In this document: positions 1 through 38,989 of the stretch, in pieces
Layout of the letters: the number at the start of each line of letters is the position of its first letter
How positions within the stretch are numbered: the stretch's first letter is position 1
IMG/VR virus record: IMGVR_UViG_3300048930_000687
Strand: one strand, 5' to 3'
DNA from: a virus
DNA length: 38,989 bases
Made by a program: the position numbers and the translations under genes
Notes under the pieces: generated by a model
Database searches by the model: none
Seen by the model: only the letters and a program-made list of their open reading frames with translations
What the model was told of the DNA's origin: nothing

Positions 1-127
1 CGGTCACGCGTGAAAGCGTCACCGCTTGCCTCCGTACCAGGTCGATTGCGTGTTGCCGAGCGCGGCACGTCGCAGTTGCTCGTCGAGGTATTCGAGCGCG
101 CCGAGGTCGCAGCGTGCTGGCGCCATG
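1..127. repeat. Terminal direct repeat, identical to 38863-38989
   Basis: Read directly: cggtcacgcgtgaaagcgtcacc...gctggcgccatg occurs at both window ends. Confidence 0.9.
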
Positions 128-2763
128 GCCAGGTAGATGCGGATGCCACGAACGGACGTGCTGGCGAGCGACTTGTGGGTGGGGCTAGTGTCGACCCATA
201 CGAGCTTGGCGGCGTATTGCCTGAGTAGGCGTGCGTTGCCGATCGCGGCATCTCTGCCGTATCTGCGTCGGACGAGTTCGACGGCGGCGCTCACGCGAAT
301 GATGAGCGTGCCGTCCAGCGCTCCGGGCGTCATGACTAGGCTGGGATCTTTGCTTTCTCCTGCGGCGCTGCCGAGTTGTTCGAGGAAGGTTTCGAGGTTG
401 GTCTTTGACTCGTCGCCGCCTTCGAGGGTTTGTTGGACGCCGACTTCGAGGGCGAGCTGGATGTTGGTGTCGTTGAAGAGGTCGTTGTCTACGTCGTTTT
501 GGGCGTGTAGGAGGCCGTAGGCGATGTAGGTGAGGGCGAATTCGAGGCGGGGGCCGCCGCGGGCGTTGGCGGCGGTTTTGGCGAGTTTGTGGGCGCGTTG
601 GAAGCGTGACTGGTGGTCAGCCTCAGACAGGGTTAGGGCGCATTGGGCTAGGTGGTGGGCGTATGCCCAGTTGGGGGCGGATTGGGTTGCGAGGTAGGTG
701 GGGGTGTTGCCGCGGTCTTCCTGGAGGATGAAGTACAAGGGGCCGCGGGATAGTGCGGCGGCGTCTTCGGTGAAGCCTTCACCGGCGACGATCAAGGGCG
801 AGTTGAGGATGTAGGCGTGGTCTTTGGCGGCGATGCCGCTGCCGCGCCATTTGATGCCGAGGTCGTGGTGCTTGCGGAGTTGGCTGTCGTCGATGCTGCC
901 GGGTCGGTATTCGTCGAGGGCGGCGAGGCGGTTGTTGAGGTTGGCGAAGCTGCTGTCGTACTGGTAGGGGGTGAGGTTGGGTGCCTTGCGCAATCGTGCG
1001 CTTGGGTGGCCGGTGGTGAGGGCCAGGACCAGCTCGATGCTGCTGCTCTTGCCCGACTCTCGTTCGCCTGTGATGTACAGGAACGGCAACCGGTCGCCAA
1101 GGAGTGGTGTGAGGCGGGGGCTGAATGCGCTGGCGAGGCCGTAACCGATGAGGGCCATGGCGGCGCTGGGCGTGATGAGGGACAGCAACTGCCGGATGGT
1201 GTGCCGGGCTGCGTCTACCTGGTCTGGTGTGCCGGGTTTGAGGTTGCGGTAGGCGGGGCCGGGGTCGAGCGGCGTGCCGGCGTAGAACAGGTGCTCATGC
1301 AGCGTGTCCTGGTAGAGCGCGGTCCATTGGTCGTTGATCTTGTGCAGCCCATAGGTGGTGACTCCCCTAGCGATGGGGAGTTTGGGGCTGTTGGTGAGGA
1401 TGAACTGGCGGATGTAGGCGATGTCGCTGTTGCTGTTGGTGAAGACGACGGCGTTGTGGCTGCTGATCTCGGCGAGAAGGTCGCGGCGGCTGCTCCAGGC
1501 TTTGGCGGGTAGGTCGATGGTGTGCCGGGTGTGGGTGTTGATGGCGAGGGTGCCGCGGTGCCCGATGGTGCCGTCCGGCCATTCGAGGGTGGTGGTGGGT
1601 GTGAAGACCCAGTTGGTGAGTTGGGTGTAGGTGGGGCCGTTCTGGTTTTCGCGGACGCGGGCGTAGCCGCCTTGTTGGATGGTGATGGGGGCGTCGGCGG
1701 TGGTCTTGGCGAGGTCGTCCACGGTCTCTCCCCCGCCCTGGTTGGTGTGGATGGTGGCTGTTGGAGTGGTGCGGATGGGTGCGTTCTTGCCTGCGGTCTC
1801 CCGGTACGCCCAGTCGAGTGCGGCTAGTGCTTCGTCGTGTGGGATTGGTCCGGCGGTGCGGGCTGGCAGGATGTCGGCGAGGTGCGTGGCGAGCCGGTTG
1901 GCCTCGCTTCTGGGGAGGTTGTTTTCGCGGCAGCTCATGGCGAGCCATAGGAGGCTGCGGTGGCGGCCTACGTCGGTCTTGGTGACCTTGCGGGCGACGC
2001 GCTCGGCGCGTTCCAGGAGCCGCTCGGCGATGCCGGCGGGTGGCACCCAGTCGTCCGGCGTGGTGTTGGCTGGGGCTTCGCTGTAGGTCTCGAGGTCGGG
2101 ATCGAGCTGGAAGAACTCGATGACCTCTTGCACCGTGTAGGCGGCTTGTTGGTCGAGGTGCAGGATGCGGCTTTGGATGGGGTCGGCTTTGGTGTGCCAG
2201 AAGCCGGGGATGCGCATGACCCGACTTAGGTTGCGGCTTTCGGGTTCGCTGCCGAACTTCGCGATGATCTGCGCCTGCAACCGCTTCCACAGGTGCACGT
2301 CGCCGCAGTCGACGACTACCCAGTAGGCGTGGAGCTTGTGCGGGAGGCTGGATTGGACGATGAGGCTGGGTTTGAGTTCGGCGTCCTCGATGAGCGTGAG
2401 GTTCGCGCCGGGCTTCGCTTCGTGGTCGTATTCGATGAAGAAGGCGCTGGTGTTGATGATGTCTGCGTCGGTGATGGCGCCTTTGCCGTCGATGACGATC
2501 TTCTGGTGGCCGGTGGTGGGGTTGGGGGTGTTGACGACCATGTAGGCGCCGTACCCATCCGAATTGAGGCGGGTCATGCGTTTGAGGGTGCGGTGGCCGG
2601 GGTCGGTGATCTCGGCGAGGTCACCCCAGAGGCTGATCGTGGGACTGCCGCGCTTGATGAACCGGAACTCCGTGGGTGCCGTGCCGTGGAGGGCCTGGTA
2701 GTACCGACTGGCTTGGCGCCAGTCGGTCTCTAGGAGTGGTTGGGGGTCGCGTCGGCGGGTCAC
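19..2763 (-). CDS. Replication protein: primase-polymerase-like N-terminal region fused to P-loop (D5/SF3-like) helicase domain
   Basis: 914-aa ORF with GTG start; motifs FFIEYDHE and MRIPGFWHTK resemble archaeo-eukaryotic-type primases; Walker A-like GERESGKSS; 3' end abuts the iteron region. Confidence 0.65.
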   Translation of the reverse strand: MTRRRDPQPLLETDWRQASRYYQALHGTAPTEFRFIKRGSPTISLWGDLAEITDPGHRTLKRMTRLNSDGYGAYMVVNTPNPTTGHQKIVIDGKGAITDADIINTSAFFIEYDHEAKPGANLTLIEDAELKPSLIVQSSLPHKLHAYWVVVDCGDVHLWKRLQAQIIAKFGSEPESRNLSRVMRIPGFWHTKADPIQSRILHLDQQAAYTVQEVIEFFQLDPDLETYSEAPANTTPDDWVPPAGIAERLLERAERVARKVTKTDVGRHRSLLWLAMSCRENNLPRSEANRLATHLADILPARTAGPIPHDEALAALDWAYRETAGKNAPIRTTPTATIHTNQGGGETVDDLAKTTADAPITIQQGGYARVRENQNGPTYTQLTNWVFTPTTTLEWPDGTIGHRGTLAINTHTRHTIDLPAKAWSSRRDLLAEISSHNAVVFTNSNSDIAYIRQFILTNSPKLPIARGVTTYGLHKINDQWTALYQDTLHEHLFYAGTPLDPGPAYRNLKPGTPDQVDAARHTIRQLLSLITPSAAMALIGYGLASAFSPRLTPLLGDRLPFLYITGERESGKSSSIELVLALTTGHPSARLRKAPNLTPYQYDSSFANLNNRLAALDEYRPGSIDDSQLRKHHDLGIKWRGSGIAAKDHAYILNSPLIVAGEGFTEDAAALSRGPLYFILQEDRGNTPTYLATQSAPNWAYAHHLAQCALTLSEADHQSRFQRAHKLAKTAANARGGPRLEFALTYIAYGLLHAQNDVDNDLFNDTNIQLALEVGVQQTLEGGDESKTNLETFLEQLGSAAGESKDPSLVMTPGALDGTLIIRVSAAVELVRRRYGRDAAIGNARLLRQYAAKLVWVDTSPTHKSLASTSVRGIRIYLAMAPARCDLGALEYLDEQLRRAALGNTQSTWYGGKR

Positions 2764-2773
2764 GGCGGTTCGG

Positions 2774-4564
2774 TTACCTGGCCTCGTGTACGCGGGTGAT
2801 GAGGGTGCTGTCGGTCTGCTCGTCGGGTTTCAGGGTGTTCACCCAGAAGTCGCGCCGGGAGAGGGTGGTGATGAGGTGAATGTGGTTCTTGGCGCGCGTG
2901 ACGCTCGTGTAGTAGAAACGTCGGGGGCTGAACTTGACGGGTTCGGGTTGGTAGAGGATGACCGTGTCCCAACCTGATCCTTGGGCTTTGTGGACGGTGA
3001 CGCAGTACCCGAGCTGCATGAGGTCCTTGGCGTCCTCGATGGCGATGGTGCGCGTGCCTTCGCCGGGTCCGAAGTCGATGTCGACATCCACACCGTTGCT
3101 GCCGGTGACTTGGCCGGTTTGGCCGTTGAAAACGCCGTATGTGTAGTCGTTGTCGGTGACGAGGACTTTGTCGCCGATGCACACGCCGGCGTCCGGGTAG
3201 TTCCCACGCGAGTCTTTGGCGCTCCAGACGCGGTACGTGAACAGTGGGATGCCGGTCGGGTTGAGGAGGTCTTGGATGTGCTGGTTGAGGGCTTCGCGGG
3301 TGTCGTTCTTCCAGGTGACGACTTGCCATTCGTGATGTGCCAAGCGGGTGCTTGAGTCCCGGATTAGGGCGTTGAAGTCGTTCTCTGCGGCGTCCGGGTC
3401 GATGCCGAACCGCAAGTACACGCCGCGTTCCGGCTCGCTGGGCACGTACGCGTCTGGGGCTTGGGTGCGGATAGCCTCCGCGAACTGGTGGATGCTCACC
3501 TGACCGGCCTGGCGGTAATTGATCTCTAGGTGCACGTGCGGAAGACCGAGCGCCAAGTAGTCCGAGAAGGGCGTGCCGTACCCGATGGGTGGCAGTTGAT
3601 TCGGATCGCCGACAAGTATCAGCGTGCTGGTGGGCAACATGGCCTTGACGACCTTGGCCAGCAGCCAGTTGGGGATCATGCTGGCCTCGTCGAGCACGAC
3701 GATGTCTTCCATGAGGGGGATGGGCACGGTGTTGGGGCCTTGCAGGCCGAGGGCGCGGTGGATGGTGCTGCAGGCGACCCAATCGACGCCGTCCTCACCC
3801 ATGGCTTCTTGGCTGCGCATGGCGGCCTTGCCGGCGAACGCCATGACGCGCATGGTCTTGCGGAGCTTGCGCGCAGCGTGAGCGATGGCGGCAGTGGATT
3901 TCGTCTTGCCCGTGCCGGCCCCGCCCGTGAGGGCCATCAGGCGCGTGCCGCTCAGGGCGGTGCTGACGGCCTGTAACTGGTCCTCGTTGAGCGGTCCGAG
4001 GTCGAGGCTGGAAACGTCGGGTAGGGTGAGTTGTTGGGCGCTGGTGAGCACGTCCTCGAACAGTTCGGCGAGGTCTTGTTCGGCGCGGAGTTCGGACGGT
4101 AGCCAGGCGCGGTCGTGGTCGATCTCGACGCCGGCGAGGCGCAGTTTGGGGTTGCGGAGGTCGGCGCGTTCACGCTGCTTATCGAGTTCCCAGAGCCTGA
4201 GGGGACCGTACTGCTCGAGGATGCTCTGGTTCCCCGCCGCGTGCCGGCGAGGGTGGTCGAGGCCGACGTCGAAGTCGCCAAGGGCGACGGCGTCGGCTTT
4301 CTTCCAGTTGATGCCACGCACGTGCATGAGTTCGTAGGGGTCGAAGCTGATGAGCGCGAGGATCTCGGATTCGCTCAGGTGCTCGTCGCTTGACTTGAAC
4401 AGGTCGGGTTGCGTGAGGAGCTTCGTGAACAGCGTGTCGTGGACGCCGTGTTTGCGCCAGTCGTCGCGCATCTCGTTGTAGTGGCGTTCGATGCGGCTTG
4501 CGAGGCGGCGGCCGATGCCGTGGAGGTCGTAAACGTGCCTGTGGCGGGTGATCGTGGTAGTCAT
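2774..4564 (-). CDS. RecD-like SF1 DNA helicase
   Basis: 596 aa; Walker A GGAGTGKT, Walker B VVLDEASM, C-terminal TVHKAQGSGWD motif typical of RecD/TraA-like helicases; AAGGAG-type RBS before the ATG. Confidence 0.8.
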   Translation of the reverse strand: MTTTITRHRHVYDLHGIGRRLASRIERHYNEMRDDWRKHGVHDTLFTKLLTQPDLFKSSDEHLSESEILALISFDPYELMHVRGINWKKADAVALGDFDVGLDHPRRHAAGNQSILEQYGPLRLWELDKQRERADLRNPKLRLAGVEIDHDRAWLPSELRAEQDLAELFEDVLTSAQQLTLPDVSSLDLGPLNEDQLQAVSTALSGTRLMALTGGAGTGKTKSTAAIAHAARKLRKTMRVMAFAGKAAMRSQEAMGEDGVDWVACSTIHRALGLQGPNTVPIPLMEDIVVLDEASMIPNWLLAKVVKAMLPTSTLILVGDPNQLPPIGYGTPFSDYLALGLPHVHLEINYRQAGQVSIHQFAEAIRTQAPDAYVPSEPERGVYLRFGIDPDAAENDFNALIRDSSTRLAHHEWQVVTWKNDTREALNQHIQDLLNPTGIPLFTYRVWSAKDSRGNYPDAGVCIGDKVLVTDNDYTYGVFNGQTGQVTGSNGVDVDIDFGPGEGTRTIAIEDAKDLMQLGYCVTVHKAQGSGWDTVILYQPEPVKFSPRRFYYTSVTRAKNHIHLITTLSRRDFWVNTLKPDEQTDSTLITRVHEAR

Positions 4565-4662
4565 TTGGTGCTCCTTTGTGACGGTGCTTGCTTGGTTCCG
4601 TACGTGAGGGGCAAGGCCGGGCGTCGAGGTTCAGTCGACGCCCGGTTGCTCGCGTGCGGGGA

Positions 4663-5289
4663 TTAGGTGGGGATGCCTGCCGGGGCCTCGGTCGCGGCGG
4701 CGGTTGGCGGCTTGCGGGTGGTGGGCTTCTTCGGCAGCATCGTGGCCGCTGCCGCCTTCGCGGCGTTGTAGCCCTTCTTGTTGATCGTGAGTTCGAGCAT
4801 GCAGCTCTTGCCGATCAGGTTCTCGCCGTTCACACTCAAGCCGAGTACGTTGCCCTTGACGCCGTCGAAGGTCGTCTCGCCGGTGATGAACCACTTGCCC
4901 TTGACGTGACCCTTCTCCGGGTCGTCCTCCGTGGGCTTGAAGTAGTGGTCGAGCGGCAGGTTGGCGATTACGTCGGTGGCGAGGTCCCAGCCGATCTTGT
5001 CGCCGTCGTCACCGCCGACGAGTTCGCGACCGAGCAGGGCGCAGATGCGGTTGTAGAACTTCGCGCCGTCGTTCGTGCTGACCTTGACGAACTTCTCGGT
5101 CCACGTGAGGTCTTCGCCGAAGTCCCACGTGAACTCGGCGGACTGGTAGCGCAGGCCTTCGCCCTCGTTCTGGTCGTCGGTCATGTATTCCTTGGCCGTG
5201 TCGAGGTAGAGGCTTTTGAGCTTGGCCTCGTAGTTACCTGCTTCGATGGGGGTGTAGGCGCTTTCTTGCTTGCTGGTGGGGAGTGCCAT
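4663..5289 (-). CDS. Hypothetical protein, possibly DUF669-like phage ssDNA-binding protein
   Basis: ORF-track ORF 4663-5298; ATG at residue 4 taken as start; N-terminal PIEAGNYEAK resembles DUF669 N-termini (from memory, unverified). Confidence 0.45.
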   Translation of the reverse strand: MALPTSKQESAYTPIEAGNYEAKLKSLYLDTAKEYMTDDQNEGEGLRYQSAEFTWDFGEDLTWTEKFVKVSTNDGAKFYNRICALLGRELVGGDDGDKIGWDLATDVIANLPLDHYFKPTEDDPEKGHVKGKWFITGETTFDGVKGNVLGLSVNGENLIGKSCMLELTINKKGYNAAKAAAATMLPKKPTTRKPPTAAATEAPAGIPT

Positions 5290-5372
5290 TTGTGTCACTT
5301 TCCGGGCCGCTTGGGGCCGCTCGTGTGGACTGTTTGGCGTGAGTGGGGTCGGGTGTGCCGTGCCACGGCGGG

Positions 5373-5711
5373 TCAGCTGTTGGTGCCTCCTTGCGCGATG
5401 AGTTCGGCGCGTCGCAGTGCGGTGATCTCGCGGGCGAGTTTGTAGTCGAGGTCGGCGAGGGTGAACGCGAGTTGGGCCGCTCGGAGTGCGTCTTCGGCGT
5501 CATTGACGGCCAGGCGTTCGGTGCGAGTCACCATGTCCAGCTCGGCCTTGCGGGCAGCCTCGTTCTTGCCTTGGAGGCCGTTGAAGACCAGCTCGGTTTC
5601 GTGCTCGACCAGGTTGCGTTTGGCGAGGTTGAGCGCCGCTTGGGCGTGAGCGAGGCCGACGTGCGCGGTCTTGAGCGCCTCGGTGGCATCGTTGAGGTCG
5701 TAGATGTTCAT
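5373..5711 (-). CDS. Hypothetical protein (112 aa, helical)
   Basis: Internal ATG of track ORF 5373-6125, preceded by GGAGGA; the N-terminal Arg-rich extension in the track is probably spurious. Confidence 0.55.
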   Translation of the reverse strand: MNIYDLNDATEALKTAHVGLAHAQAALNLAKRNLVEHETELVFNGLQGKNEAARKAELDMVTRTERLAVNDAEDALRAAQLAFTLADLDYKLAREITALRRAELIAQGGTNS

Positions 5712-6178
5712 GCGGTCCTCCCAAGCACCGGCCGGCCGGTGCCCCGGCAGTCCGGACAGACGTCCCAGTCGTCGTTGACGCAGCCGCCGCCGACACTCCG
5801 GGAGCGGGCGACGATCTCGCCGCGACCGTTGCAGCGGGCGCAGGTGTTCAGGCTCTTGGCGAGCGCGCGGGCCTTCGCGGTTTTGGCCTGGCGCCGCACC
5901 TCGTTGACGACGACGCGTAGCAGCGCGACCTCGTCGAGATCGTTCGTGGCGAGCAGCCCGTGCTCGTCCAGGGCCGTGAGTAGCGCGTCCGTGGCCGTCA
6001 CGGGGTCGATGCGCGCCTCGGGTCGCGCGACAAGCGGACCGTTGCAGGTTGGGCATTCCTCCGGCATCGTGTCGCCGGGGGAGTCCCACGTGTCGCCGGT
6101 GTAGAGGCCGTCGACGCCGTGCCAACCGTCGCAGGTGGGGTCGGTGCAGAGCAGGGTGAGCGTGTGGCGGGGGGTCAT
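5708..6178 (-). CDS. Zinc-finger protein with DnaJ-like CxxCxGxG repeats
   Basis: 156 aa from internal ATG of track ORF 5708-6433; motifs CTDPTCDG, CPTCNG, CARCNGRG, CPDCRGTG; stop overlaps next start (ATGA). Confidence 0.55.
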   Translation of the reverse strand: MTPRHTLTLLCTDPTCDGWHGVDGLYTGDTWDSPGDTMPEECPTCNGPLVARPEARIDPVTATDALLTALDEHGLLATNDLDEVALLRVVVNEVRRQAKTAKARALAKSLNTCARCNGRGEIVARSRSVGGGCVNDDWDVCPDCRGTGRPVLGRTA

Positions 6179-6294
6179 GCGCGCCACCGCCTCACGGCGA
6201 CCTGCACGAGGTCGTGCAGGGCCGCCAACACCCACAACAGCAGCCCCGGAAGGAAGAACAGCAGGAACGCCCACATGGTCACGTCGAGGTTCAT
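6175..6294 (-). CDS. Small hydrophobic peptide (39 aa, one predicted TM helix)
   Basis: Not in ORF track (below size cut-off); my translation MNLDVTMWAFLLFFLPGLLLWVLAALHDLVQVAVRRWRA; GGAGGG before the ATG; ATGA overlaps with both neighbours. Confidence 0.4.
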   Translation of the reverse strand: MNLDVTMWAFLLFFLPGLLLWVLAALHDLVQVAVRRWRA

Positions 6295-6506
6295 GACGCC
6301 CTCCGGTCCGGCTCGAGGCTGCGCGTCCACACGTCAACGACCTCGCGTTCGACGGGCAGGAGCTGATGTGGGCCCTTGCGGAGGCGCTCGACGACCGCCT
6401 GCCTGTCCGCTTCGGCGGCGAGGAGCACGTCACCGGTCTCCTTGGCGCGGAGCATCAGTTGATGAGCGGTCCATCCGTGGGCGCGGATGGCGTCGAGGCG
6501 GCTCAT
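6291..6506 (-). CDS. Hypothetical protein (71 aa)
   Basis: ORF-track ORF; start overlaps upstream stop (ATGA), consistent with a coupled operon. Confidence 0.45.
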   Translation of the reverse strand: MSRLDAIRAHGWTAHQLMLRAKETGDVLLAAEADRQAVVERLRKGPHQLLPVEREVVDVWTRSLEPDRRAS

Positions 6507-6763
6507 CGCGTCACCGCTTCGCTCATGCGACGCGACGGGAAGGACGGCGCAGCGTTCGCGCTGAGGTCGGCCTCGACCTCCTGCGCGTGTTGCCTCAGCG
6601 TGGCTACTCGCGCCAGCAGGTCCATCGCGTCCTTCGTGCGGCCGTGGTCGAGGTGTCCTTCGGCTCTGGCCTTGAGGTCCGCGATGTTCTCCTGCAGGTC
6701 GTGGAGCTGCTGCCGCAGGTCTTGGCTGCGAGTCTTCCCTGGCGACTGTGCTACGTTGGTCAT
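6503..6763 (-). CDS. Hypothetical protein (86 aa, coiled-coil-like)
   Basis: Internal ATG (MTNVAQ) of track ORF 6503-6790, preceded by GAGAGGAAAG Shine-Dalgarno-like sequence. Confidence 0.5.
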   Translation of the reverse strand: MTNVAQSPGKTRSQDLRQQLHDLQENIADLKARAEGHLDHGRTKDAMDLLARVATLRQHAQEVEADLSANAAPSFPSRRMSEAVTR

Positions 6764-6796
6764 GAGCTTTCCTCTCTCCCGCGCGTCCACGCGGGT

Positions 6797-7150
6797 CTAG
6801 GAGCCTGAGCGCGCCACCTGTTGGCGCGCTCCCTTTACGCCCGCCTGGCGGGCGTGGAAGGCTTGAGAGAGTTCCGGTGACAGTTCGCCGCGTTCGACCT
6901 GGTCGAGCACCGACTTGGCGATGCGCGCCCTGCGTGCGCCTGGGAGGCGCTGGCCGTACTTGTCGAGCAGCACGTACGCCTCGTTCAGGCTGTACCCGCG
7001 GTCTTGCAGGGCCTTGGCGTCGAGTGGCCGGTCGTCTGGTGGGGCGATCACGTTGATGGCGTCGCCCGCGAGGCGTTCGGTTAGGGCGCGTTCTAGGGCG
7101 GCGCGTACCGTGGCCTCCACGGTGGCCTTGAGCACCTCATCAAGACTCAC
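6797..7150 (-). CDS. Hypothetical protein (117 aa)
   Basis: GTG start inside track ORF 6797-7225, preceded by AAGGAGG; GTGA overlap with upstream gene stop. Confidence 0.5.
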   Translation of the reverse strand: MSLDEVLKATVEATVRAALERALTERLAGDAINVIAPPDDRPLDAKALQDRGYSLNEAYVLLDKYGQRLPGARRARIAKSVLDQVERGELSPELSQAFHARQAGVKGARQQVARSGS

Positions 7151-7329
7151 GACGACACCTCCTTGGCCTTCCGGTCCGTGCCCTCCCGGGCAACTCGCCG
7201 CGCCTCCATTTCTGGGATTCGCCACTGGCTACCGACCTTGACCGCGTGGATGCGGCCTGCCTGGATGAGCCTGTAGACGCTGAACTCGCTTACGTTCAGC
7301 GTCTCTGCCAGCTCTTTCGGGGTTTTCAT
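7147..7329 (-). CDS. Excisionase-family HTH DNA-binding protein (candidate Cro/Xis-like early regulator)
   Basis: Motif AETLNVSEFSVYRLIQAGRIHAVKVGSQWRI typical of excisionase/MerR-type HTH; divergent from the repressor gene; start chosen at MKTPKE (alternatives at 7344 or 7383). Confidence 0.65.
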   Translation of the reverse strand: MKTPKELAETLNVSEFSVYRLIQAGRIHAVKVGSQWRIPEMEARRVAREGTDRKAKEVSS

Positions 7330-7422
7330 CGACAGGCTGTCCATACGCTGCACAGCATAGACCAGCAGTAGATGCAGAGTCAAGGCTGAGCGTCTATGCT
7401 ATGAACTGATGGTAGATGCGCC
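7330..7422. promoter_or_regulatory. Divergent intergenic switch region with candidate operators
   Basis: Perfect 9-bp inverted repeat AGCATAGAC / GTCTATGCT (about 7354-7362 and 7392-7400); GTAGATGC direct repeat; TTGACT -35-like hexamer on minus strand. Confidence 0.5.
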
Positions 7423-7791
7423 GTGATGCTAACTGTTGCTAACCTCGACTGGATGGCGAAAGCGTCGACATCCAGCACCCTTCGTCCCAAGTGGGGGCGC
7501 AAGCTCGCGGCTCGACGCACCGAGCTCGGTCTCAGCCTTGGGGCGATTGAGGAAATGACCAACGGCGTTGTCTATACCCAGTTGCTGTATCGCCTCGAGA
7601 ACGGTCGCATGAACCCCAGGAACCTCAAGGCTCATCAGTTGGGGGCTCTGCTGACCGCGCTAGAGTGGACGCACGAGGACTGGGATGCGTTGCTTGGGCA
7701 GCCTTCTGGAACTACCGCTGGCGTCGGTACTCCAGTCGAGACCGCGAAGGGTCACGGCAGCTCACACCTGGTTATCCCAGGGGGGTGGTGA
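7423..7791 (+). CDS. XRE-family HTH domain protein (N-terminal part of a cI/LexA-like repressor)
   Basis: HTH-XRE-like region GRKLAARRTELGLSLGAIEEMTNG...; ORF ends TGA at 7789-7791 immediately after a G6 run; track start is GTG, ATG at 7426. Confidence 0.7.
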   Translation: MMLTVANLDWMAKASTSSTLRPKWGRKLAARRTELGLSLGAIEEMTNGVVYTQLLYRLENGRMNPRNLKAHQLGALLTALEWTHEDWDALLGQPSGTTAGVGTPVETAKGHGSSHLVIPGGW

Positions 7792-8165
7792 TGGTGCCGG
7801 TCTACGGCTCAGCAAACGGCGGCAAGCCATCCGAATACGGCATCCCAGTCGACCCCGAACTAGTCAGAGGCGACAACACCCGCGCCTACCAAGTAGACGG
7901 CGACAGCATGAACACCGGCACCGAAGAAGGCATCCGAGACGGAGACTGGGTACTCGTAGACACGAGCCTCACCAAAGGCATCCCCGGCCGAGTCTTCCTC
8001 CTCGAGATCATCGGCGACGGCATGACCGTCAAACGCCTCCGCGTATTCGACGGCGAATGGCGCTTCGCCAGCGACAACCCGGAGGTCGGCGAGAGCTGGC
8101 GTGGCGACCAAGTCCGCGTCATCGGCCAGGTGTACGGCAAAGTCAACTTCAAGGCGATCCATTGA
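7791..8165 (+). CDS. S24 (LexA/cI-like) peptidase domain protein (C-terminal part of a split repressor)
   Basis: Motifs VPVYGSANGG, DGDSM (Ser nucleophile context) and TVKRL (Lys); ATG overlaps upstream stop as TGATG; frame is open for 42 codons upstream of the ATG. Confidence 0.8.
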   Translation: MVPVYGSANGGKPSEYGIPVDPELVRGDNTRAYQVDGDSMNTGTEEGIRDGDWVLVDTSLTKGIPGRVFLLEIIGDGMTVKRLRVFDGEWRFASDNPEVGESWRGDQVRVIGQVYGKVNFKAIH

Positions 8166-8222
8166 GGCAAGCAGCAACACACTGAAAAGGGTGCACGTGA
8201 ACCAAGGATGGAGGAATCCAGA

Positions 8223-9350
8223 ATGAGTAGCCGCCCTTCTGTCCAAAAAGGGGACCCTGCCAAACTAATACCGCTGAGCGACCTCGCATTTGATCCCGAG
8301 AACCCGCGGCTGCCCAAAGAACTTGATGGATCGGACGAGGCGGCGGTGCTGGACTGGATGATAAAATACGGAGCCATCAATGAGCTGATGGCCTCGATTG
8401 GTATGCAAGGTTTTTTCACTGCGGAGGCCCTGCTCGCGGTTCCGAATCCCAGCGGCGGCTACTGGGTTGTGGAAGGCAACCGACGACTGGCGGCGGCAAA
8501 GCTACTTGTAAACCCAAACCTGGCGCGATCGCGGGCGAACTCAATAAGGGACACCGTAGCTGCGGCGGATCATGCGCCAACCAGGCTTCCGGTCATTGTC
8601 TACCCGGACCGCTCGAAGATCCTCGCTTATCTGGGGTTCCGCCACATTACAGGGGTGAAGCAGTGGGATTCTCTCGCAAAGGCTCGCTACCTTGAGCAGA
8701 TGCGAGTGCAGATGACCAACGACGGTGTTCAAGAAGCTGATATGAATCGCAACTTGGCGAAACTAATCGGAAGTCGTTCCGACTACGTCGAGAGGCTTCT
8801 ATTCGGCTTGAAGGTATACGACCGGATTGTCGAGGAAGTCCTAACTGATTCAGAAGTCAAGGTCGACGAGTCCGAGATCAACTTCTCCGTCCTCACCACC
8901 GCGCTGAACTATACGAGTATCGCCGACTTCGTGGGTTTGAATCGGGAGCAGGGTGTAGAGGGTGTCTCTCGAGAACGCCTTCGCGAACTCACTCAATGGA
9001 CGTTCGAGAAGAGCAAGGACCGACCATCTAGGGTCGGTGAGTCCCGCAACCTTGCCCTCCTCGCACAGGTCGTAGCCGAGGCAGACGCTCTCCAGGTTTT
9101 CCGAGACGGGGCGCCATTGAAGGAGGCGGCCGTTTACGCGAAAGGACCCGGCAAGTTGATGCGCGAGTCCTTGAGCGCAGCACGCAACAACCTTCGCGCG
9201 GCATTTGGTGCCGTCCTGACTGTGCCTGACCTAAACGAATCTGACCGGGCCCGAGCTGAGGAAGTAAGTACTGCAAGCAATCGACTCTTGAAGTTGATTG
9301 AGAGCGTCCTATTGGACGCGGCCAACAAGCAGGATGGGGGCCATGAGTAA
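8223..9350 (+). CDS. ParB/Srx-like N-terminal domain protein with unknown C-terminal region
   Basis: Motif VVEGNRRLAAAKLL resembles the ParB GxRRxxAA box; GGAGGA before the ATG at 8223; visibly lower G+C than surrounding genes; 8-nt overlap with next gene. Confidence 0.65.
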   Translation: MSSRPSVQKGDPAKLIPLSDLAFDPENPRLPKELDGSDEAAVLDWMIKYGAINELMASIGMQGFFTAEALLAVPNPSGGYWVVEGNRRLAAAKLLVNPNLARSRANSIRDTVAAADHAPTRLPVIVYPDRSKILAYLGFRHITGVKQWDSLAKARYLEQMRVQMTNDGVQEADMNRNLAKLIGSRSDYVERLLFGLKVYDRIVEEVLTDSEVKVDESEINFSVLTTALNYTSIADFVGLNREQGVEGVSRERLRELTQWTFEKSKDRPSRVGESRNLALLAQVVAEADALQVFRDGAPLKEAAVYAKGPGKLMRESLSAARNNLRAAFGAVLTVPDLNESDRARAEEVSTASNRLLKLIESVLLDAANKQDGGHE

Positions 9351-10371
9351 CGCCAGGCAGCTGCTTACGGCTGAACGGCGACCGACTATCCGGAAGATGG
9401 ACACGCATATGCACGCAGACTTTGCTGAAGTGCTATGCCTGGTGAACCCCGACCATGACATCTCAAGCTCGGACATACTCGACCGCTTCGCAGAGCGACG
9501 TGACCTGGGCGAGGAGTTCGAGGAGGCCGACATTGATCCGGAGTTAGCATTTGGTGTTGCCGGCAACTACGAACTGCCTACTGAGCAGCCCGTGGATGGG
9601 GAGTGCGAAGAGATCGATCAAATTAGTGAGCAACTCGTGCTCCGCCAGAGGCTCCTGGGAAGCGCCTATCCTTTTCGGCTCACGGTAACCGGATCGAGCT
9701 TCCGCCTCGCTCGCAAGCAGAAGCTCCACAAAGTGCACCTACTCTACCTGTTCCTACTGATTGCTTCGGATCTCACTCGCATCAACAACCCCACCTACTC
9801 GCGACGGTTTACTAGCGCATTTGAGCGGCTTGCAGGCGAGATGATGCGACGGCTGCTACCGTCCGGAGCCCAGGTTCACCTCTTTGGCACCGCCGCACAG
9901 AAGGGTGAATTGTTCCACGGTGGTCGCCTCGGTGATCGAATGGAACTCTTGGCTAAGCACTTACGCGGTGTCTCTAAGCTGGATAGGAACCATTCTGGGT
10001 CCTCTGGCGACGCCGGCATTGACATCGTCGGCTGGGTGCCAATGGGCGATGCGGGCGACGGCCTGCTAGTTTTGATGGGCGGTGCAACGTGCTCATACAA
10101 GAACTGGGAGAACAAGGTCTATAGTACGTCTTACGGCAGATTGAAGGAAAAGGTCCAGATTCGCGTCCCTAGCGTGAATGTGACATTCATTCCGTTTTTC
10201 ATGCGTACGTCCTCCGGCGATTGGCATAGGGCCGACGAACTCGGTGAAGCTCTCCTGGTGGACAGGCTCCGTCTCATCAAGGGTTTGGCTAAGGCCGGCG
10301 ACGTAATTGAATCCATCGGCGTAAAGCGGGAGCTCCGCGACATTCTTCAAATAAGAGAGACCACCGTCTAG
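9343..10371 (+). CDS. Hypothetical protein, candidate nuclease partner of the methyltransferase
   Basis: 342 aa; acidic N-terminal region; segment GDAGIDIVGW...GGATCSYK loosely resembles Mrr/PD-(D/E)xK-type catalytic cores; sits immediately upstream of a C5-MTase gene. Confidence 0.5.
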   Translation: MSNARQLLTAERRPTIRKMDTHMHADFAEVLCLVNPDHDISSSDILDRFAERRDLGEEFEEADIDPELAFGVAGNYELPTEQPVDGECEEIDQISEQLVLRQRLLGSAYPFRLTVTGSSFRLARKQKLHKVHLLYLFLLIASDLTRINNPTYSRRFTSAFERLAGEMMRRLLPSGAQVHLFGTAAQKGELFHGGRLGDRMELLAKHLRGVSKLDRNHSGSSGDAGIDIVGWVPMGDAGDGLLVLMGGATCSYKNWENKVYSTSYGRLKEKVQIRVPSVNVTFIPFFMRTSSGDWHRADELGEALLVDRLRLIKGLAKAGDVIESIGVKRELRDILQIRETTV

Positions 10372-10386
10372 AATAGATTGGCGTCC

Positions 10387-11361
10387 ATGACTCAGGTCCT
10401 CAAATCCGCCGTTTCACTCTTCTCGGGGTGCGGCGGGTTCGACTGGGGCGTGAAGAGCGCCGGTGTCGACATCATCTGGGCGAACGACATCGACCCTCAC
10501 GCGGCCGCTGCCTACAAAGCCCTGTTCCCCGAAACCGAGTTCCATCTCGGCGACGTAAGAGACATCGCGACCTTCCCCGAAGCTGACGTTCTCATAGGTT
10601 GCTATCCATGTACGGGCTTCAGTCTCGGCTCACGGCGACGCAACCGCGATGGCGCCGACAGGGACCTCAAAGCGAACGGCGGCAACTATCTGTACGAGGA
10701 ATTCGTCAGGGCCCTATCAGTCGTGCAGCCGGCGGTCTTCTTCATCGAGAACGTCGGTGGCATGACCACTGCGTCTGACGGTTGGTTTTTCGAGAAGCAG
10801 TTGACCGAGTTCAGGCGCCAAGGATACGTCGTCAACCACAAGGTCCTAGACGCGTCAAGTTTCGGAGCAGCACAGACCCGCAAGCGACTCTTCATCGTCG
10901 GCGTCAAGCAAGAACTCGGCACAAGCTTCACTTTCCCCGAACCCACACATGGTCAGGCTGACGACCTGAAGGCACTAGCAAGCCTCCGGTCGGCGCTAAC
11001 AAATGTGAAGACTGATGTTGACACCGAGGTCTTCAACTTCAAGTTTCACGGTCATTACCTGACGAGAAACCGGAAACGCCCATGGGAAAGCCCCAGTTAC
11101 ACCATTGTCGCTAACGCACACCACGTTCCCCTCCACCCGTCCGGTGAACCAATGCGCCGCGTTGGAGTGGATCATTGGGAGCTCCAGGGCGACGTGAACC
11201 GTCGGCTCTCATGGCGCGAATGTGCCGCAATACAAGGCCTTCCCCCACAAGTAGCGCCGTCGGGAACACTGCTCGACAAGTACAGGGTCGTAGGCAACGC
11301 AGTACCTCCCGTTTTCGGGAAGACCTTGATGGAAGAGGCCACAGCACAGTTCGGCAGTTGA
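10387..11361 (+). CDS. DNA (cytosine-5)-methyltransferase
   Basis: C5-MTase motifs: FSGCGG (I), GCYPCTGFS (IV, catalytic Cys), FFIENV (VI), QTRKRLFIVG (VIII), GNAVPP (X); start could be TTG at 10378. Confidence 0.9.
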   Translation: MTQVLKSAVSLFSGCGGFDWGVKSAGVDIIWANDIDPHAAAAYKALFPETEFHLGDVRDIATFPEADVLIGCYPCTGFSLGSRRRNRDGADRDLKANGGNYLYEEFVRALSVVQPAVFFIENVGGMTTASDGWFFEKQLTEFRRQGYVVNHKVLDASSFGAAQTRKRLFIVGVKQELGTSFTFPEPTHGQADDLKALASLRSALTNVKTDVDTEVFNFKFHGHYLTRNRKRPWESPSYTIVANAHHVPLHPSGEPMRRVGVDHWELQGDVNRRLSWRECAAIQGLPPQVAPSGTLLDKYRVVGNAVPPVFGKTLMEEATAQFGS

Positions 11362-11444
11362 AACGGAGCCCTGAGGACGGCAGATTCTCCGACTCTAGAG
11401 GCTGAACCATACGGACGCCAACCATAGTTCACCGGGGAGGAATA

Positions 11445-11546
11445 ATGACCAGCAGAGTATGTATAGACGGTGAGGGCACCAATCGTTTACTTGACGGTCG
11501 GTTGACTCGCGTCACCGTCGGTTTGGTCCCGGACGATGTCCCGTAA
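11445..11546 (+). CDS. Small upstream ORF (33 aa) overlapping the integrase start
   Basis: ATG preceded by GGGGAGGAATA; my translation MTSRVCIDGEGTNRLLDGRLTRVTVGLVPDDVP; stop lies 8 nt inside int. Confidence 0.3.
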   Translation: MTSRVCIDGEGTNRLLDGRLTRVTVGLVPDDVP

Positions 11547-12831
11547 GCGCAATCGTCGCGCGCCGGGCGAGGGCGCCATCTACGAACGCCCCGACCGCGG
11601 CACCTGGGTGGCGGCCATCGTGATCGCCTTCGACGAGCACGGACGCCCAATCAGACGCACGAAGACCACGCGCACGAAGACCGAAGCCATGGCCTGGCTC
11701 ACCGCCCAGCAGGCAGCGCTCAACAGCGGCTTGAAGCTCGGGGAGAACGCGACCCTGCAGGAGGTCGTCGACGAGTGGATGGCCGCCGGCCAAGCCCTGC
11801 GCGGCTGGGGTACCAGCACCGTGACGTCATACCGAGCCACCATCGCGAAGATCCTCCCACGCCTCGGACGCATGCGGGCCCGCGACCTCGACCCAGCCCT
11901 CATCGAGCGAACCCTCCTCGACCTCACCCGCAACGGCGCCTCACCCGCCATGGTGGCTCGCGTCCGCAGCCACCTGGCCATGGCCTTGAGGTACGCACTA
12001 CGCAAGCGCCTAATCGAGCGCGACCCGATGCTTGGCGTGGACGCACCGACCACACCGGCTCCACAGATCCAACGATGGAGCGAGGCGGAGGCCGGCAGGA
12101 TCGTCCGCGAATGCCTCGACCGGGACGACCAGACCGCCAGGTACGTGCTGGTGGCACTCGGCACCGGTCTCCGAACGGAGGAACTGCTGGGTCTCGCCTG
12201 GTCGAGCGTTGACCTCGAGGAGCGCATCCTGCTTGTCGAGCGCGTGGCGATCGAGGTCGCCGGCAGGAAGGAGCTCCGGGCGGGCGGCAAGACCGAAGCC
12301 GCCAACCGCCCGGTGCCGATCGACGAGCTGACAGCCGCAGCCCTGGCGCGGCAGGCCGAGCATGTGGAGCACTTGCGCGGCGCCCGGGCGCACCTGGATG
12401 CCAAGCGGGTCGCCGAGGGCCTCCAGTCGCTCGGCTGGGCTGATCTCGACCTGGTGTTCCCGTCGTCGGTCGGAACGGTCGTGAGCCGCAAGACGCTCCG
12501 GGCCGGGTTCGGCGATCTGCAGGAGCGCACGGGCGTGACGCGCATCAAGCTCTACGCCACGCGATCCACGCACGGGAGTCTGTTGGCCGATGCGGGAGTC
12601 AACCTGCACGCGCTGGCCGAGCGCATGGGGCACGCCGACCGGCGTTACCTGGCCAAGAAGTACCTGCGGGGAAGCACGTCGGCGCACCGCGCAGTCGCCG
12701 AGCAGATAGGGCAGATCCTTGGTAGCACGCTGGTAGCAGGAGCCTCTCCGGAGAGCGTCTCGGAAGGTCACGAACCGGCAGGAGAGGGAGCGCGGAACAC
12801 GCGGGAAGTGCGACGGGAGGCCAGTAATTGA
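11536..12831 (+). CDS. int: Tyrosine-type site-specific integrase
   Basis: 431 aa; N-terminal arm-binding-like region, core with GLRTEELLGLAW, C-terminal HGSLL / MGHADRRYLAKKY consistent with the R-H-R-Y catalytic arrangement; followed by a tRNA 3' fragment. Confidence 0.9.
   Translation: MSRKRNRRAPGEGAIYERPDRGTWVAAIVIAFDEHGRPIRRTKTTRTKTEAMAWLTAQQAALNSGLKLGENATLQEVVDEWMAAGQALRGWGTSTVTSYRATIAKILPRLGRMRARDLDPALIERTLLDLTRNGASPAMVARVRSHLAMALRYALRKRLIERDPMLGVDAPTTPAPQIQRWSEAEAGRIVRECLDRDDQTARYVLVALGTGLRTEELLGLAWSSVDLEERILLVERVAIEVAGRKELRAGGKTEAANRPVPIDELTAAALARQAEHVEHLRGARAHLDAKRVAEGLQSLGWADLDLVFPSSVGTVVSRKTLRAGFGDLQERTGVTRIKLYATRSTHGSLLADAGVNLHALAERMGHADRRYLAKKYLRGSTSAHRAVAEQIGQILGSTLVAGASPESVSEGHEPAGEGARNTREVRREASN
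12721..12744. repeat. Direct repeat copy A (GGTAGCACGCTGGTAGCAGGA), candidate integrase arm-type site
   Basis: 19 of 21 positions identical to copy at 12969-12992; contains GGTAGCA twice 11 bp apart. Confidence 0.4.
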
Positions 12832-12869
12832 CTCGCGGTACGGGCCGGGGCAGGCATGCGCGCGCCCAT

Positions 12870-12913
<44 letters not shown>

Positions 12914-12926
12914 GAAATACCGTGCA

Positions 12927-12962
12927 GGACGGCGTCGATTTGAGACGCCGTCCTTCTACTTC
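12927..12962 (+). terminator. Rho-independent terminator-like hairpin
   Basis: GGACGGCGTC-gatttga-GACGCCGTCC stem-loop followed by TTCTACTTC. Confidence 0.5.
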
Positions 12963-12968
12963 GCCCCT

Positions 12969-12992
12969 GGTAGCAGGGTGGTAGCAGGATGC
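12969..12992. repeat. Direct repeat copy B (GGTAGCAGGGTGGTAGCAGGA), candidate integrase arm-type site
   Basis: Near-identical to copy A; the two copies flank the tRNA-like core. Confidence 0.4.
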
Positions 12993-13100
12993 ACCTAGAA
13001 CGGCTGGGCTCAGACCACCTACGGCGTCAGGATTCGGTAAGCCCCGAGGCGTGTAGAGTAGGTCCACGTGACAAGATTGATGGCAGGAGGGAGAGTGCAG

Positions 13101-13301
13101 ATGTCCAACAAGACCCAGGTCATCACTTCGGGCATGCTTCGCTCGCTAGACACCTTCGGCGCAGGACGCCAAGATCAGAGAATCATTGAAGAGTCCAAGA
13201 CCCTCAGCTCCACCACCCCGCGGGAGCAGATGCGAGACCGCTGGGTAAGAGTCGGCCAGTATTTGGGGAGGAACGCACGGCTCCTTCACGAGCGTGGCTA
13301 A
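13101..13301 (+). CDS. Hypothetical small protein (66 aa)
   Basis: ATG preceded by GGAGGGAG; visibly lower G+C than phage core genes; track ORF starts at GTG 13068. Confidence 0.4.
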   Translation: MSNKTQVITSGMLRSLDTFGAGRQDQRIIEESKTLSSTTPREQMRDRWVRVGQYLGRNARLLHERG

Positions 13302-13827
13302 GAAGCGCAAGGGCGAACGCCAACCGCGACTTAAACTTCAGCCAACTGGCGAGTTAACAACGCCACCTCCCACCGCAGTTGAGGAAGTCCTTGAGGAGCT
13401 TGAGCCTCGGCAGAAGCAGGTTATCCAAGAGTGGATTTCCTATGCCTTCAGCGGCCCGTTGCCACCACCCAACATCGTCTCTGGCTACGACCAGATCATC
13501 ACCAACGGCGCGGATCGCATCATGGAGATGGCAGAACGTGACCAAGAGCATGTTCATGGCCTTGAGAATGCACATTCGGCTCGACTAGACAGGTTCCTCG
13601 ACAGCGACATTCGGCTCGCTCGTAACGCGCAGTTACTGGGCGGCGTTTTGTTCACCCTGATGATCGTTGCGGCTCTATTATTCGCGTTCCTAGACAAGCT
13701 GCCTGTGGCGCTAGGCACCGTTCTTTCGGCGGGACTGGTCCAAGTTGGGACCTGGTTGCTCAATCGGTATTCAAACCGCCAGCCGACTAAACCCGAACAG
13801 GACAAGGCAGAGCCCAAGGGCAAGTAG
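13294..13827 (+). CDS. DUF2335-like membrane protein
   Basis: Motif LPPPNIVSGYDQIITNGADRIMEMAE resembles DUF2335 (from memory); two C-terminal hydrophobic helices; GTG start overlaps previous ORF. Confidence 0.55.
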   Translation: MAKKRKGERQPRLKLQPTGELTTPPPTAVEEVLEELEPRQKQVIQEWISYAFSGPLPPPNIVSGYDQIITNGADRIMEMAERDQEHVHGLENAHSARLDRFLDSDIRLARNAQLLGGVLFTLMIVAALLFAFLDKLPVALGTVLSAGLVQVGTWLLNRYSNRQPTKPEQDKAEPKGK

Positions 13828-13897
13828 CCGCTTCGTTTCAGCGCTCCCGGTCTGTGTACTCACGTCTCGACCTCCGTAGCGGAAGGCGCTCCATCTC

Positions 13898-14185
13898 TCA
13901 TGGCAGCCCGGCAGCCAGTCTCCTGAGCGTCTCGAGGATGGCTATACCGAGTCCTCCACCGAGCAGGCTGACGATGATCCCGACGGCGATGACGGCCGCC
14001 CTAGCGCCCTTCAGTTGTGACTTCGCTGACTCCCATTCCTTGAGCATCCTCACGACCTCCTGATCTCTGAGTTCGAGTTGGCGGAGGCGGGCAGCTAGGC
14101 CAGGGCGGCCGTTGCCGTCCCCCCTGACCATCTCGTCGATCTCGTCCACGTCACGACGCAGGGTCGTGAGCATCACCTGGTCCAT
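13898..14185 (-). CDS. Membrane-anchored coiled-coil protein (lysis cassette accessory)
   Basis: 95 aa; N-terminal coiled-coil-like region and C-terminal TM helix AAVIAVGIIVSLLGGGLGIAIL; GGAGGGGAG before the ATG. Confidence 0.5.
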   Translation of the reverse strand: MDQVMLTTLRRDVDEIDEMVRGDGNGRPGLAARLRQLELRDQEVVRMLKEWESAKSQLKGARAAVIAVGIIVSLLGGGLGIAILETLRRLAAGLP

Positions 14186-14283
14186 CTCCCCTCCTGGGTG
14201 GGGGTGCCCGATAGGTGGGCGGTAGCGTCAGATAGCGTCGCCGGTCGGTTTGTCGACGACCGGCGACAAGTTGTGGGTCCGCG

Positions 14284-14367
14284 TTAGTCGCGGGGTCGGA
14301 TGCGCCCGGCGATGCCCATCAGGAGCACGCCAGCAGCGAAGCCGATCACTAGACTCAGGACGTCCAT
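14284..14367 (-). CDS. Small hydrophobic peptide (27 aa)
   Basis: Internal ATG of track ORF 14284-14484, preceded by GAGGAGG; MDVLSLVIGFAAGVLLMGIAGRIRPRD. Confidence 0.35.
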   Translation of the reverse strand: MDVLSLVIGFAAGVLLMGIAGRIRPRD

Positions 14368-14378
14368 GGAACCTCCTC

Positions 14379-14759
14379 TCAGAACCTGGTGGTGAACCCA
14401 ACGCGTAACCAGTCGCTTACGCCGATGGGCGGGATGATCTCGGGCATGCGCACGTCGAGCCACACGCCGCCCCACGCCTCCCACCAGGCGAGCGTGAGGT
14501 ACCCGGCAACGCTCGCGTTGGGGTCGGGACTGAGTGCGGCGCGGGCCTCAAGGCCGATGAGCACCTCCACGGGTCCGAGCGTGGCGATGGTCGTCTCGAT
14601 GTAGCAGAGGCCCGCCCAGGCCGGAGCTGCTACTTGGCAGGTGAGCGTGCGCGTCGGAGGTGCCACGGGATCTAGGACGGCCCCGGGCTCGTCACCTGCT
14701 TGGGCGGCTGCGGACCCTAGCAGCATCGCTGCGAGGACCCCGATCAGGATGCGGCGCAC
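14379..14759 (-). CDS. Secreted protein with signal peptide (possible outer-membrane or spanin-like lysis accessory)
   Basis: N-terminal MRRILIGVLAAMLLGSAAAQA signal-peptide-like sequence; C-terminal aromatic residue (..TTRF). Confidence 0.55.
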   Translation of the reverse strand: MRRILIGVLAAMLLGSAAAQAGDEPGAVLDPVAPPTRTLTCQVAAPAWAGLCYIETTIATLGPVEVLIGLEARAALSPDPNASVAGYLTLAWWEAWGGVWLDVRMPEIIPPIGVSDWLRVGFTTRF

Positions 14760-15122
14760 TCACCCCTCCGAGGGCGCCGCCCCCGACTTTGGGAGCACCT
14801 TCGCCCCCTGATCGATCAGAGTCGCACCGAACCCGGCTGACACGCCGAACGCCAGCCACTCGACGAGGCTCGACCCGAGACCCTCATACCCACCAACGCC
14901 GAGCGCCACAGCGAGGCCAGCGCCAACGCCGATGCTGGCGAAGATGACGGCGACACCGTCGAGCTGCTTGAGGATGTTCGCGCGCAAGAACTTCACGGTG
15001 GCCCACACGACCGCGGCGAGAGCACCGGTGCTAAGCACCCAGGCGGCGGGGTCGCGCAGGTCTTCGGACAAGCCGATGACGTTGGCCAGAAGCGCAAGCA
15101 AGAGGGGGATGAGCTTGGACAC
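14760..15122 (-). CDS. Holin-like multi-pass membrane protein
   Basis: 120 aa with three to four hydrophobic helices; GTG start preceded by GGAGGT; next to an endolysin-like gene. Confidence 0.5.
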   Translation of the reverse strand: MSKLIPLLLALLANVIGLSEDLRDPAAWVLSTGALAAVVWATVKFLRANILKQLDGVAVIFASIGVGAGLAVALGVGGYEGLGSSLVEWLAFGVSAGFGATLIDQGAKVLPKSGAAPSEG

Positions 15123-15139
15123 GGTTGGTTACCTCCATG

Positions 15140-15270
15140 GGAAAGGCCCGCACGTGGCGGGCCGTGTTGCGTGTTTGGCGATTCAGCGGAATAAGACGGG
15201 AATAAGACGAACGGCACGTCTTATTCGCCCCTCGGCGGGAGGCGTTGAGGCTCGTCGCCGAGGGGCGCTG
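15140..15270 (-). promoter_or_regulatory. Cluster of hairpins and AATAAGACG repeats between holin and endolysin genes
   Basis: GGCCCGC-acgtg-GCGGGCC hairpin; GGAATAAGACG twice direct plus once inverted; GCCCCTCGGCG ... CGCCGAGGGGC 11-bp stem. Confidence 0.4.
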
Positions 15271-15445
15271 CGCACTCGAATGCGATGACGCTCTGTGCGG
15301 CGGGCCAAGGCCGCCGAGTGGACCACCTCCTCTCCTGGACACGTCGTAGACGACACGAGCGAACCGCCGAGGAATCCTCGGCAGTTGGTGTCAACGCGCG
15401 CGAGGGATGCGCCGCATGAGCCTGCGTCTCAACCAGCGCAGGGCA

Positions 15446-15925
15446 CTAGGGCTCACGAAGACGCGCCACGAGAGTCCAGCCGCGACTCCCGTACGGTGTC
15501 AGGCTCAAGCAGCCGGGCAGGTTGATGCTGTCAGGCCGATAGCGAGGATCCACGCTCTCCACGACCCAGTTGCGATCGAGGAGGATGCCGACGTGACCAA
15601 CCGGTTCGCTGGCTAGGTGGTTGAAGACGAGGTCGCCGCCGGCCCGGAGCAGTCCCGGCACCGCGAAGCCGAGCTGCTTCGCGCTGGCCTCGAGGTCGCT
15701 CGCCCATGGGTCTGCGCGCGCCTCGGCCAGTCGCTGCTGGGGTGTGCCACCTCTGCGGGTCGTGCCGGCCACGAGAAACTTCGTGTAGAACTCATGGCTG
15801 GGCACCTTCAGGGCGTGCTCGGCCACCACCCGGACGAACGCCAGGCAGAGTCCCGGTCGAGTCGGAACGCCGGGGATCTTCGCGGCGAGGGCGAGCTTGG
15901 CGCTCGCGACCAGCAATTGGTTCAA
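15446..15925 (-). CDS. Putative endolysin / cell-wall hydrolase (CHAP or NlpC/P60-like cysteine peptidase)
   Basis: 159 aa; Cys (GLCLAFVR) and His (GDLVFNH...GHVGILLD) arrangement resembles CHAP/NlpC-P60 folds; TTG start preceded by GGAGGT. Confidence 0.55.
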   Translation of the reverse strand: MNQLLVASAKLALAAKIPGVPTRPGLCLAFVRVVAEHALKVPSHEFYTKFLVAGTTRRGGTPQQRLAEARADPWASDLEASAKQLGFAVPGLLRAGGDLVFNHLASEPVGHVGILLDRNWVVESVDPRYRPDSINLPGCLSLTPYGSRGWTLVARLREP

Positions 15926-15937
15926 GGGCGACCTCCA

Positions 15938-15966
15938 ATGGAAAAGCCCCGCCGTGGGGCGGGGCG
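15938..15966 (-). terminator. GC hairpin with T-tract on minus strand, immediately upstream of the endolysin RBS
   Basis: GCCCCGCC-gtgg-GGCGGGGC followed (minus-strand sense) by TTTTCC and then ATTGGAGGT. Confidence 0.4.
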
Positions 15967-16004
15967 TCAGACGACTGTCAGACCGCAGGGCTTAACCTGC
16001 TGAT

Positions 16005-16487
16005 ATGAACAAACTGTGGGGAGCCTTATTGATTGCGTTATCTCTGGGGGTTGGGTTTGCTCAGAAGTACGGCGTGTGGACCTACAATGAGACCGTAGAT
16101 CTCATCACCGATGAGAAGCGCTCTCTTGTCTTCGCAGGTGCTAGTGAGTACCCCGAGTATGCGAGAGATGCCGCCTTGTCCATTGGGTGCGTTGCTGGGG
16201 ATTGGGTGGTTGTCTTCATGGCGGACCGTTACATTGGTTCGGCCGAACGCGTCGAGGCGGTCTATAGGGTTGACGCCCGCGAACCCGTATCGACATCGTG
16301 GATTGTGCTCAACAGCGGTGAGGCGATCGTCCTTGAACCGACTCGCGTTCCAGCGCTACTGGCGGAGTTAGCTGTGGCGAATCGCTTCGTGATTCGTATT
16401 TCACCCACATACACCATCCCTCTGACGTACGTGATTCCCACGAGCGGCGCTCAGGCGGCTCTGGGGGCGTTAACGGACTGTAACTAG
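16005..16487 (+). CDS. Secreted protein of unknown function (moron candidate)
   Basis: 160 aa; N-terminal signal peptide MNKLWGALLIALSLGVGFAQ; opposite orientation to flanking late and lysis genes; visibly lower G+C. Confidence 0.6.
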   Translation: MNKLWGALLIALSLGVGFAQKYGVWTYNETVDLITDEKRSLVFAGASEYPEYARDAALSIGCVAGDWVVVFMADRYIGSAERVEAVYRVDAREPVSTSWIVLNSGEAIVLEPTRVPALLAELAVANRFVIRISPTYTIPLTYVIPTSGAQAALGALTDCN

Positions 16488-16583
16488 GGCGGGCCCAACC
16501 AGGCGCCGCGAAACCCTAGAGGCTGGTGCCGTCCAGGTTCAGCCAGCTAGTGCCGTCGTTGATGATGACGCGTCCGCTGGCGT

Positions 16584-17099
16584 TCAGGTGGTGAAGATGA
16601 TGTCTGGGGTGCCCTGGACGATGTTGCCGATGTTGCCAGTCGGGCGGCCGCTGCCGGTACCGTTGAGGCCGTTCACGAACGTGATGGCGGCGTTGAATAC
16701 CAGGCCGGTCAGGTTACTGTTCCGGTTCATGGTGCGGGAGGCGCCTGCGTCGTCGACGCATGTCACGGCATAGGTGGTGCTTGCGGAGAGCGTCACGGGC
16801 GTGACGGCCCCGTCGGCCCAGACGTCCTTGGTGGCGCCGACGACTGTCGTTGCGAGTAGGGTGCCGTCGCTGACGCGCCACAGGTTGATTCGCTCGTCGG
16901 CGTTGGCGCTATCAAGGTTGACGCGCAGGCCAACCACGGTGATTGGGCTGGCGCCGACCGCGAACACCCACCCGACGTGATTGGCCAGGCCGAGGTTGGT
17001 GTTCGCCGCGAAGGTCGTGATGCCGAACTCGGGGGGAGTGGGTGGTGTGCCCGCCTTGCTGCTCAGCCCGTAGCGCGTGAGGAGGTTGAGGGCGCTCAT
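16584..17099 (-). CDS. Tail-associated protein (putative receptor-binding or fibre tip)
   Basis: Internal ATG of track ORF 16584-17162 overlapping upstream stop (ATGA); position at the distal end of the tail module. Confidence 0.45.
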   Translation of the reverse strand: MSALNLLTRYGLSSKAGTPPTPPEFGITTFAANTNLGLANHVGWVFAVGASPITVVGLRVNLDSANADERINLWRVSDGTLLATTVVGATKDVWADGAVTPVTLSASTTYAVTCVDDAGASRTMNRNSNLTGLVFNAAITFVNGLNGTGSGRPTGNIGNIVQGTPDIIFTT

Positions 17100-17965
17100 G
17101 CGAGTCCGCCGGAGAGCAGCCAGTTGTTGGTGGCGAGCTTGGTGAGGGTGGCCGTGATCCACTGTCCGGTGAGGTCCTCGTCACCCGGCGTAGTGCCGTT
17201 GATGGTCACGCCCGCATCCCCTGCGACCGTGACCAGGCCAGCATCCAATTGCGCGAGGGCAATCACGGTGCCGACCGGGAACGCCGCGCTGCTGTTGGCT
17301 GGCACTGTGAGCGTGATGGCGCTCCCGTTCGCCAGGGTGACGAGCTTGCCCGCGTCCCCTAGCACGAGCGTGTAGGTGGTGCCGGTCTGCGCGTTGATCG
17401 TGACAGGTGTGGCCGCCTCGAGCTTGGCATTGAGTGCCGACTGCAGGTCGGTCTGGTCTGAGAGCGTGCCCGTGATGCCGCCCCAGGCTCCTCCACCCGC
17501 CCCTGCGCCATTGACGGCCAGGACGAGCACCGCGCTCGTGGCACTGATGGCGATGAGGACGGGCTTCTCGACGGTTCCGGGGGTCGTATCGAGCGTGCCG
17601 TCGTCCTGCAAGTAGTAGAGATCACCGCCGGTCAACCCGGAGAGGGTGCTGACGACACCTGCGGTCTGGAACGCGAAGTCGTCACCGTCAACGAGGCTGA
17701 CGACGCCAACAGCCTCGGCGTGCGCGTCGGTATCGGCCGACGCCTGGACGTAGTCGCTCCCATCGAAGCGCACGACATCGCCCACGGACAGCCCGTGGCT
17801 GGCTTGGGTGACGCCGACGGTGATGCCAGCGCCGAGGAACGTCCTCAACTGCCCGAGTGTCGCCTGCCGGTCGCGCGTTCCGGCCGCCTCGCTCATGTCG
17901 GCCATCAGCACCGTATCGGCATCAGCCAGGCTGCTGGCCAGCGGCCTGTCAGTCCATCTGCCCAT
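17096..17965 (-). CDS. Tail fibre-like protein (Gly/Thr/Ala-rich)
   Basis: Internal ATG with GGAGGTG RBS and TGATG coupling; low-complexity Gly-rich beta-like sequence typical of fibres. Confidence 0.5.
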   Translation of the reverse strand: MGRWTDRPLASSLADADTVLMADMSEAAGTRDRQATLGQLRTFLGAGITVGVTQASHGLSVGDVVRFDGSDYVQASADTDAHAEAVGVVSLVDGDDFAFQTAGVVSTLSGLTGGDLYYLQDDGTLDTTPGTVEKPVLIAISATSAVLVLAVNGAGAGGGAWGGITGTLSDQTDLQSALNAKLEAATPVTINAQTGTTYTLVLGDAGKLVTLANGSAITLTVPANSSAAFPVGTVIALAQLDAGLVTVAGDAGVTINGTTPGDEDLTGQWITATLTKLATNNWLLSGGLA

Positions 17966-20286
17966 CAGGACACCTCCACCATCTCGCCCGAATCGAGCTG
18001 CATGAAATTGCCGCTGTCGAGCAGCAGCCAATCGGTTTCCGTGTCAATCACGACCTCTGTGACCGTCGCCGAAAAGGTCGACGACATGGCCCCTCCGAGT
18101 GGCTGGAAGGCGTCTGTGTAATCGCGGTTCTCCGCAACCGCAACCTCGCCGTTCGGTAGTTGGAGGAGCCGCCCGATGTGGTCGAACTTGACGGGGTAGC
18201 GCTCCCACTCGGACTGCTGCACGTCACGAACCGTGCGCGGGTTGATGTTCCACAAGACGTACGACTGGGCAACGTTCTGCGTCTGCTCTGGCGTGAGCTG
18301 GAAGACGTTGCTCTGAATCGACGCCTGCCGCTCGCCGTACGCCGCGCGAGACGTGACCAGCGCGTCCGTGCCACCGGGGCCGGGGAGAACCTGGTCTGCG
18401 CGACCGAACTCGCTAGTGACGGCCTCGTTGGTCCGCACCCACGCAGTGCCAGTCACGTCCACCTCGAAGAGGTAGGCGAAGTACGTCCTGCCGAAGAGGT
18501 TGTCCGCCCAACTGGGAATCGTGAGCGGCTCAACGTCGATCGCCACGCTCGACACGCGCGTGACGCGCCACGTGGCCGTGACGTTCTGGCTCCGACTGTT
18601 GTGCGTGATGCTGACCTGCTGCGATTGCCCCACAGAGAGGGTGAGGCTCGCTGAGTGCGTGCCCTCAACCCCGAACGACGAGGCCGTCGAACGGTTCCAC
18701 GACCCGAACGCCGTAAGCACCACGTCCACCGTGATCGTGTTCCCCCCGTCCACGAGGACCGTGAACGGGATGGTGCGACCCGACTGGAACTCCTCGGCCG
18801 TATCGTCCGGCAGCACCTCCTCGCTGTCGAGCACGCTGCGTTCAATGCCAAGGCCGCCGATGGAGACGACGAATGCGGGCGCCCTGAGCGCCTGATTCTC
18901 CGTGAACTCCCAACCCTGGCTCGTGACTCGACAGCGGTTGATGACGCCCCTAGGGTCGTCCTCACCGTCAGAGATGGCCAGGAGATCGTCCCACGTGAGG
19001 GTGAGAGTCACGTCCTCCGGCGCGTCCGGGCCAACACGCGGTACCAGCTCAATCGTGCCCAGGCTCGTCTGCCGCACGATGGTGCCTGGGAAGATGCTCA
19101 ACCACTCGTCGAGGATCTCGCGCAGGCTGCGCCTGGCGTCCTGCTCCTGGGGGATGACCACGGCGGCAGTCGTGAGGACGCCCGCGCTCGCATTGTCAAG
19201 GTAGAACTGGCGCTCGTTCCCAACAGCACCAGGCTCAACGAACCGCAGGTCTGGTATCGGCTCGAACTGGAGCCACGGGTAGGCGCTCGACCACGTGTCG
19301 ACCACGTGCTGGATGGCCCGCTGCGCCGTCACGAGGCCGCCTGACTCACCTGGGATGCTCGATGCGGGCAGCATCAACGCCTCCGGAATCGTGCTGGCCA
19401 TGCGCCCCAGGTTCGTCTCGCCATCGACCGTCACGAGCATCTCCTGGTTACGCGTCGGCAACGGGTGGTAGCGCAAGGCCACCAACTCTGGGGTGAGTGC
19501 CTCACTGAACGGCCGCAGCACCCCAGCCGGAACGCCCTCCCCGTAGTCGAACGCCTCACTGATGCCCAACTCCACCGCGATCGCCTGCGTCGCCGCGAAG
19601 ATAGACCCGGCGTCCTCGCGCACGTGCGAGCGAATGCGGTCGGCCACCCCAGCCAACCCGTCAGACACCATCAGCGACGAGATCAGATGCACGCCACTCG
19701 AACTCGTGCCGATGAGCATGTCCGGTTCGCTGCCGACCGTCACGCCCGGCTTGTAGGCCAGCAGTAACTCGCCGGAACTCACCACAGAGTCAACGGCGAC
19801 GCCACCGCTTACGACGGAGTAGCCCCGCACCGCTGGTTGCGAGAACACGAGCGTGACCATCGTGCCGTCCGCTGTAGGCACCACCGCCGCCGTGCCGTTC
19901 CTGACGTTGAACGATGGCGGTGCCGCGCCCTGCCAGACGGCGCCACCGACTGCGCTCGGCACCGGTTGCAAACCGTCGTACGCGGCCCACTCCGTAAGGA
20001 CGGCGTACGCAGTGCAGGCGCCACTCGGTGTCAAGCTCAGCGCCACCCCAGCGGCGCTCACGCGATGGAACCAATAGATCCGCGCCAGATTGCCACCTGC
20101 ACCATTGCCACTCGCCGTGTACCGGAGCGTCCACCCGGCCGGAGTCGGGAGAGTGCGGTTGTCGTTGTCCAGCGCGACCACCAGCAGCAACAACGTGCCC
20201 GATCTCGAGGGCGTCATGCTGACAACCAGCGGCGTTCCGACGTCCACCGCGCCAACCGCAGAAGCGTGAGACAAGAGAACTGCCAT
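17965..20286 (-). CDS. Large tail protein (tail tip / baseplate-like)
   Basis: 773 aa from internal ATG (TGATG coupling with upstream gene); located two genes after the tape measure gene. Confidence 0.6.
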   Translation of the reverse strand: MAVLLSHASAVGAVDVGTPLVVSMTPSRSGTLLLLVVALDNDNRTLPTPAGWTLRYTASGNGAGGNLARIYWFHRVSAAGVALSLTPSGACTAYAVLTEWAAYDGLQPVPSAVGGAVWQGAAPPSFNVRNGTAAVVPTADGTMVTLVFSQPAVRGYSVVSGGVAVDSVVSSGELLLAYKPGVTVGSEPDMLIGTSSSGVHLISSLMVSDGLAGVADRIRSHVREDAGSIFAATQAIAVELGISEAFDYGEGVPAGVLRPFSEALTPELVALRYHPLPTRNQEMLVTVDGETNLGRMASTIPEALMLPASSIPGESGGLVTAQRAIQHVVDTWSSAYPWLQFEPIPDLRFVEPGAVGNERQFYLDNASAGVLTTAAVVIPQEQDARRSLREILDEWLSIFPGTIVRQTSLGTIELVPRVGPDAPEDVTLTLTWDDLLAISDGEDDPRGVINRCRVTSQGWEFTENQALRAPAFVVSIGGLGIERSVLDSEEVLPDDTAEEFQSGRTIPFTVLVDGGNTITVDVVLTAFGSWNRSTASSFGVEGTHSASLTLSVGQSQQVSITHNSRSQNVTATWRVTRVSSVAIDVEPLTIPSWADNLFGRTYFAYLFEVDVTGTAWVRTNEAVTSEFGRADQVLPGPGGTDALVTSRAAYGERQASIQSNVFQLTPEQTQNVAQSYVLWNINPRTVRDVQQSEWERYPVKFDHIGRLLQLPNGEVAVAENRDYTDAFQPLGGAMSSTFSATVTEVVIDTETDWLLLDSGNFMQLDSGEMVEVS

Positions 20287-20750
20287 CAGCTCACCGCCGG
20301 ATCCGTGCTGGTCGTCACCGTGCCACCAGAACGCACATGCAGGCGATGACAACGTGCAAGGACCAGGTCGAGGCGTTGACCCATGGGGCCGTTCGAGGCC
20401 GTCCACACGAGGTTCGTGATGATTCCGACGACGGTCACAGTCTCCTTGTCGTTCGCCTGGCCGCGCTGCAGCACATCGAACACGGCCTGCACGAGTTGGC
20501 CCTGGCCGATAGCGGCGGCGACGATGTGGCCCCCCAACGTCATGAGTGGGCCGCCGTTGAGGACGGCCTTGGTCTCGATGGACGCGAGCTTTGCTTGGGC
20601 AGCTCGCGCGCCTGAGCCAACGATCGAGAGCGCGAACCGCGTGGCACTCTCGTCCGTCAACTGCTGCAAGGCTTGCGAGTCGGCCACGTTCACGGTGAAA
20701 CTCGTGAACGCCGGAGGCGAGACTGGACTGGAGAACGTCACGTCGGCCAT
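20286..20750 (-). CDS. Distal tail protein-like
   Basis: 154 aa directly following the tape measure gene. Confidence 0.45.
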   Translation of the reverse strand: MADVTFSSPVSPPAFTSFTVNVADSQALQQLTDESATRFALSIVGSGARAAQAKLASIETKAVLNGGPLMTLGGHIVAAAIGQGQLVQAVFDVLQRGQANDKETVTVVGIITNLVWTASNGPMGQRLDLVLARCHRLHVRSGGTVTTSTDPAVS

Positions 20751-20751
20751 G

Positions 20752-23616
20752 TCAAGCTCCAGCTCCCGTCAGTCCAAAATTGCGCTCGAGGCGATCCAGC
20801 CTCGGGCCGAGGTGACGCCTGTACAACGCCTCGAACAACGCGTTTGCCTGCCGGGCGAACGCCTGCTCATTCACCGGATCGGAAGGTGCGCCGTGGTACT
20901 GGTTGCTCTGGTTGACCGTGAAGTTCAGGTTTATGGCAGGCACGGATGCTCGAGCACGCTGTTGCTCGTCGCGACGGCGCTTCTCGGCGTCACGATTTCC
21001 ACCAGCGAGCCCACCGAACAACCCGCCTAAGATGGGCAGCAGGCCAGACAGCACCATGCCCCACGGGCCACCAACGAGCGCCCCGAGGATGTTCCCGCCA
21101 GCACCAAACAACCCACTAACGATGCTGCCAGCATCACCCGTTTGGATGCCCTTCACGAGCGTGTCCGTGAACCCAATACCGGCACTGATTACCGTGTCAC
21201 GGAACTTCTCCGCGGCTTCTTCCTGCGCCTTCTGGAACTTCGACCACTCATCTTGAGACATGCCGCCGATGGTTGCCGTTGGCGTAATGCCCAACCCGAC
21301 CGCGGCGGCAACATTCGCGGACGGCTCGATGCTCAACGCCACCGGCACACCCTCACGCTGCAAGCGGTCAAGCTCGGCTTGCAACTCGTCCCGGAGGGCA
21401 CGCGCCACGGCACGCCCCAGCTCGGTACCTGCCGTGTCCAACGTCCGCTGCGCCGCCTGAAGTTCTGCACGCACTTGAGCGATGCTTCGCAGCCCCTCAT
21501 CGGCTACCTGCGCCGCGGGAGTGATGCTCAACCCAACAGGCGCGGCGACAGTCGCAATCGGTTCTGGCGTGGGGATCGTGACCTTCTCCGGCAGCACCGC
21601 GAACGCGTCCGCCGACAACTTCACGCCGTCACGCAACCGCGACAGTTCCTCTTGCAGTCGCGTCACCTCGGCGGAGGCGTCCAAGAAGGCTTCGCTGGTC
21701 ACGTCCGCAGCATCCTTGCGGCGTTGCGCGTCCTCGAGTTCGCGTTGCACGGTGTTGATGCTCCGAAGCGTCCCGGCGTTCACGACCGCCGTCGGGTTGA
21801 TACTCAATGCCTGAGGTGTGGCGACCTGCGCCATGGGACTGATGTTCAGCGAGGTGGTGGACGCGTCCCTTACGCGCTCCATGAGCGACTCGATGGCCTC
21901 CAGCTTCGCCACCGTGTCCTGGTACTGCTCACTGTCAATGCCGAACTCGGACAGCGCCGCCGTGGCCTGCTCGCGGAGTTCTTCGACGCGGGGTTGCAGG
22001 AGCGCGAATACCTCACCGGCGTCCTTGATCCCGAACCGCAACTCGGCTGTGAGCCTTGCCGCCCAGCGCTTCGCGTCGGCGGCTGGATCGGGAATCTCGA
22101 TGCCCTTCATACTCACCGCGAGGTTGTTCGCCGCGGTGGTCGCTGCATTGAGGTCCTTGATGAAGTTCGGAACGTCCGAGGTTGGGCCGGGAATCGGCAT
22201 CGTACTGACCTTCTCAATGCTGCCGTCGACGGCCTTCAACTGCGTTTGTAGCGTCCGCAGTTGCGATTCGGCCTGATCTAACGTCTTGATGTCCACGTTG
22301 GCGGCACCGAAGCTGAACAACTGCCCGAAGAAACCCTTGTTGGCGAACGCGATCACGTCCGCTTCAACGCTCTTGATGAACGCCTGTTGGTTCTGAATCG
22401 TGACTTCGAGGACACGCTTCTGGCGGTTGAGGGCTTCGAGCGCGGCGGTGCGCTCGGCTTCGCTCGTGATGACCAGCGAGTTGCGGTAAGACTCCATGCT
22501 GCCTACGAGGTTGTCGAAAGACTCCTGAGAGGCTTGCCGCGAGCCCGCACCGGCGTCCATCGCACGACTAAGCCCCGCGTAAGCTACGGCGGCGGCTGTC
22601 AAGACCACGCCGATGATCCCGAACGCCGAGTTCAACCCCAGCACGGCGGTCTTCAACAGGGTGAAGCCTTCAACCAGTTTCGGTAGGAGCGTCAGGAGCG
22701 TGCCGAATCCCACAAGGATAGGCCCGGTCGCGGCCAGGGCGATGCCTACGCCGACCAGGATGTTCTGCGTGCCCTCATCGAGGTTGATGAACCACTCCGT
22801 AGCCTTCTGGGTGGCACTCACGAGCTTGTCGAAGATCGGCAGGAGGCGCTGCCCGACGATGTCGGCAACCTGGCTGAAGCTGTCCTTGAGGCGGTTGACG
22901 CGACCCGCGACCGTGTCGGACTGTGCGGCCATCACGCCGTAGAACTTGCCGCCTTCGCTCGTCATGTTCCGGAACGCCTGCTCTACGGCGGGGAACCCGA
23001 CCTTACCGGCCGACACGAGTTCTTGCACTTCGCCCTCGGTCTTGCCGAGAACGCGGCCGAGTTCCGTGTAGATCGGGATGCCACGCGAGGCGAGACGCTG
23101 AAGGTCGAGCGTCGCCACGCGCCCCGTCAACTGCATGCGGCCGTATGCCTCGGTCAAGTCCTCGATCGGCGTCTGCACACCAGCGGCGACATCGCCAAGC
23201 ATGCTGAGGGTCGGCACGAGGTCTTCCGCTTCCGTGCCGAACGCGGCAAGGATGCGCGTACCCTCAGTGAGCGATTCCCACGAGAATGGCGCGTTAGCAC
23301 TGAACTCGTACAGCTCATCAAAGGCGGCTTGGGCGCGGGTCGTGTCGCCGATCAGGACGTTCAAGCTGGCGCTGAACGTCTCTAGTTGCATCGCGCTGCG
23401 TATGCCAGCGACACCGATGGCTGTCAGGGGCGCAGTCAGGGCCACAGTGAGGCGCGTACCGACGCTCTGCAGGTTCTTGCCGATGCCACCGAGCTTGTCG
23501 GCCATGTTGGCAACGGCGGTGGTTGTCGCCTGTTCGGCTTGAGCGAGGCCGGTCTTGAGTTGTGCCTGGTCGAGCTTGACGTGTAGGACTGCTGCGCCGA
23601 GACTGGCGTCTGCCAT
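20752..23616 (-). CDS. Tail tape measure protein
   Basis: 954 aa, Ala/Gly-rich, helical with internal degenerate repeats; preceded by the chaperone G/GT pair; GGAGGTG RBS. Confidence 0.85.
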   Translation of the reverse strand: MADASLGAAVLHVKLDQAQLKTGLAQAEQATTTAVANMADKLGGIGKNLQSVGTRLTVALTAPLTAIGVAGIRSAMQLETFSASLNVLIGDTTRAQAAFDELYEFSANAPFSWESLTEGTRILAAFGTEAEDLVPTLSMLGDVAAGVQTPIEDLTEAYGRMQLTGRVATLDLQRLASRGIPIYTELGRVLGKTEGEVQELVSAGKVGFPAVEQAFRNMTSEGGKFYGVMAAQSDTVAGRVNRLKDSFSQVADIVGQRLLPIFDKLVSATQKATEWFINLDEGTQNILVGVGIALAATGPILVGFGTLLTLLPKLVEGFTLLKTAVLGLNSAFGIIGVVLTAAAVAYAGLSRAMDAGAGSRQASQESFDNLVGSMESYRNSLVITSEAERTAALEALNRQKRVLEVTIQNQQAFIKSVEADVIAFANKGFFGQLFSFGAANVDIKTLDQAESQLRTLQTQLKAVDGSIEKVSTMPIPGPTSDVPNFIKDLNAATTAANNLAVSMKGIEIPDPAADAKRWAARLTAELRFGIKDAGEVFALLQPRVEELREQATAALSEFGIDSEQYQDTVAKLEAIESLMERVRDASTTSLNISPMAQVATPQALSINPTAVVNAGTLRSINTVQRELEDAQRRKDAADVTSEAFLDASAEVTRLQEELSRLRDGVKLSADAFAVLPEKVTIPTPEPIATVAAPVGLSITPAAQVADEGLRSIAQVRAELQAAQRTLDTAGTELGRAVARALRDELQAELDRLQREGVPVALSIEPSANVAAAVGLGITPTATIGGMSQDEWSKFQKAQEEAAEKFRDTVISAGIGFTDTLVKGIQTGDAGSIVSGLFGAGGNILGALVGGPWGMVLSGLLPILGGLFGGLAGGNRDAEKRRRDEQQRARASVPAINLNFTVNQSNQYHGAPSDPVNEQAFARQANALFEALYRRHLGPRLDRLERNFGLTGAGA

Positions 23617-23648
23617 GACAGCACCTCCTTCCTGCTAGGCTCTGGGCC

Positions 23649-23855
23649 ATGAACAAGCCAGTGCCAAGCGCACTACCGGGTGTTCTGTTGTTCGTCGGGT
23701 GGGTCGTGATTCTCGCCGGGTTCGCGGGCGGCGTGTGGCTCGCCTGGGAGAACCCGACCGGGAGCCTGCTCGTGCCGGTGATGGTGTTCTTCAACGGCGT
23801 GAGCCTGGGGATTATTCACCTGGGGCTTGCAGCACTGCTGTCGCGGCCTCGATAG
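23649..23855 (+). CDS. Small two-helix membrane protein on the opposite strand
   Basis: 68 aa with two hydrophobic segments; lies in the 195-bp gap between the GT chaperone and tape measure genes; no clear RBS. Confidence 0.3.
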   Translation: MNKPVPSALPGVLLFVGWVVILAGFAGGVWLAWENPTGSLLVPVMVFFNGVSLGIIHLGLAALLSRPR

Positions 23856-24297
23856 GCGCGAGTGCCCTAGCCCAGCGCGGCAGGCGGTCGTACAGCGCCA
23901 CAAGCGTTTGGGCGGCTTGCTGTGACATGTTGATCTCAACAGGCGGTTGGAACCACGCGTAGTAAGGCAGGCATTCTTCGGCGCTCCATGCCTTGCGGCG
24001 CCGCGGTGGTTCCTTCGGCTCGTCCGTTGGGCTGGGGTCGAGGTAGCGCGGGAAGAACATCTCCCTGAAGTCTGCGAGGAGCTGCGCGAGCGGGTAGTGC
24101 CGGCGTGCTTCGACTAGAGGCAGGTGCTCCATGAAGTACTCGATCTGGTCGAGCGTGAGGTTGGCGAGGGTGGTGGGTGTCCAGCCGTAGGCGCTGGCGA
24201 GGAGGGCGAGTTCTGGCCCGATGGTTACCGGGCCTTCGCTTCCCCCTCTGTGTCCTCCTCTTTCGCGACCTCGAACGCCTTGGCAAGCTCCAGGGCG
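23812..24297 (-). CDS. Tail assembly chaperone -1 frameshift extension (T portion of G/GT)
   Basis: By my translation the -1 frame is open from about 24297 to 23812 and overlaps the last 72 nt of the chaperone ORF; CCCCC/GGGGG run at 24242-24246. Confidence 0.45.
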   Translation of the reverse strand, partial: RPGACQGVRGRERGGHRGGSEGPVTIGPELALLASAYGWTPTTLANLTLDQIEYFMEHLPLVEARRHYPLAQLLADFREMFFPRYLDPSPTDEPKEPPRRRKAWSAEECLPYYAWFQPPVEINMSQQAAQTLVALYDRLPRWARALAPIEAATAVLQAPGE

Positions 24298-24569
24298 TTA
24301 GACAACTGTCCAACCCAGTCAGGTGTCACGGTCTTGCCGTCCGCAGCTCGCGGTTCAAGGAGACGCGCCCAAACCGAAGTGAGTTCGGCTTGGGCTGCTG
24401 CGCCCTCCTCAAGCGTGCCGCTGATCATGCGATCTTGAAGGAGCCGCAGGCGATTGACGAGGTAAGTCTCATTCAGGACGGGTTGTCGGGCGTGGAACTG
24501 GCGGCCGTTGATCGTGACTAGCCGAGACGTGTTGAGCACCTGTGCGGGCGTCTTGCGCTTGCTGCTCAT
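24225..24569 (-). CDS. Tail assembly chaperone (G-like)
   Basis: 114 aa from ATG at MSSKRK; position between major tail and tape measure genes; acidic C-terminus. Confidence 0.55.
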   Translation of the reverse strand: MSSKRKTPAQVLNTSRLVTINGRQFHARQPVLNETYLVNRLRLLQDRMISGTLEEGAAAQAELTSVWARLLEPRAADGKTVTPDWVGQLSNALELAKAFEVAKEEDTEGEAKAR

Positions 24570-24824
24570 GTGACCTCCAGGGTCTGGTCTGGCACGGCTT
24601 GGCCCTCCTGGGAACACAAGCCGGTTGGGATGCTGACGGTGATGCCGTTAGTGAGTTGATAGGCGCCCGGCACGAGGCCGGGGTGGGTGAACACCCAATC
24701 GCAAGATACGGTTTGCTCGTGCTGCACGGGATTCGCGAGTACCAGCACGGGTTCGCGGGGTTGTTTGAGGAGGCCACCCTCGGCCTGCAACTGACCGAGG
24801 GTAGTCTCCACACTCACCCACAAC

Positions 24825-25553
24825 TCAGGGGGTAGTGATGGTGTACGCGTCATTCACGAACCGCACGCTGTAGTTCAACTGCACGAGGTTATCCGCAGGC
24901 GTCGGGTGGCCAACGCCGAACATGCGCACCAGACCCTCGTACGTGACGGCGGGCTCCCCCTCGAAGTCCGGCAGGACGTACTTCGCCCACCAGTTGGCGT
25001 TCGGGGTCTTCGCGTTCTTCACGATGTCCTTGTAGAGCGGGCTGTCAGTGAAGAACAGGCCCTGCCGCGTGACAGTCGGCTGCACGCTGGTCACCTCAGG
25101 CACGGCCACGCGTACGCCCGTCGCACTCCCGTGGGTGACGGCGGTGAGTTCGTTCGTCTGCTCGTTCACATTGAAGTCCAGCGCGTTCGAGGCGATGTCC
25201 GTGAGCAGCCCGTCCCACACGGCCTTATCCGTGCTCACGAGGGCGGCGTCGATGCCTTCACCGCTGGCGCCTTCGAACGCTTCCACGGCGAGGCTCGTGT
25301 CCGACGCGTCCGCGTCAGCGGTCACGACGACCTTGGTGATGGTCGCGCCGCCACCGGTGGCGGTGAACGCCAACACGGTGTTCTTCGGGATGCCTGCGGA
25401 CAATGCGGACACGGGGATGCTGGTAGCGCCCTGCGAGGCACCGGCGGCGCTCACGGTAGCCGTCACCGTGGCCGGTGCGGTGGTGCCGGTGCCGAGGCGC
25501 TTGAGGTACATGAGTGCGGGTCGCCCCCGCACCATGTTGAAGATCAGTGGCAT
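24825..25553 (-). CDS. Major tail protein
   Basis: 242 aa; Thr/Ala/Val-rich; position upstream of chaperone and tape measure genes. Confidence 0.6.
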   Translation of the reverse strand: MPLIFNMVRGRPALMYLKRLGTGTTAPATVTATVSAAGASQGATSIPVSALSAGIPKNTVLAFTATGGGATITKVVVTADADASDTSLAVEAFEGASGEGIDAALVSTDKAVWDGLLTDIASNALDFNVNEQTNELTAVTHGSATGVRVAVPEVTSVQPTVTRQGLFFTDSPLYKDIVKNAKTPNANWWAKYVLPDFEGEPAVTYEGLVRMFGVGHPTPADNLVQLNYSVRFVNDAYTITTP

Positions 25554-25554
25554 G

Positions 25555-25929
25555 TCATTTACTCCTTACGCGCAGCGTGTACTGCGCCGGAATGTCCAGG
25601 CTTTCGTTGGCCGGGATGAACGCCGGGTTGCTCGTGAGGTACGCCTGCGAGAGCCGCGTAACGGCCGTCACCGTCGCAGTGATGGCGCCTGGACCGTGAG
25701 CGACTAGGCGCACGGGAACTTCAGTCACGATCGCCGTGTGCGTGTGCAGGGGCTCGTTCGCGAACTCGGGGGCGGGCTCGATGCGAACCTCCAACCCCGC
25801 GGCACGCCAGGAGGCCTTCGGTTCGCCCACGGTGATGGCTGGCCCCCTACTGGTGCTGCCCTCCGTGTAAGTGCCGAGCACGTCGGCTAGGAGGGCAGCG
25901 AGGGCCGTGCGTAGGGCGGCGGGCGTCAC
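25555..25929 (-). CDS. Tail-terminator / head-tail joining family protein
   Basis: GTG start with GTGA coupling to upstream gene; position in head-tail connector gene block. Confidence 0.45.
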   Translation of the reverse strand: MTPAALRTALAALLADVLGTYTEGSTSRGPAITVGEPKASWRAAGLEVRIEPAPEFANEPLHTHTAIVTEVPVRLVAHGPGAITATVTAVTRLSQAYLTSNPAFIPANESLDIPAQYTLRVRSK

Positions 25930-26318
25930 GGCGGGTCCTTCACGCGCGCTAGGCTCGACTGAGCGAGCTTGCCGAACGCGGCTGCGAAGTCGAAGTCGCG
26001 GAGCGTCACGCGCACCCACGGGCGGCCCGGCATGCTGTGACCGCTCTTGAAGACCGCGCCTTCATGCACGGCCATCGCGTACTCGGTGTTCCACGAGTGC
26101 TCGTGCTCGGTGCGGCTCAGGGCTTGAGGGGTGTAACTGTCACGCAATTGACCCTTGTCGATGATGTCGCGCGGACTTGGGTCGGTTGGCCACGGCCACA
26201 TGTTGCTCGTGATGCGCTGTTGGAACTGCCGGCCAAGGATCATGTTCGCGTCCTTGAAGGCGCCCTCGGCCGCACTCAAGAGCTGCACGGTGTTGAAGTG
26301 CACCTCATAGTCAGGCAC
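25926..26318 (-). CDS. Head-tail joining protein (HK97 gp10-like by position)
   Basis: 130 aa ORF in connector block. Confidence 0.5.
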   Translation of the reverse strand: MPDYEVHFNTVQLLSAAEGAFKDANMILGRQFQQRITSNMWPWPTDPSPRDIIDKGQLRDSYTPQALSRTEHEHSWNTEYAMAVHEGAVFKSGHSMPGRPWVRVTLRDFDFAAAFGKLAQSSLARVKDPP

Positions 26319-26691
26319 TTGGGATCATCTCCCCCGTGAACGCCGTGCCGAACGCCACGCCGATGATGTCGTTCGGCGTGAGGCCCGTGAGGGTCAACCG
26401 CATACTGCGGCCCTCCCACGTGAGGGTGAGAACCGACCCGATGCTGACGTTCGCCGGGAACGTCAGGGGCTCAACCAGCTCACCCCGCACCATCACCAGC
26501 GACTGGTCGGCACCCTCTAACCGCCGCAACTGCGCGGCCCTATCAGGCGCCACAATCGCCTTCACCGTGCCTGTGACTGGTGCCCACGTTGGGTTACCCC
26601 ACTCGTCGGGCGCACCGGGAGTGCTGCCCGGCGCCGAGTACGTCAACGTCGTGTGCTTGAACGGCGCATCAGCAACAACCGAGCGCGCCAT
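26311..26691 (-). CDS. Head closure / head-tail adaptor protein
   Basis: 126 aa ORF in connector block, overlapping neighbours. Confidence 0.5.
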   Translation of the reverse strand: MARSVVADAPFKHTTLTYSAPGSTPGAPDEWGNPTWAPVTGTVKAIVAPDRAAQLRRLEGADQSLVMVRGELVEPLTFPANVSIGSVLTLTWEGRSMRLTLTGLTPNDIIGVAFGTAFTGEMIPSA

Positions 26692-27053
26692 CAGAACACC
26701 ACCCGCGCCACATCACCACCGGACGCACCGAACCCATCCGGAATGCCGCACAAACCCCTATCGAGAATGGCTTGGCGACGCATCAAACCGCGCACAGTCG
26801 CGCGGCTCGTATCGCGATATGTGACGCTTGACCCGGCAGCGCTCGTGACACTCGCGAACACCTGATCCGGGTTCGTGCCCAAGATGTTCGCCTGCACCCA
26901 GAACGGCCTGTAGGTGATGACGGGCGGCGTGGCGCAATCCGTGCCGGCACTCGAATCCAACAGCGCCTCGATGATCCCCACGTCAACGTTCGGCAGGGTG
27001 TCCGTCAAGTAGGCGAGAACAGCCGTGCGAGAGGTGAAATCGAGCGCCGCCAA
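26691..27053 (-). CDS. Head-tail connector protein
   Basis: 120 aa ORF in connector block. Confidence 0.5.
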   Translation of the reverse strand: MAALDFTSRTAVLAYLTDTLPNVDVGIIEALLDSSAGTDCATPPVITYRPFWVQANILGTNPDQVFASVTSAAGSSVTYRDTSRATVRGLMRRQAILDRGLCGIPDGFGASGGDVARVVF

Positions 27054-27056
27054 GGT

Positions 27057-27296
27057 TCACCGTCCCTTCTTACGCGCCTTTGATGCCTTAGAGCGGCCCG
27101 CAGGAGGCTCTGTAGTGGCCTGTGCGGCTTCCGGCGCAACCACTGGCGCATCATCCGGGTCAACCACGGGCTCAACGAGCCCCACCGCCGCCCAGGCAAC
27201 GCCCACGGCGTCCTCCACATCGACGATCTCGTCAACGCGCCGCTTCAAACCATCAGGATGCGGGTAACGCTTCGCCCGCAAGAACCTGACCTTCAC
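27057..27296 (-). CDS. Hypothetical small basic protein
   Basis: GTG start inferred; Lys/Arg-rich C-terminus KASKARKKGR; weak start evidence. Confidence 0.3.
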   Translation of the reverse strand: MKVRFLRAKRYPHPDGLKRRVDEIVDVEDAVGVAWAAVGLVEPVVDPDDAPVVAPEAAQATTEPPAGRSKASKARKKGR

Positions 27297-27298
27297 GG

Positions 27299-27673
27299 TC
27301 AGGCGCGAACGTACTGAATGTGCGCATCCCCAACCATGCCCGCCGTCGTTGCCGAAGCCGTAACCACAACGAAGTGCCCGGCAGGCCACCGCACAATCGC
27401 CTTGCCGTTACTACCCCCACTGCCGAGGTTGTCGTACACGCCAGCAGTAGCGACCGACAGGCCGTCAATCAGCGTGTCGTTAGAAGCGCTGCCGTCACTG
27501 TTCACGCCAGCATCCACTGTTGCCGCGCCCGTAGACTTCGTGGTGACGTTCAAAACGAACCGCGTGATGAGGAGATCAACGCCTTCCGGGTTCTCGAGCT
27601 TCAGAACACCACCGGCAGTGGTTCCCGTCGCAGCCGTCAAGGCAACCTTGAGGCTGCCAGTTTGTGCACTCAT
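27299..27673 (-). CDS. Hypothetical head-associated protein (possible decoration protein)
   Basis: 124 aa, Thr/Gly/Ala-rich, immediately after the major capsid gene. Confidence 0.45.
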   Translation of the reverse strand: MSAQTGSLKVALTAATGTTAGGVLKLENPEGVDLLITRFVLNVTTKSTGAATVDAGVNSDGSASNDTLIDGLSVATAGVYDNLGSGGSNGKAIVRWPAGHFVVVTASATTAGMVGDAHIQYVRA

Positions 27674-27749
27674 GCTTTACTCCTAAGGTTCACGACCCCG
27701 CGCAGGGGTCGGTAGTGACTCGTGGGCGTCCTGGGACGCCAGTGGGGGC

Positions 27750-28742
27750 TTACGGAACGAGGACGCTGAACGGGTAACGCGTCGACGCGTTGTCGTTCAC
27801 GCGGTTGATCGGGTTCGGCACTTGCCATGCCACGCGGAACACCGCGCGCAGCGCAACCATGTCCTGCTGCGCGAGGTTGTACACGATGTTCCCCGCGCCG
27901 TCCTGAATGACCGCCTCGGTGAGAATCTTGTACGTGACGTCCTGCCGGACGGCCCACACGAGTTGGCTCCAGTCGCCGGTGAACATGAGTGCCTGGGCGG
28001 GGTCCATGCTGCCGTTGCGCGGGAAGAACACCGGTTCGCCATCCAGCTCGTACCGGCTGGCGCCCTGAATGTCTTGCCTGTCCGCGCTGCGGTGGAAGAG
28101 GGGAATGCCGCCGGGGACGGCCGTGGAGCCGTTCCAGACTTTCTCCCGTAGCCCACGCAACTGGGCGCGCATGCTCATGGCGGCAACGTGACCGGACGCC
28201 ATGAACCCGTCTTCCTCGATGAGGGCAATCGTGCCGCCTACGCCGATAACGGCGTCGTACAGGTCACCGCCACCACCGACGATGCTGCTGAGGTCGACGG
28301 TGTGACTGGCGCTGGTGGCGGCAGTCAGGATGTCGTCCGGCCAGGCGCTTGGGGCGTTCTCGCCGAACAGGATGGCGCGATCGAAGGTCTTGCCGATGGC
28401 TTCCTCGATGCGGGGCCTGACTTCACCCCAAATGTCGTAGTCGGCGTCATCAAGGACGGCTTCGGAGATGGGGACGATGACGGCGAGTTCTTCCGCGTCG
28501 AGGTACTTGTTTGCCCAGTTCTGCTTGGTGGTGGATTTCATGCCGGTGTCGCCGTCCACGAAGTACGCCTCGGGCAGTACGGAGAGGACGGGGAGGCGGC
28601 GTTGCTTGCGGCTCATGTTCGGGGCGCGTGTGGCGAGTTGCATGATGCTGGACTGTTGCACCATGCCTTGGAGGATTTCGCGGCTGACTTCTTCGGGCAT
28701 GAGTGCCTGCGTGCCGCTACGGTCGATGATGTTCACGGGCAT
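27750..28742 (-). CDS. Major capsid protein
   Basis: 330 aa; follows the scaffold gene in SPP1-like order; composition typical of HK97-fold capsid proteins. Confidence 0.75.
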   Translation of the reverse strand: MPVNIIDRSGTQALMPEEVSREILQGMVQQSSIMQLATRAPNMSRKQRRLPVLSVLPEAYFVDGDTGMKSTTKQNWANKYLDAEELAVIVPISEAVLDDADYDIWGEVRPRIEEAIGKTFDRAILFGENAPSAWPDDILTAATSASHTVDLSSIVGGGGDLYDAVIGVGGTIALIEEDGFMASGHVAAMSMRAQLRGLREKVWNGSTAVPGGIPLFHRSADRQDIQGASRYELDGEPVFFPRNGSMDPAQALMFTGDWSQLVWAVRQDVTYKILTEAVIQDGAGNIVYNLAQQDMVALRAVFRVAWQVPNPINRVNDNASTRYPFSVLVP

Positions 28743-28754
28743 GTCTTGTTCTCC

Positions 28755-29273
28755 TTATTGGCGGCCGGCTGCGTGTCTGATGGCCGCGTTCATGTCGAAT
28801 CCGCGGGTGCCACCGCCACCACCAGTGGTGGGAGCTGGGCCTGGGCGCGGGTCCGGTTGTGGGGCGAGGGTCGGCGTGTCCTTCACGAGCGTCTCGACTT
28901 TGACGTTGCCGTCTTTGTCAACGTACTTGTCGGTGTTCTGCTGCACCTTGTAGAGGGCGTAGTCCACGTCGGTGACGTGTTTGGCGAGTTGGGCGCGCAT
29001 GAGTGCCTCGGTTGTCTCGGCGCGGGCGGCCTCGAGTTGTTTGGCGAGGTCGTCGCGTTCGGCTTGGAGGCGTTCGGTGTCACCGAGTTTGGCGCGGTCC
29101 TCGGCTTTCTTCAGTTCGTCTTGGAGGCGTCGTTCGAAGGCTTTCTCGGCCTTGCTGAGGCGCGCGGTGACCATGCTGTCGAGTTCGGCTTGCGTGAAGG
29201 TCTTGCCGGTGTCTTGGTTGGGGGTTTCCCCGCTGTTGGCCTGCGGGTCGGCGGTTGTGGGATTGTCGGTCAT
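28755..29273 (-). CDS. Scaffolding protein
   Basis: 172 aa, charged coiled-coil sequence (ERRLQDELKKAEDRAKLGDTERLQAERDDLAKQLEAARAE); directly upstream of the capsid gene. Confidence 0.7.
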   Translation of the reverse strand: MTDNPTTADPQANSGETPNQDTGKTFTQAELDSMVTARLSKAEKAFERRLQDELKKAEDRAKLGDTERLQAERDDLAKQLEAARAETTEALMRAQLAKHVTDVDYALYKVQQNTDKYVDKDGNVKVETLVKDTPTLAPQPDPRPGPAPTTGGGGGTRGFDMNAAIRHAAGRQ

Positions 29274-29319
29274 GTGGTGGCCGCGTACTTGCTAGGGCGC
29301 CCGCGTAGGCGCCACGAGA

Positions 29320-29358
29320 GGCCAAAAGAAAACCCCGCCGGGTAGGCGGGGCGGTACT
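29320..29358 (-). terminator. Rho-independent terminator-like hairpin inside the late gene block
   Basis: Minus-strand sense: CCGCCCCGCC-tacccg-GCGGGG followed by TTTTCTTTTGG. Confidence 0.5.
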
Positions 29359-29377
29359 GCCAAGGATTGTGCTGGGG

Positions 29378-29566
29378 TTAGGCGGTTAGGCGGTCTTTCG
29401 AGTAGTCCAGGACGAACCCGTCTACGTCGAACTCCATCGTGCCGATGCACCTGGTAGACCCGAGCGTCTGTATCTCTGGCGGTTCGGGTACGGTGAATGG
29501 TTCACCGTTGACGGTCACGCGAACGTCCTTTGCGCTTAGGAACACGAACTCCAGTTCGTCACTCAC
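29378..29566 (-). CDS. Hypothetical protein (62 aa)
   Basis: ORF-track ORF, start overlaps upstream stop. Confidence 0.4.
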   Translation of the reverse strand: MSDELEFVFLSAKDVRVTVNGEPFTVPEPPEIQTLGSTRCIGTMEFDVDGFVLDYSKDRLTA

Positions 29567-29751
29567 TCGTCCTCCTTCGCGTGCCGTGGCACGTAGTACA
29601 GGTCGCCGTGAGGCACGTCGAGCGGCTTGCCCTCAAGGTCGGTGACTGCCAGAATCATGTCCACCAGACCAGACACCTTGACCACGATGCACTCGCGTTC
29701 CATGCCGAACCGGTCGATGTACCACGCGCGCGACTCCAAACTCATCTGCAT
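29563..29751 (-). CDS. Hypothetical protein (62 aa)
   Basis: ORF-track ORF downstream of the HNH gene. Confidence 0.4.
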   Translation of the reverse strand: MQMSLESRAWYIDRFGMERECIVVKVSGLVDMILAVTDLEGKPLDVPHGDLYYVPRHAKEDE

Positions 29752-29769
29752 GCGGCAATGGTACGACGC

Positions 29770-30441
29770 TCAGAACAGGCGCTCACCGCGCCGCAGCTCC
29801 CATTCGGTAAGCGTATGGCAGTGGTCGCACAGAGTCACGAGGTTGCCGAGATCGTTGGCCGCCTCGTGATCGCCGTCAAACAGTCGATATGGGATGCGGT
29901 GGTGAACGACCAAGCGGCGCACCTGGTCGCGTTTGACGCCGCACCGGCAACACGCGTAATGGTCACGCTTGAGCGCGCTGCGCCGTTGGCGTGGCCAACT
30001 ATCACCGCGAGTTCGATTCCATCCGAGACCCCCTAACCAGAGTGGACTGTTCGCTCCAGAAACAACTCCCGACTCTGATAGCCAGTCCGCGTAACATGCG
30101 TGCGAGCAGAACCGAGACTTGTTGTTCGGTGGCTTGTACGTCACACCGCACTGATCGCACTCTCGCAGCGGCCTGGCCCAACCAATCTCCTTACAGGCGA
30201 TTGAGCAGGACCTGAGCGCACGCTCGTCTAGGTCGGATGCGATGCGCTCAAAGTGCTTGCCGCACACCTCGCACGTACGCTCAACACGGCGGTTGAGGCA
30301 TTCGCGGCTGCAATACGGGCCGCGCTTTCCACGTTGCCGATGCCGATGCGCTAGACGGGTGAAGGGTTTGCCACAACGTACGCAAACGAGATGAACGACG
30401 GGCGCGCGGCGCTGGCCAACGCCAGTGCTAGTCTGGGTCAT
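29770..30441 (-). CDS. HNH endonuclease with three N-terminal zinc-ribbon repeats
   Basis: C-terminal VVHHRIPYRLFDGDHEAANDLGNLVTLCDHCH (HNH motif); three CxxC...CxxxC units; ATG preceded by CAGGAGGT. Confidence 0.8.
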   Translation of the reverse strand: MTQTSTGVGQRRAPVVHLVCVRCGKPFTRLAHRHRQRGKRGPYCSRECLNRRVERTCEVCGKHFERIASDLDERALRSCSIACKEIGWARPLRECDQCGVTYKPPNNKSRFCSHACYADWLSESGVVSGANSPLWLGGLGWNRTRGDSWPRQRRSALKRDHYACCRCGVKRDQVRRLVVHHRIPYRLFDGDHEAANDLGNLVTLCDHCHTLTEWELRRGERLF

Positions 30442-30521
30442 ACAGACCTCCTGTGTCTGTCGCGCCTGGGCGGTGGTCACACACCGAGTCCCAGGCACAC
30501 TAGTTTATCACGTGCAGCACG

Positions 30522-31445
30522 CTACGGAGACCATATCGGCTCCGGTGCTTTCGTCAAGCCACGCTGGCGTTCCCACGGCGTCGGCCCCGTCTTGGGCGGC
30601 CCATCAGCTCGCGCCAGGCTCGCGCGGCGGTGCTCGGTCATCCAGTCGTCATCGGTCAATCCCAACTCCCTCCACTCGGGCCGGTATGGGATGGTCGTAC
30701 ATCTACAGTTCGGGTGAAAGGGCAGCTCGATTTCGCCGAGCTTGTAGGCGCGACCCGCGCGACTAGCGCACCATGCGCAGAGGCGGTCATCCATCGTGCA
30801 GAGCACCTGCTCGGCCTCAACGCCGTTCGATCGGAATGTGTCCGTGCGAGACGCTGCGCTGGCGCTCACTGATTCAGTTCGCACGAGCTGCTCAGCCTTC
30901 CACCGTGTAAGACCGGTCTCGCGTCTGAGTTCGGCGGCTGTCCTTCCCCATCCGCGACCACGCACGATGCCGTCGATCACAAGCTCCTCGACCTTGAGCG
31001 CCAACTCACTACCGTGATGCGCGAGCCTCAAGGACGCCTGCGTGGCCCTGGCGGCGACTACTAACCTCGCGTTGCTCGAGAGGCTCACGAGACCCGACTG
31101 GTACGCGCTGAGCATGTCCAACGCGTTCCTGGCGCCAAGGTCGAACGAGTCGCCGATGAGCGCATTGAAGACGCTGTTGGCTTGCGCGCCGCTCGTTAGG
31201 TCGAGCCCGGCTCGGACTTGCTCGAGAAGCATGCGCGCGCGCGCCTCCCGCAAGAGCCGGTTCGGGTTTGCCGCCAGGTCACTTACAGACGCCACGTACA
31301 GGCGCCGCAACTCACGCTCAAGGTTCGCCGCGGCATACCGCAGGGCGCCATCGAGTCGCACGATGGCGTCACGCTCGAGCGCCGACAATGCCCGGTCGAA
31401 GGCACGCACGAGCGCCTCCAACCGGCGACCGTCAACCGTCGCCAT
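30522..31445 (-). CDS. Head morphogenesis protein (Mu F / SPP1 gp7-like minor capsid protein)
   Basis: 307 aa; C-terminal CAWCASRAGRAYKLGEIELPFHPNCRCTTIP signature typical of this family; follows the portal gene. Confidence 0.8.
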   Translation of the reverse strand: MATVDGRRLEALVRAFDRALSALERDAIVRLDGALRYAAANLERELRRLYVASVSDLAANPNRLLREARARMLLEQVRAGLDLTSGAQANSVFNALIGDSFDLGARNALDMLSAYQSGLVSLSSNARLVVAARATQASLRLAHHGSELALKVEELVIDGIVRGRGWGRTAAELRRETGLTRWKAEQLVRTESVSASAASRTDTFRSNGVEAEQVLCTMDDRLCAWCASRAGRAYKLGEIELPFHPNCRCTTIPYRPEWRELGLTDDDWMTEHRRASLARADGPPKTGPTPWERQRGLTKAPEPIWSP

Positions 31446-32757
31446 CTCTCAACTCTCCCGGCACGAACGTGGGTGGTTGCACTCGGGCACGCTGCTCACT
31501 AATCCACGCCTCCACCTCCTCGTCAGACCACGTCGGGATGAAGGCACTTATGTGCCGCGTGGCAGCGTCCTGCGCGACCAAGTCGGCGTTCACGAGAGCG
31601 ATGGTGTCGTTGATGTCCTGCTGGCGGGTGAACTCGCGGTTGATGGTCACGGTGACGGTAGGCGGTACCCCGAGACCCTCAGCCTCGCAGTGATCCGCCG
31701 CCAACTCGGTCAGGACGAGACTCAACCGCGCAGCGTAATACAGGTTCGCGCTGATGAACTTGCTGTTCGCCTCCCGCAACGCCTCACCTGACGGTGTTTG
31801 CGTGCCGAGGAATCCACCTGGCAGGTTGCCGTCTTCGCGGATGCGTTCGAGCTTGCGATTATGGTGTTCGTGCAGACTGCCGAGGTCGCCTGGCACGATG
31901 TACCGGGCGTCACCATCGTCGATGACGCGAATGATGTGAGTTGGGCTGCGTTCGTTCGTGCCGTCTTCGACCTCGCCTTTGACGACGAGTTGAGGGATGG
32001 CCGTGGATTCTTCGATGCGATCCCCACGCACCTGGCTGGACCAGTCAGCCTTGAGTAGTGGCAGGAGTTTCGCCAGTTCGCCCATGGGCATGCGGTCGGC
32101 GTCTTTCTGCACGACTCGGAAGCGTGGGATGGGCGCCCCGGCGGGATACTCGCGACTGGCCTCCACGATGGTGGTGGGTCGGGTCTTGCTGATGATCGCT
32201 GGGTCGGTCAGGTTCGTCCACTCACGCATGCTGCGTTCCAGCAGGTCGTAGACCCTGACGGTCCACTTGGATAGGCCGTTCTCCGTGGGCGTCACCCAGG
32301 CGTGAATAATGCCGATCGCGAGGGTGGGACTATCGGGGCTATAGATCGGTTCGATGTGCCCGATGAGTGGTTCGATGCGGGTGGTGTTCGTGAGGGGATC
32401 GCGGCGGTTGATGCCGGCGATGACGCCGCTGTAGAGGGCTTGCTCAAACATCTCGTCGGTGGTGCCTTCGAGGTCTTGGCTGCGGAGGGCCGTGTCGGCT
32501 TGGGGGTTGTCGCCGCCCCAGTTGATGTCGCCGAGGACGCCGAAGCGTTTGATGCTGACGACGCGTGGGCCGAGGCTTTGTGCTTGCGTGGCGAGGCGCA
32601 AGAGGGCCTTTTGGGCTTCGTTGCTGTCGATGTCGGGGAGGAGTTCGGTGGGGATGGTGTGTAGGTCGCCGGTGCCCCATCGTTCGGCGTCGGCTTTTCT
32701 GGCGGCGCGAGTGGTGATGCCGGAGAGCTGGGGTTTGATGGTGGTGAGGTCGATCAC
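31432..32757 (-). CDS. Portal protein
   Basis: 441 aa ORF between terminase large subunit and head morphogenesis genes; assignment is positional. Confidence 0.6.
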   Translation of the reverse strand: MIDLTTIKPQLSGITTRAARKADAERWGTGDLHTIPTELLPDIDSNEAQKALLRLATQAQSLGPRVVSIKRFGVLGDINWGGDNPQADTALRSQDLEGTTDEMFEQALYSGVIAGINRRDPLTNTTRIEPLIGHIEPIYSPDSPTLAIGIIHAWVTPTENGLSKWTVRVYDLLERSMREWTNLTDPAIISKTRPTTIVEASREYPAGAPIPRFRVVQKDADRMPMGELAKLLPLLKADWSSQVRGDRIEESTAIPQLVVKGEVEDGTNERSPTHIIRVIDDGDARYIVPGDLGSLHEHHNRKLERIREDGNLPGGFLGTQTPSGEALREANSKFISANLYYAARLSLVLTELAADHCEAEGLGVPPTVTVTINREFTRQQDINDTIALVNADLVAQDAATRHISAFIPTWSDEEVEAWISEQRARVQPPTFVPGELRDGDG

Positions 32758-32773
32758 GTTGGGCTCTCCTTTC

Positions 32774-34135
32774 TCACCGGTAGATGCGGCGGGCCGTACT
32801 GAGGTCGGTGGTGCGCTTACCGCCTACTAGCGCCTGGAATAGTGCGGCTAGGGCATCGATGATGTCGTCGTGCGCGTCACCGAGGCCCGTGAACTGGGTT
32901 AGTTCCGATTCGATCTTGGGCGTGAAGTTCGCGTGCTTCGGTAGTAGGATTTCGCCGCGGTTCCAGGCTGTGGCGGCGGGGTAAGCGCGGCTGAGCTTGT
33001 CGGTGGTGGCGGTGATGGCCGTGACCTGAATACCCTCGCGCTTGAGTAGCTCTTCCAACCCGCGTTCGGTGCCGCTGCGGTACCACGTGACGCGAGTTAC
33101 GCCCGCGGCACGCATGAGGGGGATGTAGTGCATTGGTTCGAGGCGGTCGTGGATGAGGTTGGTGACGTAGATTCTGCCGTCAATCAGGCGCCCAGTGATG
33201 GTCACCGTCGCATCACTCGTGGTTTTGGCGGTGTACGCGGCGTCGAAGCCGTGCGCCTCGCGATACGGCTTGTCAGGGAGAGCCTCGTAGTAGGTGGTGT
33301 CCTTGAAGACGCTGGCGCCCGCCTTGACCGGCTCGCACATGTACAGCGCGCTCCAGTCCTCGGGGAGGAGCAGCTCGCGTTGCGCTTCCAGCCACTCTAG
33401 GGGCCGCTCAGCGGGCCACAGGGCGGTGCCGTCGGCGGTGATGGCGGGGAGCTTGATGTACTCCCACTTGCCTGGTTGGGTCTTGAGGAACTGCCCGGTG
33501 GGGTCGTCGAGGTGCCACCTGGTGGCGACGAGGATGACCGAGGCGCCGGGGTGCATGCGCGTGAACGCGGTCGAGGAAAGCCAGCTCATGGCCTTGGTGC
33601 GAATCAGGAGGCTGTTGGCTTCCTCGCGGTCCTTGAGGAGGTCGTCAACTAGGAGCAGGCCGTCAACTGGGCGACCGGTGAGTGGGCCGCCTCTGCTCGT
33701 CCATGCGACTGCGCCGCCGTCCGGCGTCTCCCAACGATCAAGGGTCGAGCGCGTGAGGTTGAGGGCGTGCAGGTCAGCCGCTCGGGACGCGATGCTCGAC
33801 TGGTCGCGCGTGAACGCCTGCGCGTACGTCGCGAACGCATGCCGCAAGCCGGGCCGTTGCAGCATGAGCCACACGAGGCCGTGCAGCACCGTCTCCGATT
33901 TGCCGTGCTGCGGTGGGGTGCTCACCAGCGCCTTGACTTGCTCGCCTGCCGCTATGCGCTCGAACAAGTCAAGCAACGGCGCCAAGTGAGTCGGGGCCAC
34001 TCTGCCGGGGGATTGGCTGATGAAGTCGGCGAGTGACGCAGGTGGCTCGGAGCTAGTTGAGGGCCGAGCGGATTGCCTGAGCTTGTCCGCTCTGCGCTTC
34101 GTGGCCTCGATGCGGTTCAGCATTTGCAGCGCCAC
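32774..34135 (-). CDS. Terminase large subunit
   Basis: 453 aa; Walker A-like PQHGKSE, Walker B-like LLLVDDLLKD, ATRWHLDDPTGQ nuclease region; true start uncertain (overlaps upstream ORF by about 70-80 nt). Confidence 0.85.
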   Translation of the reverse strand: MALQMLNRIEATKRRADKLRQSARPSTSSEPPASLADFISQSPGRVAPTHLAPLLDLFERIAAGEQVKALVSTPPQHGKSETVLHGLVWLMLQRPGLRHAFATYAQAFTRDQSSIASRAADLHALNLTRSTLDRWETPDGGAVAWTSRGGPLTGRPVDGLLLVDDLLKDREEANSLLIRTKAMSWLSSTAFTRMHPGASVILVATRWHLDDPTGQFLKTQPGKWEYIKLPAITADGTALWPAERPLEWLEAQRELLLPEDWSALYMCEPVKAGASVFKDTTYYEALPDKPYREAHGFDAAYTAKTTSDATVTITGRLIDGRIYVTNLIHDRLEPMHYIPLMRAAGVTRVTWYRSGTERGLEELLKREGIQVTAITATTDKLSRAYPAATAWNRGEILLPKHANFTPKIESELTQFTGLGDAHDDIIDALAALFQALVGGKRTTDLSTARRIYR

Positions 34136-34478
34136 TCAGCACCTCCCTCGTGATCTCGACTTCGGAGAGGGCGCGGAACGCTTCGACGACCGCCGCGAGG
34201 CTGTCTTCGGTGGCGGCTAGGGTGCGGATTCTCTCTACGAGTTCGGAGAGCGCTTCGCCGAGGTGGGCGGCCCAGTCCTTGTCGAGGATGTCGTTCAGTC
34301 GTTGCCTGAAAAGCCCTGACAGTTCGGTGTCGGTGTCTAGCGCGGCTTTCCAGCGCCATAGGGTGCGGGTCGTGATGTTGTATGTGTCAGCTATTCGGGT
34401 GGCTTGGGCTTCTCGGAAGTTTTCTTGCGCCCAGTCGGCGAGGGCGCGGGCGGCTTGGTGGTTGTCTCGTTTGGCCAC
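34053..34478 (-). CDS. Terminase small subunit-like HTH protein
   Basis: GTG start preceded by AGAGGAG; N-terminal HTH-like YNITTRTLWRWKAA; first gene of the late operon. Confidence 0.5.
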   Translation of the reverse strand: MAKRDNHQAARALADWAQENFREAQATRIADTYNITTRTLWRWKAALDTDTELSGLFRQRLNDILDKDWAAHLGEALSELVERIRTLAATEDSLAAVVEAFRALSEVEITREVLSGAANAEPHRGHEAQSGQAQAIRSALN

Positions 34479-34501
34479 GATCGCTCCTCTCTTGTTGTGG
34501 T

Positions 34502-34541
34502 GTGACCCGCCCACGGACGTTGCGTGTGGGCGGCGTCACGG
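34502..34541. promoter_or_regulatory. Imperfect palindrome upstream of the late/packaging operon
   Basis: GTGACCCGCCCAC ... GTGGGCGGCGTCAC arms separated by about 11 bp; shares the GTGAC half-site with the iteron region. Confidence 0.4.
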
Positions 34542-34645
34542 CGGTCCGCCTAGCGGGGTGGGGGTTGTGTTTGGGTGCGGGCTGCGAGGAGTCGCGCCTC
34601 GCCCGTCCCGGCTGATGTGGCCGGGCGCACCACTCGGTGCAAGCC

Positions 34646-34682
34646 CGCAAAGGAAACCCCGCCGTGGGGGGACGGCGGGGCT
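34646..34682 (-). terminator. Rho-independent terminator between the early-right operon and the late operon
   Basis: Minus-strand sense: CCCCGCCGT-cccccc-ACGGCGGGG followed by TTTCCTTTG. Confidence 0.55.
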
Positions 34683-34732
34683 CAGAGTCAAATCTACCGG
34701 GTACAAGATAGCACGTCTTGACAATCCCACCC

Positions 34733-35353
34733 CTACTTGGGAGGTTCGATGCCAGCGCGATCGGCGATCGCGAAGACTTCGGTCGGGCGCATGGGGTCCT
34801 GAGAGTCGCGGAGCGCGTCGGCCAACCGCTCCCGGTCTTCCTCGGGGGTGAGTAGGCGCACGTCGGCGAGGCCGGCGAGGGCCGCCAGGAAGTCGGCAAC
34901 GATTGGCGTGATGAGGGCGCGCGGGTCGTGGTTGCGCCTGAGCGTCGGCGTGCCGTGCCGGTTCGTGTCGAGGAGGAACGGCTGTCGGGCACTGCCGTGG
35001 TGCCAGGCGTTCGTCCACTCGACCAGTTCGGTCGTCGTGAGCTGCGCGTGGAGCATGCGGTAGTCGTCCTCGGTGAGGCGCGCGACGAGGATGTGGCCGT
35101 TGCTCGGCCAGTCGTTGGGTTCGATGCGGCCGATGATGCGACCGACGTCGTTGATGGCCTCGAGCTTGGGCGTGGGCGATGGCAGGCCGGAGGCCGTGAC
35201 GTAGCCGCGGGTGCGACCTTGGCCGGTGGGGTCGTGCACGTACCAGTCGGTCACGATCGGCCAGCCGTCGACCAGGGCACGGCGTAGCGGGAGCCAGAGC
35301 GCGTTTGCGGCGGCCCTGTGCAGTTGCGTGAGGGTGTTCACGTTGGCCTCCAC
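34733..35353 (-). CDS. Hypothetical protein (206 aa)
   Basis: ORF-track ORF, GTG start, last gene of the early-right operon. Confidence 0.45.
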   Translation of the reverse strand: MEANVNTLTQLHRAAANALWLPLRRALVDGWPIVTDWYVHDPTGQGRTRGYVTASGLPSPTPKLEAINDVGRIIGRIEPNDWPSNGHILVARLTEDDYRMLHAQLTTTELVEWTNAWHHGSARQPFLLDTNRHGTPTLRRNHDPRALITPIVADFLAALAGLADVRLLTPEEDRERLADALRDSQDPMRPTEVFAIADRAGIEPPK

Positions 35354-35853
35354 AGCTCGCGGCCGTTCTGTCGCCGGTGCTCGTCGAGGCTGGCGAGTGT
35401 CTGCCGGGCGAGGTCGGGTGGCATGCGGGTGAGGATGGCCGCCCAGTCGAGTGGGGGTTCGGTGTCGCGTTGGCTGGGGTCGTCGAGGCGGTCGTAGCGC
35501 GAGCGAGATGCGCGCGTCGTCATGCTCACGCCGAGGACTCTGGCGCGGCCGCGGACGGCGGCGGGTGTGCGGTCAACACCGGCAGCGATGACGGCGGTGA
35601 CGCCGCCATTCGGGTAGTGGGTGTGGAGGAGTTCGTCTTCCTCCGGCGTCCAGGCCATGGAGGTGCCGGTGCCGCGTTTGCAGCCGCAACTGGTGTTGCT
35701 CCCGTTGTGGAGGGAGAAGCCGTGCGTGGTGATGGTGCCGCCGCAGTCGCAGCGGCAGGTGTACCGGGCGCCGTTGCCGGTGCTGGGGGCGGAGTGCAGG
35801 ACGGTGAGGAGCCCGAAGCGGTCGCCGGGGAGGACGCGCAAGGGGCGGCTCAC
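35338..35853 (-). CDS. Cys-cluster protein with Myb/SANT-like WTPEEDELL segment (candidate late-gene regulator)
   Basis: CRCDCGG and CGCK Cys clusters; GTGA coupling with upstream gene. Confidence 0.45.
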   Translation of the reverse strand: MSRPLRVLPGDRFGLLTVLHSAPSTGNGARYTCRCDCGGTITTHGFSLHNGSNTSCGCKRGTGTSMAWTPEEDELLHTHYPNGGVTAVIAAGVDRTPAAVRGRARVLGVSMTTRASRSRYDRLDDPSQRDTEPPLDWAAILTRMPPDLARQTLASLDEHRRQNGRELWRPT

Positions 35854-36167
35854 GGGGTGTCCTCGATGCCGCTGTCGCGCGACGTGATGGGGCTAGGAGC
35901 GCTTGCGGCGCCTTGGGTGGCACTGGACTGCCGGGCCGCGCCTGCTGGGCCTTGTGGGGCGTCCTGCGGGGTCGTGATGATGCGGCTGCGCATCTCCAAC
36001 CGCATGGCCTCCGCCTCCAGGTCGCCGAGGAGGAGCAGCAGGCGCGCGAGGGCGTCAAGCGCCAGGGTGCGCTCCCACCCGACCTGCGCCGCGACCAGGT
36101 CGTCGAGGCGACGGTGCATCTCCTTGGCGACCGCCGTTCGGCGTTCGGGGATGCTCGCAGGCGTCAC
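35850..36167 (-). CDS. Hypothetical protein
   Basis: GTG start with GGAGG RBS and GTGA coupling, inside track ORF 35850-36308. Confidence 0.4.
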   Translation of the reverse strand: MTPASIPERRTAVAKEMHRRLDDLVAAQVGWERTLALDALARLLLLLGDLEAEAMRLEMRSRIITTPQDAPQGPAGAARQSSATQGAASAPSPITSRDSGIEDTP

Positions 36168-36391
36168 GGCGCTGCCTCCGTGGCATCCTGCGAGCCTGTG
36201 GCGAGTTGGTCTCGAATCTCCCCGAACGCTCCTCGCCAGGTCGAGTACGTGTTGCTGACTTGCCGGCGTTCCCGTAACACCCCGAACGCGCGCTGGTAGA
36301 CGCGCCATTCATCACTCCCGTCCTTGGCGAGGTCCCGGTCGAGCCACATGCCGTGCGCGGCCAGGACGGTCTGCGCCTCCCACAGCGTCAC
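36164..36391 (-). CDS. Hypothetical protein (75 aa)
   Basis: GTG start overlapping the RusA stop (GTGA), inside track ORF 36164-36622. Confidence 0.4.
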   Translation of the reverse strand: MTLWEAQTVLAAHGMWLDRDLAKDGSDEWRVYQRAFGVLRERRQVSNTYSTWRGAFGEIRDQLATGSQDATEAAP

Positions 36392-36735
36392 GAGAGCGCC
36401 TCCACCGTCACGAGCACGCGCCCGGGCGCCTCGGGGTAGGCGCGGATGATGCTCAGCTCGTCGATCTGGCTGTCGTCGTCGAAGATGCACGCGAACGTGA
36501 GGGCGTCCAGGATGCCCTTGTGCAGGTTGTCCAGGTCGCGTCTCCTTCGGTCGGGTGGGTAGGCGATGACGCTCACGCGCACCCTGGCAGGGCCGAGGCG
36601 CGGGGCGGACTGCTCCAGGCATGCGGCGATGGCCGCACCGCGGTACTCGCGAGCTTTAGCGCTCAGGACCGTGCGGCTGCCCACGCGCCGCCAGTACGTG
36701 TTCACACTCGGCGGGAACGGCAGGGTCAGGGTCAC
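36388..36735 (-). CDS. rusA: RusA-family Holliday junction resolvase
   Basis: Motifs PPSVNTYW and DLDNLHKGILDAL characteristic of RusA; GTG start with GGGGAGG RBS. Confidence 0.85.
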   Translation of the reverse strand: MTLTLPFPPSVNTYWRRVGSRTVLSAKAREYRGAAIAACLEQSAPRLGPARVRVSVIAYPPDRRRRDLDNLHKGILDALTFACIFDDDSQIDELSIIRAYPEAPGRVLVTVEALS

Positions 36736-36787
36736 TGGTCGCCTCCCCTCTTGTCGCGCAGCCTCTCGGTCTCGGCAGCGCGCCTCC

Positions 36788-37111
36788 TCACGGTCGCGCC
36801 TCTATCTCGTGCCATGCATCCGGTGGCAGGCTGGTCTCGCGTTGACCGAGCACCAGACCGTCGAATCGCCACATCTGGCCCGTCCAGACTGCGCGGGTGG
36901 TGAGTGCGCCCCAGGTGGCGATGACGAGCGTGCCGGGGCGTGGTGGGCAGGGGCGCGTCAGGCCGTCAGACGCGCCGTTGAGGGTGCAGTAGGCGAGCCT
37001 CGTGGGGTACCTGTTGCGCTCTCCCATCCACGTGCCGAGGAGCATGCCGACGAACGCCGTGGCGAGCGCCACCACGACGATGGTCCAACGAGCAGACGCG
37101 GCGCGGGTCAC
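36788..37111 (-). CDS. Hypothetical membrane protein
   Basis: N-terminal TM helix WTIVVVALATAFVGMLLGTW; GTG start with GTGA coupling. Confidence 0.4.
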   Translation of the reverse strand: MTRAASARWTIVVVALATAFVGMLLGTWMGERNRYPTRLAYCTLNGASDGLTRPCPPRPGTLVIATWGALTTRAVWTGQMWRFDGLVLGQRETSLPPDAWHEIEARP

Positions 37112-37326
37112 GTCGTCTCCTCTCTCGCGTGCCGACAGTCGATGCAGTCGCAGCGGAGGCCGTCGCGTCGTGCCTGCCGGCCGCGCTCGAACGCATCCCG
37201 GATTCGCGCTTGAGACGCGATGCTCTCGACGAGGAGCCGCGCGAGCCCCCCCTGGTCGCCGTGGTAACCGGCGCCGACGGCGGCCGTCAGCTCGGTGTCA
37301 CGCCGGGACGTTCGCGCGCGGCTCAT
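37108..37326 (-). CDS. Hypothetical protein with CDCIDC motif (72 aa)
   Basis: Internal ATG with GGGGGAGAGG RBS; ATGA coupling. Confidence 0.45.
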   Translation of the reverse strand: MSRARTSRRDTELTAAVGAGYHGDQGGLARLLVESIASQARIRDAFERGRQARRDGLRCDCIDCRHAREETT

Positions 37327-37619
37327 GCCTCTCCCCCTCTCGCCTTGGCCAGTGCCGCCTCGGCGGTCTTGTCGCGTTCGCAGTCGTTGCAGGCGGGGTG
37401 ATTGCAACCGCACTTGTGACGCCCGTAGTACGCCTCTAGGGCGTCGGACAGGTCGGCCACCTGGTCGCGGAGCGCCAGTTCCCGCGCGCCGTGTTCGGCT
37501 GCCCGGTCCATCCATTGGTTCCGCTCGCCCTTCGCTTCGAGCCACCACTGCTTGTACTGGTCACGCTGTCGGACCACGACCTGGTACGAGGGCGGCGGCG
37601 GCAGAGGGGGGCCGCTCAT
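37323..37619 (-). CDS. Hypothetical protein with C-terminal CGCNHPACNDC Cys cluster
   Basis: Internal ATG with GAGGAGG RBS, inside track ORF 37323-37718. Confidence 0.45.
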   Translation of the reverse strand: MSGPPLPPPPSYQVVVRQRDQYKQWWLEAKGERNQWMDRAAEHGARELALRDQVADLSDALEAYYGRHKCGCNHPACNDCERDKTAEAALAKARGGEA

Positions 37620-37843
37620 GCTTGCGCCTCCTCGGCCTGCCGGCGCCGGTCCAACTCGGCGATGAGGAGGTCCGCGAACCTGACGGATTCGGTCACGATG
37701 TGGGCTTCGTCCCGCCACTCCACCCCACCAGGGCGGCCGTGCCCGGCGAGCACCCCGGCCAGCACGGCTGTCGCGATGGCCTCGCGCCGCGCGGCACGCG
37801 CACGGATAGCCGCGAGGGCCTCTTCACGCGCGAAGAGGGTCAC
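37616..37843 (-). CDS. Hypothetical protein (75 aa)
   Basis: GTG start with GTGA coupling, inside track ORF 37616-37945; weak RBS. Confidence 0.35.
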   Translation of the reverse strand: MTLFAREEALAAIRARAARREAIATAVLAGVLAGHGRPGGVEWRDEAHIVTESVRFADLLIAELDRRRQAEEAQA

Positions 37844-38052
37844 GCGGGCACCACGGTGCGGCACGCGCACTGCTCGGTTGGCTTGCCGTGCTTGGCGCAA
37901 GCCGCCGCCCAGTCGCCTTTGCGCGGGTAGATGTCGTTCTCGCACCTGTACGTGATCGCGAACGGCACGCGCGGCACTATGCGCTCCTCTGTCGGCTCCT
38001 CGACTCGGCGGTAGAACTCGTCGGCTGTGAGGCCGGTCACTATGCGGTTCAT
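37840..38052 (-). CDS. Hypothetical protein (70 aa) with Cys pairs
   Basis: Internal ATG with AAAGGAG RBS, inside track ORF 37840-38244. Confidence 0.45.
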   Translation of the reverse strand: MNRIVTGLTADEFYRRVEEPTEERIVPRVPFAITYRCENDIYPRKGDWAAACAKHGKPTEQCACRTVVPA

Positions 38053-38600
38053 GCGGTTGCTCCTTTCAAGGCGTCGGCGAGCCGCGATGCGAGGCTCTGG
38101 CCGGTGAGGACTTGGTGGGTGACGGTGGGGATGTCGGCGGTGAGTTGGGCTTCCCAGAGAAGCGTGTTGAGCCTGGTCCATTTGGCGAGGATTGCGGCGT
38201 GCTCGTCGGCAGGACTGGTCCAGGCGGCGTCGTAGGTGGGCCAAAGGTCGTCGAGTTGCTGTTGGTACCAGTCGATGGCCTCAAGGAGTTTTTCGGGCGG
38301 CATGGTGGTGAAGGCGGGTGTTTGGGCGCGTCCGTGTTGGCGGATGGCGATTTCGAGTTGGGTGGCGAGTTTGCAGATTTCGCGTTGGGCGTGATCGGTG
38401 TTGGTGGTGGGGGTGTTGGTTCGTTCGGCCCAGGCGTTGATCTCAGCTTCGGTGCAGAGCCAGGCTCGGGCGGTGCGGGTGAGGTCGTCGCCGGTGAGTC
38501 CAGCGGCTTTGAGCATGTCGAGGATGTCGAGGCTGATCTCGAGCTCGGTGGATGTGTGGGGGCTTTTTAGGGGGGTTGCGGTGGTCGGTAGGTTGGTCAT
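38049..38600 (-). CDS. Hypothetical protein, first gene of the early-right operon
   Basis: 183 aa; ATG preceded by CGGAGGT; directly downstream of the iteron region. Confidence 0.5.
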   Translation of the reverse strand: MTNLPTTATPLKSPHTSTELEISLDILDMLKAAGLTGDDLTRTARAWLCTEAEINAWAERTNTPTTNTDHAQREICKLATQLEIAIRQHGRAQTPAFTTMPPEKLLEAIDWYQQQLDDLWPTYDAAWTSPADEHAAILAKWTRLNTLLWEAQLTADIPTVTHQVLTGQSLASRLADALKGATA

Positions 38601-38614
38601 TTCTGGACCTCCGG

Positions 38615-38862
38615 GTTGCGGTCACGCGTGAAAGCGTGACCGGTCACGGGTTCGGACACGCGTTTTTTGCGTGCTGGACAGTTGGTCACGCGAGTCACGC
38701 ATTTTGCTGAGTTGTGTGTGCCTATATGCGTAAGGACGTGGACGCGGTCAGAATGCCCCCGCGTACCCTTGTCTTCTCTTATGTAAGACCCTCTTATGTA
38801 TAAGTCGTGACTAGCGTGACCTTGCGTCAGGCACGCAAACGATGGCGTGACCGAAACGTGAC
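38615..38862. promoter_or_regulatory. Candidate replication origin and early promoter region (iterons, palindromes, A/T-rich island)
   Basis: At least ten GTCACG / CGTGAC half-sites; palindrome GTCACGC-gtgaaa-GCGTGAC; A/T-rich segment with direct repeat CTCTTATGTA twice; lies between the primase 3' end and the early-right operon. Confidence 0.5.
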
Positions 38863-38989
38863 CGGTCACGCGTGAAAGCGTCACCGCTTGCCTCCGTACC
38901 AGGTCGATTGCGTGTTGCCGAGCGCGGCACGTCGCAGTTGCTCGTCGAGGTATTCGAGCGCGCCGAGGTCGCAGCGTGCTGGCGCCATG
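38863..38989. repeat. Terminal direct repeat, identical to 1-127
   Basis: Read directly from sequence. Confidence 0.9.

Follow-up and report, generated by a model that had tools for sequence, protein, structure and literature searches.

A 127-bp terminal overlap of assembler k-mer length in a 38.9-kb temperate phage genome

The sequence analysed here, hereafter the window (the whole stretch of 38,989 nt), begins and ends with the same 127 bases. The question that this raises is whether the repeat marks the physical ends of a linear virion DNA or merely the place at which a circular genome was opened when it was written down as a line. The answer determines how the genes at and across the two ends are to be read.

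The overlap and its length

Bases 1-127 recur with 100% identity at 38863-38989, just as the first-pass annotation of this DNA had it, and the longest exact prefix that is also a suffix measures exactly 127 nt. An exact match of this length in 39 kb cannot have arisen by chance. The flanks of the two copies are unlike each other (GCCAGG... after copy 1, ...ACGTGAC before copy 2), and no third copy of the 127-mer was found within the window. The self-alignment that had been suggested as a check was carried out as a whole-window scan for direct and inverted repeats; it returned the terminal match as the sole long repeat, the next-longest being imperfect matches of 24-41 nt. Copy 1 (1..127) consists of an 18-nt intergenic tail and the last 109 nt of the primase gene (19..2763, minus strand), the TGA of which lies at 21..19, so the gene does end within the repeat as had been claimed. 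The remaining 109 of 127 nt are thus coding, and the TerS/TerL genes are 4.4-4.7 kb distant. If copy 1 is single in the molecule and copy 2 (38863..38989) is a redundant written copy, removal of the latter leaves a unique circle of 38,862 bp.

The length of the overlap equals the largest k of the JGI metagenome workflow, in which metaSPAdes is run with k = 33, 55, 77, 99 and 127; this match in k rests on the workflow description, and the assembler version for this particular sample may differ. According to the CheckV paper, terminal-repeat lengths of metagenomic contigs cluster at assembler k values (Extended Data Fig. 3 legend), and the explanation offered there is that a circular template broken at a random location acquires a k-length repeat at both ends. 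We are highly confident that the repeat in our window is likewise a k-mer overlap, left by the assembler when it opened a circular assembly, and that the window represents one complete temperate phage genome of ~38.9 kb. In such a scenario, a de Bruijn graph assembler (metaSPAdes with a final k of 127) would open a circular path anywhere and leave the k-mer overlap behind. The 127-mer would then be single in the actual DNA, so that the window would hold one full genome copy with 38,862 unique bp. The assembly graph would close upon itself because the sequenced molecules joined each part of the genome to its neighbours. Candidates for such molecules are circles, excised or in replication, as well as concatemers and virion DNA in circularly permuted form.

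In its exactness, its k length, its arbitrary break and its completeness after trimming, the window resembles the k-mer overlap contigs known from CheckV and IMG/VR practice as 'DTR contigs'. We see no difference from typical examples, the one extra point being that the window is cut elsewhere than the public record described below. A k-length terminal repeat is an already known assembler signature and holds no new phage biology; the value of the overlap is that of a completeness flag only, and its consequences are a matter of bookkeeping. One 127-bp copy is to be removed before gene calling, repeat analysis and length or coverage statistics are attempted, as otherwise the annotation will contain the primase 3' end twice, once as a truncated duplicate, along with a 'terminal repeat' that is spurious. 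Since the window would be one complete replicon of 38,862 unique bases, gene neighbourhoods, also those that extend across the ends, can be read as contiguous.

Break points in other records and samples

Taken by its sequence alone, the overlap is nevertheless also a perfect direct terminal repeat. The DNA in the virion could thus perceivably be linear and T7-like, with fixed ends at 1 and 38989 and a genuine 127-bp repeat at both of them. Short direct terminal repeats of 150-250 bp are real in phages (that of Microbacterium phage Hyperion, for example, measures 203 bp), and the repeat in our window begins in a motif-rich non-coding region. This possibility can be judged against further records of the phage.

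JGI contig 3300048588|Ga0498926_0002783 (38,989 bp, same strand), found through exact-protein look-ups, is the same sequence as the window at a rotation of 15,683 bases, and in the window the 127-bp overlap has been made anew at a different cut. The relation (record = window + 15683) was obtained from the ranges of three of its loci, L001, L008 and L010, and holds for instance for the 183-aa gene, which occupies 38049-38600 in the window and 14870-15421 in the record. L001 (20.5 kb) is 100% identical to window 9738..1 and then to 38989..28049, with 127 bases common to the two segments; when compared with the doubled unique 38,862-base sequence, it gives one unbroken match of 20,552 nt. L008 and L010 likewise cross the window junction with one copy of the 127-mer. 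The locus that reaches the end of the record (L006; record position 38989) starts at window 23306, and the start of the record corresponds to window 23180 by arithmetic, the first 4,143 record positions lying outside the loci compared. The record is longer than the unique sequence by exactly 127 bases. Given this excess and the offset of 15683, the public record must represent the same circle, opened within the tape-measure gene, with its own terminal overlap falling at window 23180..23306 (start again by arithmetic). In keeping with this, L006 carries an 850-aa tape-measure fragment that runs off the record end, and joining the two ends of the record restores the 954-aa ORF. The same ORF is intact in the window (20752..23616, minus strand; PHROG tape-measure matches) and in a 39,085-bp contig (L003/L004), and is cut by the ends of the JGI record.

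Records from further samples extend this picture. Sample 3300048589 contributes a contig of 1,925 bp (L002) that passes through the junction with a single 127-mer and without any mismatch (100% identity). From sample 3300048834, the 39,085-bp contig Ga0498918_0004175 (L003, L004 and L009) matches the window at 100% identity throughout its first 36,028 positions, and its positions 1-15039 (L009) run from window 38388 through the junction to 14564, also at 100% identity. Its start at 38388, inside the 183-aa gene, is a third break point. Altogether, five loci (L001, L002, L008, L009 and L010) contain a single, internal copy of the 127-mer, and contiguity over the junction is seen in three samples. 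A 20,970-bp contig from sample 3300048837 (99.95% identical) ends at yet other positions, as does a 4,739-bp contig from sample 3300048589. Across four samples, contig ends fall at 23180, 38388, 15912/36881, 17462/22200 and 37252/314, with none common near the terminase genes. As the junction is crossed by other records and the tape-measure gene is intact in one of them, every position of the circle, both break points included, is internal to at least one other record.

These findings leave a vanishingly small probability for a true direct terminal repeat. Fixed ends were looked for and three break points were found in three full-length or partial records, with the junction internal in all others. 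In the public record of this contig the ends lie elsewhere and the 127-mer occurs once at this site, two further samples cross the supposed end, and the length of the repeat is exactly that of the assembler's k. On paper, the window resembles T7-like and other DTR phages in that a direct repeat ~100-200 bp long stands, without mismatch, at each of its ends; in contrast to those phages, its ends vary across records and samples, and the repeat extends 109 nt into the primase coding sequence, its inner boundary being about 4.7 kb from the terminase genes. In addition, those TerL relatives for which termini have been determined or are presumed package circularly permuted DNA (see below). The break in the window differs from that in the public record, and the position of the repeat is therefore without biological meaning; either the window or the public record has been re-cut after assembly. 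The exact junction pattern had no match among IMG/VR contigs.

A second conceivable objection is that the closure itself is false, in that the window is a fragment or a chimera, the ends of which share a 127-mer, for instance because long direct repeats flank a prophage or because a conserved segment served to join two related phages. De Bruijn assemblers can indeed close cycles through repeats of at least k, and strain variants do co-occur here, namely the 39,085-bp variant and the 99.95%-identical contig. However, the genome is without any other repeat of at least 127 nt, and the att-like element, which measures at most 66 nt, lies at 12.9 kb and thus at neither break point. Near-identical full-length contigs were obtained from two samples (100% over 36 kb), closing the public record restores an intact tape-measure ORF, and all expected modules are present, once each. 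A phage with an 89%-identical TerL that is otherwise mosaic is also found on a contig of similar size (38,446 bp). We consider a false closure extremely unlikely. Host DNA, which had been named as a finding that would speak against a closed genome if it continued beyond either end of the window, was not seen next to the phage sequence in any record compared. Taken together, the coincidence of 127 with k, the different cut in the public record and the crossing of the junction in other samples uphold the simplest reading of the first-pass annotation, namely a complete genome, circular or circularly permuted, that was written down with an overlap.

Despite its 100% identity over 36 kb, the 39,085-bp contig is 96 bp longer overall than the window. 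It is without the exact 98-aa protein (37323-37619) and the exact 183-aa protein (38049-38600), the gene for the latter being interrupted by the start of the record; two exact proteins are missing, so a strain-level difference would lie in the small-gene region (window 35554-38388).

Gene content, a candidate attachment site and the state of the sequenced DNA

The module set is complete and comprises a repressor, an integrase with attP, primase, helicase, RusA, TerS, TerL, portal, MuF, scaffold, capsid, tail and tape-measure genes. As judged from these predicted functions, the genome is that of one complete temperate, siphovirus-like tailed phage, which agrees with the earlier claim that the window can be interpreted as one replicon. 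Its GC content is 64%; no tRNA gene was found in the window, and no lysin was recognised among the phage genes.

The early and replication genes run on the minus strand from 7344 down to 19 and encode an HTH_17 protein, small proteins, a DnaJ-zinc-finger-like protein, a RecD-like SF1 helicase of 596 aa (2774..4564; AAA_30, AAA_19 and UvrD_C_2) and the putative primase of 914 aa with a RepB_primase-like N-terminal domain. The identical helicase protein occurs on contigs from two samples. The primase ORF (third-position GC 0.84) matches RepB_primase with an E value of 2.8e-7, above the gathering score, as well as the PHROG 'DNA primase', and the identical gene call is found in the JGI records; no relative of it was found in species-representative genomes. 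Across the junction and past a non-coding region at 38601-38880, the minus strand continues with small genes, RusA (36388-36735) and the terminase, head, head-tail, tail, tape-measure and minor tail genes. The candidate small terminase subunit (34053..34478, 141 aa) has a weak HTH match and lies directly upstream of TerL (32774..34135; Terminase_6N/6C type), and homologous ORFs stand upstream of TerL in two other loci (L012 and L013). There follow a portal candidate (31432-32757), a MuF/SPP1 gp7-like minor head protein (30522-31445; PF04233, Phage_Mu_F), a scaffold protein (28755-29273) and, beside it, an HK97-type major capsid protein (27750-28742; Phage_capsid), all on the minus strand. A terminator-like hairpin of the same strand at 34640-34690 (CCCCGCCGT-cccccc-ACGGCGGGG, then TTTCCTTTG) follows a 206-aa gene within the 254 bp of non-coding DNA that precede the TerS candidate, and likely represents the boundary between the early/middle and the late operon.

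The lysogeny arm forms a plus-strand block (7426-13827) with an HTH protein, a repressor, a low-GC island, an integrase and a DUF2335 protein. The genes for the HTH protein and the Peptidase_S24 (LexA/CI-like) repressor (7426..8165) diverge from the early operon, which begins at 7344 on the minus strand. The island (8208-11361; 57% GC vs 64%) contains three genes: the first encodes a 380-aa protein that resembles, in its N-terminus, PD-Lambda-5_A models of PADLOC as well as ParB-N-like PHROGs, the second a 324-aa protein (phrog_3984) and the third a C5 cytosine methylase that resembles DruM and type II methyltransferases. It is possibly a prophage-borne defence or modification cassette. The tyrosine integrase (11536..12831, 431 aa; Phage_integrase and Phage_int_M, XerC/D-like) is encoded by an ORF with a third-position GC of 0.84. 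The JGI gene tables list no gene over this ORF (window 11361-13101; L008 1464-3204; also in L004, L006 and L009), and an exact look-up of the ATG-start protein gave no match.

Fifty bases past the integrase stop, the sequence GGTCAGGGGTTCGAATCCCCTCAGCTCCACCA (12881-12912) is identical to the 3' end of tRNA-Ala(CGC) genes on many metagenomic contigs, comprising T-arm, acceptor and CCA. The 32-nt match to the tRNA-Ala(CGC) 3' end was seen in all seven ARAGORN-called loci, eight metagenome loci having been checked. These 32 nt close a tRNA-like, plus-strand stretch of 66 nt (12847..12912), our candidate attP, which folds like a shortened tRNA and gives weak Rfam matches to mascRNA and to the tmRNA 3' end; ARAGORN calls no tRNA at 12847-12912. 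A terminator-like hairpin (GGACGGCGTC/GACGCCGTCC, 12929-12955) follows. The order of integrase gene and then 32 nt of a tRNA-Ala(CGC) 3' end is that of the tyrosine-integrase phages that integrate into tRNA 3' ends, with the difference that Rfam points to the 3' end of tmRNA (E 1.5e-7 for the att fragment). On the basis of this Rfam match, ssrA may be the integration target; we downgraded tmRNA as the source of the att fragment, since the same 32 nt end the tRNA-Ala(CGC) genes in the loci checked.

The candidate attP is intact and has phage DNA on both sides, an arrangement that would mark an excised or viral form. Since k exceeds the length of the tRNA-like stretch (at most 66 nt), an assembly can pass through it only if molecules with both phage arms joined were sequenced. 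We infer that the sequenced DNA included excised, replicating or virion forms. In another metagenomic contig (L087 1890-3255; Ga0182741_1000135, 117,384 bp), the gene for a 57%-identical integrase stands immediately upstream of the same tRNA-Ala 3' fragment, and no complete tRNA was called beside it. This stretch has the appearance of a junction, on the integrase side, between an integrated relative and its host.

Packaging, relatives and the region at the break

Given a closed genome, the form of the virion DNA is a separate question. The genome assembles as a circle without a consistent contig end. By tblastn, its TerL matches Microbacterium phages of clusters EA and EC (Antoinette, Knox, Golden and RobsFeet) as well as ~68-71-kb Mycobacterium phages, which we take to be members of cluster B. 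The termini of the four Microbacterium phages have been determined and are listed as 'Cir per', and Mycobacterium cluster B is presumed to be circularly permuted. These matches are at 27-36% identity and cover the ATPase half only, and at full coverage TerL is less than 31% identical to that of any isolate. A search against solved structures returned no terminase match, neither for the single sequence nor for a 29-sequence clade profile, and TerL is therefore without a structure-based packaging class. SPP1 and P22 are headful-packaged, circularly permuted siphoviruses, and with these, as with the Microbacterium EA/EC and Mycobacterium B phages, our phage shares the circular assembly and the order TerL, portal, MuF-like head gene; its TerL is of the Terminase_6 type. 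It is also alike in genome size to Microbacterium cluster EA (~39 kb); in contrast to the lytic EA and EC phages, it appears temperate (integrase and S24 repressor), and its host is probably not an actinobacterium. From these comparisons we lean, by a little more than an even chance, towards headful packaging, which would yield circularly permuted, terminally redundant virion DNA.

Alternatively, the ends of the virion DNA could be defined elsewhere in the genome, by a cos site or by a direct terminal repeat longer than k that was collapsed in assembly, with the closure contributed by concatemers, intracellular circles or ligated cos ends. Intracellular DNA is sampled in bulk metagenomes, and any temperate phage forms circles inside its host, so that junction reads can stem from such circles or from concatemers. 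Phages with cos sites or long terminal repeats also assemble as circles when their concatemers or circles are sequenced. Moreover, the 254-bp non-coding stretch just upstream of the TerS candidate is the usual location of cos, and TerL is too divergent for a firm call of packaging type. What weighs against defined ends is that contig ends differ in four samples and have none in common near the terminase genes, that a Terminase_6N/6C TerL, which has its matches in Microbacterium clusters with circular permutation, is accompanied by a MuF gene, and that the genome lacks an HNH endonuclease as known from HK97-type cos machinery. On this evidence we regard ends defined elsewhere as possible, though less likely. 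A 167-aa protein with a weak PHROG match to HNH was considered as part of an HK97-type HNH/cos machinery and rejected, as it has neither the HNH motif nor a Pfam match.

The break in the window falls within a 280-bp non-coding region (38601..38880) directly downstream of the primase gene. Of the 13 exact copies of the octamer GGTCACGC in the genome, six are found in 38601-38887 (continuing into 1-24), together with five one-mismatch copies. They are arranged in two inverted clusters, 38618-38700 and 38806-38887, which flank an AT-richer core holding two CTCTTATGTA repeats, and a 24-nt element, CGGTCACGCGTGAAAGCGT[G/C]ACCG, occurs at 38619 and at 38863 (= window position 1). A promoter and terminator scan of the junction region found nothing. 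A 95-aa ORF at 38597-38884, which overlaps the primase stop in a GTGA, was discarded, as it is called in no record and lies over the motif-rich intergenic region. By its motif content, 38601-38880 is a candidate origin or operator rather than a genome end. It is conceivable that the region is a functional landmark, such as an iteron-type origin or a packaging start, and that the window was deliberately re-cut there, but we hold this to be improbable. If it were true, an iteron-type origin would serve an uncharacterised RepB-primase/RecD-helicase module in a phage of a Deinococcota-like host.

As to its relatives, a megablast search with 20 kb of the genome found no match among cultured phages. 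Metagenomic TerL homologues reach 89% identity, and the few that are named come from Trueperaceae and Anaerolineae MAGs; in genome collections, matches were obtained in Thermaceae and Thermomicrobium MAGs and in a Deinococcus lacus genome. The D. lacus locus (NBRC 112440; L038 872-11463, on a 1.98-Mb contig) encodes a RecD-like helicase that is 33% identical to that of the phage, a RepB_primase/D5_N protein, small genes and TerL, in the same module order. The junction between primase and late genes is internal in this locus, that of a distant integrated relative. A Deinococcota-like host is thus suggested as a lead, not as a result. The TerL region of D. lacus appears as two overlapping ORFs (9998-10591 and 10462-11463), and this TerL may be frameshifted or decayed.

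The close TerL relatives in IMG/VR (L176-L178) have the terminase region alone in common with our phage, and they do not reach the junction. The phage on the 38,446-bp contig mentioned above (L011; Logan SRR22572392_45923) combines its 89%-identical TerL with a MuF protein that is 64% identical. It differs in having an SPP1_portal, a P22-type coat protein as opposed to the HK97-type capsid, and ParB_N/Mom genes upstream, and the comparison clearly shows that the modules around the terminase are mosaic.

Follow-up and report, generated by a model that had tools for sequence, protein, structure and literature searches.

Between two divergently transcribed genes for HTH proteins lies a short stretch (around positions 7330-7422) that carries an inverted and a direct repeat, which raises the question whether these repeats are the operators of a lysis-lysogeny switch and, if so, which sequence units a regulator would recognize there. 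The window, i.e., the whole stretch of DNA that was analyzed, comprises 38,989 bp with a G+C content of 64%. Its first 127 nt (1-127) are identical to its last 127 nt (38863-38989), and this overlap indicates a complete circular assembly (or a terminal repeat) with 38,862 unique bases. Genes of a temperate tailed phage are encoded, namely for an integrase, a tape measure protein, a major head protein and a large terminase, while no tRNA gene was found in the window. Since a related prophage was found in a Deinococcota genome bin and the closest phage homologues of the regulators belong to Thermus phages, the host is taken to be a member of the Deinococcota. We consider it likely that positions 7327-7425 form the immunity (lysis-lysogeny) control region of this phage, with two back-to-back promoters and three operators. 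Compared as DNA with 50,697 phage records, the region had no match.

The genes that run leftward from 7344 serve early functions, those for a RecD-like helicase and a primase-like protein among them, and rightward from 7426 the genes extend as far as the integrase gene (11536-12831). The features on both sides of the control region are as follows:

7147 to 7344, minus strand: HTH_17 gene, 65 aa (Pfam HTH_17, E = 2.7e-11; TIGR01764 'excise', E = 1e-11)
7426 to 7791, plus strand: N-terminal ORF of the repressor, XRE-type HTH, 121 aa (HTH_31, E = 8.7e-4, below the Pfam cut-off)
7786, plus strand: frameshift site, GGGGGG-T-GG here versus GGGGGG-TT-GG in five other assemblies
7791 to 8165, plus strand: ORF with a Peptidase S24 domain, 124 aa (Pfam Peptidase_S24, E = 1.1e-14)

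A preceding sequence-only reading had described a 93-bp gap between an excisionase-family HTH gene and a repressor gene. The divergent arrangement of an HTH_17 gene and an HTH plus S24 repressor was found as described; the length hinges on the start codons chosen, and with those of the metagenome gene caller (ATG 7344 and ATG 7426) it is 81 bp (7345-7425). The leftward (early/lytic) operon begins with the HTH_17 gene, for which an alternative in-frame ATG exists at 7329. By its position, the HTH_17 protein would take the place of a Cro- or Apl-like early regulator, and a role as excisionase is putative. For the repressor, GTG 7423 and ATG 7453 are other possible starts, the latter aligned with the annotated start of ORF36 of Thermus virus IN93. 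The HTH part of the repressor shows 40% identity to the LexA-like repressor of IN93, and the S24 domain 46-50% identity to LexA-like regulators of Thermus phages. GDSM and VKRL motifs (Ser/Lys dyad) are readable in the S24 domain and suggest RecA-stimulated self-cleavage; where Ala-Gly would be usual as the site of the cut, the sequence is S-A-N-G-G. A PDB sequence search with the repaired repressor and the HTH_17 protein yielded no match.

Both "repressor domains" of that reading are present, as an HTH and an S24 domain, and their separation into two ORFs is due to a single missing T. At 7780-7793 the window reads GGGGGGTGG and five other assemblies read GGGGGGTTGG; the corresponding loci (L009-L013) encode or begin one intact 246-aa repressor. 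The same 1-nt deletion was seen in L008, but since L008 is an exact piece of the window's own contig, a sequencing error at 7786 is possible. The ATG of the S24 ORF overlaps the upstream stop codon (TGATG), with the G-run 5 nt upstream, and the S24 ORF might be translated as a separate protein. The deletion could be that of a clear-plaque or non-inducible mutant, or else an assembly error, and given the frameshifted repressor the switch in this particular contig may not work as proposed below.

Between the repressor and the integrase gene lies an interval of lower G+C content (8208-11361; 0.57 versus 0.64) with three genes, encoding a PD-Lambda-5_A-like protein with a ParB-like N-terminal part, a 357-aa protein of unknown function (phrog_3984) and a C5 cytosine methylase. 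These genes are probably defense or modification cargo that is expressed from the repressor promoter in lysogens. Three related loci (L009, L010, and L004) carry other genes in place of this cargo, as has been described for Thermus phages (PMC11437467). Past the integrase gene, an inverted repeat with perfect 11-bp arms (12926-12936 / 12944-12954) is followed by TGGTAGCAGGG and TGGTAGCAGGA in tandem at an 11-bp distance (12968-12989), and ACATTCGGCTCG is found twice at a distance of 35 bp. The two repeat regions concerned (12926-12989 and 13572-13618) are candidates for an attachment-site core, arm-type sites or excision-factor sites.

The repeats that had been pointed out in the control region are all present: a perfect 9-bp inverted repeat, AGCATAGAC (7354-7362) and GTCTATGCT (7392-7400), with 29 bp between the arms (38 bp from center to center), extendable to 12 nt at 92%, and a direct repeat GTAGATGC, with copies at 7368-7375 and 7412-7419, 44 bp from start to start. 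Of dinucleotide shuffles of the 93-nt region, 2.8% contained an inverted repeat of 9 bp or more, 8.1% a direct repeat of 8 bp or more and 0.28% both types together, and both types occurred in 15 of 1255 of the genome's own 93-nt windows. By chance, the combination is hence found in about 0.3-1% of comparable 93-nt stretches, and taken by themselves the repeats are only modestly unusual.

Conservation is more informative in this respect. Protein-guided searches recovered five independent variants (haplotypes) of the control region: the window type (also in L009-L013), L001, L004 (also in L014-L022), L030-L037, and L039. Their alignment contains no indels, and 31 of the 81 positions between the start codons are variable. 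None of the 18 positions of the inverted-repeat arms (hypergeometric P = 4e-5), one of the 16 positions of the GTAGATGC copies (P = 0.002) and one of the 18 positions of the promoter hexamers vary in the five haplotypes, which have a common ancestry, so that this invariance partly reflects descent. Variable positions are located between the sites, in spacers, and at unspecified (N) positions of the palindromes introduced below. The conservation across haplotypes argues that the flagged repeats are functional sequence and not a product of chance and, as read from this alignment, they are under purifying selection.

Further observations concern the borders of the region. The 14 nt of CTGTTGCTAACCTC (7433-7446), within the first repressor codons, are invariant at synonymous positions in the five haplotypes, whereas the downstream coding sequence diverges; in the window, TGCTAAC occurs twice, 10 bp apart (7427 and 7437). 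With the IN93 start aligned to ATG 7453, this block might be an untranslated leader or a further regulatory site, and the switch model leaves it unaccounted for. On the other side, within the HTH_17 coding sequence, a perfect 11-bp inverted repeat was noticed (AGACGCTGAAC/GTTCAGCGTCT; 7275-7285 / 7294-7304, 8 nt apart), which has AGCGTCT in common with the sequence directly before the rightward -10. It is the strongest inverted repeat nearby, stronger than the one flagged, but was set aside, as L001 and L004 do not have it. A related locus, L007 (1-1565), is a decayed copy with an internal stop in the repressor gene; its homology to the switch starts only at the rightward -10 (GTATATGCT), with an unrelated same-strand ORF upstream, and it is probably a prophage remnant without its lytic side.

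The overlap of the repeats with promoter-like hexamers, as claimed before, was corroborated on both strands. A consensus promoter scan found one promoter (0.2 expected), TTGACT (7383-7378) and TATGCT (7359-7354) on the minus strand at a distance of 18 nt, and a second TATGCT is oriented in the opposite direction:

7378 to 7383, minus strand: leftward -35 TTGACT (promoter scan; 18-nt spacer to the -10)
7359 to 7354, minus strand: leftward -10 TATGCT (promoter scan), within the left arm of the inverted repeat
7395 to 7400, plus strand: rightward -10 TATGCT (read from the sequence), within the right arm

Both TATGCT hexamers and TTGAC are invariant in the five haplotypes; the leftward -35 is TTGACT, TTGACC or TTGACA, i.e., five bases are fixed and the sixth is free. 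ATG 7344 lies 9 nt past the leftward -10, and eight of these nine positions are variable. An identical 65-aa HTH_17 protein was called from this start in eight contigs, and both candidate ATGs are kept in the five haplotypes. Since the HTH_17 gene starts this close to the -10, the leftward mRNA is probably leaderless or nearly so. The rightward -10 is found 25 nt ahead of ATG 7426, with AG(A/G)TG 7 nt before this ATG, and the rightward transcript probably has a short leader. From these distances we infer transcript starts near 7344-7348 (minus strand) and 7407-7409 (plus strand). For the rightward promoter no conserved -35 was found across the haplotypes. The right arm is invariant and the 5-7 nt upstream of it vary. 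In another relative, L038, a distance of 25 nt likewise separates a TAnnnT hexamer (TACCAT) from the ATG. Of the transcript starts mapped in Deinococcus deserti, 94% have a -10-like motif ahead of them, with no general -35 found, and 60% of the mRNAs are leaderless, i.e., have leaders shorter than 6 nt (PMC4007540). A leaderless mini-ORF that begins at ATG 7409 and whose stop, TGA 7426, overlaps the ATG of the repressor is present in four haplotypes, is absent from L030, and was left out of the model.

That the repeats are operators of a lysis-lysogeny switch is favored in kind by the gene context, the conservation and the co-variation described below, while their pairing has to be revised. 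The functional units are probably three 17-bp palindromes of the pattern ATNNAC-N5-GTNNAT rather than the flagged pairs, and one of them, O1, had escaped the earlier reading:

7328 to 7344: O1, ATCGAC-AGGCT-GTCCAT, 17-bp candidate operator; covers both candidate ATGs and the predicted leftward start
7357 to 7373: O2, ATAGAC-CAGCA-GTAGAT, 17-bp candidate operator; between the leftward -10 and -35
7401 to 7417: O3, ATGAAC-TGATG-GTAGAT, 17-bp candidate operator; covers the predicted start of the repressor transcript

Each of them is an imperfect palindrome with 4-5 of 7 symmetric positions. The pattern, which was defined post hoc from this region and has low information content with only eight specified bases, has exactly three matches in the 38,989 bp, all within 7328-7417, compared to 0.15 expected, and none of 100 shuffles gave three or more. 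Half-sites of the form GTNNAT are found seven times in 106 bp, with 0.51 expected (P about 1e-6), and six of the seven pair at a distance of exactly 5 bp. When all 7-mers in 7316-7460 were counted (one mismatch, both strands), CATCGAC ranked at the top with six sites, a number reached by none of 200 shuffles. In the related loci, too, matches to the palindrome pattern are confined to the switch region. The centers of the three sites are 29 and 44 bp apart and, as a point against the model, this does not put the sites on one helix face. As predicted operators, they would most likely be bound by dimers of the XRE-HTH/S24 repressor.

Candidates elsewhere did not hold. One-mismatch matches to the palindrome occur in the window at chance level (eight, with 4.5 expected), so a second operator cluster was not detected, and the best of those outside the switch (27453) is inside an ORF. 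Other copies of GTAGATGC (133 and 32780) are within coding sequence and have no partner half-site. A scan of IMG/VR for GCATAGAC-N5-GTAGATGC gave six matches, five of which are in unrelated low-GC contigs with no further similarity and are attributed to chance.

Seen against this arrangement, the flagged repeats can be decomposed. The left arm AGCATAGAC consists of the leftward -10 and the left half-site of O2, the right arm GTCTATGCT of the rightward -10 and an orphan GTnnAT half-site, and each GTAGATGC copy corresponds to a right half, the first to that of O2 and the second to that of O3. By this decomposition, the 9-bp inverted repeat arises because two -10 hexamers of the same sequence face in opposite directions and each abut a half-site, and it is not a binding unit itself. 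The orphan half-site, GTCTAT (7392-7397), has no partner at the N5 distance in any haplotype, and the invariance of the right arm (GTC plus TATGCT) is only partly explained by the switch model. Alternatively, the inverted repeat itself could be the operator unit, or form a hairpin or cruciform, with the GTAGATGC direct repeat as a second type of operator. The perfection and invariance of the arms and the near-invariance of the GTAGATGC copies, with the P values given above, would fit this reading, but a separation of 38 bp is too large for one HTH dimer, and the left arm has its partner in the GTAGAT located 5 bp away while the right arm is a -10 hexamer. An RNA structure was rejected as well: folded as a single strand, the region gave z = -0.84 (32 of 200 shuffles fold equally well), an Rfam search of the region yielded no match at E<=1, and the two arms are never part of one predicted transcript. 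For O1 as an RNA hairpin, the loop would be 1 nt, and this candidate was discarded. Overall, we regard the inverted repeat as a unit of its own as very improbable.

Another alternative would be that the conserved blocks are promoter and translation signals only, the palindromes being a by-product and the repressor binding elsewhere or recognizing something else. In favor of this, six of the nine bases of each arm are TATGCT, properly oriented for divergent transcription, and the right half of O3 (GTAGATGC copy 2) overlaps the Shine-Dalgarno-like AG(A/G)TG before ATG 7426. O3 is also the least conserved of the three sites; its right half is GTAGGT in L004, L030 and L039, a drift towards the better Shine-Dalgarno AGGTG. 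In L030, both halves of O3 are altered, yielding the perfect palindrome CCTAC-TGCTA-GTAGG with unchanged spacer length. Other evidence is at odds with a role as signals only. O1, which plays no part in a promoter, is ATAGAC-TGGCT-GTTCAT in L030 and L039 and thus keeps its eight specified positions while the N positions and spacer vary. The half-sites of O2 are invariant, while its spacer is CAGCA, TGTCA, CGCCA or TCCCA depending on the haplotype, and 11 invariant bases (7366-7376) fall into the spacer of the leftward promoter. Promoter function alone sets no sequence constraint on such spacers. Moreover, three sites with a 5-bp spacer stand against zero elsewhere in 39 kb, and relatives with other DNA-binding domains carry other repeats in the same places. 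Therefore, we consider it quite improbable that signals alone account for the conserved blocks, and the three palindromes as operators remain our preferred reading.

These relatives connect the sites to the repressor, as the repeats change together with its DNA-binding helix. All five haplotypes having the motif keep the repressor helix region GVVY(T/S/A)QLLYRLENG. In L038, this recognition-helix region has K and V substitutions, and the intergenic region carries its own 27-nt repeat, with two copies at the same 44-bp spacing and a third, partial copy. L002 combines an unrelated HTH with the same S24 domain and neighboring genes and has three copies of TACCA-N6-TAGTA, and IN93 has a different DNA-binding helix and different repeats. 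The first leftward gene of L002 differs as well: the C-terminal part of its 151-aa product matches the second, HTH_17-type product of L001, and its N-terminal segment, absent from the window and from L001, reads like a Cro/XRE-type HTH when judged by eye. Comparison of L002 with L001 indicates that the HTH_17 gene, the control region and the N-terminal domain of the repressor are exchanged as one immunity module. A side case is L039 (1131-1556), which has the same operators and repressor N-terminal domain but, in a protein of 141 aa overall, an unrelated C-terminal segment faintly similar to HTH_23 in place of S24; such a variant would be a repressor beyond inactivation by self-cleavage.

The joint exchange can also be read in favor of the HTH_17 protein, which could bind all or part of the sites in the manner of 186 Apl or P2 Cox, i.e., as early-lytic regulator and excision factor in one, either instead of the S24 repressor or in competition with it. 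Its gene opens the lytic operon and its DNA-binding family is that of excisionases, the surroundings of the integrase gene contained no further Xis candidate, the tandem TGGTAGCAGGG repeat with its 11-bp spacing (12968-12989) lies past the integrase gene, and a dual role of this kind is known for 186 Apl (PMC7498355). Apl-type sites, however, are direct repeats one helix turn apart (PMC7498355), whereas here six of seven half-sites are in palindromic pairs, which would suit a dimeric XRE-type repressor. Among the relatives, changes in the HTH_17 protein always coincide with changes in the DNA-binding domain of the repressor, and the two are not separable on this basis; L038 is uninformative in this regard because both proteins differ (36% identity for its HTH_17 protein). 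We consider binding by the HTH_17 protein unlikely as an explanation of the sites, and in the following the S24 repressor is taken as their predicted ligand.

The proposed mechanism would then be as follows. The leftward promoter would drive the early/lytic operon, beginning with the HTH_17 gene, and the rightward promoter the repressor gene, the defense-like gene set and the integrase gene. Repressor dimers on O1, at the lytic start and start codon, and on O2, in the lytic core promoter, would turn off early transcription. Relative to the predicted rightward start, O2 is centered at about -42, and repressor bound there could at the same time stimulate the weak repressor promoter and offset its missing -35. 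Lambda CI at OR2 activates PRM from the same relative position. Occupancy of O3 would result in negative autoregulation of the repressor, or O3 might be bound by the early HTH_17 protein in a Cro-like role. Induction would be brought about by RecA-stimulated self-cleavage via the S24 domain. In a more far-reaching version, the switch would be compact: O2 would block the lytic promoter (from about -18) as well as activate the repressor promoter (from about -42), O1 would be built into the start codon of a leaderless lytic gene, and the excisionase-fold protein would serve as Cro and as excision factor like 186 Apl, with the deletion splitting the repressor into DNA-binding and separately translated S24 pieces and generating a virulent or non-inducible variant abundant enough to assemble as a complete circle. 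In its entirety, we regard this combination as rather unlikely.

With respect to known switches, the closest parallel in layout is the textbook OR1-OR2-OR3 region of lambda. In both cases, the genes of a repressor and an early-lytic regulator are divergent (with an 81-bp gap here), and three 17-bp imperfect palindromes are spread over two back-to-back promoters. HTH and S24 domains are present in both cases, in this contig, however, on two ORFs, and in five other assemblies of the same phage type in one 246-aa protein. As in lambdoid phages, the immunity module that is exchanged among mosaic relatives comprises the DNA-binding domain, the operators and the first lytic gene. However, the PDB chain search detected zero sequence similarity between lambda CI and the repressor of this phage, and the first lytic product is an Xis/MerR-like HTH_17 protein and not a Cro-fold/XRE protein. 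Site spacings are about 23-24 bp in lambda compared to 29 and 44 bp here, one operator here covers the start codon of a lytic gene whose mRNA is probably leaderless, and a second, distant operator cluster was not found in the window.

By homology, LexA-like regulators of Thermus phages (IN93 ORF36/ORF28, Lalka8, Lalka27a, Tsatsa and Riverbug) are closest in the phage collection, with tblastn E-values from 1e-10 to 1e-24. In IN93, the xis-like ORF28 is likewise divergent from the LexA-like ORF36, and Thermus phages also have variable defense-like genes between repressor and integrase (PMC11437467), corresponding to 8208-11361 here. They differ in the DNA-binding helix and in the intergenic sequence, and IN93 is a membrane-containing icosahedral virus in contrast to the tailed phage studied here. 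Their loci have been likened to the switches of lambda, P2 and 186 by gene order only, with operators unmentioned (PMC11437467). Similar to 186 Apl and P2 Cox, a small excisionase-family protein is encoded by the first early lytic gene, adjoining the repressor gene (PMC7498355). The sites themselves are arranged differently, Apl using direct repeats one helix turn apart (PMC7498355) compared to palindromic pairs and a 44-bp direct repeat in this phage. Sites shared between the switch and the attachment region, as for Apl, were not found here, the tandem TGGTAGCAGGG pair past the integrase gene being a different motif. The promoters of this phage are back-to-back. Those of 186 and P2 are face-to-face.

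Overall, the locus is a new and well-resolved lambda-type switch in the under-studied group of Deinococcus-Thermus phages, its principle being already known. In the papers found and read, no operator or promoter of a Deinococcota phage was reported, and the one consulted for a LexA box of the host gave none. The analysis provides predictions at the level of single bases for the three operators, both promoters, the lytic transcript, which is probably leaderless, and the recognition-helix residues, and it describes a phage family with at least five sequence variants across many metagenomes. The region could supply a regulated and possibly DNA-damage-inducible promoter/repressor pair for the genetics of Deinococcus and Thermus, and it offers a comparative case in which lambda-like logic would have been rebuilt with an early regulator of the excisionase fold.

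Follow-up and report, generated by a model that had tools for sequence, protein, structure and literature searches.

Does the interrupted repressor gene of this phage record a genuine loss of function, or does the interruption lie in the data, in an unusual mode of translation, or in a repressor made of two polypeptides? In the 38,989-nucleotide stretch of viral DNA considered here (the window), an HTH reading frame runs into a stop codon that overlaps the start codon of an S24-peptidase reading frame, and a sequence-only reading of the locus had left four possibilities side by side: a sequencing indel, a repressor-inactivating frameshift, a programmed −1 frameshift and a genuinely two-polypeptide repressor. 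It is the inactivating frameshift that our analysis supports, intact alleles of the same gene being present in near-identical phages. We propose, with a probability of roughly 0.75, that the window carries a very recent and genuine knock-out frameshift that has detached the DNA-binding domain of the repressor from its dimerising, self-cleaving domain, and that the phage is expected to be a lysogeny-defective variant of the clear-plaque type.

The open reading frames, the run of six Gs (G6) and the TGATG overlap described in the sequence-only reading are all present at the positions it gave (Table 1). The HTH frame ends in the residues ...VIPGGW*, with its TGA at 7789-7791; a GTG at 7423 would offer an alternative start and a product of 122 aa, while the ATG at 7426 is the one used by gene callers and by the relatives. 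Judging from its sequence and its placement 5 nt 5' of the ATG at 7791, the G6 run could act as a Shine-Dalgarno-like element for the second frame. That second frame is open back to 7665, and the 42 open codons upstream of its ATG, to which attention had been drawn, do exist; they are nevertheless uninformative, as between 32% (analytic estimate) and 46% (empirical estimate) of positions have at least 42 such codons in sequence of 64% GC. The GTG at 7665 was considered as a start for the S24 frame and was rejected, the stretch being HTH-frame linker in the intact alleles and its open length being that expected by chance.

Table 1. Features of the split repressor gene and its surroundings, in window coordinates.
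Feature	Position	Strand	Remarks
Small HTH_17 regulator, divergent, Cro/Xis-like switch partner	7147..7344	-	Pfam HTH_17 E 4e-11; gene calls
Intergenic control region, candidate operators	7351..7419	.	
5' repressor fragment, HTH and disordered linker	7426..7791	+	121 aa from ATG 7426; ends GGW* through the frameshift
G6 run	7780..7785	+	Codes Gly-Gly of the conserved PGG motif; length as in intact alleles
Lesion, 1-nt deletion (single T against TT)	7786..7786	+	Codon 121 (Leu); DNA alignments
TGATG, in which the HTH-fragment stop and the S24-fragment ATG (7791-7793) overlap	7789..7793	+	
3' repressor fragment, complete S24 peptidase/dimerisation domain	7791..8165	+	124 aa; Pfam Peptidase_S24 E 1e-14
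Cargo between repressor and integrase	8208..11361	+	380-aa PD-Lambda-5_A-like protein, 324-aa ORF, C5 DNA methylase
Tyrosine integrase, intact	11536..12831	+	431 aa; Pfam Phage_integrase E 2e-15, Phage_int_M E 2.6e-7
tRNA-like element with GGGGUUCGAAUCCCC T-arm	12847-12908	+	16 nt past the integrase stop

The proposal that the two frames are the HTH and S24 parts of one cI/LexA-type repressor is borne out by Pfam, by homologues and by structure. We assign the gene to the LexA/cI-type autocleaving repressors because of the profile of its homologues, its alignment to LexA, and the AlphaFold model with its Foldseek matches. Among ~5.8 billion proteins searched, 50 homologues were recovered, and almost all of these span both halves and are 217-263 aa long; the whole set is fused, with the exception of one 144-aa sequence that ends within the S24 domain. 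Aligned, they consist of variable HTH domains followed by a highly conserved module that starts (I/L)PGGLVMVPV.G.ANGG. Their profile, compared with the PDB, matches LexA and full-length lambda cI (3bdn, positions 20-232) and also a 434-repressor-derived chain (dh434, 1sq8); the profile was needed for this, phmmer with the single intact protein having found no match in the PDB. The AlphaFold (AF2) model of P0001, the closest intact relative, has a helical domain at residues 22-90 (pLDDT >90); residues 96-111 form a low-confidence disordered linker, the C-terminal domain has its first strand at 121-129, and 131-133 is a low-confidence loop. In Foldseek this model matches the C-terminal domains of lambda cI and LexA with target-normalised TM-scores of ~0.67-0.84.

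For the N-terminal half, the Pfam match of the first frame to HTH_31 (E 9e-4) lies under the gathering score, and together with the profile matches and the AF2 helices it points to an HTH domain. For the C-terminal half, Pfam, conservation, hhalign and Foldseek agree on an S24 domain with a Ser-Lys dyad. The hhalign alignment covers residues 76-198 of E. coli LexA, and as read from it LexA Ser119 corresponds to S161 of P0001 (window 7905-7907) and LexA Lys156 to K203 (8031-8033); these predicted catalytic residues are invariant in 48-49 homologues. LexA Ala84-Gly85 aligns with G132-G133 of P0001 (window 7818-7823), the predicted scissile bond, so placed that the sequence appears to retain a cleavage-site loop, with G133 invariant, G132 at least 90% conserved, and Gly at P1 in place of Ala or Cys. 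The window holds a disrupted member of the LexA/lambda-cI-type repressor family.

What separates the two frames is the loss of a single T. Five to six near-identical phage contigs (L001-L004, L010) read CCAGGGGGGTTGGTGATGG and encode one intact repressor of 246 aa, whereas the window reads CCAGGGGGG-TGGTGATGG at the junction, with one T of the TT gone and the G run unchanged; in the DNA alignments the intact GGGGGGTTGG becomes GGGGGGTGG in the window, and the missing T lies directly 3' of the unaltered G6. The sequence-only reading had looked for the lesion in the homopolymer itself, but the intact alleles have a G run of equal length, and it is the neighbouring base that has been lost. By this deletion TTG GTG ATG turns into TGG TGA TG, and the TGATG overlap is therefore its product. 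The suggestion that one extra G would fuse the frames into a protein of about 245 aa is right to the extent that 246 aa are recovered, but the protein so obtained carries L121V as its only change; restoring the T, the base truly lost, gives 246 aa of wild-type sequence. The frame changes where the flexible linker gives way to the first strand of the S24 domain, and a stop is reached two codons on.

The split is the derived state. The protein cluster that contains both window products also contains five intact 246-aa variants (P0001, P0053-P0056), and the N-terminal half in the window is identical to that of P0053-P0056 and one substitution away from P0001. At the DNA level, the 5' fragment equals codons 1-120 of the intact 246-aa alleles save for one SNP, and in the alignment with L001-L004 the first ~560 nt differ by one SNP and the indel only. 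L010, which was located through the gene downstream of the repressor, shares that gene and has an intact repressor; over 4,449 bp its identity to the window is 99.73%. From 99.7% down to ~40% identity, all relatives examined have a single frame and so carry both domains on one polypeptide, which the window, with its stop at 7789-7791 and its change of frame, does not. It had been allowed that related phages might share the two-frame arrangement; they encode one fused protein instead.

Apart from the indel, the 3' S24 part of the gene is a mosaic at 7958-8110, where clustered in-frame substitutions differ among the window, L010 and L001-L004 in alleles that are otherwise near-identical. This pattern suggests that co-circulating repressor alleles may have recombined.

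To judge what the deletion might do to the phage, we need to consider the rest of the lysogeny module. The window represents a temperate tailed phage genome, and the host is probably a member of the Deinococcota. The divergent HTH_17 regulator is 100% identical to that of the intact-repressor phages. The control region contains a 12-nt inverted repeat (CACAGCATAGAC / GTCTATGCTATG, 29 nt apart), two copies of GTAGATGC that are 44 nt apart, and a sigma-70-like promoter candidate on the minus strand (7383-7354). This region is identical to that of L001 and L004, so that no operator mutations of the vir type accompany the frameshift; with the divergent regulator also unchanged from the intact-repressor phages, the frameshift is the only change in the switch. 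The repressor lesion accordingly sits in a module whose operator region, regulator and integrase are all intact. Next to the integrase, the tRNA-like element is not called as a tRNA by ARAGORN, and in Rfam it weakly matches mascRNA, itself tRNA-like (E 0.026); it is probably the attP core with part of a tRNA gene. The public gene table of the window contig lacks a call for the 431-aa integrase, which is called in the near-identical Logan contig L010.

The genes between repressor and integrase look like prophage-borne defence or modification cargo. The N-terminal ~150 aa of the 380-aa protein match PADLOC PD-Lambda-5_A (E 7e-25), the C5 cytosine methylase is recognised by Pfam (E 9e-56), and the 324-aa frame gave no family match. 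In L001-L004 the same slot carries a DUF3800 gene instead.

In LexA and lambda cI the repressor is inactivated when self-cleavage detaches its DNA-binding domain from the C-terminal domain, which is responsible for dimerisation and cooperativity. A DNA-binding domain made without that partner would therefore be expected to bind its operators poorly. The first product of the split gene would be a 121-aa protein of HTH domain and linker, ~12 residues shorter than the product expected of normal self-cleavage at the predicted G132-G133 bond. The second would be a free S24 domain, possibly translated by reinitiation at TGATG behind the G-rich Shine-Dalgarno-like run, and with no evident role. The deletion would in effect mimic a permanently cleaved repressor, and the phage would then be lysogeny-defective and form plaques of the clear type. 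In lambda cI some operator binding can persist in the N-terminal domain. The mutant may therefore be leaky and not a true null, should the HTH fragment still bind to some degree or occasional slippage on G6 yield some full-length L121V protein.

Let us suppose, going one step further, that the HTH fragment still represses. Having lost the cleavage site and the peptidase, the phage would then be temperate still, though non-inducible or differently regulated. The HTH domain and the linker are complete, the promoter-operator region is unchanged, and isolated N-terminal domains of LexA/cI repressors keep sequence-specific binding at high concentration, all of which would suit such a phage. Every relative, however, has kept the S24 fusion, which implies that it is needed, and there is no HTH-only homologue among the search matches. 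The presence of the genome as circular, non-integrated DNA in three samples also argues against a functioning repressor, although this state is not specific to the mutant, for L001 with its intact allele likewise runs from the integrase into phage DNA. We consider continued repression by the fragment unlikely.

Could the split instead be read through, or could its halves work together? Slippage by −1 on G6, whether ribosomal or transcriptional, or co-operation between the halves, or a dominant-negative action of one of them as an anti-repressor, would each give the arrangement a function. A −1 shift on GGG GGG would indeed produce the 246-aa protein with L121V as its only change, and the TGATG overlap with the G-rich run in front of it favours translation of the S24 half. 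These features have to be set against the confinement of the arrangement to one clonal genome, the near-identical and the distant relatives all being in frame. A Deinococcota MAG prophage on a 107-kb contig has a fused HTH-S24 repressor of 69% identity, and its junction CCAGGGGGCCTG, with the codons CCA GGG GGC CTG, shows that the G run is not conserved. With its counterparts in Thermus phages IN93, Tsatsa and Riverbug the reconstructed fusion shares 36-40% identity, in a single alignment piece that covers up to 96% of its length; with blastn against phage records, the sole match was one of 147 bp to Thermus virus IN93. When the S24 half was compared with 1.84 billion representatives, nearly all strong matches had the module C-terminal in proteins of ~200-260 aa. 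Two proteins, P0065 (118 aa) and P0068 (144 aa), were candidates for independent stand-alone S24 splits and were rejected, both being gene calls from an internal Met within fused in-frame ORFs of 254 and 220 aa (L014 2593-3357, L015 10-672).

The local sequence speaks for recoding no better than the relatives do. There is no slippery heptamer of the form X XXY YYZ in 7665-7790, the zero frame reading CCA GGG GGG TGG TGA, and the stop codon stands apart from the G run. As for a downstream stimulatory RNA, 7786-7880 folds at -27.8 kcal/mol, no better than shuffled sequences (z = -0.24). With neither heptamer nor downstream structure, and with the split not conserved among relatives at 95-99.7% identity and ~50 distant ones, all fused, programmed frameshifting is disfavoured. 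The same fused relatives disfavour a two-polypeptide repressor, and since the model has the domains joined by a disordered linker, non-covalent reassembly of the halves would not be expected. Taken as a group, we think these functional readings of the split quite improbable.

A more prosaic explanation is that the deletion never happened, the true sequence being GGGGGGTT and the repressor intact. Some sequencing platforms tend to make indel errors at sites such as that of the lesion, which adjoins a G6 homopolymer, and the split contigs all come from one JGI sample series, so that a shared systematic error is conceivable. The evidence for the allele consists of assemblies, not reads, and on that basis such an error at GGGGGGTT is possible. 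Nonetheless, the exact 121-aa product is found on three JGI contigs and the exact 124-aa product on four. Sample 3300048588 has a contig of 38,989 bp with the split allele and sample 3300048834 one of 39,085 bp; over the parts compared both match the window at 100% identity, yet their circle is opened at different points, and a 1,993-bp fragment from sample 3300048589 (L007) also reads G6-T. Scanning the metagenome_contigs and viral_contigs collections, which evidently do not cover these samples, for exact copies of the junction gave no match. The window itself has a terminal direct repeat of 127 bp (1-127 = 38863-38989) and the other contigs run seamlessly over its ends, so it is a complete circular assembly with a unique length of 38,862 bp; none of the breaks of the three assemblies lies at the integrase/attP region. 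With the same allele in at least three separately assembled, fully identical circular contigs and in the fragment from another sample, a random assembly error is unlikely. The terminal overlap of 127 bp moreover suggests a short-read assembler with k=127, for which consensus indels would be rare, the large ORFs looked at elsewhere in the 38.9-kb genome are all uninterrupted, and the G run is of normal length. An artefact, and with it the sequencing indel of the sequence-only reading, therefore seems to us very unlikely.

It is most improbable that the split has been selected, whether as a reversible lifestyle toggle in which slippage from G6 to G7 restores the 246-aa protein with L121V, or because a freed S24 domain poisons intact repressor, in which case the dimerisation domain translated from TGATG would let the mutant superinfect lysogens of homoimmune prophages.

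We thus return to the knock-out frameshift. This is a known kind of event, an ordinary knock-out mutation and not a new two-part repressor, and it opens no new mechanism. Its consequences are for annotation and for natural history. In annotation, the two ORFs belong together as a single disrupted repressor gene, and the labels hypothetical protein and 'LexA repressor' should be avoided. As natural history, a temperate Deinococcota phage with its lysogeny module knocked out persists in several samples without a single base difference, and near-isogenic phages with the intact gene occur in other datasets.

Among known systems, the closest in architecture are the autocleaving repressors of the lambda cI / LexA type (MEROPS S24), which have the two domains in the same order as here and likewise a Ser-Lys dyad and a setting of divergent regulator and integrase, as well as a cleavage-site loop before the S24 core, which the window sequence appears to retain. 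They differ in that the domains in the window stand in separate frames through the 1-nt deletion, and the Ala-Gly scissile bond of LexA is replaced by Gly-Gly throughout the subfamily to which the window repressor belongs. The stand-alone S24 proteins of the UmuD type offer another comparison: any translation of the 124-aa ORF would yield an S24 domain on its own, preceded by a short tail N-terminal to the cleavage loop, and the fold of the P0001 model also matches UmuD' in Foldseek. Unlike those proteins, the S24 ORF of the window did not evolve as a gene of its own but constitutes the 3' half of a repressor gene, one that shares 99.7% identity with an intact allele.

In gene layout the window resembles Thermus phages, in which a LexA-like regulator, variable defence genes and an integrase occur together with a divergent regulator (PMC11437467). 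The LexA-like regulators of IN93, Tsatsa, Riverbug and Lalka (PMC11437467) are similar to that of the window at 36-40% identity, but their genes are intact and lie in phage backbones unrelated to it. For the mutation itself, the nearest parallel is found in lactococcal phage TP901-1, one of the cases in which cI frameshifts are a documented cause of clear-plaque mutants (PMC4892519). There, as here, a single-base frameshift in the repressor affects an otherwise intact temperate phage; the mutant described here is known from metagenome assemblies, and its break falls at the boundary between the two domains, leaving both halves as complete ORFs.

Follow-up and report, generated by a model that had tools for sequence, protein, structure and literature searches.

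A three-gene cassette joining a ParB-fold protein, a nuclease-fold protein and a C5 cytosine methyltransferase in the lysogeny region of a temperate phage

PD-lambda-5 is a validated anti-phage system with broad activity in E. coli (Vassallo et al. 2022), which is represented in PADLOC by the PD-Lambda-5_A and PD-Lambda-5_B models and was read by its authors as a compacted "RM+Abi" system. It pairs a ParB-type protein (PD-lambda-5_A, a ParB/HEPN fusion of about 430–590 aa) with a DNA methyltransferase (PD-lambda-5_B, a D12-class N6-adenine enzyme, PF02086 in phage AS1) and resides on temperate phages, beside the integrase or in P2 hotspots. MspJI and AspBHI belong to the Mrr-like, modification-dependent enzymes of Type IV; in about half of the members of the MspJI family the neighbours are a 5mC methyltransferase and vsr, a documented case of a modification-dependent enzyme in a neighbourhood that looks like restriction-modification (RM). 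LlaJI, BsuMI, CglI/NgoAVII and McrBC are NTP-dependent multi-subunit systems that share the logic of a C5 methyltransferase, a nuclease subunit and a separate NTPase/DNA-binding subunit, the NTPase being an AAA+/McrB GTPase or a helicase. We know of no restriction enzyme in which a ParB-type protein is the partner of a PD-(D/E)xK nuclease. GmrSD, BrxU and SspE combine a ParB-superfamily nucleotide-binding domain with a DNA nuclease and discriminate DNA by its modification; each is a single fused DUF262-DUF1524 chain, has DGQQR and HNH motifs and senses modified DNA or acts on it, the ParB-related DUF262 being the sensor/NTPase half (PMC12839542). In phage 5mYOX-ParB pairs, a ParB-like protein is required in vivo for an adjacent DNA-acting enzyme, a TET/JBP-type dioxygenase, and a CTP-dependent complex on DNA has been proposed as the mechanism (10.1101/2025.08.14.668559). 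DndB, which regulates a modification operon, has a ParB fold (PMC10853773).

We describe a cassette that shares features with such systems. The window, that is, the whole stretch of 38,989 nucleotides analysed (IMG/VR record IMGVR_UViG_3300048930_000687), is a circular phage genome and not an integrated prophage, which corrects the "prophage-borne" of a first-pass annotation made from the sequence. The same annotation described three tightly spaced plus-strand genes between the repressor and the integrase, and in this the ORF list and coordinates agree: the genes occupy positions 8223–9350, 9343–10371 and 10387–11361, within longest ORFs of 380 aa (8208–9350), 357 aa (9298–10371) and 327 aa (10378–11361), all on the plus strand. 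Directly upstream lies a split repressor (7426–8165, plus strand), called by JGI as a helix-turn-helix (HTH) ORF at 7426–7791 and an S24 peptidase ORF at 7791–8165 (PF00717, E = 2e-14). Downstream is a tyrosine integrase (11536–12831, plus strand; PF00589, E = 2e-15), followed at about 12876–12912 on the same strand by a fragment of a tRNA 3' end (GGGGTTCGAATCCCC...CCA, read in the sequence) that is the probable attP core. The cassette shares its strand with both the repressor and the integrase, and a terminator scan found no terminator-like site on the plus strand ahead of gene 1. The phage is temperate, and the cassette sits in its lysogeny region. The cassette is also richer in A/T than the phage core, as had been remarked: its G+C content is 57.1% compared to 64.9% in the remaining genome, which is below every other window of the same length (minimum 62.4%; z = -4.7), and GC3 is 0.64–0.68 in its genes against 0.79–0.84 in the flanking repressor and integrase genes. 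This foreign composition fits the horizontal acquisition favoured below.

Gene 1 (8223–9350, plus strand) encodes a ParB/Srx-fold protein of 375 aa if translation begins at ATG 8223, the likely true start judging by a Shine-Dalgarno-like GGAGGA at 8211–8216, plus strand, 6 nt ahead of it. Alignments and profiles place the N-terminal ParB/Srx nucleotide-binding domain at residues ~19–150 (8262–8657, plus strand). Invariant in a 40-sequence alignment are DPxNPR (D29, N32, P33, R34) and E89-G-N-R-R93 (nt 8472–8486), the latter beginning the GxRRxxAA box E89-G-N-R-R93-L-A-A that the first-pass annotation had called ParB/Srx-like; the profile alignment sets "VVEGNRRLAAlKLL" against ParB "LIAGERRLRASKL" and the box against ParB GERRLRA. 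CTP hydrolysis in ParB uses a Glu of the GxRR box; gene 1 has Asn at that position, and its NTP turnover is consequently uncertain. The remainder of the protein had been described as an unknown C-terminal region of 240 aa, but profile and structure matches identify within it an HTH of the ParB/KorB type at residues ~155–211 (8670–8840, plus strand; "LAKLIGSRSDYVERLL"), where I187, G188 and V194 are invariant and S189 and Y193 nearly so. An all-helical region follows at residues ~226–377 (8883–9338, plus strand) and closes with a long helix at 344–377, according to the AF2 secondary structure; this region is family-specific, with no family match in domain or PADLOC searches. The HEPN Rx4-6H motif is absent from gene 1, no Rx4-6H being readable after R280.

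Gene 2 (9343–10371, plus strand) overlaps the end of gene 1 by 8 nt (ATGAGTAA, 9343–9350, plus strand, read in the sequence), an arrangement that suggests translational coupling. Across the 76 two-gene loci described below, the longest-ORF start of gene 2 falls within -86 to +20 nt of the gene 1 stop in 74. ATG 9343, likely the true start, gives exactly the 342 aa reported in the first-pass annotation and retains an N-terminal "LxAERRP" kept in homologues, which the JGI call (324 aa) would cut off. The protein had also been called an orphan; its family in fact holds about 3,000 clusters at 50% identity, all of them annotated as hypothetical in databases. Its N-terminus matches winged-helix and forkhead folds in structure searches, and the catalytic domain has the PD-(D/E)xK (Mrr/MspJI-like) nuclease fold, MspJI being the best structural and profile match; the annotation's "nuclease-like" thus holds at the level of fold, from which DNA cleavage would be expected. 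PADLOC models do not match gene 2. The active-site region (10006–10116, plus strand), delimited by profile alignment to MspJI and conservation over 99 sequences, runs from G-D-A-G-I-D242 (nt 10006–10023) to K273 (nt 10114–10116) and aligns with MspJI "SGDGGVD334...LGQ355AK357C"; D242 is conserved in 100% of the sequences, Q262 in 97% and K273 in 97%. The canonical Lys of (D/E/Q)xK is missing throughout the family, which has Ala at the position of MspJI K357. In the clade of the window's gene 2, Q262 is replaced by Gly, so that the sequence between D242 and K273 reads "GGATC" where 97% of relatives read "GQCAC". Given this substitution of a conserved Gln, the window's copy might have altered or reduced activity; the variant is found in three sequences with a mutual identity of only 47–52%, which argues that it is maintained.

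Gene 3 (10387–11361, plus strand) encodes a C5 cytosine DNA methyltransferase of 324 aa (PF00145, E = 9e-56; TIGR00675, E = 4e-50) that starts 6–15 nt past the gene 2 stop, at ATG 10387 (JGI call) or TTG 10378. Motifs I (FSGCGG), IV (PCTGFS), VI (ENV), VIII (QTRKR) and X (GNAVPP) are readable in the translation, which leaves the earlier identification unambiguous; among solved structures M.HaeIII comes closest, with a match along the full length (E = 3e-37). Its complete catalytic motifs and tight linkage are those of the cognate-type methyltransferase of classical Type II systems, and from its motifs the protein is predicted to be active. Among defence-system models gene 3 has its best match in DruM2 of Druantia type II (E = 1e-89), yet nothing DruE-like is encoded by the three genes and the neighbours are the repressor and integrase rather than DruE, DruF or DruG; we rejected this assignment.

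Comparison with PD-lambda-5 shows a relationship without membership. The N-terminal ParB/Srx domains, in some models also the HTH regions, are homologous (E down to 7e-25), but the PD-Lambda-5_A models (428–592 positions) cover only gene 1 residues ~19–165 (at most 248), whereas a true member, gp27 of phage AS1, matches most of the model length. Gene 1 lacks HEPN, its place as effector being taken by a separate PD-(D/E)xK protein, and gene 3 is a C5 (PF00145) and not a D12 adenine methyltransferase. Membership in the GmrSD/SspE group was likewise rejected: gene 1 has EGNRR and no HNH, and among the relatives listed only 1 of 120 matches PF03235. Unlike those single-chain fusions, the cassette has two proteins, a ParB-type HTH, a PD-(D/E)xK effector and a cognate methyltransferase. 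It also differs from the 5mYOX pairs, whose ParBs have no DNA-binding domain, in that gene 1 retains one and is partnered by a nuclease fold. Where the LlaJI-like systems use AAA+/McrB or helicase subunits, the corresponding NTPase here would have the ParB-CTPase fold.

For a survey of bacterial loci, the gene 1 profile was searched against one genome per species, which yielded 80 loci in many phyla, and neighbouring genes were identified with purpose-built HMMs. A gene 2 relative lies immediately 3' of gene 1 in 76/79 bacterial loci, and two of the three exceptions stop at a contig edge. The C5 methyltransferase is adjacent in 53/69 informative loci and lies further off within the locus in 7 more, which places it within about 8 kb in 60/69; the remaining 9 (13%) have genes 1 and 2 with no C5 methyltransferase within several kb, and in these the D242...Q262...K273 core of gene 2 is intact, the preceding GD being lost in three. 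A search with the gene 2 profile yielded 17 viral contigs; gene 2 adjoins a C5 methyltransferase in all 17 and the whole triad is present in 16, the other contig being cut off just before gene 2; in the 16 viral loci that hold gene 1, gene 2 always follows it directly. The most common flanking gene is Vsr (12 of 135 nearest ORFs). Vsr is a repair nuclease that accompanies active C5 methyltransferases. Other cassette loci adjoin NaeI, HaeIII and SacI restriction systems, AIPR and AAA_21.

In coliphage Wphi and its relatives the triad occupies P2 defence hotspot 1. More generally, in P2-like phages of E. coli and Yersinia it is flanked by gene A, for the replication endonuclease, on one side and by gene Q, for the portal, on the other, an interval identified by Vassallo et al. 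(PMC9519451) as the hotspot of tin and old. The gene combination is already known from the P2 hotspot loci listed by Rousset et al. 2022, which include "DNA_methylase + hypothetical + ParBc". The triad is a conserved unit, in keeping with the module that the first-pass annotation suggested; the statement that it is "not a textbook arrangement" needs revision, since with thousands of relatives and an existing listing it is not rare.

These neighbourhoods bear on the possibility that gene 1 is a phage partition or maintenance ParB and genes 2 and 3 are unrelated cargo, which we consider highly improbable. In fold, GxRR box and HTH gene 1 does agree with ParABS ParB and KorB, and it matches TIGR00180, though weakly (E = 4e-4, far below the cut-off). 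However, its C-terminal domain differs from theirs, its constant partner is gene 2 rather than ParA, and no ParA-type deviant Walker A protein (KGGxGK[ST]) is encoded by any ORF of the circular genome; the presence of an integrase and attP, moreover, indicates that the phage is not a plasmid prophage. The regions upstream of gene 1 in 55 loci contain no shared parS-like motif, having no 8-mer or 10-mer in common apart from an A-rich background, and the only candidate ahead of the window's gene 1, a short palindrome (GGTGCACGTG, 8190–8203), has no counterpart in locus L002. The neighbourhood data effectively refute a partition role; the partition ParB that the first-pass annotation named as grounds against its own proposal is not borne out.

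The upstream regions are equally relevant if genes 2 and 3 are an ordinary Type II pair and gene 1 only its transcriptional controller, a large KorB/DndB-like analogue of a C protein that delays nuclease expression upon entry to a new host. In C-R operons the controller precedes the nuclease, an order that the overlapping gene 1-gene 2 arrangement mimics, and DndB provides a ParB-fold precedent. We nevertheless regard this explanation as unlikely: the shared upstream word that a nearly invariant recognition helix should lead one to expect is missing in 55 loci, the two closest loci have no common palindrome, gene 1, with its 375 aa and its large and conserved C-terminal domain, goes far beyond the needs of a controller, and the gene 1-gene 2 pair persists where the methyltransferase is absent.

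Gene 1 also diverges as fast as gene 2, unlike a generic regulator. Pairwise identities of the two are strongly correlated (Pearson 0.82), while those of the methyltransferase correlate with genes 1 and 2 at only 0.22 and 0.23; sequence comparison thus indicates that genes 1 and 2 are inherited together and that the methyltransferase is exchangeable. Wphi and phage 12474III share 98% identity in the methyltransferase, 34% in gene 1 and 27% in gene 2. The co-variation can be explained by linkage alone and is no proof of a complex. In neither gene 1 nor gene 2 does any region clearly follow the methyltransferase type; the best block (Spearman 0.41) may reflect lineage, because it coincides with methyltransferase clusters of mostly Bacteroidota loci.

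Divergent gene 1-gene 2 pairs beside a nearly identical methyltransferase would also suit a Type IV-like system, in which genes 1 and 2 cut DNA bearing particular cytosine modifications, in the manner of MspJI, AspBHI, GmrSD and SspE-type enzymes, and the methyltransferase either makes marks unseen by the nuclease or is a relic of an ancestral RM system. The surroundings of the MspJI family, the 13% of pairs that have no nearby methyltransferase and the DUF262 half of GmrSD, BrxU and SspE are consistent with this. Yet linkage to the C5 methyltransferase is far tighter than that of MspJI, structure searches of gene 1 and gene 2 turned up none of the known reader folds for modified bases, SRA and EVE included, and gene 2 differs from MspJI in having a winged-helix and helical domain in place of the SRA-like N-terminal domain, in lacking the Lys of QxK and in its obligatory ParB-like partner. 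The hosts include E. coli, where Dcm is usually present, and with Dcm and the cassette's own methyltransferase both present a general 5mC-dependent nuclease would be self-destructive there. A Type IV-like activity therefore appears improbable, to about the same degree as a controller role for gene 1.

Less probable still is an abortive-infection guard of the kind proposed for PD-lambda-5. Gene 1 would then respond to signs of phage interference, such as anti-restriction proteins, foreign ends of DNA or a loss of methylation or SAM, by unleashing gene 2 on the cell's own DNA, and the host would be killed. In its favour are the homology of the ParB domain to that of PD-lambda-5_A, where a HEPN RNase is the fused effector, and the entry "DUF262 + DNA_methylase + HEPN", also in the P2 hotspot lists (Rousset et al. 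2022); this entry suggests a design that recurs, in which a ParB-like sensor and a methyltransferase are combined with one effector or another. On the other hand, the effector here has a restriction-type DNA nuclease fold with a winged helix of its own, and the sequence indicates no trigger.

With modest confidence, we favour the explanation that the cassette is a horizontally acquired, methylation-based RM-type defence module on a temperate phage, in which gene 2 needs its ParB-fold partner; probably it is also an addiction module. Gene 3 would methylate C5 of cytosines within a short target site and so modify the carrier cell's DNA. Gene 2 would be the effector, its winged-helix domain binding DNA and its Mrr/MspJI-like domain acting as the nuclease, and gene 1 its obligate partner, translationally coupled and always inherited with it. 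Gene 1 would bind DNA, with NTP binding (CTP, ATP or GTP) most likely serving as a switch that loads, positions or licenses the nuclease on DNA without the cassette's methylation, possibly within a complex of the two proteins. Incoming phage or plasmid DNA would be cut and the lysogen's own DNA protected. PD-lambda-5, with its matching ParB domain, is a validated relative that speaks for defence, and the 5mYOX-ParB pairs are a precedent for a ParB-like protein as the activator that a DNA enzyme requires. What the data establish is how the genes are linked, how they fold and that they occupy a hotspot, and the defence activity is our inference; the literature searched held no functional study of any cassette member. 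That methylation protects is the presumed polarity, against which it counts that MspJI, the closest match of gene 2, cuts methylated DNA and that about half of its family lies beside a 5mC methyltransferase and vsr; the nine loci with genes 1 and 2 and no methyltransferase are likewise awkward for a classical restriction enzyme.

More tentatively, and with clearly less confidence, the triad may be a distinct and widespread RM class in which a ParB-CTPase-fold protein is a nucleotide-gated DNA clamp or switch for an Mrr-like nuclease. Gene 1 would bind DNA by its ParB-type HTH, close upon NTP binding and, once closed, recruit or activate the separate nuclease on DNA lacking the cassette's cytosine methylation, communicating in one dimension much as in the spreading of ParB or the sliding of Type III enzymes. 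If so, the fast divergence of genes 1 and 2 between two coliphages that share almost the same methyltransferase would reflect an arms race with phage anti-restriction proteins; it could also mean that the gene 1-gene 2 pair senses whether DNA is methylated yet has no matching sequence specificity of its own.

The window is a JGI metagenome contig whose bases 38863-38989 are identical to bases 1-127, and this 127-base terminal repeat indicates a closed circle of ~38,862 bp (~38.86 kb), which is the whole genome of a temperate phage. Genes for the large terminase, the major head protein and the tape measure protein are present, as are a primase gene and a helicase gene. The repressor (7426-8165, plus strand) is split into an HTH ORF (7426-7791) and an abutting S24 LexA-like peptidase ORF (7791-8165), where a single CI/LexA-type protein would be expected. 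Directly behind the tyrosine integrase gene (11536-12831, plus strand), ~12876-12912 reads as a tRNA gene 3' end (T-arm GGGGTTCGAATCCCC, acceptor strand, CCA), and a hairpin comes next. ARAGORN found no complete tRNA at this place; the phage probably integrates in a tRNA gene, with this 3' end as its attP core. Taken together, the repressor, the integrase, the putative attP and the circularity of the contig point to a temperate siphovirus-type phage in circular form; the description of the cassette as prophage-borne in the first-pass annotation consequently does not apply, the genome being circular and not integrated. Just past attP, in a stretch of lower G+C content (~59%), lies a gene for a DUF2335/phrog_3996 membrane protein of the "moron" category (13294-13827).

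The three genes of the cassette lie between the repressor and the integrase, on the strand common to all of these genes. Gene 1 likely starts at 8223 (after GGAGGA), gene 2 at 9343, where its start overlaps the gene 1 stop (ATGAGTAA), and gene 3 at 10378 or 10387. The block is indeed A/T-richer, as the first-pass annotation had described it: its G+C content is 57.1% compared to 64.9% elsewhere, below that of every other window of equal length (z = -4.7), and GC3 is 0.64-0.68 compared to 0.79-0.84 in the neighbouring genes. This composition suggests that the block was acquired horizontally. A sigma-70-like promoter match (TTCAAA-17-TAGAAT, 10346-10374) is found just 5' of the gene 3 start and could conceivably give gene 3 independent expression; in the promoter and terminator scan of the cassette region, match counts did not exceed those in shuffled controls. 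A search for an operator or C-box 5' of gene 1 in 55 loci yielded nothing common.

Gene 3 matches PF00145 at 9e-56 with all catalytic motifs readable, and on these grounds it is unambiguously assigned as a C5 DNA methyltransferase, as had been proposed. Its match to the DruM model of Druantia II reflects methyltransferase similarity only, and Druantia II was rejected. The nearest solved relative is M.HaeIII (GGCC), with a full-length match. GGCC is under-represented in the window, where it is the most depleted 4-base palindrome (303 observed, 375 expected, z = -3.7); the most depleted hexamers are GAGCTC, AGGCCT and CAGCTG.

Gene 1 has no Pfam match at E < 0.1, no match in a single-sequence PDB search, and a match to TIGR00180 (NCBIfam) at E = 4e-4 that is well under the family cut-off. 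Its predicted structure is confident (pLDDT 92): the modelled N-terminal domain matches KorB, pNOB8 ParB-N, PadC and sulfiredoxin, the middle part matches the DNA-binding domains of KorB, ParB and SopB, and the C-terminal 150 residues are helical and family-specific. Among 40 relatives, DPxNPR and EGNRR are invariant and the HTH segment IGSRxDYVxRLL is nearly so. EGNRR aligns with the nucleotide-binding GERR box of ParB, with Asn in place of the Glu that is the catalytic residue of ParB. The alternative that gene 1 is a partition ParB, which had been raised at the outset, was rejected together with a partition system in general, in that the circular genome has no ParA, no common parS-like motif was found 5' of gene 1 in 55 loci, and the phage carries an integrase and the putative attP.

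The first-pass annotation regarded gene 2 as an orphan. No source gives gene 2 a family annotation: there is no Pfam match at E < 0.1 and no usable one in NCBIfam, a single-sequence PDB search gave only chance matches to tetranectin, and a word-based homologue search found only 22 relatives, which is why the gene looked like an orphan until profile searches and neighbourhood HMMs corrected that impression. An exhaustive profile search detects 2,995 relatives among 50%-identity cluster representatives; the best 150 of these are 263-391 aa long, which leaves no fusion among them, and in a second profile search none of the best 120 matches has a name other than "hypothetical". The family profile SGDxGxD...GQCAC aligns to the catalytic SGDGGVD334...GQ355AK357 of MspJI. 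All 99 family members compared have D242, and 97% have the Gln; a Lys further downstream (K273) is likewise 97% conserved. None has Lys at the canonical catalytic position. Gly replaces the Gln in the window's gene 2 and its two closest relatives.

We scanned one genome per species of bacteria and archaea with a gene 1 profile, confirming relatives at 583 places or more (that is, at least 583), and kept 80 loci from many phyla. Our HMMs place a gene 2 relative immediately 3' of gene 1 at 76 of the 79 loci, and the two genes typically overlap or are separated by a few bases. In 53 loci the pair adjoins a C5 methyltransferase gene, which lies downstream on the same strand in 30, convergently in 14 and upstream in 9; in 7 the methyltransferase is within the locus but not adjacent, and in 16 it is absent, about 9 of these having several kb of flanking sequence. 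In viral contigs matched by the gene 2 profile, gene 2 adjoins a C5 methyltransferase in 17 of 17, and the whole triad is present in 16, the remaining contig ending just before gene 2. The three genes thus form a conserved unit. The first-pass annotation had considered the arrangement unusual; the finding is real and better founded than that first pass could show, but the arrangement is less singular, belonging to a large, phylogenetically broad and already catalogued family.

The commonest extra neighbour of the cassette is Vsr, a repair nuclease that accompanies active C5 methyltransferases; others are NaeI, HaeIII and SacI restriction systems, AIPR, AAA_21 and integrases. In some genomes the gene 1-gene 2 pair lacks a separate methyltransferase and comes right after a complete classical system: Vsr, a C5 methyltransferase, HNH and NaeI in L004 (3397-9050), and a C5 methyltransferase and a HaeIII endonuclease in L053 (4569-8856), where gene 2 is in two ORFs, possibly by a frameshift. 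Nine further pairs (loci L039, L055, L065, L072, L078, L081, L084, L085 and L088) have no C5 methyltransferase within several kb and retain the D242...Q262...K273 core of gene 2; the preceding GD is lost in L078 and L085. The 25 commonest of the 72 Pfam families near these nine pairs include no adenine or N4-cytosine methyltransferase family.

A blastn search of the cassette against phage genomes gave no match. At the protein level, relatives of gene 1 with 35-41% identity over nearly the full length are found in coliphage Wphi, vB_EcoM-12474II to V, Yersinia phages L-413C and HQ103, and Pseudomonas phage D14A. The annotations of Wphi, vB_EcoM-12474III and D14A (3 of 3) show a gene 2 relative and then a convergent C5 methyltransferase, the Wphi triad being orf98, orf96 and mth. 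The E. coli phages carry the triad between portal gene Q and replication gene A, which Vassallo et al. (PMC9519451) describe as the P2 hotspot of tin and old. "DNA_methylase + hypothetical + ParBc" occurs repeatedly among the P2 hotspot loci of Rousset et al. 2022 (PMC9122126), undiscussed in the text, and the same list (supplement file 6) also has "DUF262 + DNA_methylase + HEPN", which beside the ParBc entries suggests a recurrent design of a ParB-like protein, a methyltransferase and an exchangeable effector. Among 5,426 complete E. coli genomes, 36 have the 12474III form of the cassette and a further 104 match its methyltransferase only, as does E. coli W, the host of Wphi. RefSeq names the three proteins [quoted passage not shown].

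The three genes are not inherited alike. Over 56 complete triads the pairwise identities of genes 1 and 2 are correlated (Pearson 0.82), whereas methyltransferase identity is not correlated with either (0.22 and 0.23, respectively). Wphi and 12474III occupy the same hotspot with methyltransferases that are 98% identical, compared to 34% for gene 1 and 27% for gene 2, suggesting that the restriction pair has diverged rapidly or been swapped while the methyltransferase stayed constant. Both comparisons lead us to regard genes 1 and 2 as the heritable unit and the methyltransferases as exchanged. When 25-residue blocks of genes 1 and 2 were correlated with methyltransferase identity in search of a specificity determinant, no segment convincingly tracked methyltransferase type; the best block, gene 1 residues 225-248 (Spearman 0.41), is unconvincing because it coincides with methyltransferase clusters of mostly Bacteroidota loci.

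The most economical reading of these sequences is a restriction-modification-type module whose restriction half would be a two-protein enzyme, with gene 2 as the nuclease and gene 1 as its ParB-fold, nucleotide-binding and DNA-binding partner. Genes 1 and 2 would presumably form a complex, and methylation would protect. ParB-CTPase folds bind CTP, ATP or GTP depending on the family; gene 1 would bind one of these, any hydrolysis being uncertain with Asn in the place of the ParB catalytic Glu. ParB-superfamily domains recur in modification-based systems, including DndB (PMC10853773), DpdB, and GmrSD, BrxU and SspE (PMC12839542), and phage ParB-like proteins were shown to act as obligatory activators of an adjacent DNA enzyme (10.1101/2025.08.14.668559). 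The polarity could also be reversed, genes 1 and 2 being a modification-dependent nuclease like MspJI. The MspJI paper is a caution here, as it describes a locus that looked like restriction-modification, with a 5mC methyltransferase and vsr, and encoded a modification-dependent enzyme; half of that family keeps such neighbours, and ~13% of our gene 1-gene 2 pairs have no nearby methyltransferase. We nevertheless consider this reversal unlikely, since methyltransferase linkage is much tighter in the cassette than in the MspJI family and no modified-base reader fold was seen in gene 1 or gene 2. A further argument against the reversal is that the cassette has E. coli among its hosts, where Dcm is the rule.

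PD-lambda-5 is the nearest known system, a validated broad anti-phage system ("ParB/HEPN, methyltransferase") that was cloned in an mrr-deleted host and is read by its authors as a compacted RM+Abi system (Vassallo et al. 2022). The PADLOC model PD-Lambda-5_A matches gene 1 in its N-terminal part only. Marinobacter phage AS1 has, next to the integrase, a true member whose A protein is full-length and whose methyltransferase is of the D12 adenine class. The ParB-like module is common to both systems, but the cassette has a different, separately encoded effector and a C5 instead of a D12-class adenine methyltransferase; membership is thus ruled out, and the cassette is a relative of PD-lambda-5. 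The only other PADLOC model to match gene 1 is that of the candidate system PDC-M38A. The idea that PDC-M38A is a fusion of genes 1 and 2 was rejected, as gene 2 matched none of the PADLOC models, PDC-M38A included. A full-text literature search found no functional study of the triad. We rate the cassette as a putative defence module that relies on methylation and includes a ParB-like component. It is a relative of PD-lambda-5 and was catalogued before, with a fair chance of being a mechanistically distinct class of restriction enzyme.

The ParB-CTPase fold is known for chromosome segregation. If the restriction-modification reading is true, this fold would serve a common restriction system as its controlling subunit, restriction-modification biology would gain a new kind of nucleotide switch, and a recurrent, unnamed cargo of phage defence hotspots would be explained. 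PD-lambda-5 would be linked to the broader design of ParB-like protein, methyltransferase and exchangeable effector. The system could supply a new methylation-sensitive nuclease for epigenetic tools, and coliphage Wphi and its relatives offer a tractable model for the triad. For the phage itself, the cassette is probably a lysogeny-expressed module that would shield the lysogen from other phages and stabilise the prophage.

Follow-up and report, generated by a model that had tools for sequence, protein, structure and literature searches.

A three-gene cassette in a temperate phage

The stretch of DNA studied here, referred to below as the window, is the 38,989-nt IMG/VR virus record IMGVR_UViG_3300048930_000687. 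It derives from a temperate tailed phage and encodes a primase/helicase, a Dda-like helicase, a CI-like S24 repressor, an integrase, a tape-measure protein, a major head protein and a large terminase. The HTH and S24 portions of the repressor are two genes with a TGATG overlap and separate JGI calls, and a frameshifted repressor was therefore rejected. Between the CI-like repressor and the integrase lies a cassette of three genes, whose GC content (0.57, compared with 0.62-0.70 in most of the remaining window) fits an acquired accessory module.

8208..9350, + strand: partner gene, encoding a 380-aa ParB/KorB-like protein with a ParB/Srx N-domain (DPxNPR, EGNRRLAA), an HTH and a helical C-terminal domain
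9343..10371, + strand: gene X, encoding a 342-aa protein with a winged-helix N-domain, an acidic disordered loop and a Mrr/MspJI-like PD-(D/E)xK C-domain
10387..11361, + strand: gene for a C5 cytosine DNA methyltransferase with intact motifs FSGCGG, PC, ENV, QTRKR and GNAVPP

Gene X runs from an ATG at 9343 to a TAG ending at 10371, in agreement with the 342-aa ORF delimited in a sequence-only reading of the window. Also as described there, its start overlaps the end of the ParB-like gene (stop codon at 9348-9350), and the 8-nt overlap, ATGAGTAA, suggests translational coupling. Between the end of the gene and the methylase ATG at 10387 lie 15 nt, again as described, and an alternative TTG start for the methylase is found at 10378. 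We favour the start at 9343 over the JGI call of a 324-aa protein because the alignments of two homologues (P0002 and P0003) to X begin at residue 8.

Gene X belongs to a large family

The sequence-only reading regarded X as an orphan, a view that the database searches overturn. A word-indexed search recovered 22 homologues, and an exhaustive HMM search identified 2,992 cluster representatives (50% identity) at E<=1e-3, 2,352 of them at E<=1e-10. X is also matched by PHROG 3984 (E 5e-47). Its members are distributed over more than ten bacterial phyla and occur in several groups of phages.

No Pfam, NCBIfam or PADLOC model matches X, and this includes Pfam Mrr_cat and Mrr_cat_2 and the PADLOC profiles for PD-Lambda-5. 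Scanning the 22 members of the X alignment against Pfam and PADLOC returned stray weak matches only, and one of the 22 had a weak match to Mrr_cat_2 (E 0.023). The PADLOC model for a 'methyl-directed REase' matched two X-family members weakly. An hhalign comparison of the X family with one Mrr_cat protein was not significant, and the alignment ended at the GDGGID motif. Compared alone with the sequences of solved structures, X gave chance matches only, to tetranectin; in sequence searches MspJI was reached with the X family profile.

X combines a winged-helix-like domain with a PD-(D/E)xK fold

An AlphaFold2 model of X, built on the family alignment, has a pLDDT of 83 and a pTM of 0.85. The model and the fold searches divide the protein as follows.

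9343..9726, + strand: N-terminal domain (residues 1-128), winged-helix-like fold with the motifs HxWADYxELLCL and YRxxxFxxxYPF
9499..9612, + strand: acidic, predicted-disordered loop within the N-domain (residues 53-90), with pLDDT <50 for residues 60-83
9730..10302, + strand: PD-(D/E)xK nuclease-fold domain (residues 130-320), from the model and fold matches

Structural comparison matched the N-domain to winged-helix proteins, not to SRA, and found no SRA-like modified-base reader domain in X. The strong acidity of the N-terminal region, already remarked on from the sequence, is real: residues 53-90 are rich in D/E. Across the family this loop comprises 15-76 residues, with a median of 30% D/E.

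The nuclease-like core suspected in the sequence-only reading is present in the model: the C-domain has the alpha-beta-beta-beta-alpha-beta arrangement and is MspJI-like. The best structural matches of X are MspJI, AspBHI and Mrr-like nucleases. MspJI was the only significant match in a Foldseek search with the X model (E 3.5e-4), and the likeness is limited to the catalytic domain.

A putative active site with a candidate relocated lysine

The X family profile aligns to MspJI residues 321-359 in an HMM alignment (4f0p), such that the family motif sGDaGlDlVaw corresponds to SGDGGVD334 of MspJI and lfGQCAc to LGQ355AK357C. On the basis of this alignment, D227 of X is taken as the counterpart of MspJI D334, and the family Gln as that of Q355. 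The segment which had been said to recall Mrr and restriction-endonuclease cores loosely (SGDAGIDIVGW...LVLMGGATCS, 10003-10095) falls in this region and aligns with the catalytic region of MspJI. Conservation was counted in an alignment of 162 diverse X-family members.

10003..10035, + strand: motif S-G-D223-A-G-I-D227-I-V-G-W, in which D227 corresponds to the catalytic D334 of MspJI
10081..10089, + strand: G247-A248-T249, at the canonical (E/Q)-x-K position; family consensus Q-C-A
10114..10116, + strand: K258, on the helix after beta-3; K in 161 of 162 members and a candidate relocated catalytic lysine
10261..10272, + strand: D307-R308-x-R310 motif, invariant in all 162 members and in all 89 loci of the synteny sample described below

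D227, which takes the place of the catalytic Asp at the start of beta-2, is invariant (162/162), together with R101, Y135, G225, D307, R308 and R310. The D223 position is occupied by D in 159 members and by E in three, and P110 is kept in 161 of the 162. The canonical (D/E/Q)-x-K on beta-3 is present neither in X (G247-A-T249) nor in the family consensus (Q-C-A); the position of the canonical lysine is held by Ala in the family and by Thr249 in X. K251, the last residue of the segment quoted in the sequence-only reading ('...CSYK'), is not conserved, being Arg in P0003 and missing elsewhere.

K258 may be a relocated catalytic lysine of the X family, and the best evidence for this here is a reciprocal swap. 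In locus L051 and in protein P0040 the canonical Q-C-K is present, and K258 is replaced by Leu or Gly. Protein P0154 also has Q-C-K, but gaps make its alignment near position 258 ambiguous. The PD-(D/E)xK superfamily has documented cases in which active-site residues migrated in this way.

The X protein of the window belongs to a subclade that departs from the family at a second position. Residue 247 is Q in 158 of the 162 members and G only in the window's X and in P0001, P0002 and P0003, which have GGATCS in place of the family GQCAC. Three distinct X proteins of this subclade are only 47-53% identical, and all retain an intact ORF and the same three-gene context, which indicates a stable change and not decay. 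Since Gln247, at the metal-ligand position, is replaced by Gly, nuclease activity of the window's X is less certain than that of the family; the protein may be weakened or may use another residue. Asp239, which is specific to this subclade, might conceivably compensate for the lost Gln247, although this is speculation from the alignment.

The neighbouring genes encode a ParB-fold protein and a C5 methylase

The 380-aa protein encoded upstream of X is a genuine ParB-fold protein. It has the ParB/Srx N-domain fold and the arginine P-motif, and its invariant VVEGNRRLAA aligns with the nucleotide-binding motif GERRxRA of ParB. Its structure model has a pLDDT of 91.8, and PHROG 3694 matches it with E 1e-91. 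In PADLOC it matched 26 profiles; among the 25 listed, 24 are PD-Lambda-5_A and one is PDC-M38A. The match to PD-Lambda-5_A (best E 7e-25) covers only the N-terminal 160-245 residues, and neither Pfam nor PADLOC detected a HEPN domain in the C-terminus. According to a recent survey, CTP, ATP and GTP are all possible ligands of the ParB/Srx fold, and the one used cannot be told from sequence (PMC12704722).

The methylase matches PF00145 (E 9e-56) and TIGR00675, and M.HaeIII is its best solved relative (E 3e-37, aligned over the full length). Over- and under-represented palindromic 4-mers in the window gave no hint of a target site, and the window contains no Vsr gene. There is no obvious hypervariable specificity domain in X or in its partner.

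Gene X and the ParB-like gene form a conserved pair

Our sample comprised 89 non-redundant loci taken from metagenomic contigs, phages in GenBank and contigs of one genome per species. The full alignment of the family (A1) was too divergent for the locus scan, and the tighter alignment A3 was used; as a result, the 80 genome loci are biased toward members with the GDxGLD[ILV]V[AG]W motif.

Of 86 loci with sufficient flanking sequence, 85 carry a ParB-like gene immediately upstream of X, in most cases with its stop codon overlapping the start of X. Pairwise similarities of X and its partner are strongly correlated (Spearman rho 0.83), which fits a physical complex of the two proteins. We consider it very probable that X adopts a Mrr/MspJI-type PD-(D/E)xK fold and works together with the ParB-like protein.

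A C5 methylase is encoded within 300 nt of the pair in 64 of the 89 loci, often in the same operon. Three layouts occur: the methylase gene follows on the same strand, follows in convergent orientation, or lies upstream. The full triad was found in all 12 testable IMG/VR viral contigs, and Vsr is present in 21 of the 89 loci. The similarity of the methylases hardly follows that of X (rho 0.09); six methylase clusters are used, one of which holds 42 of 54.

Of the 82 loci whose flanks are long enough, 71 have a C5 methylase within 5 kb. In the other 11 (about 13%; flank of at least 1.5 kb) a local scan of this range found none, and the scanned neighbours included no other methylase. Genes near these pairs are housekeeping or unrelated ones, among them those for histidine biosynthesis, MetH and an aminotransferase, and for ATPases of the SMC-like and HerA-like types, a STAND NTPase and Mrr. 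At least one clade lacks the methylase persistently (L055, L061, L064, L080 and L084), and the putative catalytic residues of X are retained in all loci of this kind.

The triad is found in coliphages and in E. coli

The variable hotspot of the P2-like coliphage Wphi carries the triad as gp98, gp96 and Mth. It also occurs in Pseudomonas phage D14A, Yersinia phage HQ103 and E. coli phages 12474II-V. Among 5,426 complete E. coli genomes, 140 carry it, and E. coli W is one of these. In E. coli the three genes are annotated as a ParB N-terminal domain protein, a hypothetical protein and a DNA cytosine methyltransferase. In the supplement of Rousset et al. 2022, "DNA_methylase + hypothetical + ParBc" is a recurrent entry for loci of the P2 hotspot; the main text of that study does not use the words ParB, methyltransferase or methylase, and ParB is absent from its supplementary file of cloned systems. 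Our literature search found no paper that describes or tests the three-gene cassette.

Comparison with known systems

The closest validated system to the cassette is PD-lambda-5, from a prophage of E. coli ECOR7, which gives broad anti-phage protection and was described as a compacted prophage 'RM+Abi' system, with 'ParB/HEPN, methyltransferase' given in the supplement (Vassallo et al. 2022, PMC9519451). Both combine a ParB-like N-domain with a DNA methylase on a prophage. In PD-lambda-5, however, the ParB-like domain is fused to HEPN (RNase-type) in a two-gene system, whereas the cassette encodes a separate PD-(D/E)xK protein.

X shares with MspJI, AspBHI and Mrr the fold of the catalytic domain, the GDxGxD motif and the correspondences of D227 to D334 and of the family Gln to Q355, as well as the order of a DNA-binding-type N-terminal domain followed by a C-terminal nuclease domain. 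It differs from MspJI and Mrr in having the putative catalytic lysine on the next helix, a winged helix with an acidic loop, and no SRA-like reader. Further differences are the obligate ParB-like partner of X, its usual linkage to a C5 methylase and the lack of a match to the Mrr_cat profile. MspJI and Mrr act without a partner methylase. By the Type IV hallmark of standing alone, with no linked methylase, most X loci fall outside that class, and a stand-alone minority exists.

GmrSD, SspE and BrxU likewise couple a nucleotide-binding domain of the ParB/Srx fold to a DNA nuclease in phage defence (PMC12065111, PMC12839542). These are single polypeptides that combine DUF262 with a DUF1524 HNH nuclease, have a DGQHR-type motif and target modified DNA, whereas the cassette has two proteins, a PD-(D/E)xK fold, the ParB-proper GxRR motif with an HTH, and a linked methylase. 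With the CTP-dependent clamps ParB, KorB and PadC, the partner of X has in common the N-domain fold, the arginine P-motif (GNRR versus GERR) and the HTH. Unlike them, it has Asn in place of the catalytic Glu of GERR and a different C-terminal domain, and it is paired with a nuclease-fold protein and not used for partition or repression; no ParA gene was found among the listed or Pfam-scanned neighbours. Finally, the adjacency of an intact C5 methylase and a PD-(D/E)xK protein on mobile elements, often with Vsr, is a feature that the cassette shares with Type II restriction-modification (R-M) systems. The cassette departs from these in that its restriction side consists of two conserved proteins, one of them ParB-like, that about 13% of the X pairs have no nearby methylase, and that no variable specificity domain is evident.

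A proposed R-M-like mechanism and its alternatives

We hypothesize that the cassette is an R-M-like defence system in which the methylase marks self and a ParB-like switch licenses X to cut unmarked DNA, and we assign this full model a probability of roughly 55%. X would be the nuclease-fold subunit of a conserved two-protein module whose obligate partner is the ParB/KorB-like protein; the module is usually joined to a C5 methylase and is carried on temperate phages and in defence islands. The methylase would mark resident DNA, the ParB-like protein would bind DNA via its HTH and use its NTP-binding ParB/Srx domain as a switch, and it would then recruit or license X, presumably within a physical complex. 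The Mrr/MspJI-like domain of X (D223, D227 and the putatively relocated K258) would cut incoming DNA that is unmarked. Under this model a ParB-type nucleotide switch would take the place of a helicase motor within the logic of R-M, and the cassette would be a split, nuclease-swapped relative of PD-lambda-5. The sequence-only reading had proposed X as the effector of the cassette with a nuclease core: its guess at the fold was right and the idea of a cassette is reasonable, even though X is no orphan.

The main doubts about the full model come from the pairs without a methylase, which are unusual for a restriction enzyme attacking unmethylated DNA, from the absence of a visible specificity domain, and from the non-canonical active site, more so in the subclade of the window. 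In a bolder version, which we hold as doubtful, the ParB-like protein and X would constitute a new class of restriction enzyme, in which a ParB/KorB-type nucleotide-gated clamp, in place of a helicase or a simple dimer, would load on DNA, survey it by sliding and deliver a Mrr-like nuclease to DNA without 5mC. Because no variable specificity domain is seen in either protein and the methylases are exchangeable, such a pair might sense whether, or how densely, DNA carries 5mC and not one fixed sequence.

The exchange of methylases relative to X (rho 0.09) and the eleven pairs without one would also suit a modification-dependent, Type IV-like nuclease, in which X reads modified foreign DNA via its winged helix. 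The methylase would then have a separate role; for example, it may protect phage DNA from host restriction with a mark that the pair does not attack. MspJI and AspBHI, the best structural relatives, are modification-dependent enzymes, and X matches the layout of Mrr, which has a winged-helix N-domain followed by a Mrr-like C-domain. The weak matches of two family members to the 'methyl-directed REase' model agree with this, as does the sensing of modified DNA by the ParB-fold domains of GmrSD and SspE, which gate a nuclease (PMC12065111). We nevertheless think it unlikely. With a C5 methylase no more than 300 nt away in 64 of 89 loci and present in each of the 12 testable viral contigs, the linkage is tighter than expected for an unrelated function, and a nuclease directed at 5mC would destroy its own host DNA if it stood next to a 5mC methylase. 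Moreover, the likeness to MspJI ends at the catalytic domain, with no SRA-like reader in X.

Alternatively, X could be a catalytically dead nuclease-fold protein, limited to DNA binding or regulation, that with its KorB-like partner controls transcription, for example of the methylase or of prophage genes, much as KorA does with KorB or as C-proteins do in R-M systems. The invariance of D227 and the near invariance of D223 and K258 across 162 members and more than ten phyla make this quite improbable, and the reciprocal exchange of K258 for the lysine at the canonical position suggests that a catalytic lysine is under selection. Nor would a regulator be expected so consistently at defence hotspots. 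The location of the cassette on mobile elements, the lack of an evident sequence-specificity domain and the description of PD-lambda-5 as a compacted 'RM+Abi' system (PMC9519451) would be compatible with an addiction or abortive-infection module, in which the pair acts as a toxin that destroys the cell's DNA when methylation lapses or a phage interferes, and stabilises the prophage without cutting invader DNA selectively. Chromosomal pairs that are flanked by housekeeping genes and have no methylase are hard to reconcile with the methylase as the only antidote, and here such a module is indistinguishable from ordinary R-M, which is also addictive; we regard it as very unlikely as a distinct explanation.

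Implications

We read the cassette as a widespread, uncharacterised form of a defence type already known, one that most likely shields the host of the prophage from other phages. If it is defensive, it would represent a large overlooked family, with about 3,000 clusters at 50% identity, in which X has no model in Pfam, NCBIfam or PADLOC 2.0. The proposed R-M-like mechanism, if true, would give the PD-lambda-5 type, which is poorly understood, a second branch with a swapped nuclease, and would link the ParB nucleotide-switch fold, whose roles outside chromosome segregation are currently being charted, to the restriction of foreign DNA. The copy in Wphi and E. coli W (gp98-gp96-Mth) makes the cassette idea directly testable in E. 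coli.

Candidate catalytic lysine of X

The rare members of the X family (PD-(D/E)xK nuclease-fold proteins) that carry the canonical Q-C-K lysine are the protein encoded at locus L051 (about 529-1569) and proteins P0040 and P0154. In the first two, the otherwise invariant K258 is replaced by Leu or Gly; P0154 is ambiguous at this position due to a gapped alignment there. Since L051 and P0040 have the Q-C-K lysine and lack K258, this natural reciprocal swap in sequence likely marks K258 as the catalytic lysine of X.

C-terminal domain of the ParB-like partner

The C-terminal domain of the partner, the ParB/KorB-like protein encoded directly upstream of X, has an invariant S-R pair, usually within GESRNLxxL (residues 278-290; window gene 8208-9350). 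This segment loosely recalls the HEPN R-N-x-x-x-H motif, but the His is missing. Because the prophage defence system PD-lambda-5 carries a ParB/HEPN fusion, a degenerate HEPN is one possible identity for this domain; neither profile nor fold comparisons gave a match in support of it.

Variation in gene neighborhoods

One clade of partner/X pairs (loci L055, L061, L064, L080 and L084) lacks a neighboring methylase. The ParB-like gene of L061 is overlapped at its start by a gene for a HerA/DUF87-type ATPase (1,290 aa), and in L084 an Mrr_cat gene and one unknown gene lie just upstream of the pair. SMC-like ATPases flank the pairs in L064 and L084. The pairs of this clade may work with different partners.

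Among loci with sufficient upstream sequence, a ParB-like gene next to X was undetected only in L025, where X is preceded by an oppositely oriented gene of 464 aa and followed by a C5 methylase and Vsr.

L025 1760-2755: X

A second, classical restriction-modification system adjoins the cassette in two relatives.

L001 2246-4395: SacI-like nuclease and C5 methylase
L003 1397-4890: NaeI-like nuclease, HNH, C5 methylase and Vsr

At locus L005, an AIPR abortive-infection gene follows downstream, and the methylase is separated from the partner/X pair by an IS element.

Genomic setting of the cassette

The CI-like repressor next to the cassette is split in two genes.

7423-8165: CI-like repressor, whole
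7423-7791: HTH protein, first gene
about 7788 to 8165: S24 peptidase protein, second gene, from an overlapping ATG (TGATG)

A G6 run lies immediately upstream of this overlap. Two separate genes also appear in the JGI calls (121 and 124 aa). The split may reflect a repressor truly made of two parts, or else a frameshift of long standing.

GC content is 0.57-0.58 across the three-gene cassette (window 8001-11000), below the 0.62-0.70 of most remaining phage sequence, which suggests that the cassette was horizontally acquired as an accessory module inserted between repressor and integrase. The P2 hotspot table that lists such a cassette also lists a parallel one, 'DUF262 + DNA_methylase + HEPN' (PMC9122126, supplement). 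Its presence in the same table suggests a recurring theme, in which a ParB-fold protein and a methylase are combined with an exchangeable nuclease effector, either HEPN or PD-(D/E)xK.

Follow-up and report, generated by a model that had tools for sequence, protein, structure and literature searches.

Terminator-like hairpins fused to ribosome-binding sites upstream of the lysin and holin-like genes of an uncultured temperate phage

In phage lambda, late gene control comprises the PR' promoter, the tR' terminator and antitermination by Q upstream of the lysis genes S-R-Rz, and in lambdoid phages the Q-PR'-tR' arrangement occupies the position at which the genome described here carries a putative promoter-terminator unit. 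Intrinsic terminators and attenuators within operons set the relative expression of genes in polycistronic units. At lambda S, the sdi stem-loop and a dual-start motif set the holin/antiholin ratio (cf. PMC9636201). STAB-SD elements and ribosome-mediated blocking of RNase J1 have been documented, as for Bacillus thuringiensis cry3A and the ribosome-protected hbs mRNA (PMC4113751, PMC5737220), and the phiKT gp28 'disruptin' is a cationic amphipathic lysis peptide of 56 aa (bioRxiv 10.1101/515445).

The window, which is the whole 38,989-nt stretch of DNA analyzed here, is nearly the entire genome of a ~39-kb temperate phage with all lytic genes on the minus strand. This uncultured phage probably infects Deinococcota, as judged from one homolog carrying a Trueperaceae MAG name and from prepilin-type morons; a scan of genome contigs gave the contig of the related locus L002, binned as 'Pigmentiphaga', as its sole match. 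Neither the lysis region nor the lysin was matched by blastn or tblastn against 50,697 phage records, and the terminase was at most 31% identical to any of them, leaving no cultured relative from which annotation could be transferred.

The locus resembles lambda in that a terminator-like structure stands directly before lysis genes that would be transcribed only by read-through, and in that a constitutive-looking promoter with an immediate terminator stands behind a RusA/nin-like region at the head of the late operon. Like intra-operon attenuators, it has GC-rich stem-loops with U tracts that are intergenic, gene-oriented and followed by no promoter. Unlike them, its tails are fused to Shine-Dalgarno (SD) sequences with 7-9 nt from stem to GGAGG, one of its two U tracts is short, and relatives carry tandem arrays of up to three units. 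The hairpin immediately 5' of the holin start region is reminiscent of sdi and could affect initiation, and in the related locus L013 the corresponding position carries two ATGs in frame (ATG-GAG-GAC-AAA-ATG), similar to the lambda dual start. In contrast to lambda S, the hairpin in the window excludes the SD and there is no dual start; the upstream ATG in CCATGG was rejected as a second start because its frame differs from that of the GTG.

The lysis genes and their upstream hairpins

The lysin gene (15446..15925, minus strand) has a TTG start and encodes a 159-aa divergent NlpC/P60-like peptidase with 62 homologs. Its designation as an endolysin derives entirely from a predicted papain-like fold and a putative Cys-His-polar triad of C27, H111 and E123, which were invariant in 58 sequences. 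An AF2 model (pLDDT 96.9) best matched the PDB entries of MepS/Spr, CwlO and a Thermus thermophilus NlpC/P60 protein in Foldseek with weak scores (probability up to 1.0, E only 5e-3, TM 0.44-0.51), and the sequence profile weakly matched CHAP, CwlO and RipA. The Pfam PF00877 score of 13.8 bits was under the cutoff of 23, and no Pfam, PHROG or NCBIfam family exceeded its threshold. The adjoining holin-like gene (14760..15122, minus strand) encodes 120 aa from a GTG start, and it is named solely from its position and its three to four predicted hydrophobic segments (about residues 1-22, 25-51, 50-79 and 87-103). The protein had no Pfam, PHROG or NCBIfam match; homologs were found at the same position in L017 and L029, and a locus search of viral contigs with this protein returned none.

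Both genes are preceded on the minus strand by a GC-rich hairpin, a sequence bearing the ribosome-binding site and a non-ATG start, all located where an earlier note on this DNA had placed them. Module A (15965-15923) comprises a hairpin, a U-rich tail, GGAGGT and the lysin start. The terminator-type hairpin GCCCCGCC-ccac-GGCGGGGC (15946..15965) closes a 4-nt loop with 8 G-C pairs, has a folding energy of -19.3 kcal/mol and was flagged by the terminator scan. Its tail is fused to the SD as TTTTCCATTGGAGGT (15931..15945), followed by cgccc and the TTG at 15925 (5 nt on), and the U tract UUUUCCAUU, with 6 U in 9, passes the terminator scan. Module B (15163-15120) consists of a hairpin, U tail, SD and GTG. 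Its hairpin GGCCCGC-cacgt-GCGGGCC (15145..15163) closes a 5-nt loop with 7 G-C pairs (-15.6 kcal/mol). In TTTCCCATGGAGGT (15131..15144) a short U tail runs directly into the SD, and aaccaacc and the GTG at 15122 (8 nt on) follow; with 3 contiguous U, the tract UUUCCCAUG is below the threshold of the terminator scan.

The search in related phages proposed by the earlier note recovered the motif: module A is kept at 11 distinct loci, in which the lysins are 48-86% identical and the flanks are divergent, and module B recurs in L029 and L013/L014. The tail-SD sequence of module A is near-identical (TTTTCCTTTGGAGGT) in L001, L002, L026 and L029, and its U tract is retained in 9/11 loci, the hairpin being present without an adjacent U tract in L032. 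When the 11 sequences were folded one by one, the stems were nearly invariant, so covariation is not measurable in module A. In L001, L010, L026, L029 and L032, module A is the last of two to three tandem hairpin-T-run units with ~10 nt between each U-rich tail and the next stem, a spacing too tight to accommodate a promoter ahead of the lysin; in L029 the scan flagged both tandem units and detected no promoter. For module B, L029 has an identical stem with a different loop, and in L013/L014 the hairpin is GGCCC-agct-GGGCC with an unchanged tail.

Other relatives differ upstream of the lysin. Ten carry a conserved -10 (TAGAAT/TAGACT/TAAACT) just upstream of the lysin leader, and in these the lysin SD is fully sequestered by an invariant 8-9-bp anti-SD helix, GGCCCUCCG:CGGAGGGC. 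Four have no hairpin, and the lysin start overlaps the preceding gene. Closely related lysins are thus found behind three architectures, namely a hairpin, a promoter with an SD-sequestering hairpin, or a direct overlap.

The likeness of the two modules was compared with chance. A composite of a GC hairpin of >=6 bp, TTT no more than 5 nt away, GGAGG no more than 22 nt away and then a start codon occurs exactly twice in the window, solely at the lysin and holin-like genes, while 100 dinucleotide shuffles gave a mean of 0.02 and none reached 2. The literal 15-mer with mismatches gave 3 matches against 1.6 expected, which is not significant, and beyond hairpin, T-run and SD the modules have only the linker CCAT in common. 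The 'conserved' module of the earlier note is a non-random composite whose internal similarity reduces to a terminator tail plus SD.

Proposed read-through at the distal end of the late operon

Only four sites on the minus strand combine a GC hairpin with TTT (34683, 29352, 15965 and 15163). Each lies between genes and points in their direction, and three have a CCCCGCC/GGCGGGG stem. The first belongs to a putative late promoter and terminator (34648..34713, minus strand) upstream of the small terminase gene and following RusA and two unknown small proteins. It comprises an extended -10, TGcTATCTT (34713-34705), and a hairpin with T-run, GAGCCCCGCCGT...ACGGCGGGGTTTCCTTTG (34683-34648; stem 34683-34654, of the above type). 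The unit is conserved in L174 and L175, where a -10 (TGcTATAGT and TGcTATCGT, respectively) and a terminator hairpin lie downstream of the same 206-aa gene. A -10-like TAGATT, a candidate for the sigma-dependent promoter-proximal pause element of Q-type antitermination, is found 8 nt past the -10 in the window; L174 and L175 have TACCAA and TATCAC without the key T6. The second site is an internal late-operon terminator, GCCCCGCC-taccc-GGCGGGGTTTTCTTTT (29324..29352, minus strand), with its stem at 29352-29332.

By a consensus scan, no sigma-70-like promoter was found on the minus strand from 10000 to 22000, and no promoter-like element was found between the hairpins and the lysis genes. The same scan also misses the putative promoters of other relatives, so this result is weak evidence. 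No antiterminator protein was identified; the 206-aa protein (34733-35353) is at most a tentative Q-like candidate. Between the tail genes and the lysin lies a divergent signal-peptide moron (16005..16487, plus strand; phrog_1848, E 9e-6), and L002 has an analogous divergent gene at that position.

Given the terminator-like appearance of the hairpins, their conservation, the missing promoter between them and the lysis genes, and the late promoter-terminator unit, read-through or antitermination is the best reading. We put the probability at about 0.5 that the hairpins are Rho-independent terminators or attenuators and that the lysis genes, at the distal end of a ~20-kb late operon, are transcribed only by read-through. 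Late transcription would start at the extended -10 promoter around 34713-34705, meet the terminator at 34683-34648 and extend over ~20 kb of head and tail genes, crossing the moron antisense before reaching module A. Having no recognizable promoter of their own, the lysin and holin-like genes would be transcribed only by polymerases that pass hairpin A and then hairpin B. The hairpins may act as attenuators or safety locks that keep the lethal lysis genes silent or low, and expression may depend on a terminator-resistant late complex (processive antitermination), or a small leak may suffice. The earlier note had proposed antitermination or RNA-structure control of lysis timing. The conserved terminator-like hairpins and the late promoter-terminator unit are consistent with such control, but in these phages other long intergenic gaps frequently have a GC hairpin ending within ~10 nt of an SD as well, and lysis-gene hairpins exceed them only modestly in stability (about -18.5 versus -12.5 kcal/mol). 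The kind of control is an ordinary one, conserved in relatives, and its role in lysis timing is putative.

The lysin-holin gap and post-transcriptional readings

The 320-bp gap between the two genes folds far better than its shuffles (z = -3.65). The earlier note had placed three AATAAGACG copies and an 11-bp-stem hairpin in it, and both were confirmed, at 15190-15225 and 15266-15227; the gap is, however, not wholly non-coding. A 21-codon micro-ORF (15391..15456, minus strand; GTG...TGA) overlaps the lysin stop and encodes MSPSALRWLRRRLMRRIPRAR, with 8 Arg among 21 aa and no acidic residue. It is kept in L010, L013, L014, L015, L026, L029, L030, L032 and L034; between L013 and L014, 11/16 aligned C-terminal codons differ with the amino acids unchanged. 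Downstream of it, a hairpin CUGCCGAGGA-uu-CCUCGGCGG (15364..15384, minus strand) appears in both the MFE and centroid structures and is partly common to L032.

The gap also contains an orphan anti-16S element, AGGAGAGGAGGTGGTCCAC (15318..15336, minus strand), complementary to the 3' end of 16S rRNA. Its uninterrupted run of 15 nt (15333-15319, with G.U) is the longest in the window, all others being <=11 nt. The nearest downstream start codon is 18 nt from the GGAGG, beyond a usable distance; an ORF beginning after the element was rejected, with no start codon at 4-12 nt and Arg-rich junk in the downstream frame. L013, L014, L015, L029, L030 and L034 each have a single GGTG(A/G)TCCA, in every case between the lysin and holin genes. 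Directly after the element, a GC hairpin CGGCGG-ccttggc-CCGCCG (15298..15316, minus strand) has a stem identical in L029 and L032 with a differing loop. The 11-bp-stem hairpin (15227..15266, minus strand; -26.8 kcal/mol) has a CCUCC-containing loop. In a comparison of two sequences, the window and L032, two stem pairs differ in a compensatory way and one changes from G-C to G-U; 100% of cells are paired, versus 41-63% when the register was slid; the hairpin is absent from L029. A scan of viral contigs for the conserved gap hairpin TCGGCGGCNNNGGCCCGCCGCACA gave 0 matches.

These features, together with those at the holin position, bear on a post-transcriptional rival, which we regard as unlikely but as the most serious one. 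Here the GC hairpin 5' of the ribosome-binding site would be an mRNA 5' stabilizer, processing boundary or insulator of that site, possibly with the orphan element as a STAB-SD-like block to 5'-3' exonucleases, and termination would be incidental. At the holin-position gene, 9/9 loci folded have a GC hairpin whose end is 3-11 nt from the SD, and the stems are unrelated among relatives (GGCCCGC, GGCCC, CCCGGC, GGTTGGCGC and a 15-bp stem in L010). The U tract there is often absent (L002, L010, L034) and is weak in L032, and this variability makes the hairpin, not termination, look like the conserved part at that position. In the ten relatives with a conserved -10, the lysin-leader hairpin would lie near the predicted transcript 5' end, and the conserved 16S complement without a start codon, the documented precedents and the strong folding of the gap fit the same reading. 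The element is like a STAB-SD in being an SD-like 16S complement in apparently untranslated RNA that would direct no initiation; it differs in lying inside a polycistronic transcript of a Deinococcota-type phage and in being much longer (15 nt), and a stabilizing role is putative. Against this rival, the U tract of module A is largely retained, the tandem hairpin-T-run arrays resemble terminators, and similar hairpins precede non-lysis genes.

A more elaborate interpretation, which we consider speculative and improbable, is that the whole gap is a dedicated and undescribed post-transcriptional lysis control, in which a coupled micro-peptide, a ribosome trap, the CCUCC-loop hairpin and the hairpin-SD would set the holin/lysin ratio and timing. 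The micro-peptide could be an arginine-rich motif (ARM) RNA binder or antiterminator, or a disruptin-like effector. Under this interpretation, it would be translationally coupled to the lysin stop and the CCUCC loop would act as an anti-SD. The RNA-binder option is likened to the N-terminus of lambda N, and the alternative would be a new envelope-breaking lysis effector of Deinococcota phages. The micro-ORF is like disruptin in being small, strongly cationic and within a lysis cassette, but it has 21-37 aa rather than 56 and no sequence similarity, so that a functional parallel is tentative. A role as an Arg-rich RNA-binding or leader peptide is as good a candidate as a disruptin-like role.

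Less probable readings and implications

The coexistence of three interchangeable architectures before closely related lysins could also mean that the hairpins came in as ordinary terminators with neighboring mosaic modules (the tail operon and morons) and persist at recombination junctions without a lysis-specific role. The commonness of hairpins in other gaps agrees with this, as does the finding that in L013/L014 the module B 3' arm, tail and SD are kept before an unrelated holin-position gene. We nevertheless judge this quite unlikely, because the last hairpin remains fused to the lysin SD whichever neighbor lies upstream (a co-directional gene, a divergent moron or a tail gene) and 2-3 stacked units right before lethal genes are hard to see as neutral.

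Still less credible is occlusion of the SD by its own U/C-rich tail (UUUCC:GGAGG with a 3-nt loop), acting as a fourU-like thermosensor or translational brake. UUCC:GGAG or CCC:GGA pairs are present in the MFE structures of the 45-nt A and 91-nt B contexts, most relatives allow a pyrimidine-tail:SD helix, and the ten relatives that sequester the lysin SD indicate that translational occlusion is used at this gene in the family. As in fourU and other SD-occluding thermometers, a U-rich tract can pair with GGAGG, and in relatives the lysin gene has a genuine anti-SD helix; in the window, however, the predicted helix is marginal and has no covariation support. It adds only ~2.6 kcal/mol (-21.9 versus -19.3), is missing from the MFE of L001, L002 and L010 in longer context, and is expected by composition, as any U-rich terminator tail beside a purine-rich SD can pair.

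The AATAAGACG cluster (15188..15226) is a 10-bp inverted repeat with one extra direct copy, reading GAATAAGACG-tgccgtt-CGTCTTATTC-c-CGTCTTATTC-c on the minus strand, with exact copies at 15190-15198 (+), 15201-15209 (+) and 15217-15225 (-). The earlier note had listed these repeats along with the modules. L029 and L032 lack the cluster and have the same holin module. The cluster is therefore a variable, window-specific insertion outside the conserved control unit. An attP reading was rejected because int is 2.4 kb away and the lysis cassette enclosing the cluster is contiguous. L034 has three copies of GAATAAGACAAG and an inverted one, an array that faces the other way with respect to the lysis genes. 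Scans of the collection gave 18 matches for GAATAAGAC repeats and >120 for the AATAAGAC inverted repeat, almost all in unrelated AT-rich contigs, and were set aside as uninformative; only L047 (GC 57%) has 4 tandem repeat copies, near a terminase and in an unrelated context. That the gap is an independent small-RNA gene, as the earlier note had also suggested, or that the repeats are an operator or promoter of a separate holin unit is highly improbable: the strong folding, the covariation of the 11-bp hairpin with L032 and the differing number and orientation of AATAAGAC repeats in L034, as in binding-site arrays, are outweighed by the absence of any promoter-like element in the gap on either strand (scan and inspection), by its first 66 nt being coding, by the lack of the cluster in L029 and L032 next to the same holin module, by the mostly AT-rich repeat matches, and by Rfam 15, which gave 0 matches at the gathering score for the whole window and only chance-level ones (E > 1) at an E-value threshold for 14900-16100.

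The by-products of this analysis may outweigh the hairpins in importance. The NlpC/P60-type lysin family of ~60 members is unannotated in Pfam, PHROG, NCBIfam and Rfam, and the strongly conserved Arg-rich micro-ORF and the orphan super-Shine-Dalgarno have no assignment in the same four databases. If the read-through reading is true, the modules would be compact terminator-RBS parts for high-GC hosts, and the reading would provide a simple entry point for testing how late genes are controlled in phages of a group without a cultured representative. This clade would then shield its lysogens from their own lysis genes by terminators stacked on ribosome sites, and lysis would depend on terminator-resistant late transcription, with the Q/tR' logic of lambda placed at the far end of the operon.

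Hairpin modules upstream of the lysis genes

An earlier note had described a GC-rich hairpin, a tail containing the ribosome-binding site and a non-ATG start before both lysis genes, and this arrangement is present on the minus strand at the TTG at 15925 and the GTG at 15122. Module A, upstream of the lysin, reads ...ctgac GCCCCGCC ccac GGCGGGGC TTTTCCATTGGAGGT cgccc TTG on the minus strand, with the hairpin at 15965–15946 and the tail and Shine-Dalgarno sequence (SD) at 15945–15931. Module B, upstream of the holin-like gene, reads ...caacac GGCCCGC cacgt GCGGGCC TTTCCCATGGAGGT aaccaacc GTG on the same strand, with the corresponding parts at 15163–15145 and 15144–15131. Both stems consist of G-C pairs throughout and fold robustly (-19.3 and -15.6 kcal/mol for A and B, respectively); beyond hairpin, T-run and SD, the modules have only CCAT in common. 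The composite of GC hairpin, TTT, GGAGG and start codon occurred exactly twice in the 39-kb window, at modules A and B, where 0.02 was expected from dinucleotide shuffles. The literal 15-mer of the earlier note had no significance once mismatches were permitted.

The lysin (15446–15925, 159 aa) was given no assignment by Pfam, PHROG or NCBIfam. It falls in a compact family of 62 proteins, all unannotated, in which C27, H111 and E123 do not vary, and its AF2 model (pLDDT 96.9) best matched MepS/Spr, CwlO and other NlpC/P60 endopeptidases with weak scores; the profile hits, to CHAP/CwlO/RipA, were weak as well. Because of these residues and model matches, the predicted label 'endolysin' is reasonable. 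The 120-aa product of 14760–15122 has 3–4 hydrophobic segments and no assigned family, and is termed holin-like by position only.

From the lysin family we gathered 25 distinct loci, which were sorted into three upstream architectures. In the hairpin type (11 loci: the window and its relatives L001, L002, L010, L014, L026, L029, L030, L032, L034 and L035), 7–15 nt separate the end of a GC hairpin from GGAGG, and a U-rich tail usually comes after the hairpin. The loops vary, the stem is unrelated in L035, hairpin A is kept without adjacent U's in L032, and the TTTTCCTTTGGAGGT tail is nearly identical among L001, L002, L026 and L029. The lysin hairpin is the last of two to three tandem hairpin-T-run units in L001, L010, L026, L029 and L032, with the next stem ~10 nt beyond each U-rich tail; a scan of L029 flagged both tandem units and found no promoter. 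Module B is identical apart from its loop in L029, and appears in L013/L014 as GGCCC-agct-GGGCC TTTCACATGGAGGA before a different gene. The motif, whose absence in relatives the earlier note had named as a refutation, is thus present in them for both modules.

The promoter type (10 loci, including L027 with 77% lysin identity) has a conserved -10 element (TAGAAT/TAGACT/TAAACT), often preceded by TGn and followed by a leader with a GGCCCUCCG:CGGAGGGC outer helix and a fully sequestered lysin SD. The helix was invariant in nine sequences despite an interior swapped for a longer insert, and the -10 with SD-burying leader was seen upstream of the lysin in L009/L021/L022, L011, L017–L020, L023, L024, L027 and L028. 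In the lysin start region of L009, L021 and L022 (~2985–3000 in L009), the frame from the upstream stop to the conserved N-terminus contains no ATG, GTG or TTG, and ATA stands where relatives carry TTG, so that a non-canonical lysin start is possible. Four loci are of the overlap type, with the lysin start and the stop of the preceding gene overlapping.

Transcriptional and post-transcriptional readings

Modules A and B are best read, in kind, as an intrinsic terminator/attenuator arrangement in an uncultured phage clade. Both hairpins have terminator-like anatomy, are intergenic and are co-oriented with the genes; the CCCCGCC/GGCGGGG stem of hairpin A recurs at the two other minus-strand hairpin-T-run sites (34683–34654 and 29352–29332). 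The lysin and holin genes would be transcribed by read-through only, given that neither scan nor inspection found a promoter-like element between the hairpins and their genes and that the tandem arrays of relatives leave no room for one, although the negative scans weigh little because the scan's consensus also misses the putative promoters of the promoter type. Where the late genes begin, an extended -10 (TGcTATCTT, 34713–34705) is followed ~20 nt on by a terminator hairpin (34683–34648, minus strand), both kept in L174 and L175 between the same 206-aa gene and the small terminase gene. A putative promoter and then a terminator at this place is the lambda PR'-tR' layout. The ~170-nt leader beyond (34480–34648) has a multi-hairpin look; GCGGGC/GCCCGC would close the structure, and L175 carries apparent compensatory changes in this pair (GCGGGU/ACCCGC). 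Lambda tR'/Q and the lambda S sdi stem-loop are the nearest functional analogues of the arrangement.

Of the controls proposed earlier, antitermination or read-through is favored by terminator-like anatomy, conservation and read-through layout, but a post-transcriptional role, in which the hairpins would stabilise the 5' end, mark a processing boundary or insulate the RBS, is a serious rival. This is because the gene at the holin position, sometimes an unrelated one, has a GC hairpin 3–11 nt before its SD in 9 of 9 relatives folded, with unrelated stems and several without a U tract, and because hairpins within ~10 nt of the SD were common among 39 control upstream regions from nine related loci (mean folding about -18.5 kcal/mol for lysis genes versus about -12.5 for other genes). 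A UUUCC:GGAGG helix occluding the SD can be drawn, but adds only ~2.6 kcal/mol and shows no covariation. In L013 (~930–960), the module-B hairpin is directly followed by an in-frame ATG-GAG-GAC-AAA-ATG pair that opens the holin-position gene and may be a dual-start (holin/antiholin-like) motif; such a pair is absent from the window.

Genome context and host

In essence the window covers a complete temperate phage, with RepB-primase and RecD-helicase genes at 19–4564 (minus strand), an HTH gene, C5 methylase and integrase on the plus strand, and a minus-strand order of RusA, GcrA-like zinc protein, 206-aa unknown protein, and then terminase, head, tail and lysis genes. No cultured relative was found. 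One homolog of the 206-aa protein carries the name of a Trueperaceae MAG and prepilin-type (N_methyl) morons adjoin the lysis cassette in several relatives (L017 2392–2796, L021 2479–2850, L029 1830–2195 and L035 7231–7626), which suggests a Deinococcota host; the window's counterpart is a divergent, signal-peptide moron (16005–16487, phrog_1848). Immediately beyond the point where the 192-aa tail gene stops, at 16520–16583 (minus strand), the -1 frame encodes ...ASGRVIINDGTSWLNLDGTSL*, resembling the C-terminal end of the lysin-abutting gene in L033 (...VFDGTNWLNVDGTAL); this is probably what remains of a mosaic junction, or the product of a frameshift.

Contents of the lysin-holin interval

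The 320-bp interval between the lysis genes is much more strongly folded than shuffled sequence (z = -3.65) and matched no Rfam family. It holds the three AATAAGACG repeats reported earlier, all exact copies, within a cluster at 15226–15188 (minus-strand reading GAATAAGACG-tgccgtt-CGTCTTATTC-c-CGTCTTATTC-c). The proposed part of these repeats in lysis control was not supported: L029 and L032 lack the cluster, which marks it as an insertion, and in L034 (~3050–3130) three GAATAAGACAAG copies, an inverted copy TGTCTTATT and then GATTCA, of the same repeat family, lie within a 560-nt lysin-holin gap and are oriented oppositely with respect to the lysis genes, which argues for a putative DNA-level or self-contained element outside lysis-transcript control. 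Four tandem (G)AATAAGAC(G)G copies beside terminase genes in an intergenic region of L047 (2895–2945), an unrelated viral contig with 57% GC, are probably a coincidental likeness.

The 11-bp-stem hairpin of the earlier note was confirmed at 15266–15227 (minus strand), with CCUCC in its loop. It is absent in L029; comparison with L032 revealed two compensatory pairs and a single change from G-C to G-U, and the share of paired cells was 100% versus 41–63% in slid registers.

What had been called a gap also contains an Arg-rich micro-ORF (15456–15391, minus strand, encoding MSPSALRWLRRRLMRRIPRAR) that overlaps the lysin stop, its GTG start lying within the last lysin codons. It is kept in nine relatives (peptides ...WLQRRL(S/M)RRIPR..., 20–37 aa), and is protein-coding, since 11 of 16 aligned codons differ between L013 and L014 with amino acids unchanged. 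Downstream, an orphan anti-16S ('super Shine-Dalgarno') element (15336–15318, minus strand) is complementary to the 16S rRNA 3' end over 15 nt without interruption. No other run of this kind in the window is as long; no start codon follows it close enough to be used, and a conserved GC hairpin comes next at 15316–15298 (minus strand). The element's GGTG(A/G)TCCA core occurs once per relative in six relatives, each time inside the lysin-holin gap, and the micro-ORF stop codon falls within the element in L013, L014, L015 and L030. The closest analogue for this element is STAB-SD (PMC4113751, PMC5737220); for the micro-peptide, one lead is the phiKT disruptin (10.1101/515445).

Follow-up and report, generated by a model that had tools for sequence, protein, structure and literature searches.

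How does transcription cross from the early-right operon of this phage into its late genes? The window, that is, the whole stretch of 38,989 nt that was analyzed, looks like the circularly permuted genome of a complete temperate phage of ≈39 kb with 64% G+C. The first-pass annotation had placed a strong terminator between the early-right and late operons and had put forward a protein with Cys clusters and a Myb-like segment as a candidate late-gene regulator, likening the arrangement to the rusA–Q–tR′ layout of lambdoid phages. Judged from the sequence, the region 5′ of the packaging genes is best explained as controlling the late operon of a temperate, high-GC phage that has not been cultured, and we give about an even chance to the proposal that late control operates there by processive, Q-like antitermination.

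All features described here lie on the minus strand, where the order is RusA, p75, p105, the protein with the Cys clusters (hereafter the Cys-Myb protein), p202, a promoter (P_late), an intrinsic terminator (T1), a tRNA-shaped RNA and the ribosome-binding site (RBS) of terS. The gene for the RusA Holliday-junction resolvase (36388–36735; Pfam PF05866, E = 9.4e-18; PHROG 34, E = 6.5e-40), which lies farther upstream than the Cys-Myb gene, heads a chain of translationally coupled distal early genes. Its stop codon overlaps the next start in the sequence GTGA, and four such overlaps join RusA, p75, p105, Cys-Myb and p202 one to the next. The p75 (75 aa, 36164–36391) and p105 (105 aa, 35850–36167) ORFs have a GTGA overlap at either end. 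Genes of 75 or 79 aa are called at the p75 position in the related loci L007, L010 and L011, and a 105-aa gene at the p105 position in L005, L007, L009 and L010; p75 itself matched no family in Pfam, PHROG and PADLOC searches. The Cys-Myb gene is the second gene 5′ of the terminator hairpin, as had been stated. A role of the region in defense was rejected on zero PADLOC matches, and an attP site at the control region was rejected because the integrase is 22 kb distant.

A blastn search with 33.5–37.5 kb of the window against 50,697 phage records gave a single 141-nt match, at chance level. Contigs carrying the cassette of promoter, T1 and tRNA-type RNA were recovered through two different proteins plus DNA patterns, and the three elements recur together in ≈15 distinct contigs of related phages, combined with no fewer than three types of terminase/head module. 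These contigs stem from SRA/ENA assemblies, among them SRR13773855, ERZ2606016 and SRR16798011. The sole match of the DNA pattern CCGCACGTCACCGCCCCC was a chance match in a coding region (L014), while a pattern combining the promoter and T1 retrieved from JGI metagenomes only the L038 phage again and an unrelated low-GC promoter (L052).

On the late side, the first gene is a terS candidate of the helix-turn-helix type (141 aa, 34053–34478), with weak HTH matches and a position directly 5′ of terL; its start was chosen from homologs that begin VAKRDN. The large terminase TerL (32774–34135; Pfam Terminase_6N, E = 1e-10; PHROG 38, E = 1e-57) is at most 31% identical to that of any phage record. 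A cos or pac site was considered as the reason for the conservation of the leader and rejected, since one and the same type of leader precedes differing terminase families and TerL belongs to Terminase_6N, a type that we take to be typical of headful packaging. Next to the terS start, the remainder of the leader (34479–34572) contains overlapping G+C hairpins (GGCGG..CCGCC and CCGCCCAC..GTGGGCGG) and the RBS AGGAG. This segment is related but variable in L007–L011, absent in L038 and replaced by a terminator-like hairpin in L040, where three successive terminator-like hairpins precede terS. A further strong intrinsic terminator, GCCCCGCC-TACCC-GGCGGGGT-UUUCUUUUGG, lies within the late operon at 29322–29352 and has a stem of the same family as T1; the genes 3′ of it are taken, from position only, to be scaffold and capsid.

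The minus-strand terminator that had been claimed at 34646–34682 is real, and its hairpin and U-rich tail were located at 34649–34683. Read on the minus strand, T1 is GAG-CCCCGCCGT-CCCCCC-ACGGCGGGG-UUUCCUUU, with the stem at 34657–34680 and the U-tract at 34649–34656. The stem CCCCGCCGT/ACGGCGGGG has 9 bp of G+C, or 12 bp with an A/U extension, around a 6-nt loop; the GAG on its 5′ side is able to pair with the first UUU of the tail, and the plus strand has no T-tract. The folding energy is −23.2 kcal/mol, with a z-score of only −1.9 because the region is G+C-rich, and a simple terminator scan picks up T1 as one of 4 sites in the window, where 6.1 are expected from shuffled sequence. With the scan and energy statistics this weak, the significance of T1 rests on its conservation. 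Of 16 related loci, ≈15 have the hairpin at the equivalent place; the U-rich tail is likewise retained in ≈15, and the stem occurs in three compensatory variants (CCCCGCC/GGCGGGG, CCCCACCGC/GCGGTGGGG and CCCCCCGGG/CCCGGGGGG). In the 10–12 kb relatives L007 and L038, T1 is the top-ranked terminator on the coding strand; L045 keeps the promoter and leader and is missing T1. The element thus combines the G+C-rich hairpin, immediate U-rich tract and evolutionary maintenance expected of an intrinsic terminator, although it may leak, since the U-tract (UUUCCUUU) is interrupted. T1 does lie between the early and late genes, as had been proposed, p202 being the last early gene and terS the first late one, but with a promoter on its 5′ side it is more than a simple boundary.

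This promoter, P_late, has an extended −10 element (TGC-TATCTT; TGCTATCTT) at 34705–34713, between p202 and the hairpin. The sequence TGNTANNNT occurs only three times on the 39-kb minus strand, once at P_late, and TG-N-TA-NNN-T or TA-NNN-T is retained at the same place in all 15 loci with upstream sequence. Both P_late and T1 are sequence predictions. P_late looks constitutive, because its counterpart in L061 carries a canonical TTGACC −35 element, a 17-bp spacer and then TGCTAGGGT. The −35 position of the window promoter type reads GGGTGG or GGTGTG, unlike TTGACA, yet is conserved; extended −10 promoters function without a −35 element. At this position, directly 3′ of the p202 stop codon, is a conserved box, GGGTGGGATT (34723–34732). 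G(G/T)GTGGGATT follows the p202 stop in the window, L007, L010, L038, L040 and L041, and the GGGATT part is retained in L009 and L011. The window has one exact copy of the box, with near-matches that show no overall enrichment, and the box may be a regulator-binding site. GANTC methylation sites were rejected as a GcrA-type target, as only some of the promoters have GANTC. P_late was missing from the first-pass annotation, as was the tRNA-shaped RNA.

The initial transcribed region (34684–34704) contains a second −10-like hexamer, TAGATT (34691–34696), and TGAC (34687–34690). The TGAC starts 14–15 nt past the −10 hexamer in nearly all loci, and the TAnnnT form of the leader hexamer is retained in only three of the ten loci examined first. 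T1 starts ≈24–25 nt past the extended −10 element, ≈17 nt into the predicted transcript. An alternative, anti-terminator fold in this 17-nt leader was rejected, as it has no complementary G-rich segment. No TANNNT (−10-like) sequence occurs between T1 and terS in the window, L010, L011, L038, L041 and L046, so that late transcription would have to read through T1. A separate promoter would have no room in L011, L040 and L061, where the T1 U-tract runs straight into a bona fide tRNA-Ser or tmRNA.

In the window, the base after the U-tract is the first of a 76-nt tRNA-like cloverleaf RNA (34573–34648). Its acceptor stem has 7 bp, and the "D" stem, of 5 bp, closes a loop of only 4 nt. The 6-bp anticodon stem carries the loop CACAUCA, in which CAU is invariant, the 6-bp T stem carries the loop CGCGACU, and the 3′ tail is ACCCA. 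Minimum free energy folding independently yields the cloverleaf, and a covariance model scores it at 88 bits (E = 4e-16). MAFFT and covariance-model alignments misplaced the acceptor and T stems, and a structural alignment of 10 sequences, N-padded and fitted by hand to the structure, was used instead; in it, 98.2% of the cells pair and 14 of the 24 pairs show compensatory changes. None of 500 shuffles reached this level of covariation, and slid controls paired at 46% or less. The RNA shares with tRNA (Rfam RF00005) the four arms, a 7-nt CAU anticodon loop, a T arm and an ACC(C)A 3′ tail. Unlike a canonical tRNA, for which a D loop of 7–11 nt with G18/G19, U33 and a purine at position 37 are expected, it has a D loop of 3–4 nt without G18/G19, A, C or U at position 33, C at position 37 in the window type and G at T-loop position 55 in most copies. 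ARAGORN found no tRNA in the window or L007–L010; in Rfam, the window gave no match at the gathering threshold and only noise at E ≤ 10, with no match to the tRNA model at E ≤ 10. ARAGORN does assign the diverged L060 and L062 copies to tRNA-Met, although these score below the Rfam gathering threshold. The slot after T1 is occupied by tRNA-Ser in L011 and L040 and by a tmRNA (Rfam RF00023) in L061.

The last early gene, 34733–35341, encodes p202, a 202-aa, slightly acidic protein (pI 6.0) with a GTG start that overlaps the stop of the Cys-Myb gene. It belongs to an uncharacterized family of ≈200-aa proteins with the signature PF-x4-NRHG-x-P-x-LRRN, comprising ≈83 sequence clusters without annotation or fold match. 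No nucleic-acid-binding motif could be recognized in p202, and neither tblastn nor Foldseek searches against PDB and BFVD gave any match. Profiles of p202 and the Cys-Myb protein aligned to Q-lambda and phage L gp23 with hhalign probabilities of at most 0.3%, and neither protein matched the Antiterm/Q families of Pfam at E ≤ 0.1. RinA, ArpU, LtrC and other activator families in Pfam and PHROGs were likewise unmatched by the two proteins and by any of 76 p202-family members. A p202-family gene adjoins the cassette or sits near it in every locus with upstream sequence. For the loci found with p202-family queries, this association holds by construction; L007, L009, L010 and L011, found through the Cys-Myb protein, show it independently. 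The p202 subtype shifts in step with the promoter subtype, while the Cys-Myb protein is 85–89% identical across promoter subtypes; this parallel between p202 and promoter might stem from physical linkage and not from function. As the most consistent neighbor of the cassette, p202 is our main candidate for the late regulator.

The Cys-Myb protein (35338–35853) is basic (171 aa, pI 9.3) and appears to have two domains: an N-terminal zinc ribbon (residues ≈6–62) and a Myb/SANT- or GcrA-N-like helix-turn-helix (residues ≈64–122). The zinc ribbon has the pattern CxC-x18-CxC, formed by C35, C37, C56 and C58, which are invariant in seven relatives with 73–94% identity. These four residues uphold the Cys clusters of the earlier description, except that the first Cys of CRCDCGG, C33, is a Tyr in one relative (P0001) and therefore is not a ligand. 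Several profiles matched the second domain: Pfam Myb at E = 0.02–0.055 in seven of eight members, GcrA at E = 0.015, PDB MYB3 at E = 0.12 and PHROG 323 at E = 4e-7. The Pfam scores of 14 bits for Myb/SANT (PF00249) and 16.1 for GcrA (PF07750) are below the respective cut-offs of 24.4 and 26.9. The segment aligns to GcrA positions 1–56 and to MYB3 and has the helix signature W-T-P-E-E-D-x-L-L; it differs in having no GcrA sigma-interacting C-terminal domain and in the CxC...CxC zinc ribbon, which is foreign to either family. A Myb/GcrA-like fold for residues 64–122 is plausible. The Myb-like segment reported in the first-pass annotation does not reach curated thresholds, but the domain recurs at the equivalent position of diverged loci. 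In L061 and L045, where p202 is only ≈31–33% identical, hhalign detected a homologous Myb-like domain (84 and 72% probability, respectively), without the zinc ribbon, directly 5′ of the p202-family gene. An AlphaFold model of the protein (pLDDT 43) was too poor for a structure search.

No close relative of the Cys-Myb protein was found in IMG/VR or GTDB genomes, and a GTDB scan with it returned only GcrA-like matches to residues 64–123. The two-domain protein is absent from about half of the cassette-carrying loci, including all 11 distinct loci found via p202-family relatives (L038, L040, L041, L046 and L047 among them). Its earlier designation as a candidate late-gene regulator remains tentative: hhalign gives it a probability of just 0.1% against Q-lambda or Q21-type proteins, to which it shows no similarity, and it is missing from many cassette loci, but it carries a DNA-binding-type domain whose relatives precede p202-family genes in L045 and L061. 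Being the only candidate with a recognizable DNA-binding domain, it may act in late control as a DNA-binding partner.

Antitermination of the Q type, although a textbook mechanism, has been elucidated almost exclusively in lambdoid phages of enterobacteria. The logic of Q loading has been described (bioRxiv 10.1101/651190), no fewer than five mutually non-homologous types of Q have been recognized, and late operons with tRNAs at the 5′ end are known (PMC8022706). Salmonella phage L has the order rusA, ninH, ninZ, the Q21-type gene for gp23, a terminator, abutting tRNA-Asn and tRNA-Leu, a terminator and the holin gene (PMC8022706). The window resembles phage L and the lambdoid phages in having rusA followed by tightly overlapping small genes, a candidate regulator gene that ends the early-right operon, a late promoter at or just past this gene, an intrinsic terminator within ≈50 nt of the start site, a tRNA-like RNA abutting the terminator and more terminators inside the late operon. 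At the sequence level, the window thus has two features of a lambdoid Q system, a candidate regulator at the distal end of the early-right operon and a promoter closely followed by a terminator. In contrast to the lambdoid systems, neither p202 nor the Cys-Myb protein is homologous to Q-lambda or Q21-type proteins, there is no clear tandem Q-binding repeat or sigma-dependent pause element, the late genes begin with terminase rather than lysis genes, and this high-GC, uncultured phage is unrelated to the enterobacterial lambdoids. The lambdoid analogy drawn at first is closer in architecture than could be seen at the time, while a recognizable Q protein is lacking. In the Caulobacter gene transfer agent (GafY/GafZ), one protein is a DNA-binding component and a second makes RNA polymerase read through terminators in a long head-tail cluster. 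That two-protein scheme resembles a possible pairing of the Myb-like protein with p202, although the pairing here is positional only and absent from half the loci. In Gram-positive phages, control of the late operon by an activator just 5′ of terS is the rule (PMC3753634): like the candidates here, RinA, ArpU and LtrC are encoded immediately 5′ of terS, and they control the operon for packaging, morphogenesis and lysis, but they are promoter activators, and a leader terminator is not part of the system (PMC3753634).

Late transcripts, whether from P_late or from the early operon, would have to pass T1 and the terminator at 29.3 kb. If late control operates by antitermination, P_late would fire constitutively, producing a terminated RNA of ≈50 nt, until a product of the distal early operon accumulates and engages RNA polymerase near the promoter, making it resistant to terminators. 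The factor would most likely be p202, possibly brought to the DNA by the Myb-like zinc-ribbon protein. The three hairpins of L040 and the strong internal terminator of the window point to a need for processivity; the mild acidity of p202, its lack of a recognizable nucleic-acid-binding motif and the poor retention of the pause-element TAnnnT count against antitermination. Synthesis of the cloverleaf, as of the tRNA-Ser or tmRNA found in its place in relatives, would depend on read-through of T1, and excision of the cloverleaf by tRNA-processing enzymes would detach the leader from the late mRNA. It is possible, though on the doubtful side, that the p202 family is a new class of processive, promoter-loaded antiterminators, equivalent to Q in function without being homologous to it and targeted by a Myb-like partner in part of the lineage. 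The CAU cloverleaf, with no proper D loop, would in that case be a new phage RNA family that forms an integral, antitermination-dependent part of the late leader and acts as a processing signal or as a specialized or decoy tRNA.

It is rather unlikely, in our estimate, that the polymerase stays unmodified and that a weak, −35-less P_late is switched on at the GGGTGGGATT box by the Myb-like zinc-ribbon protein, p202 or both, with T1 only ending early-right transcripts and trimming late ones. The locus with promoter and leader but without T1, L045, fits promoter activation better than antitermination, and an activator would suit the basic Cys-Myb protein with its DNA-binding-type domains, the interrupted U-tract of T1 and the conserved, non-canonical −35 position. 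The last point is offset by the ability of extended −10 promoters to do without a −35 element, and L061 keeps T1 despite a canonical −35 and an extended −10 element. If T1 merely lowered late expression, its upkeep with compensatory changes in nearly all loci would be costly, and more strong terminators follow downstream. The control of Gram-positive phage late operons is a precedent for activation just 5′ of terS (PMC3753634), whereas neither protein here matches an activator family in Pfam or PHROGs. The Cys-Myb protein, for its part, might be what remains of a mobile nuclease-type gene or an accessory to one, or else a general DNA-binding protein encoded in a nin-like region, and its place near the terminator incidental, which we consider unlikely. 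Across ≈100 phage records, its zinc-ribbon module is joined to varied partners, HNH and helicase proteins among them, and its N-terminal domain matches the PHROG 374 "HNH endonuclease" profile only at positions 195–252 of 617; Pfam gave zero HNH matches. The more distant two-domain relatives, gp28 of Clostridium phage phiCDHM11 and NVP1042O_57 of Vibrio phage 1.042.O, have no terminase gene beside them, other genes follow the Cys-Myb gene in L005 and L012, and two genes separate it from p202 in L010. Against an incidental position stand the translational coupling of its gene to p202 and the Myb-like domains directly 5′ of p202-family genes in L061 and L045.

HK022 put RNAs are a precedent for antitermination by a cis-acting RNA. 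Read-through without any protein, by which T1 would be bypassed through a put-like element, an alternative fold of the leader or the rate of transcription and translation of the early operon, with the neighboring proteins uninvolved, nevertheless seems very improbable here. The transcribed leader is conserved, its TGAC keeps a fixed distance from the −10 hexamer, and a strongly structured RNA lies within the leader, but just ≈17 nt precede T1, with no G-rich stretch able to compete against its stem. The tRNA-like RNA is downstream of T1 and therefore cannot prevent it from forming, and in relatives an ordinary tRNA-Ser or tmRNA replaces this structured RNA.

Returning to antitermination, the promoter–terminator–tRNA layout now appears in an unrelated, uncultured high-GC lineage, where it is portable across packaging modules and adjacent to proteins that match nothing known. 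Its recurrence suggests that the design has been reused, either by convergence or since very ancient times, and the locus supplies testable candidates for a new class of antiterminator. The cloverleaf represents an RNA family without a counterpart in Rfam, and genes of the tRNA type (tRNA-Ser, tmRNA and the CAU cloverleaf) accumulate in the slot that follows the leader terminator, as they do in Stx and P22-like phages.

The window has a G+C content of 64% and reads as the circularly permuted genome of a temperate phage, apparently complete. A plus-strand lysogeny and accessory block includes a tyrosine integrase (11536–12831) and a C5 cytosine methylase (10378–11361), the latter inside a stretch of lower G+C (57% at 8–11 kb); a DUF2335 protein is encoded at 13294–13827. 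The replication genes for a 914-aa RepB-primase-like protein (19–2763) and a RecD-like helicase (2774–4564) lie on the minus strand, as does the late block, which starts with terS (34478), continues with terL, portal and MuF and extends down to ≈14.4 kb. The window has no close cultured relative. Across 50,697 phage records, identity to TerL does not exceed 31%, and Microbacterium, Mycobacterium and Gordonia phages make up the largest groups among those that match. The contig of one relative carries the source label of a Trueperaceae MAG.

In the early-right region, RusA (36388–36735) was confirmed, and four GTGA stop/start overlaps join it to a 75-aa ORF, a 105-aa ORF, a Cys-cluster protein (35338–35853, minus strand) and a 202-aa ORF (p202, 34733–35341, minus strand), a chain that resembles the lambdoid nin region with its ATGA packing (PMC8022706). 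The stop codon of the p202 gene (34733–34735) is separated from the terS GTG codon (34478) by 254 nt. Directly after the stop codon lies a box, GGGTGGGATT, followed by a promoter-like extended −10 motif, TGC-TATCTT (34713–34705, minus strand). On the entire 39-kb minus strand there are only three copies of TGNTANNNT.

The first-pass annotation had placed a strong minus-strand terminator between the early-right and late operons, and a hairpin in that orientation is indeed present at 34683–34649 (GAG-CCCCGCCGT-CCCCCC-ACGGCGGGG-UUUCCUUU), referred to in the following as T1. It starts 24 nt past the −10 hexamer, so that transcripts initiated here would end after ≈50 nt. No T-tract follows the hairpin on the plus strand. 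Taken alone, T1 is statistically unremarkable: its folding energy is −23.2 kcal/mol (z-score −1.9), and a simple terminator scan found 4 sites versus 6.1 in shuffled sequence. We accept T1 as real because it is conserved across related loci. These were recovered independently via relatives of the Cys-cluster protein, relatives of p202 and DNA patterns, yielding ≈16 distinct phage contigs. T1 was found in ≈15 of the 16, with L045 lacking it, and compensating changes distinguish the variants of its stem: CCCCGCC/GGCGGGG, CCCCACCGC/GCGGTGGGG (contigs L009 and L011) and CCCCCCGGG/CCCGGGGGG (L047). All 15 contigs with upstream sequence carry a TG-N-TA-NNN-T or TA-NNN-T element, and in nearly all of them a TGAC motif begins 14–15 nt past the −10 hexamer; the promoter of L061 is of textbook form (TTGACC, 17 bp, TGCTAGGGT). 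Between T1 and terS, no TANNNT hexamer occurs in the window, L010, L011, L038, L041 or L046, and no sigma-70/sigma-A-type promoter for the late genes was found downstream of T1.

The base after the U-tract of T1 is the first base of a 76-nt cloverleaf RNA (34648–34573, minus strand). Unguided MFE folding gave a four-arm cloverleaf in most copies. A covariance model scored the copies in the window, L007, L009, L010, L038, L040 and L041 at 70–88 bits; the diverged copies that it then detected scored 52 bits (L062), 45 bits (L060) and 29 bits (L061). A structural alignment of 10 sequences was hand-fitted to the structure with N padding. In it, 98.2% of cells pair and compensatory double changes occur in 14 of the 24 pairs; none of 500 column shuffles reached the observed value, and sliding the 3′ partners left pairing at ≤46%. 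Among the invariant unpaired bases are CAU in a 7-nt anticodon loop and A.CC in the 3′ tail. The RNA is not a canonical tRNA, having a D loop of only 3–4 nt, G at T-loop position 55 in most copies and a variable position 33. Neither ARAGORN nor Rfam reported the window copy; ARAGORN called those of L060 and L062 tRNA-Met.

Other loci carry bona fide stable RNAs in the same slot. L011 (4519–4606) and L040 (2149–2242) have a tRNA-Ser(GCU), detected by both ARAGORN and Rfam, and L061 (1017–1287) has a tmRNA upstream of terL (RF00023, 93 bits, E = 4e-35) with an ARAGORN-predicted tag peptide, GTALTGNILNFPKLNQSTPQALAA. Each starts right where the T1 U-tract ends and, from this placement, could be transcribed only by read-through of T1, which would make T1 a regulated barrier, beyond a mere operon end. 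L040 has three terminator-like hairpins between promoter and terS; downstream of its tRNA-Ser come, in this order, a perfect terminator, a small ORF, the CAU cloverleaf, the third hairpin and terS. By eye, longer or shorter RNAs with only an acceptor stem, T arm and ACCA tail (e.g., GGCCAG-TGAGACT-CTGGCC-GCCGGC-ACCA) follow the terminator at L047:5650–5790 and L059:4975–5045. No tool detected them; degenerate tmRNA- or tRNA-like domains are one possible interpretation.

The cassette of promoter, T1 and tRNA-type RNA precedes an HTH-type terS and Terminase_6N terL in the window and L007, a Terminase_2-type terS combined with different sets of terL, portal and capsid genes in L009, L010, L011 and L038, and ParB-like and ATPase genes in L049. 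Several different packaging modules thus follow it, which rules it out as a packaging site and argues that it is a mobile regulatory module.

Salmonella phage L is annotated with rusA, ninH, ninZ, the Q21-type gp23, a terminator, a tRNA-Asn at the terminator end, a tRNA-Leu, a terminator and holin, and the window layout matches it element for element. The paper describing phage L notes that the antiterminator is the last early-right gene, that there are at least five unrelated Q types, and that several P22-like phages have tRNAs at the 5′ end of their late operons (PMC8022706). The lambdoid rusA-Q-tR′ likeness proposed earlier thus holds for DNA architecture, where promoter and tRNA-type slot extend it, but fails for Q-family membership at the sequence level. 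Since Q-binding and pause elements were likewise not demonstrable, we limit the claim to a system that would work like Q, not one that is a Q.

We infer every mechanistic step of Q-like antitermination and give this reading about an even chance. The placement of the tRNA-Ser and tmRNA genes is the strongest sequence-level argument that T1 would be a regulated barrier. In the main rival explanation, which we consider about half as likely, the late promoter would be activated and T1 would be a leaky attenuator. In its favor are the −35 region in the window type, which is non-canonical, the lack of T1 in L045, and the general rule that phages of Gram-positive bacteria have activator control upstream of terS (PMC3753634).

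The candidate factors are p202, which we rank first, and the Myb-like zinc-ribbon (Cys-cluster) protein, possibly acting jointly. The p202 family comprises 83 clusters at 50% identity with the signature PF-x4-NRHG-x-P-x-LRRN, and has no match in Pfam, PHROGs, PADLOC or PDB sequences. Its predicted model is fair (pLDDT 79) and gave no Foldseek match. Profile comparison with Q-lambda and phage L gp23 was negative for both candidates. Relatives of p202 adjoin or sit near the cassette in all four complete loci found via the Cys-cluster protein. The p202 subtype varies with promoter subtype (e.g., a 190-aa variant in L009 and L011), a pattern that physical linkage could explain; the Cys-cluster protein stays 82–89% identical across these same loci.

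The Cys-cluster ORF, proposed in the first-pass annotation as a late regulator with a Myb-like segment, is real, with seven relatives at 73–94% identity. C35, C37, C56 and C58 are invariant, and C33 is Tyr in one relative. The basic protein (pI 9.3) consists of a zinc ribbon, a module found in ≈100 phage records fused to HNH, helicase or other partners, and a Myb/GcrA-N-like segment that scores under every curated threshold; its AlphaFold model was unusable. The complete protein occurs in none of the loci recovered via relatives of p202. In its favor, a Myb-like domain homologous to its own, but lacking the zinc ribbon, is encoded immediately upstream of p202 in the diverged loci L061 and L045 (hhalign probabilities 84% and 72%). 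The specific proposal that this protein is the regulator is unproven and in part weakened.

Small proteins encoded directly upstream of the p202-family gene, with or without the Myb-like domain, often share the motif RPKR-V-T-D-A-L-H-A-L-A-E...EY..R..IL (L038:4588–4986, L041:4699–4989, L059:3047–3253, L060:3261–3461, L010:6513–7055) and form a second recurring neighbor. Dam-like and D12-class adenine methyltransferase genes occur among the distal early genes at L005:6519–7007, adjoining the Cys-cluster protein, and at L041:1681–2130 and 3698–4702. The late promoters showed no consistent GANTC or GATC site.

Within the late operon, a second strong terminator of the T1 stem family (GCCCCGCC-TACCC-GGCGGGGT-UUUCUUUUGG; 29322–29352, or 29352–29332 in a narrower delimitation, minus strand) separates a small gene from ORFs 28755–29273 and 27750–28742, whose assignment to scaffold and capsid is positional only; it is not followed by any obvious promoter. 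A third, with the same stem family (GCCCCGCC-CCAC-GGCGGGGC-UUUUCCAUUG; 15946–15965, minus strand), lies near the end of the late/lysis region. The sole sigma-70-type −35/−10 match in the late region (30530–30557, minus strand; TTGACG, 16 bp, TATGGT) may be an internal promoter; a copy of TGNTANNNT lies ≈20 nt further downstream, where the MuF-like gene ends. The terS leader 3′ of the cloverleaf (34479–34572, minus strand) contains two G+C hairpins, GGCGG..CCGCC and CCGCCCAC..GTGGGCGG, that overlap and exclude each other; L038 has none, L007–L011 have a related hairpin and L040 has a terminator-like one.
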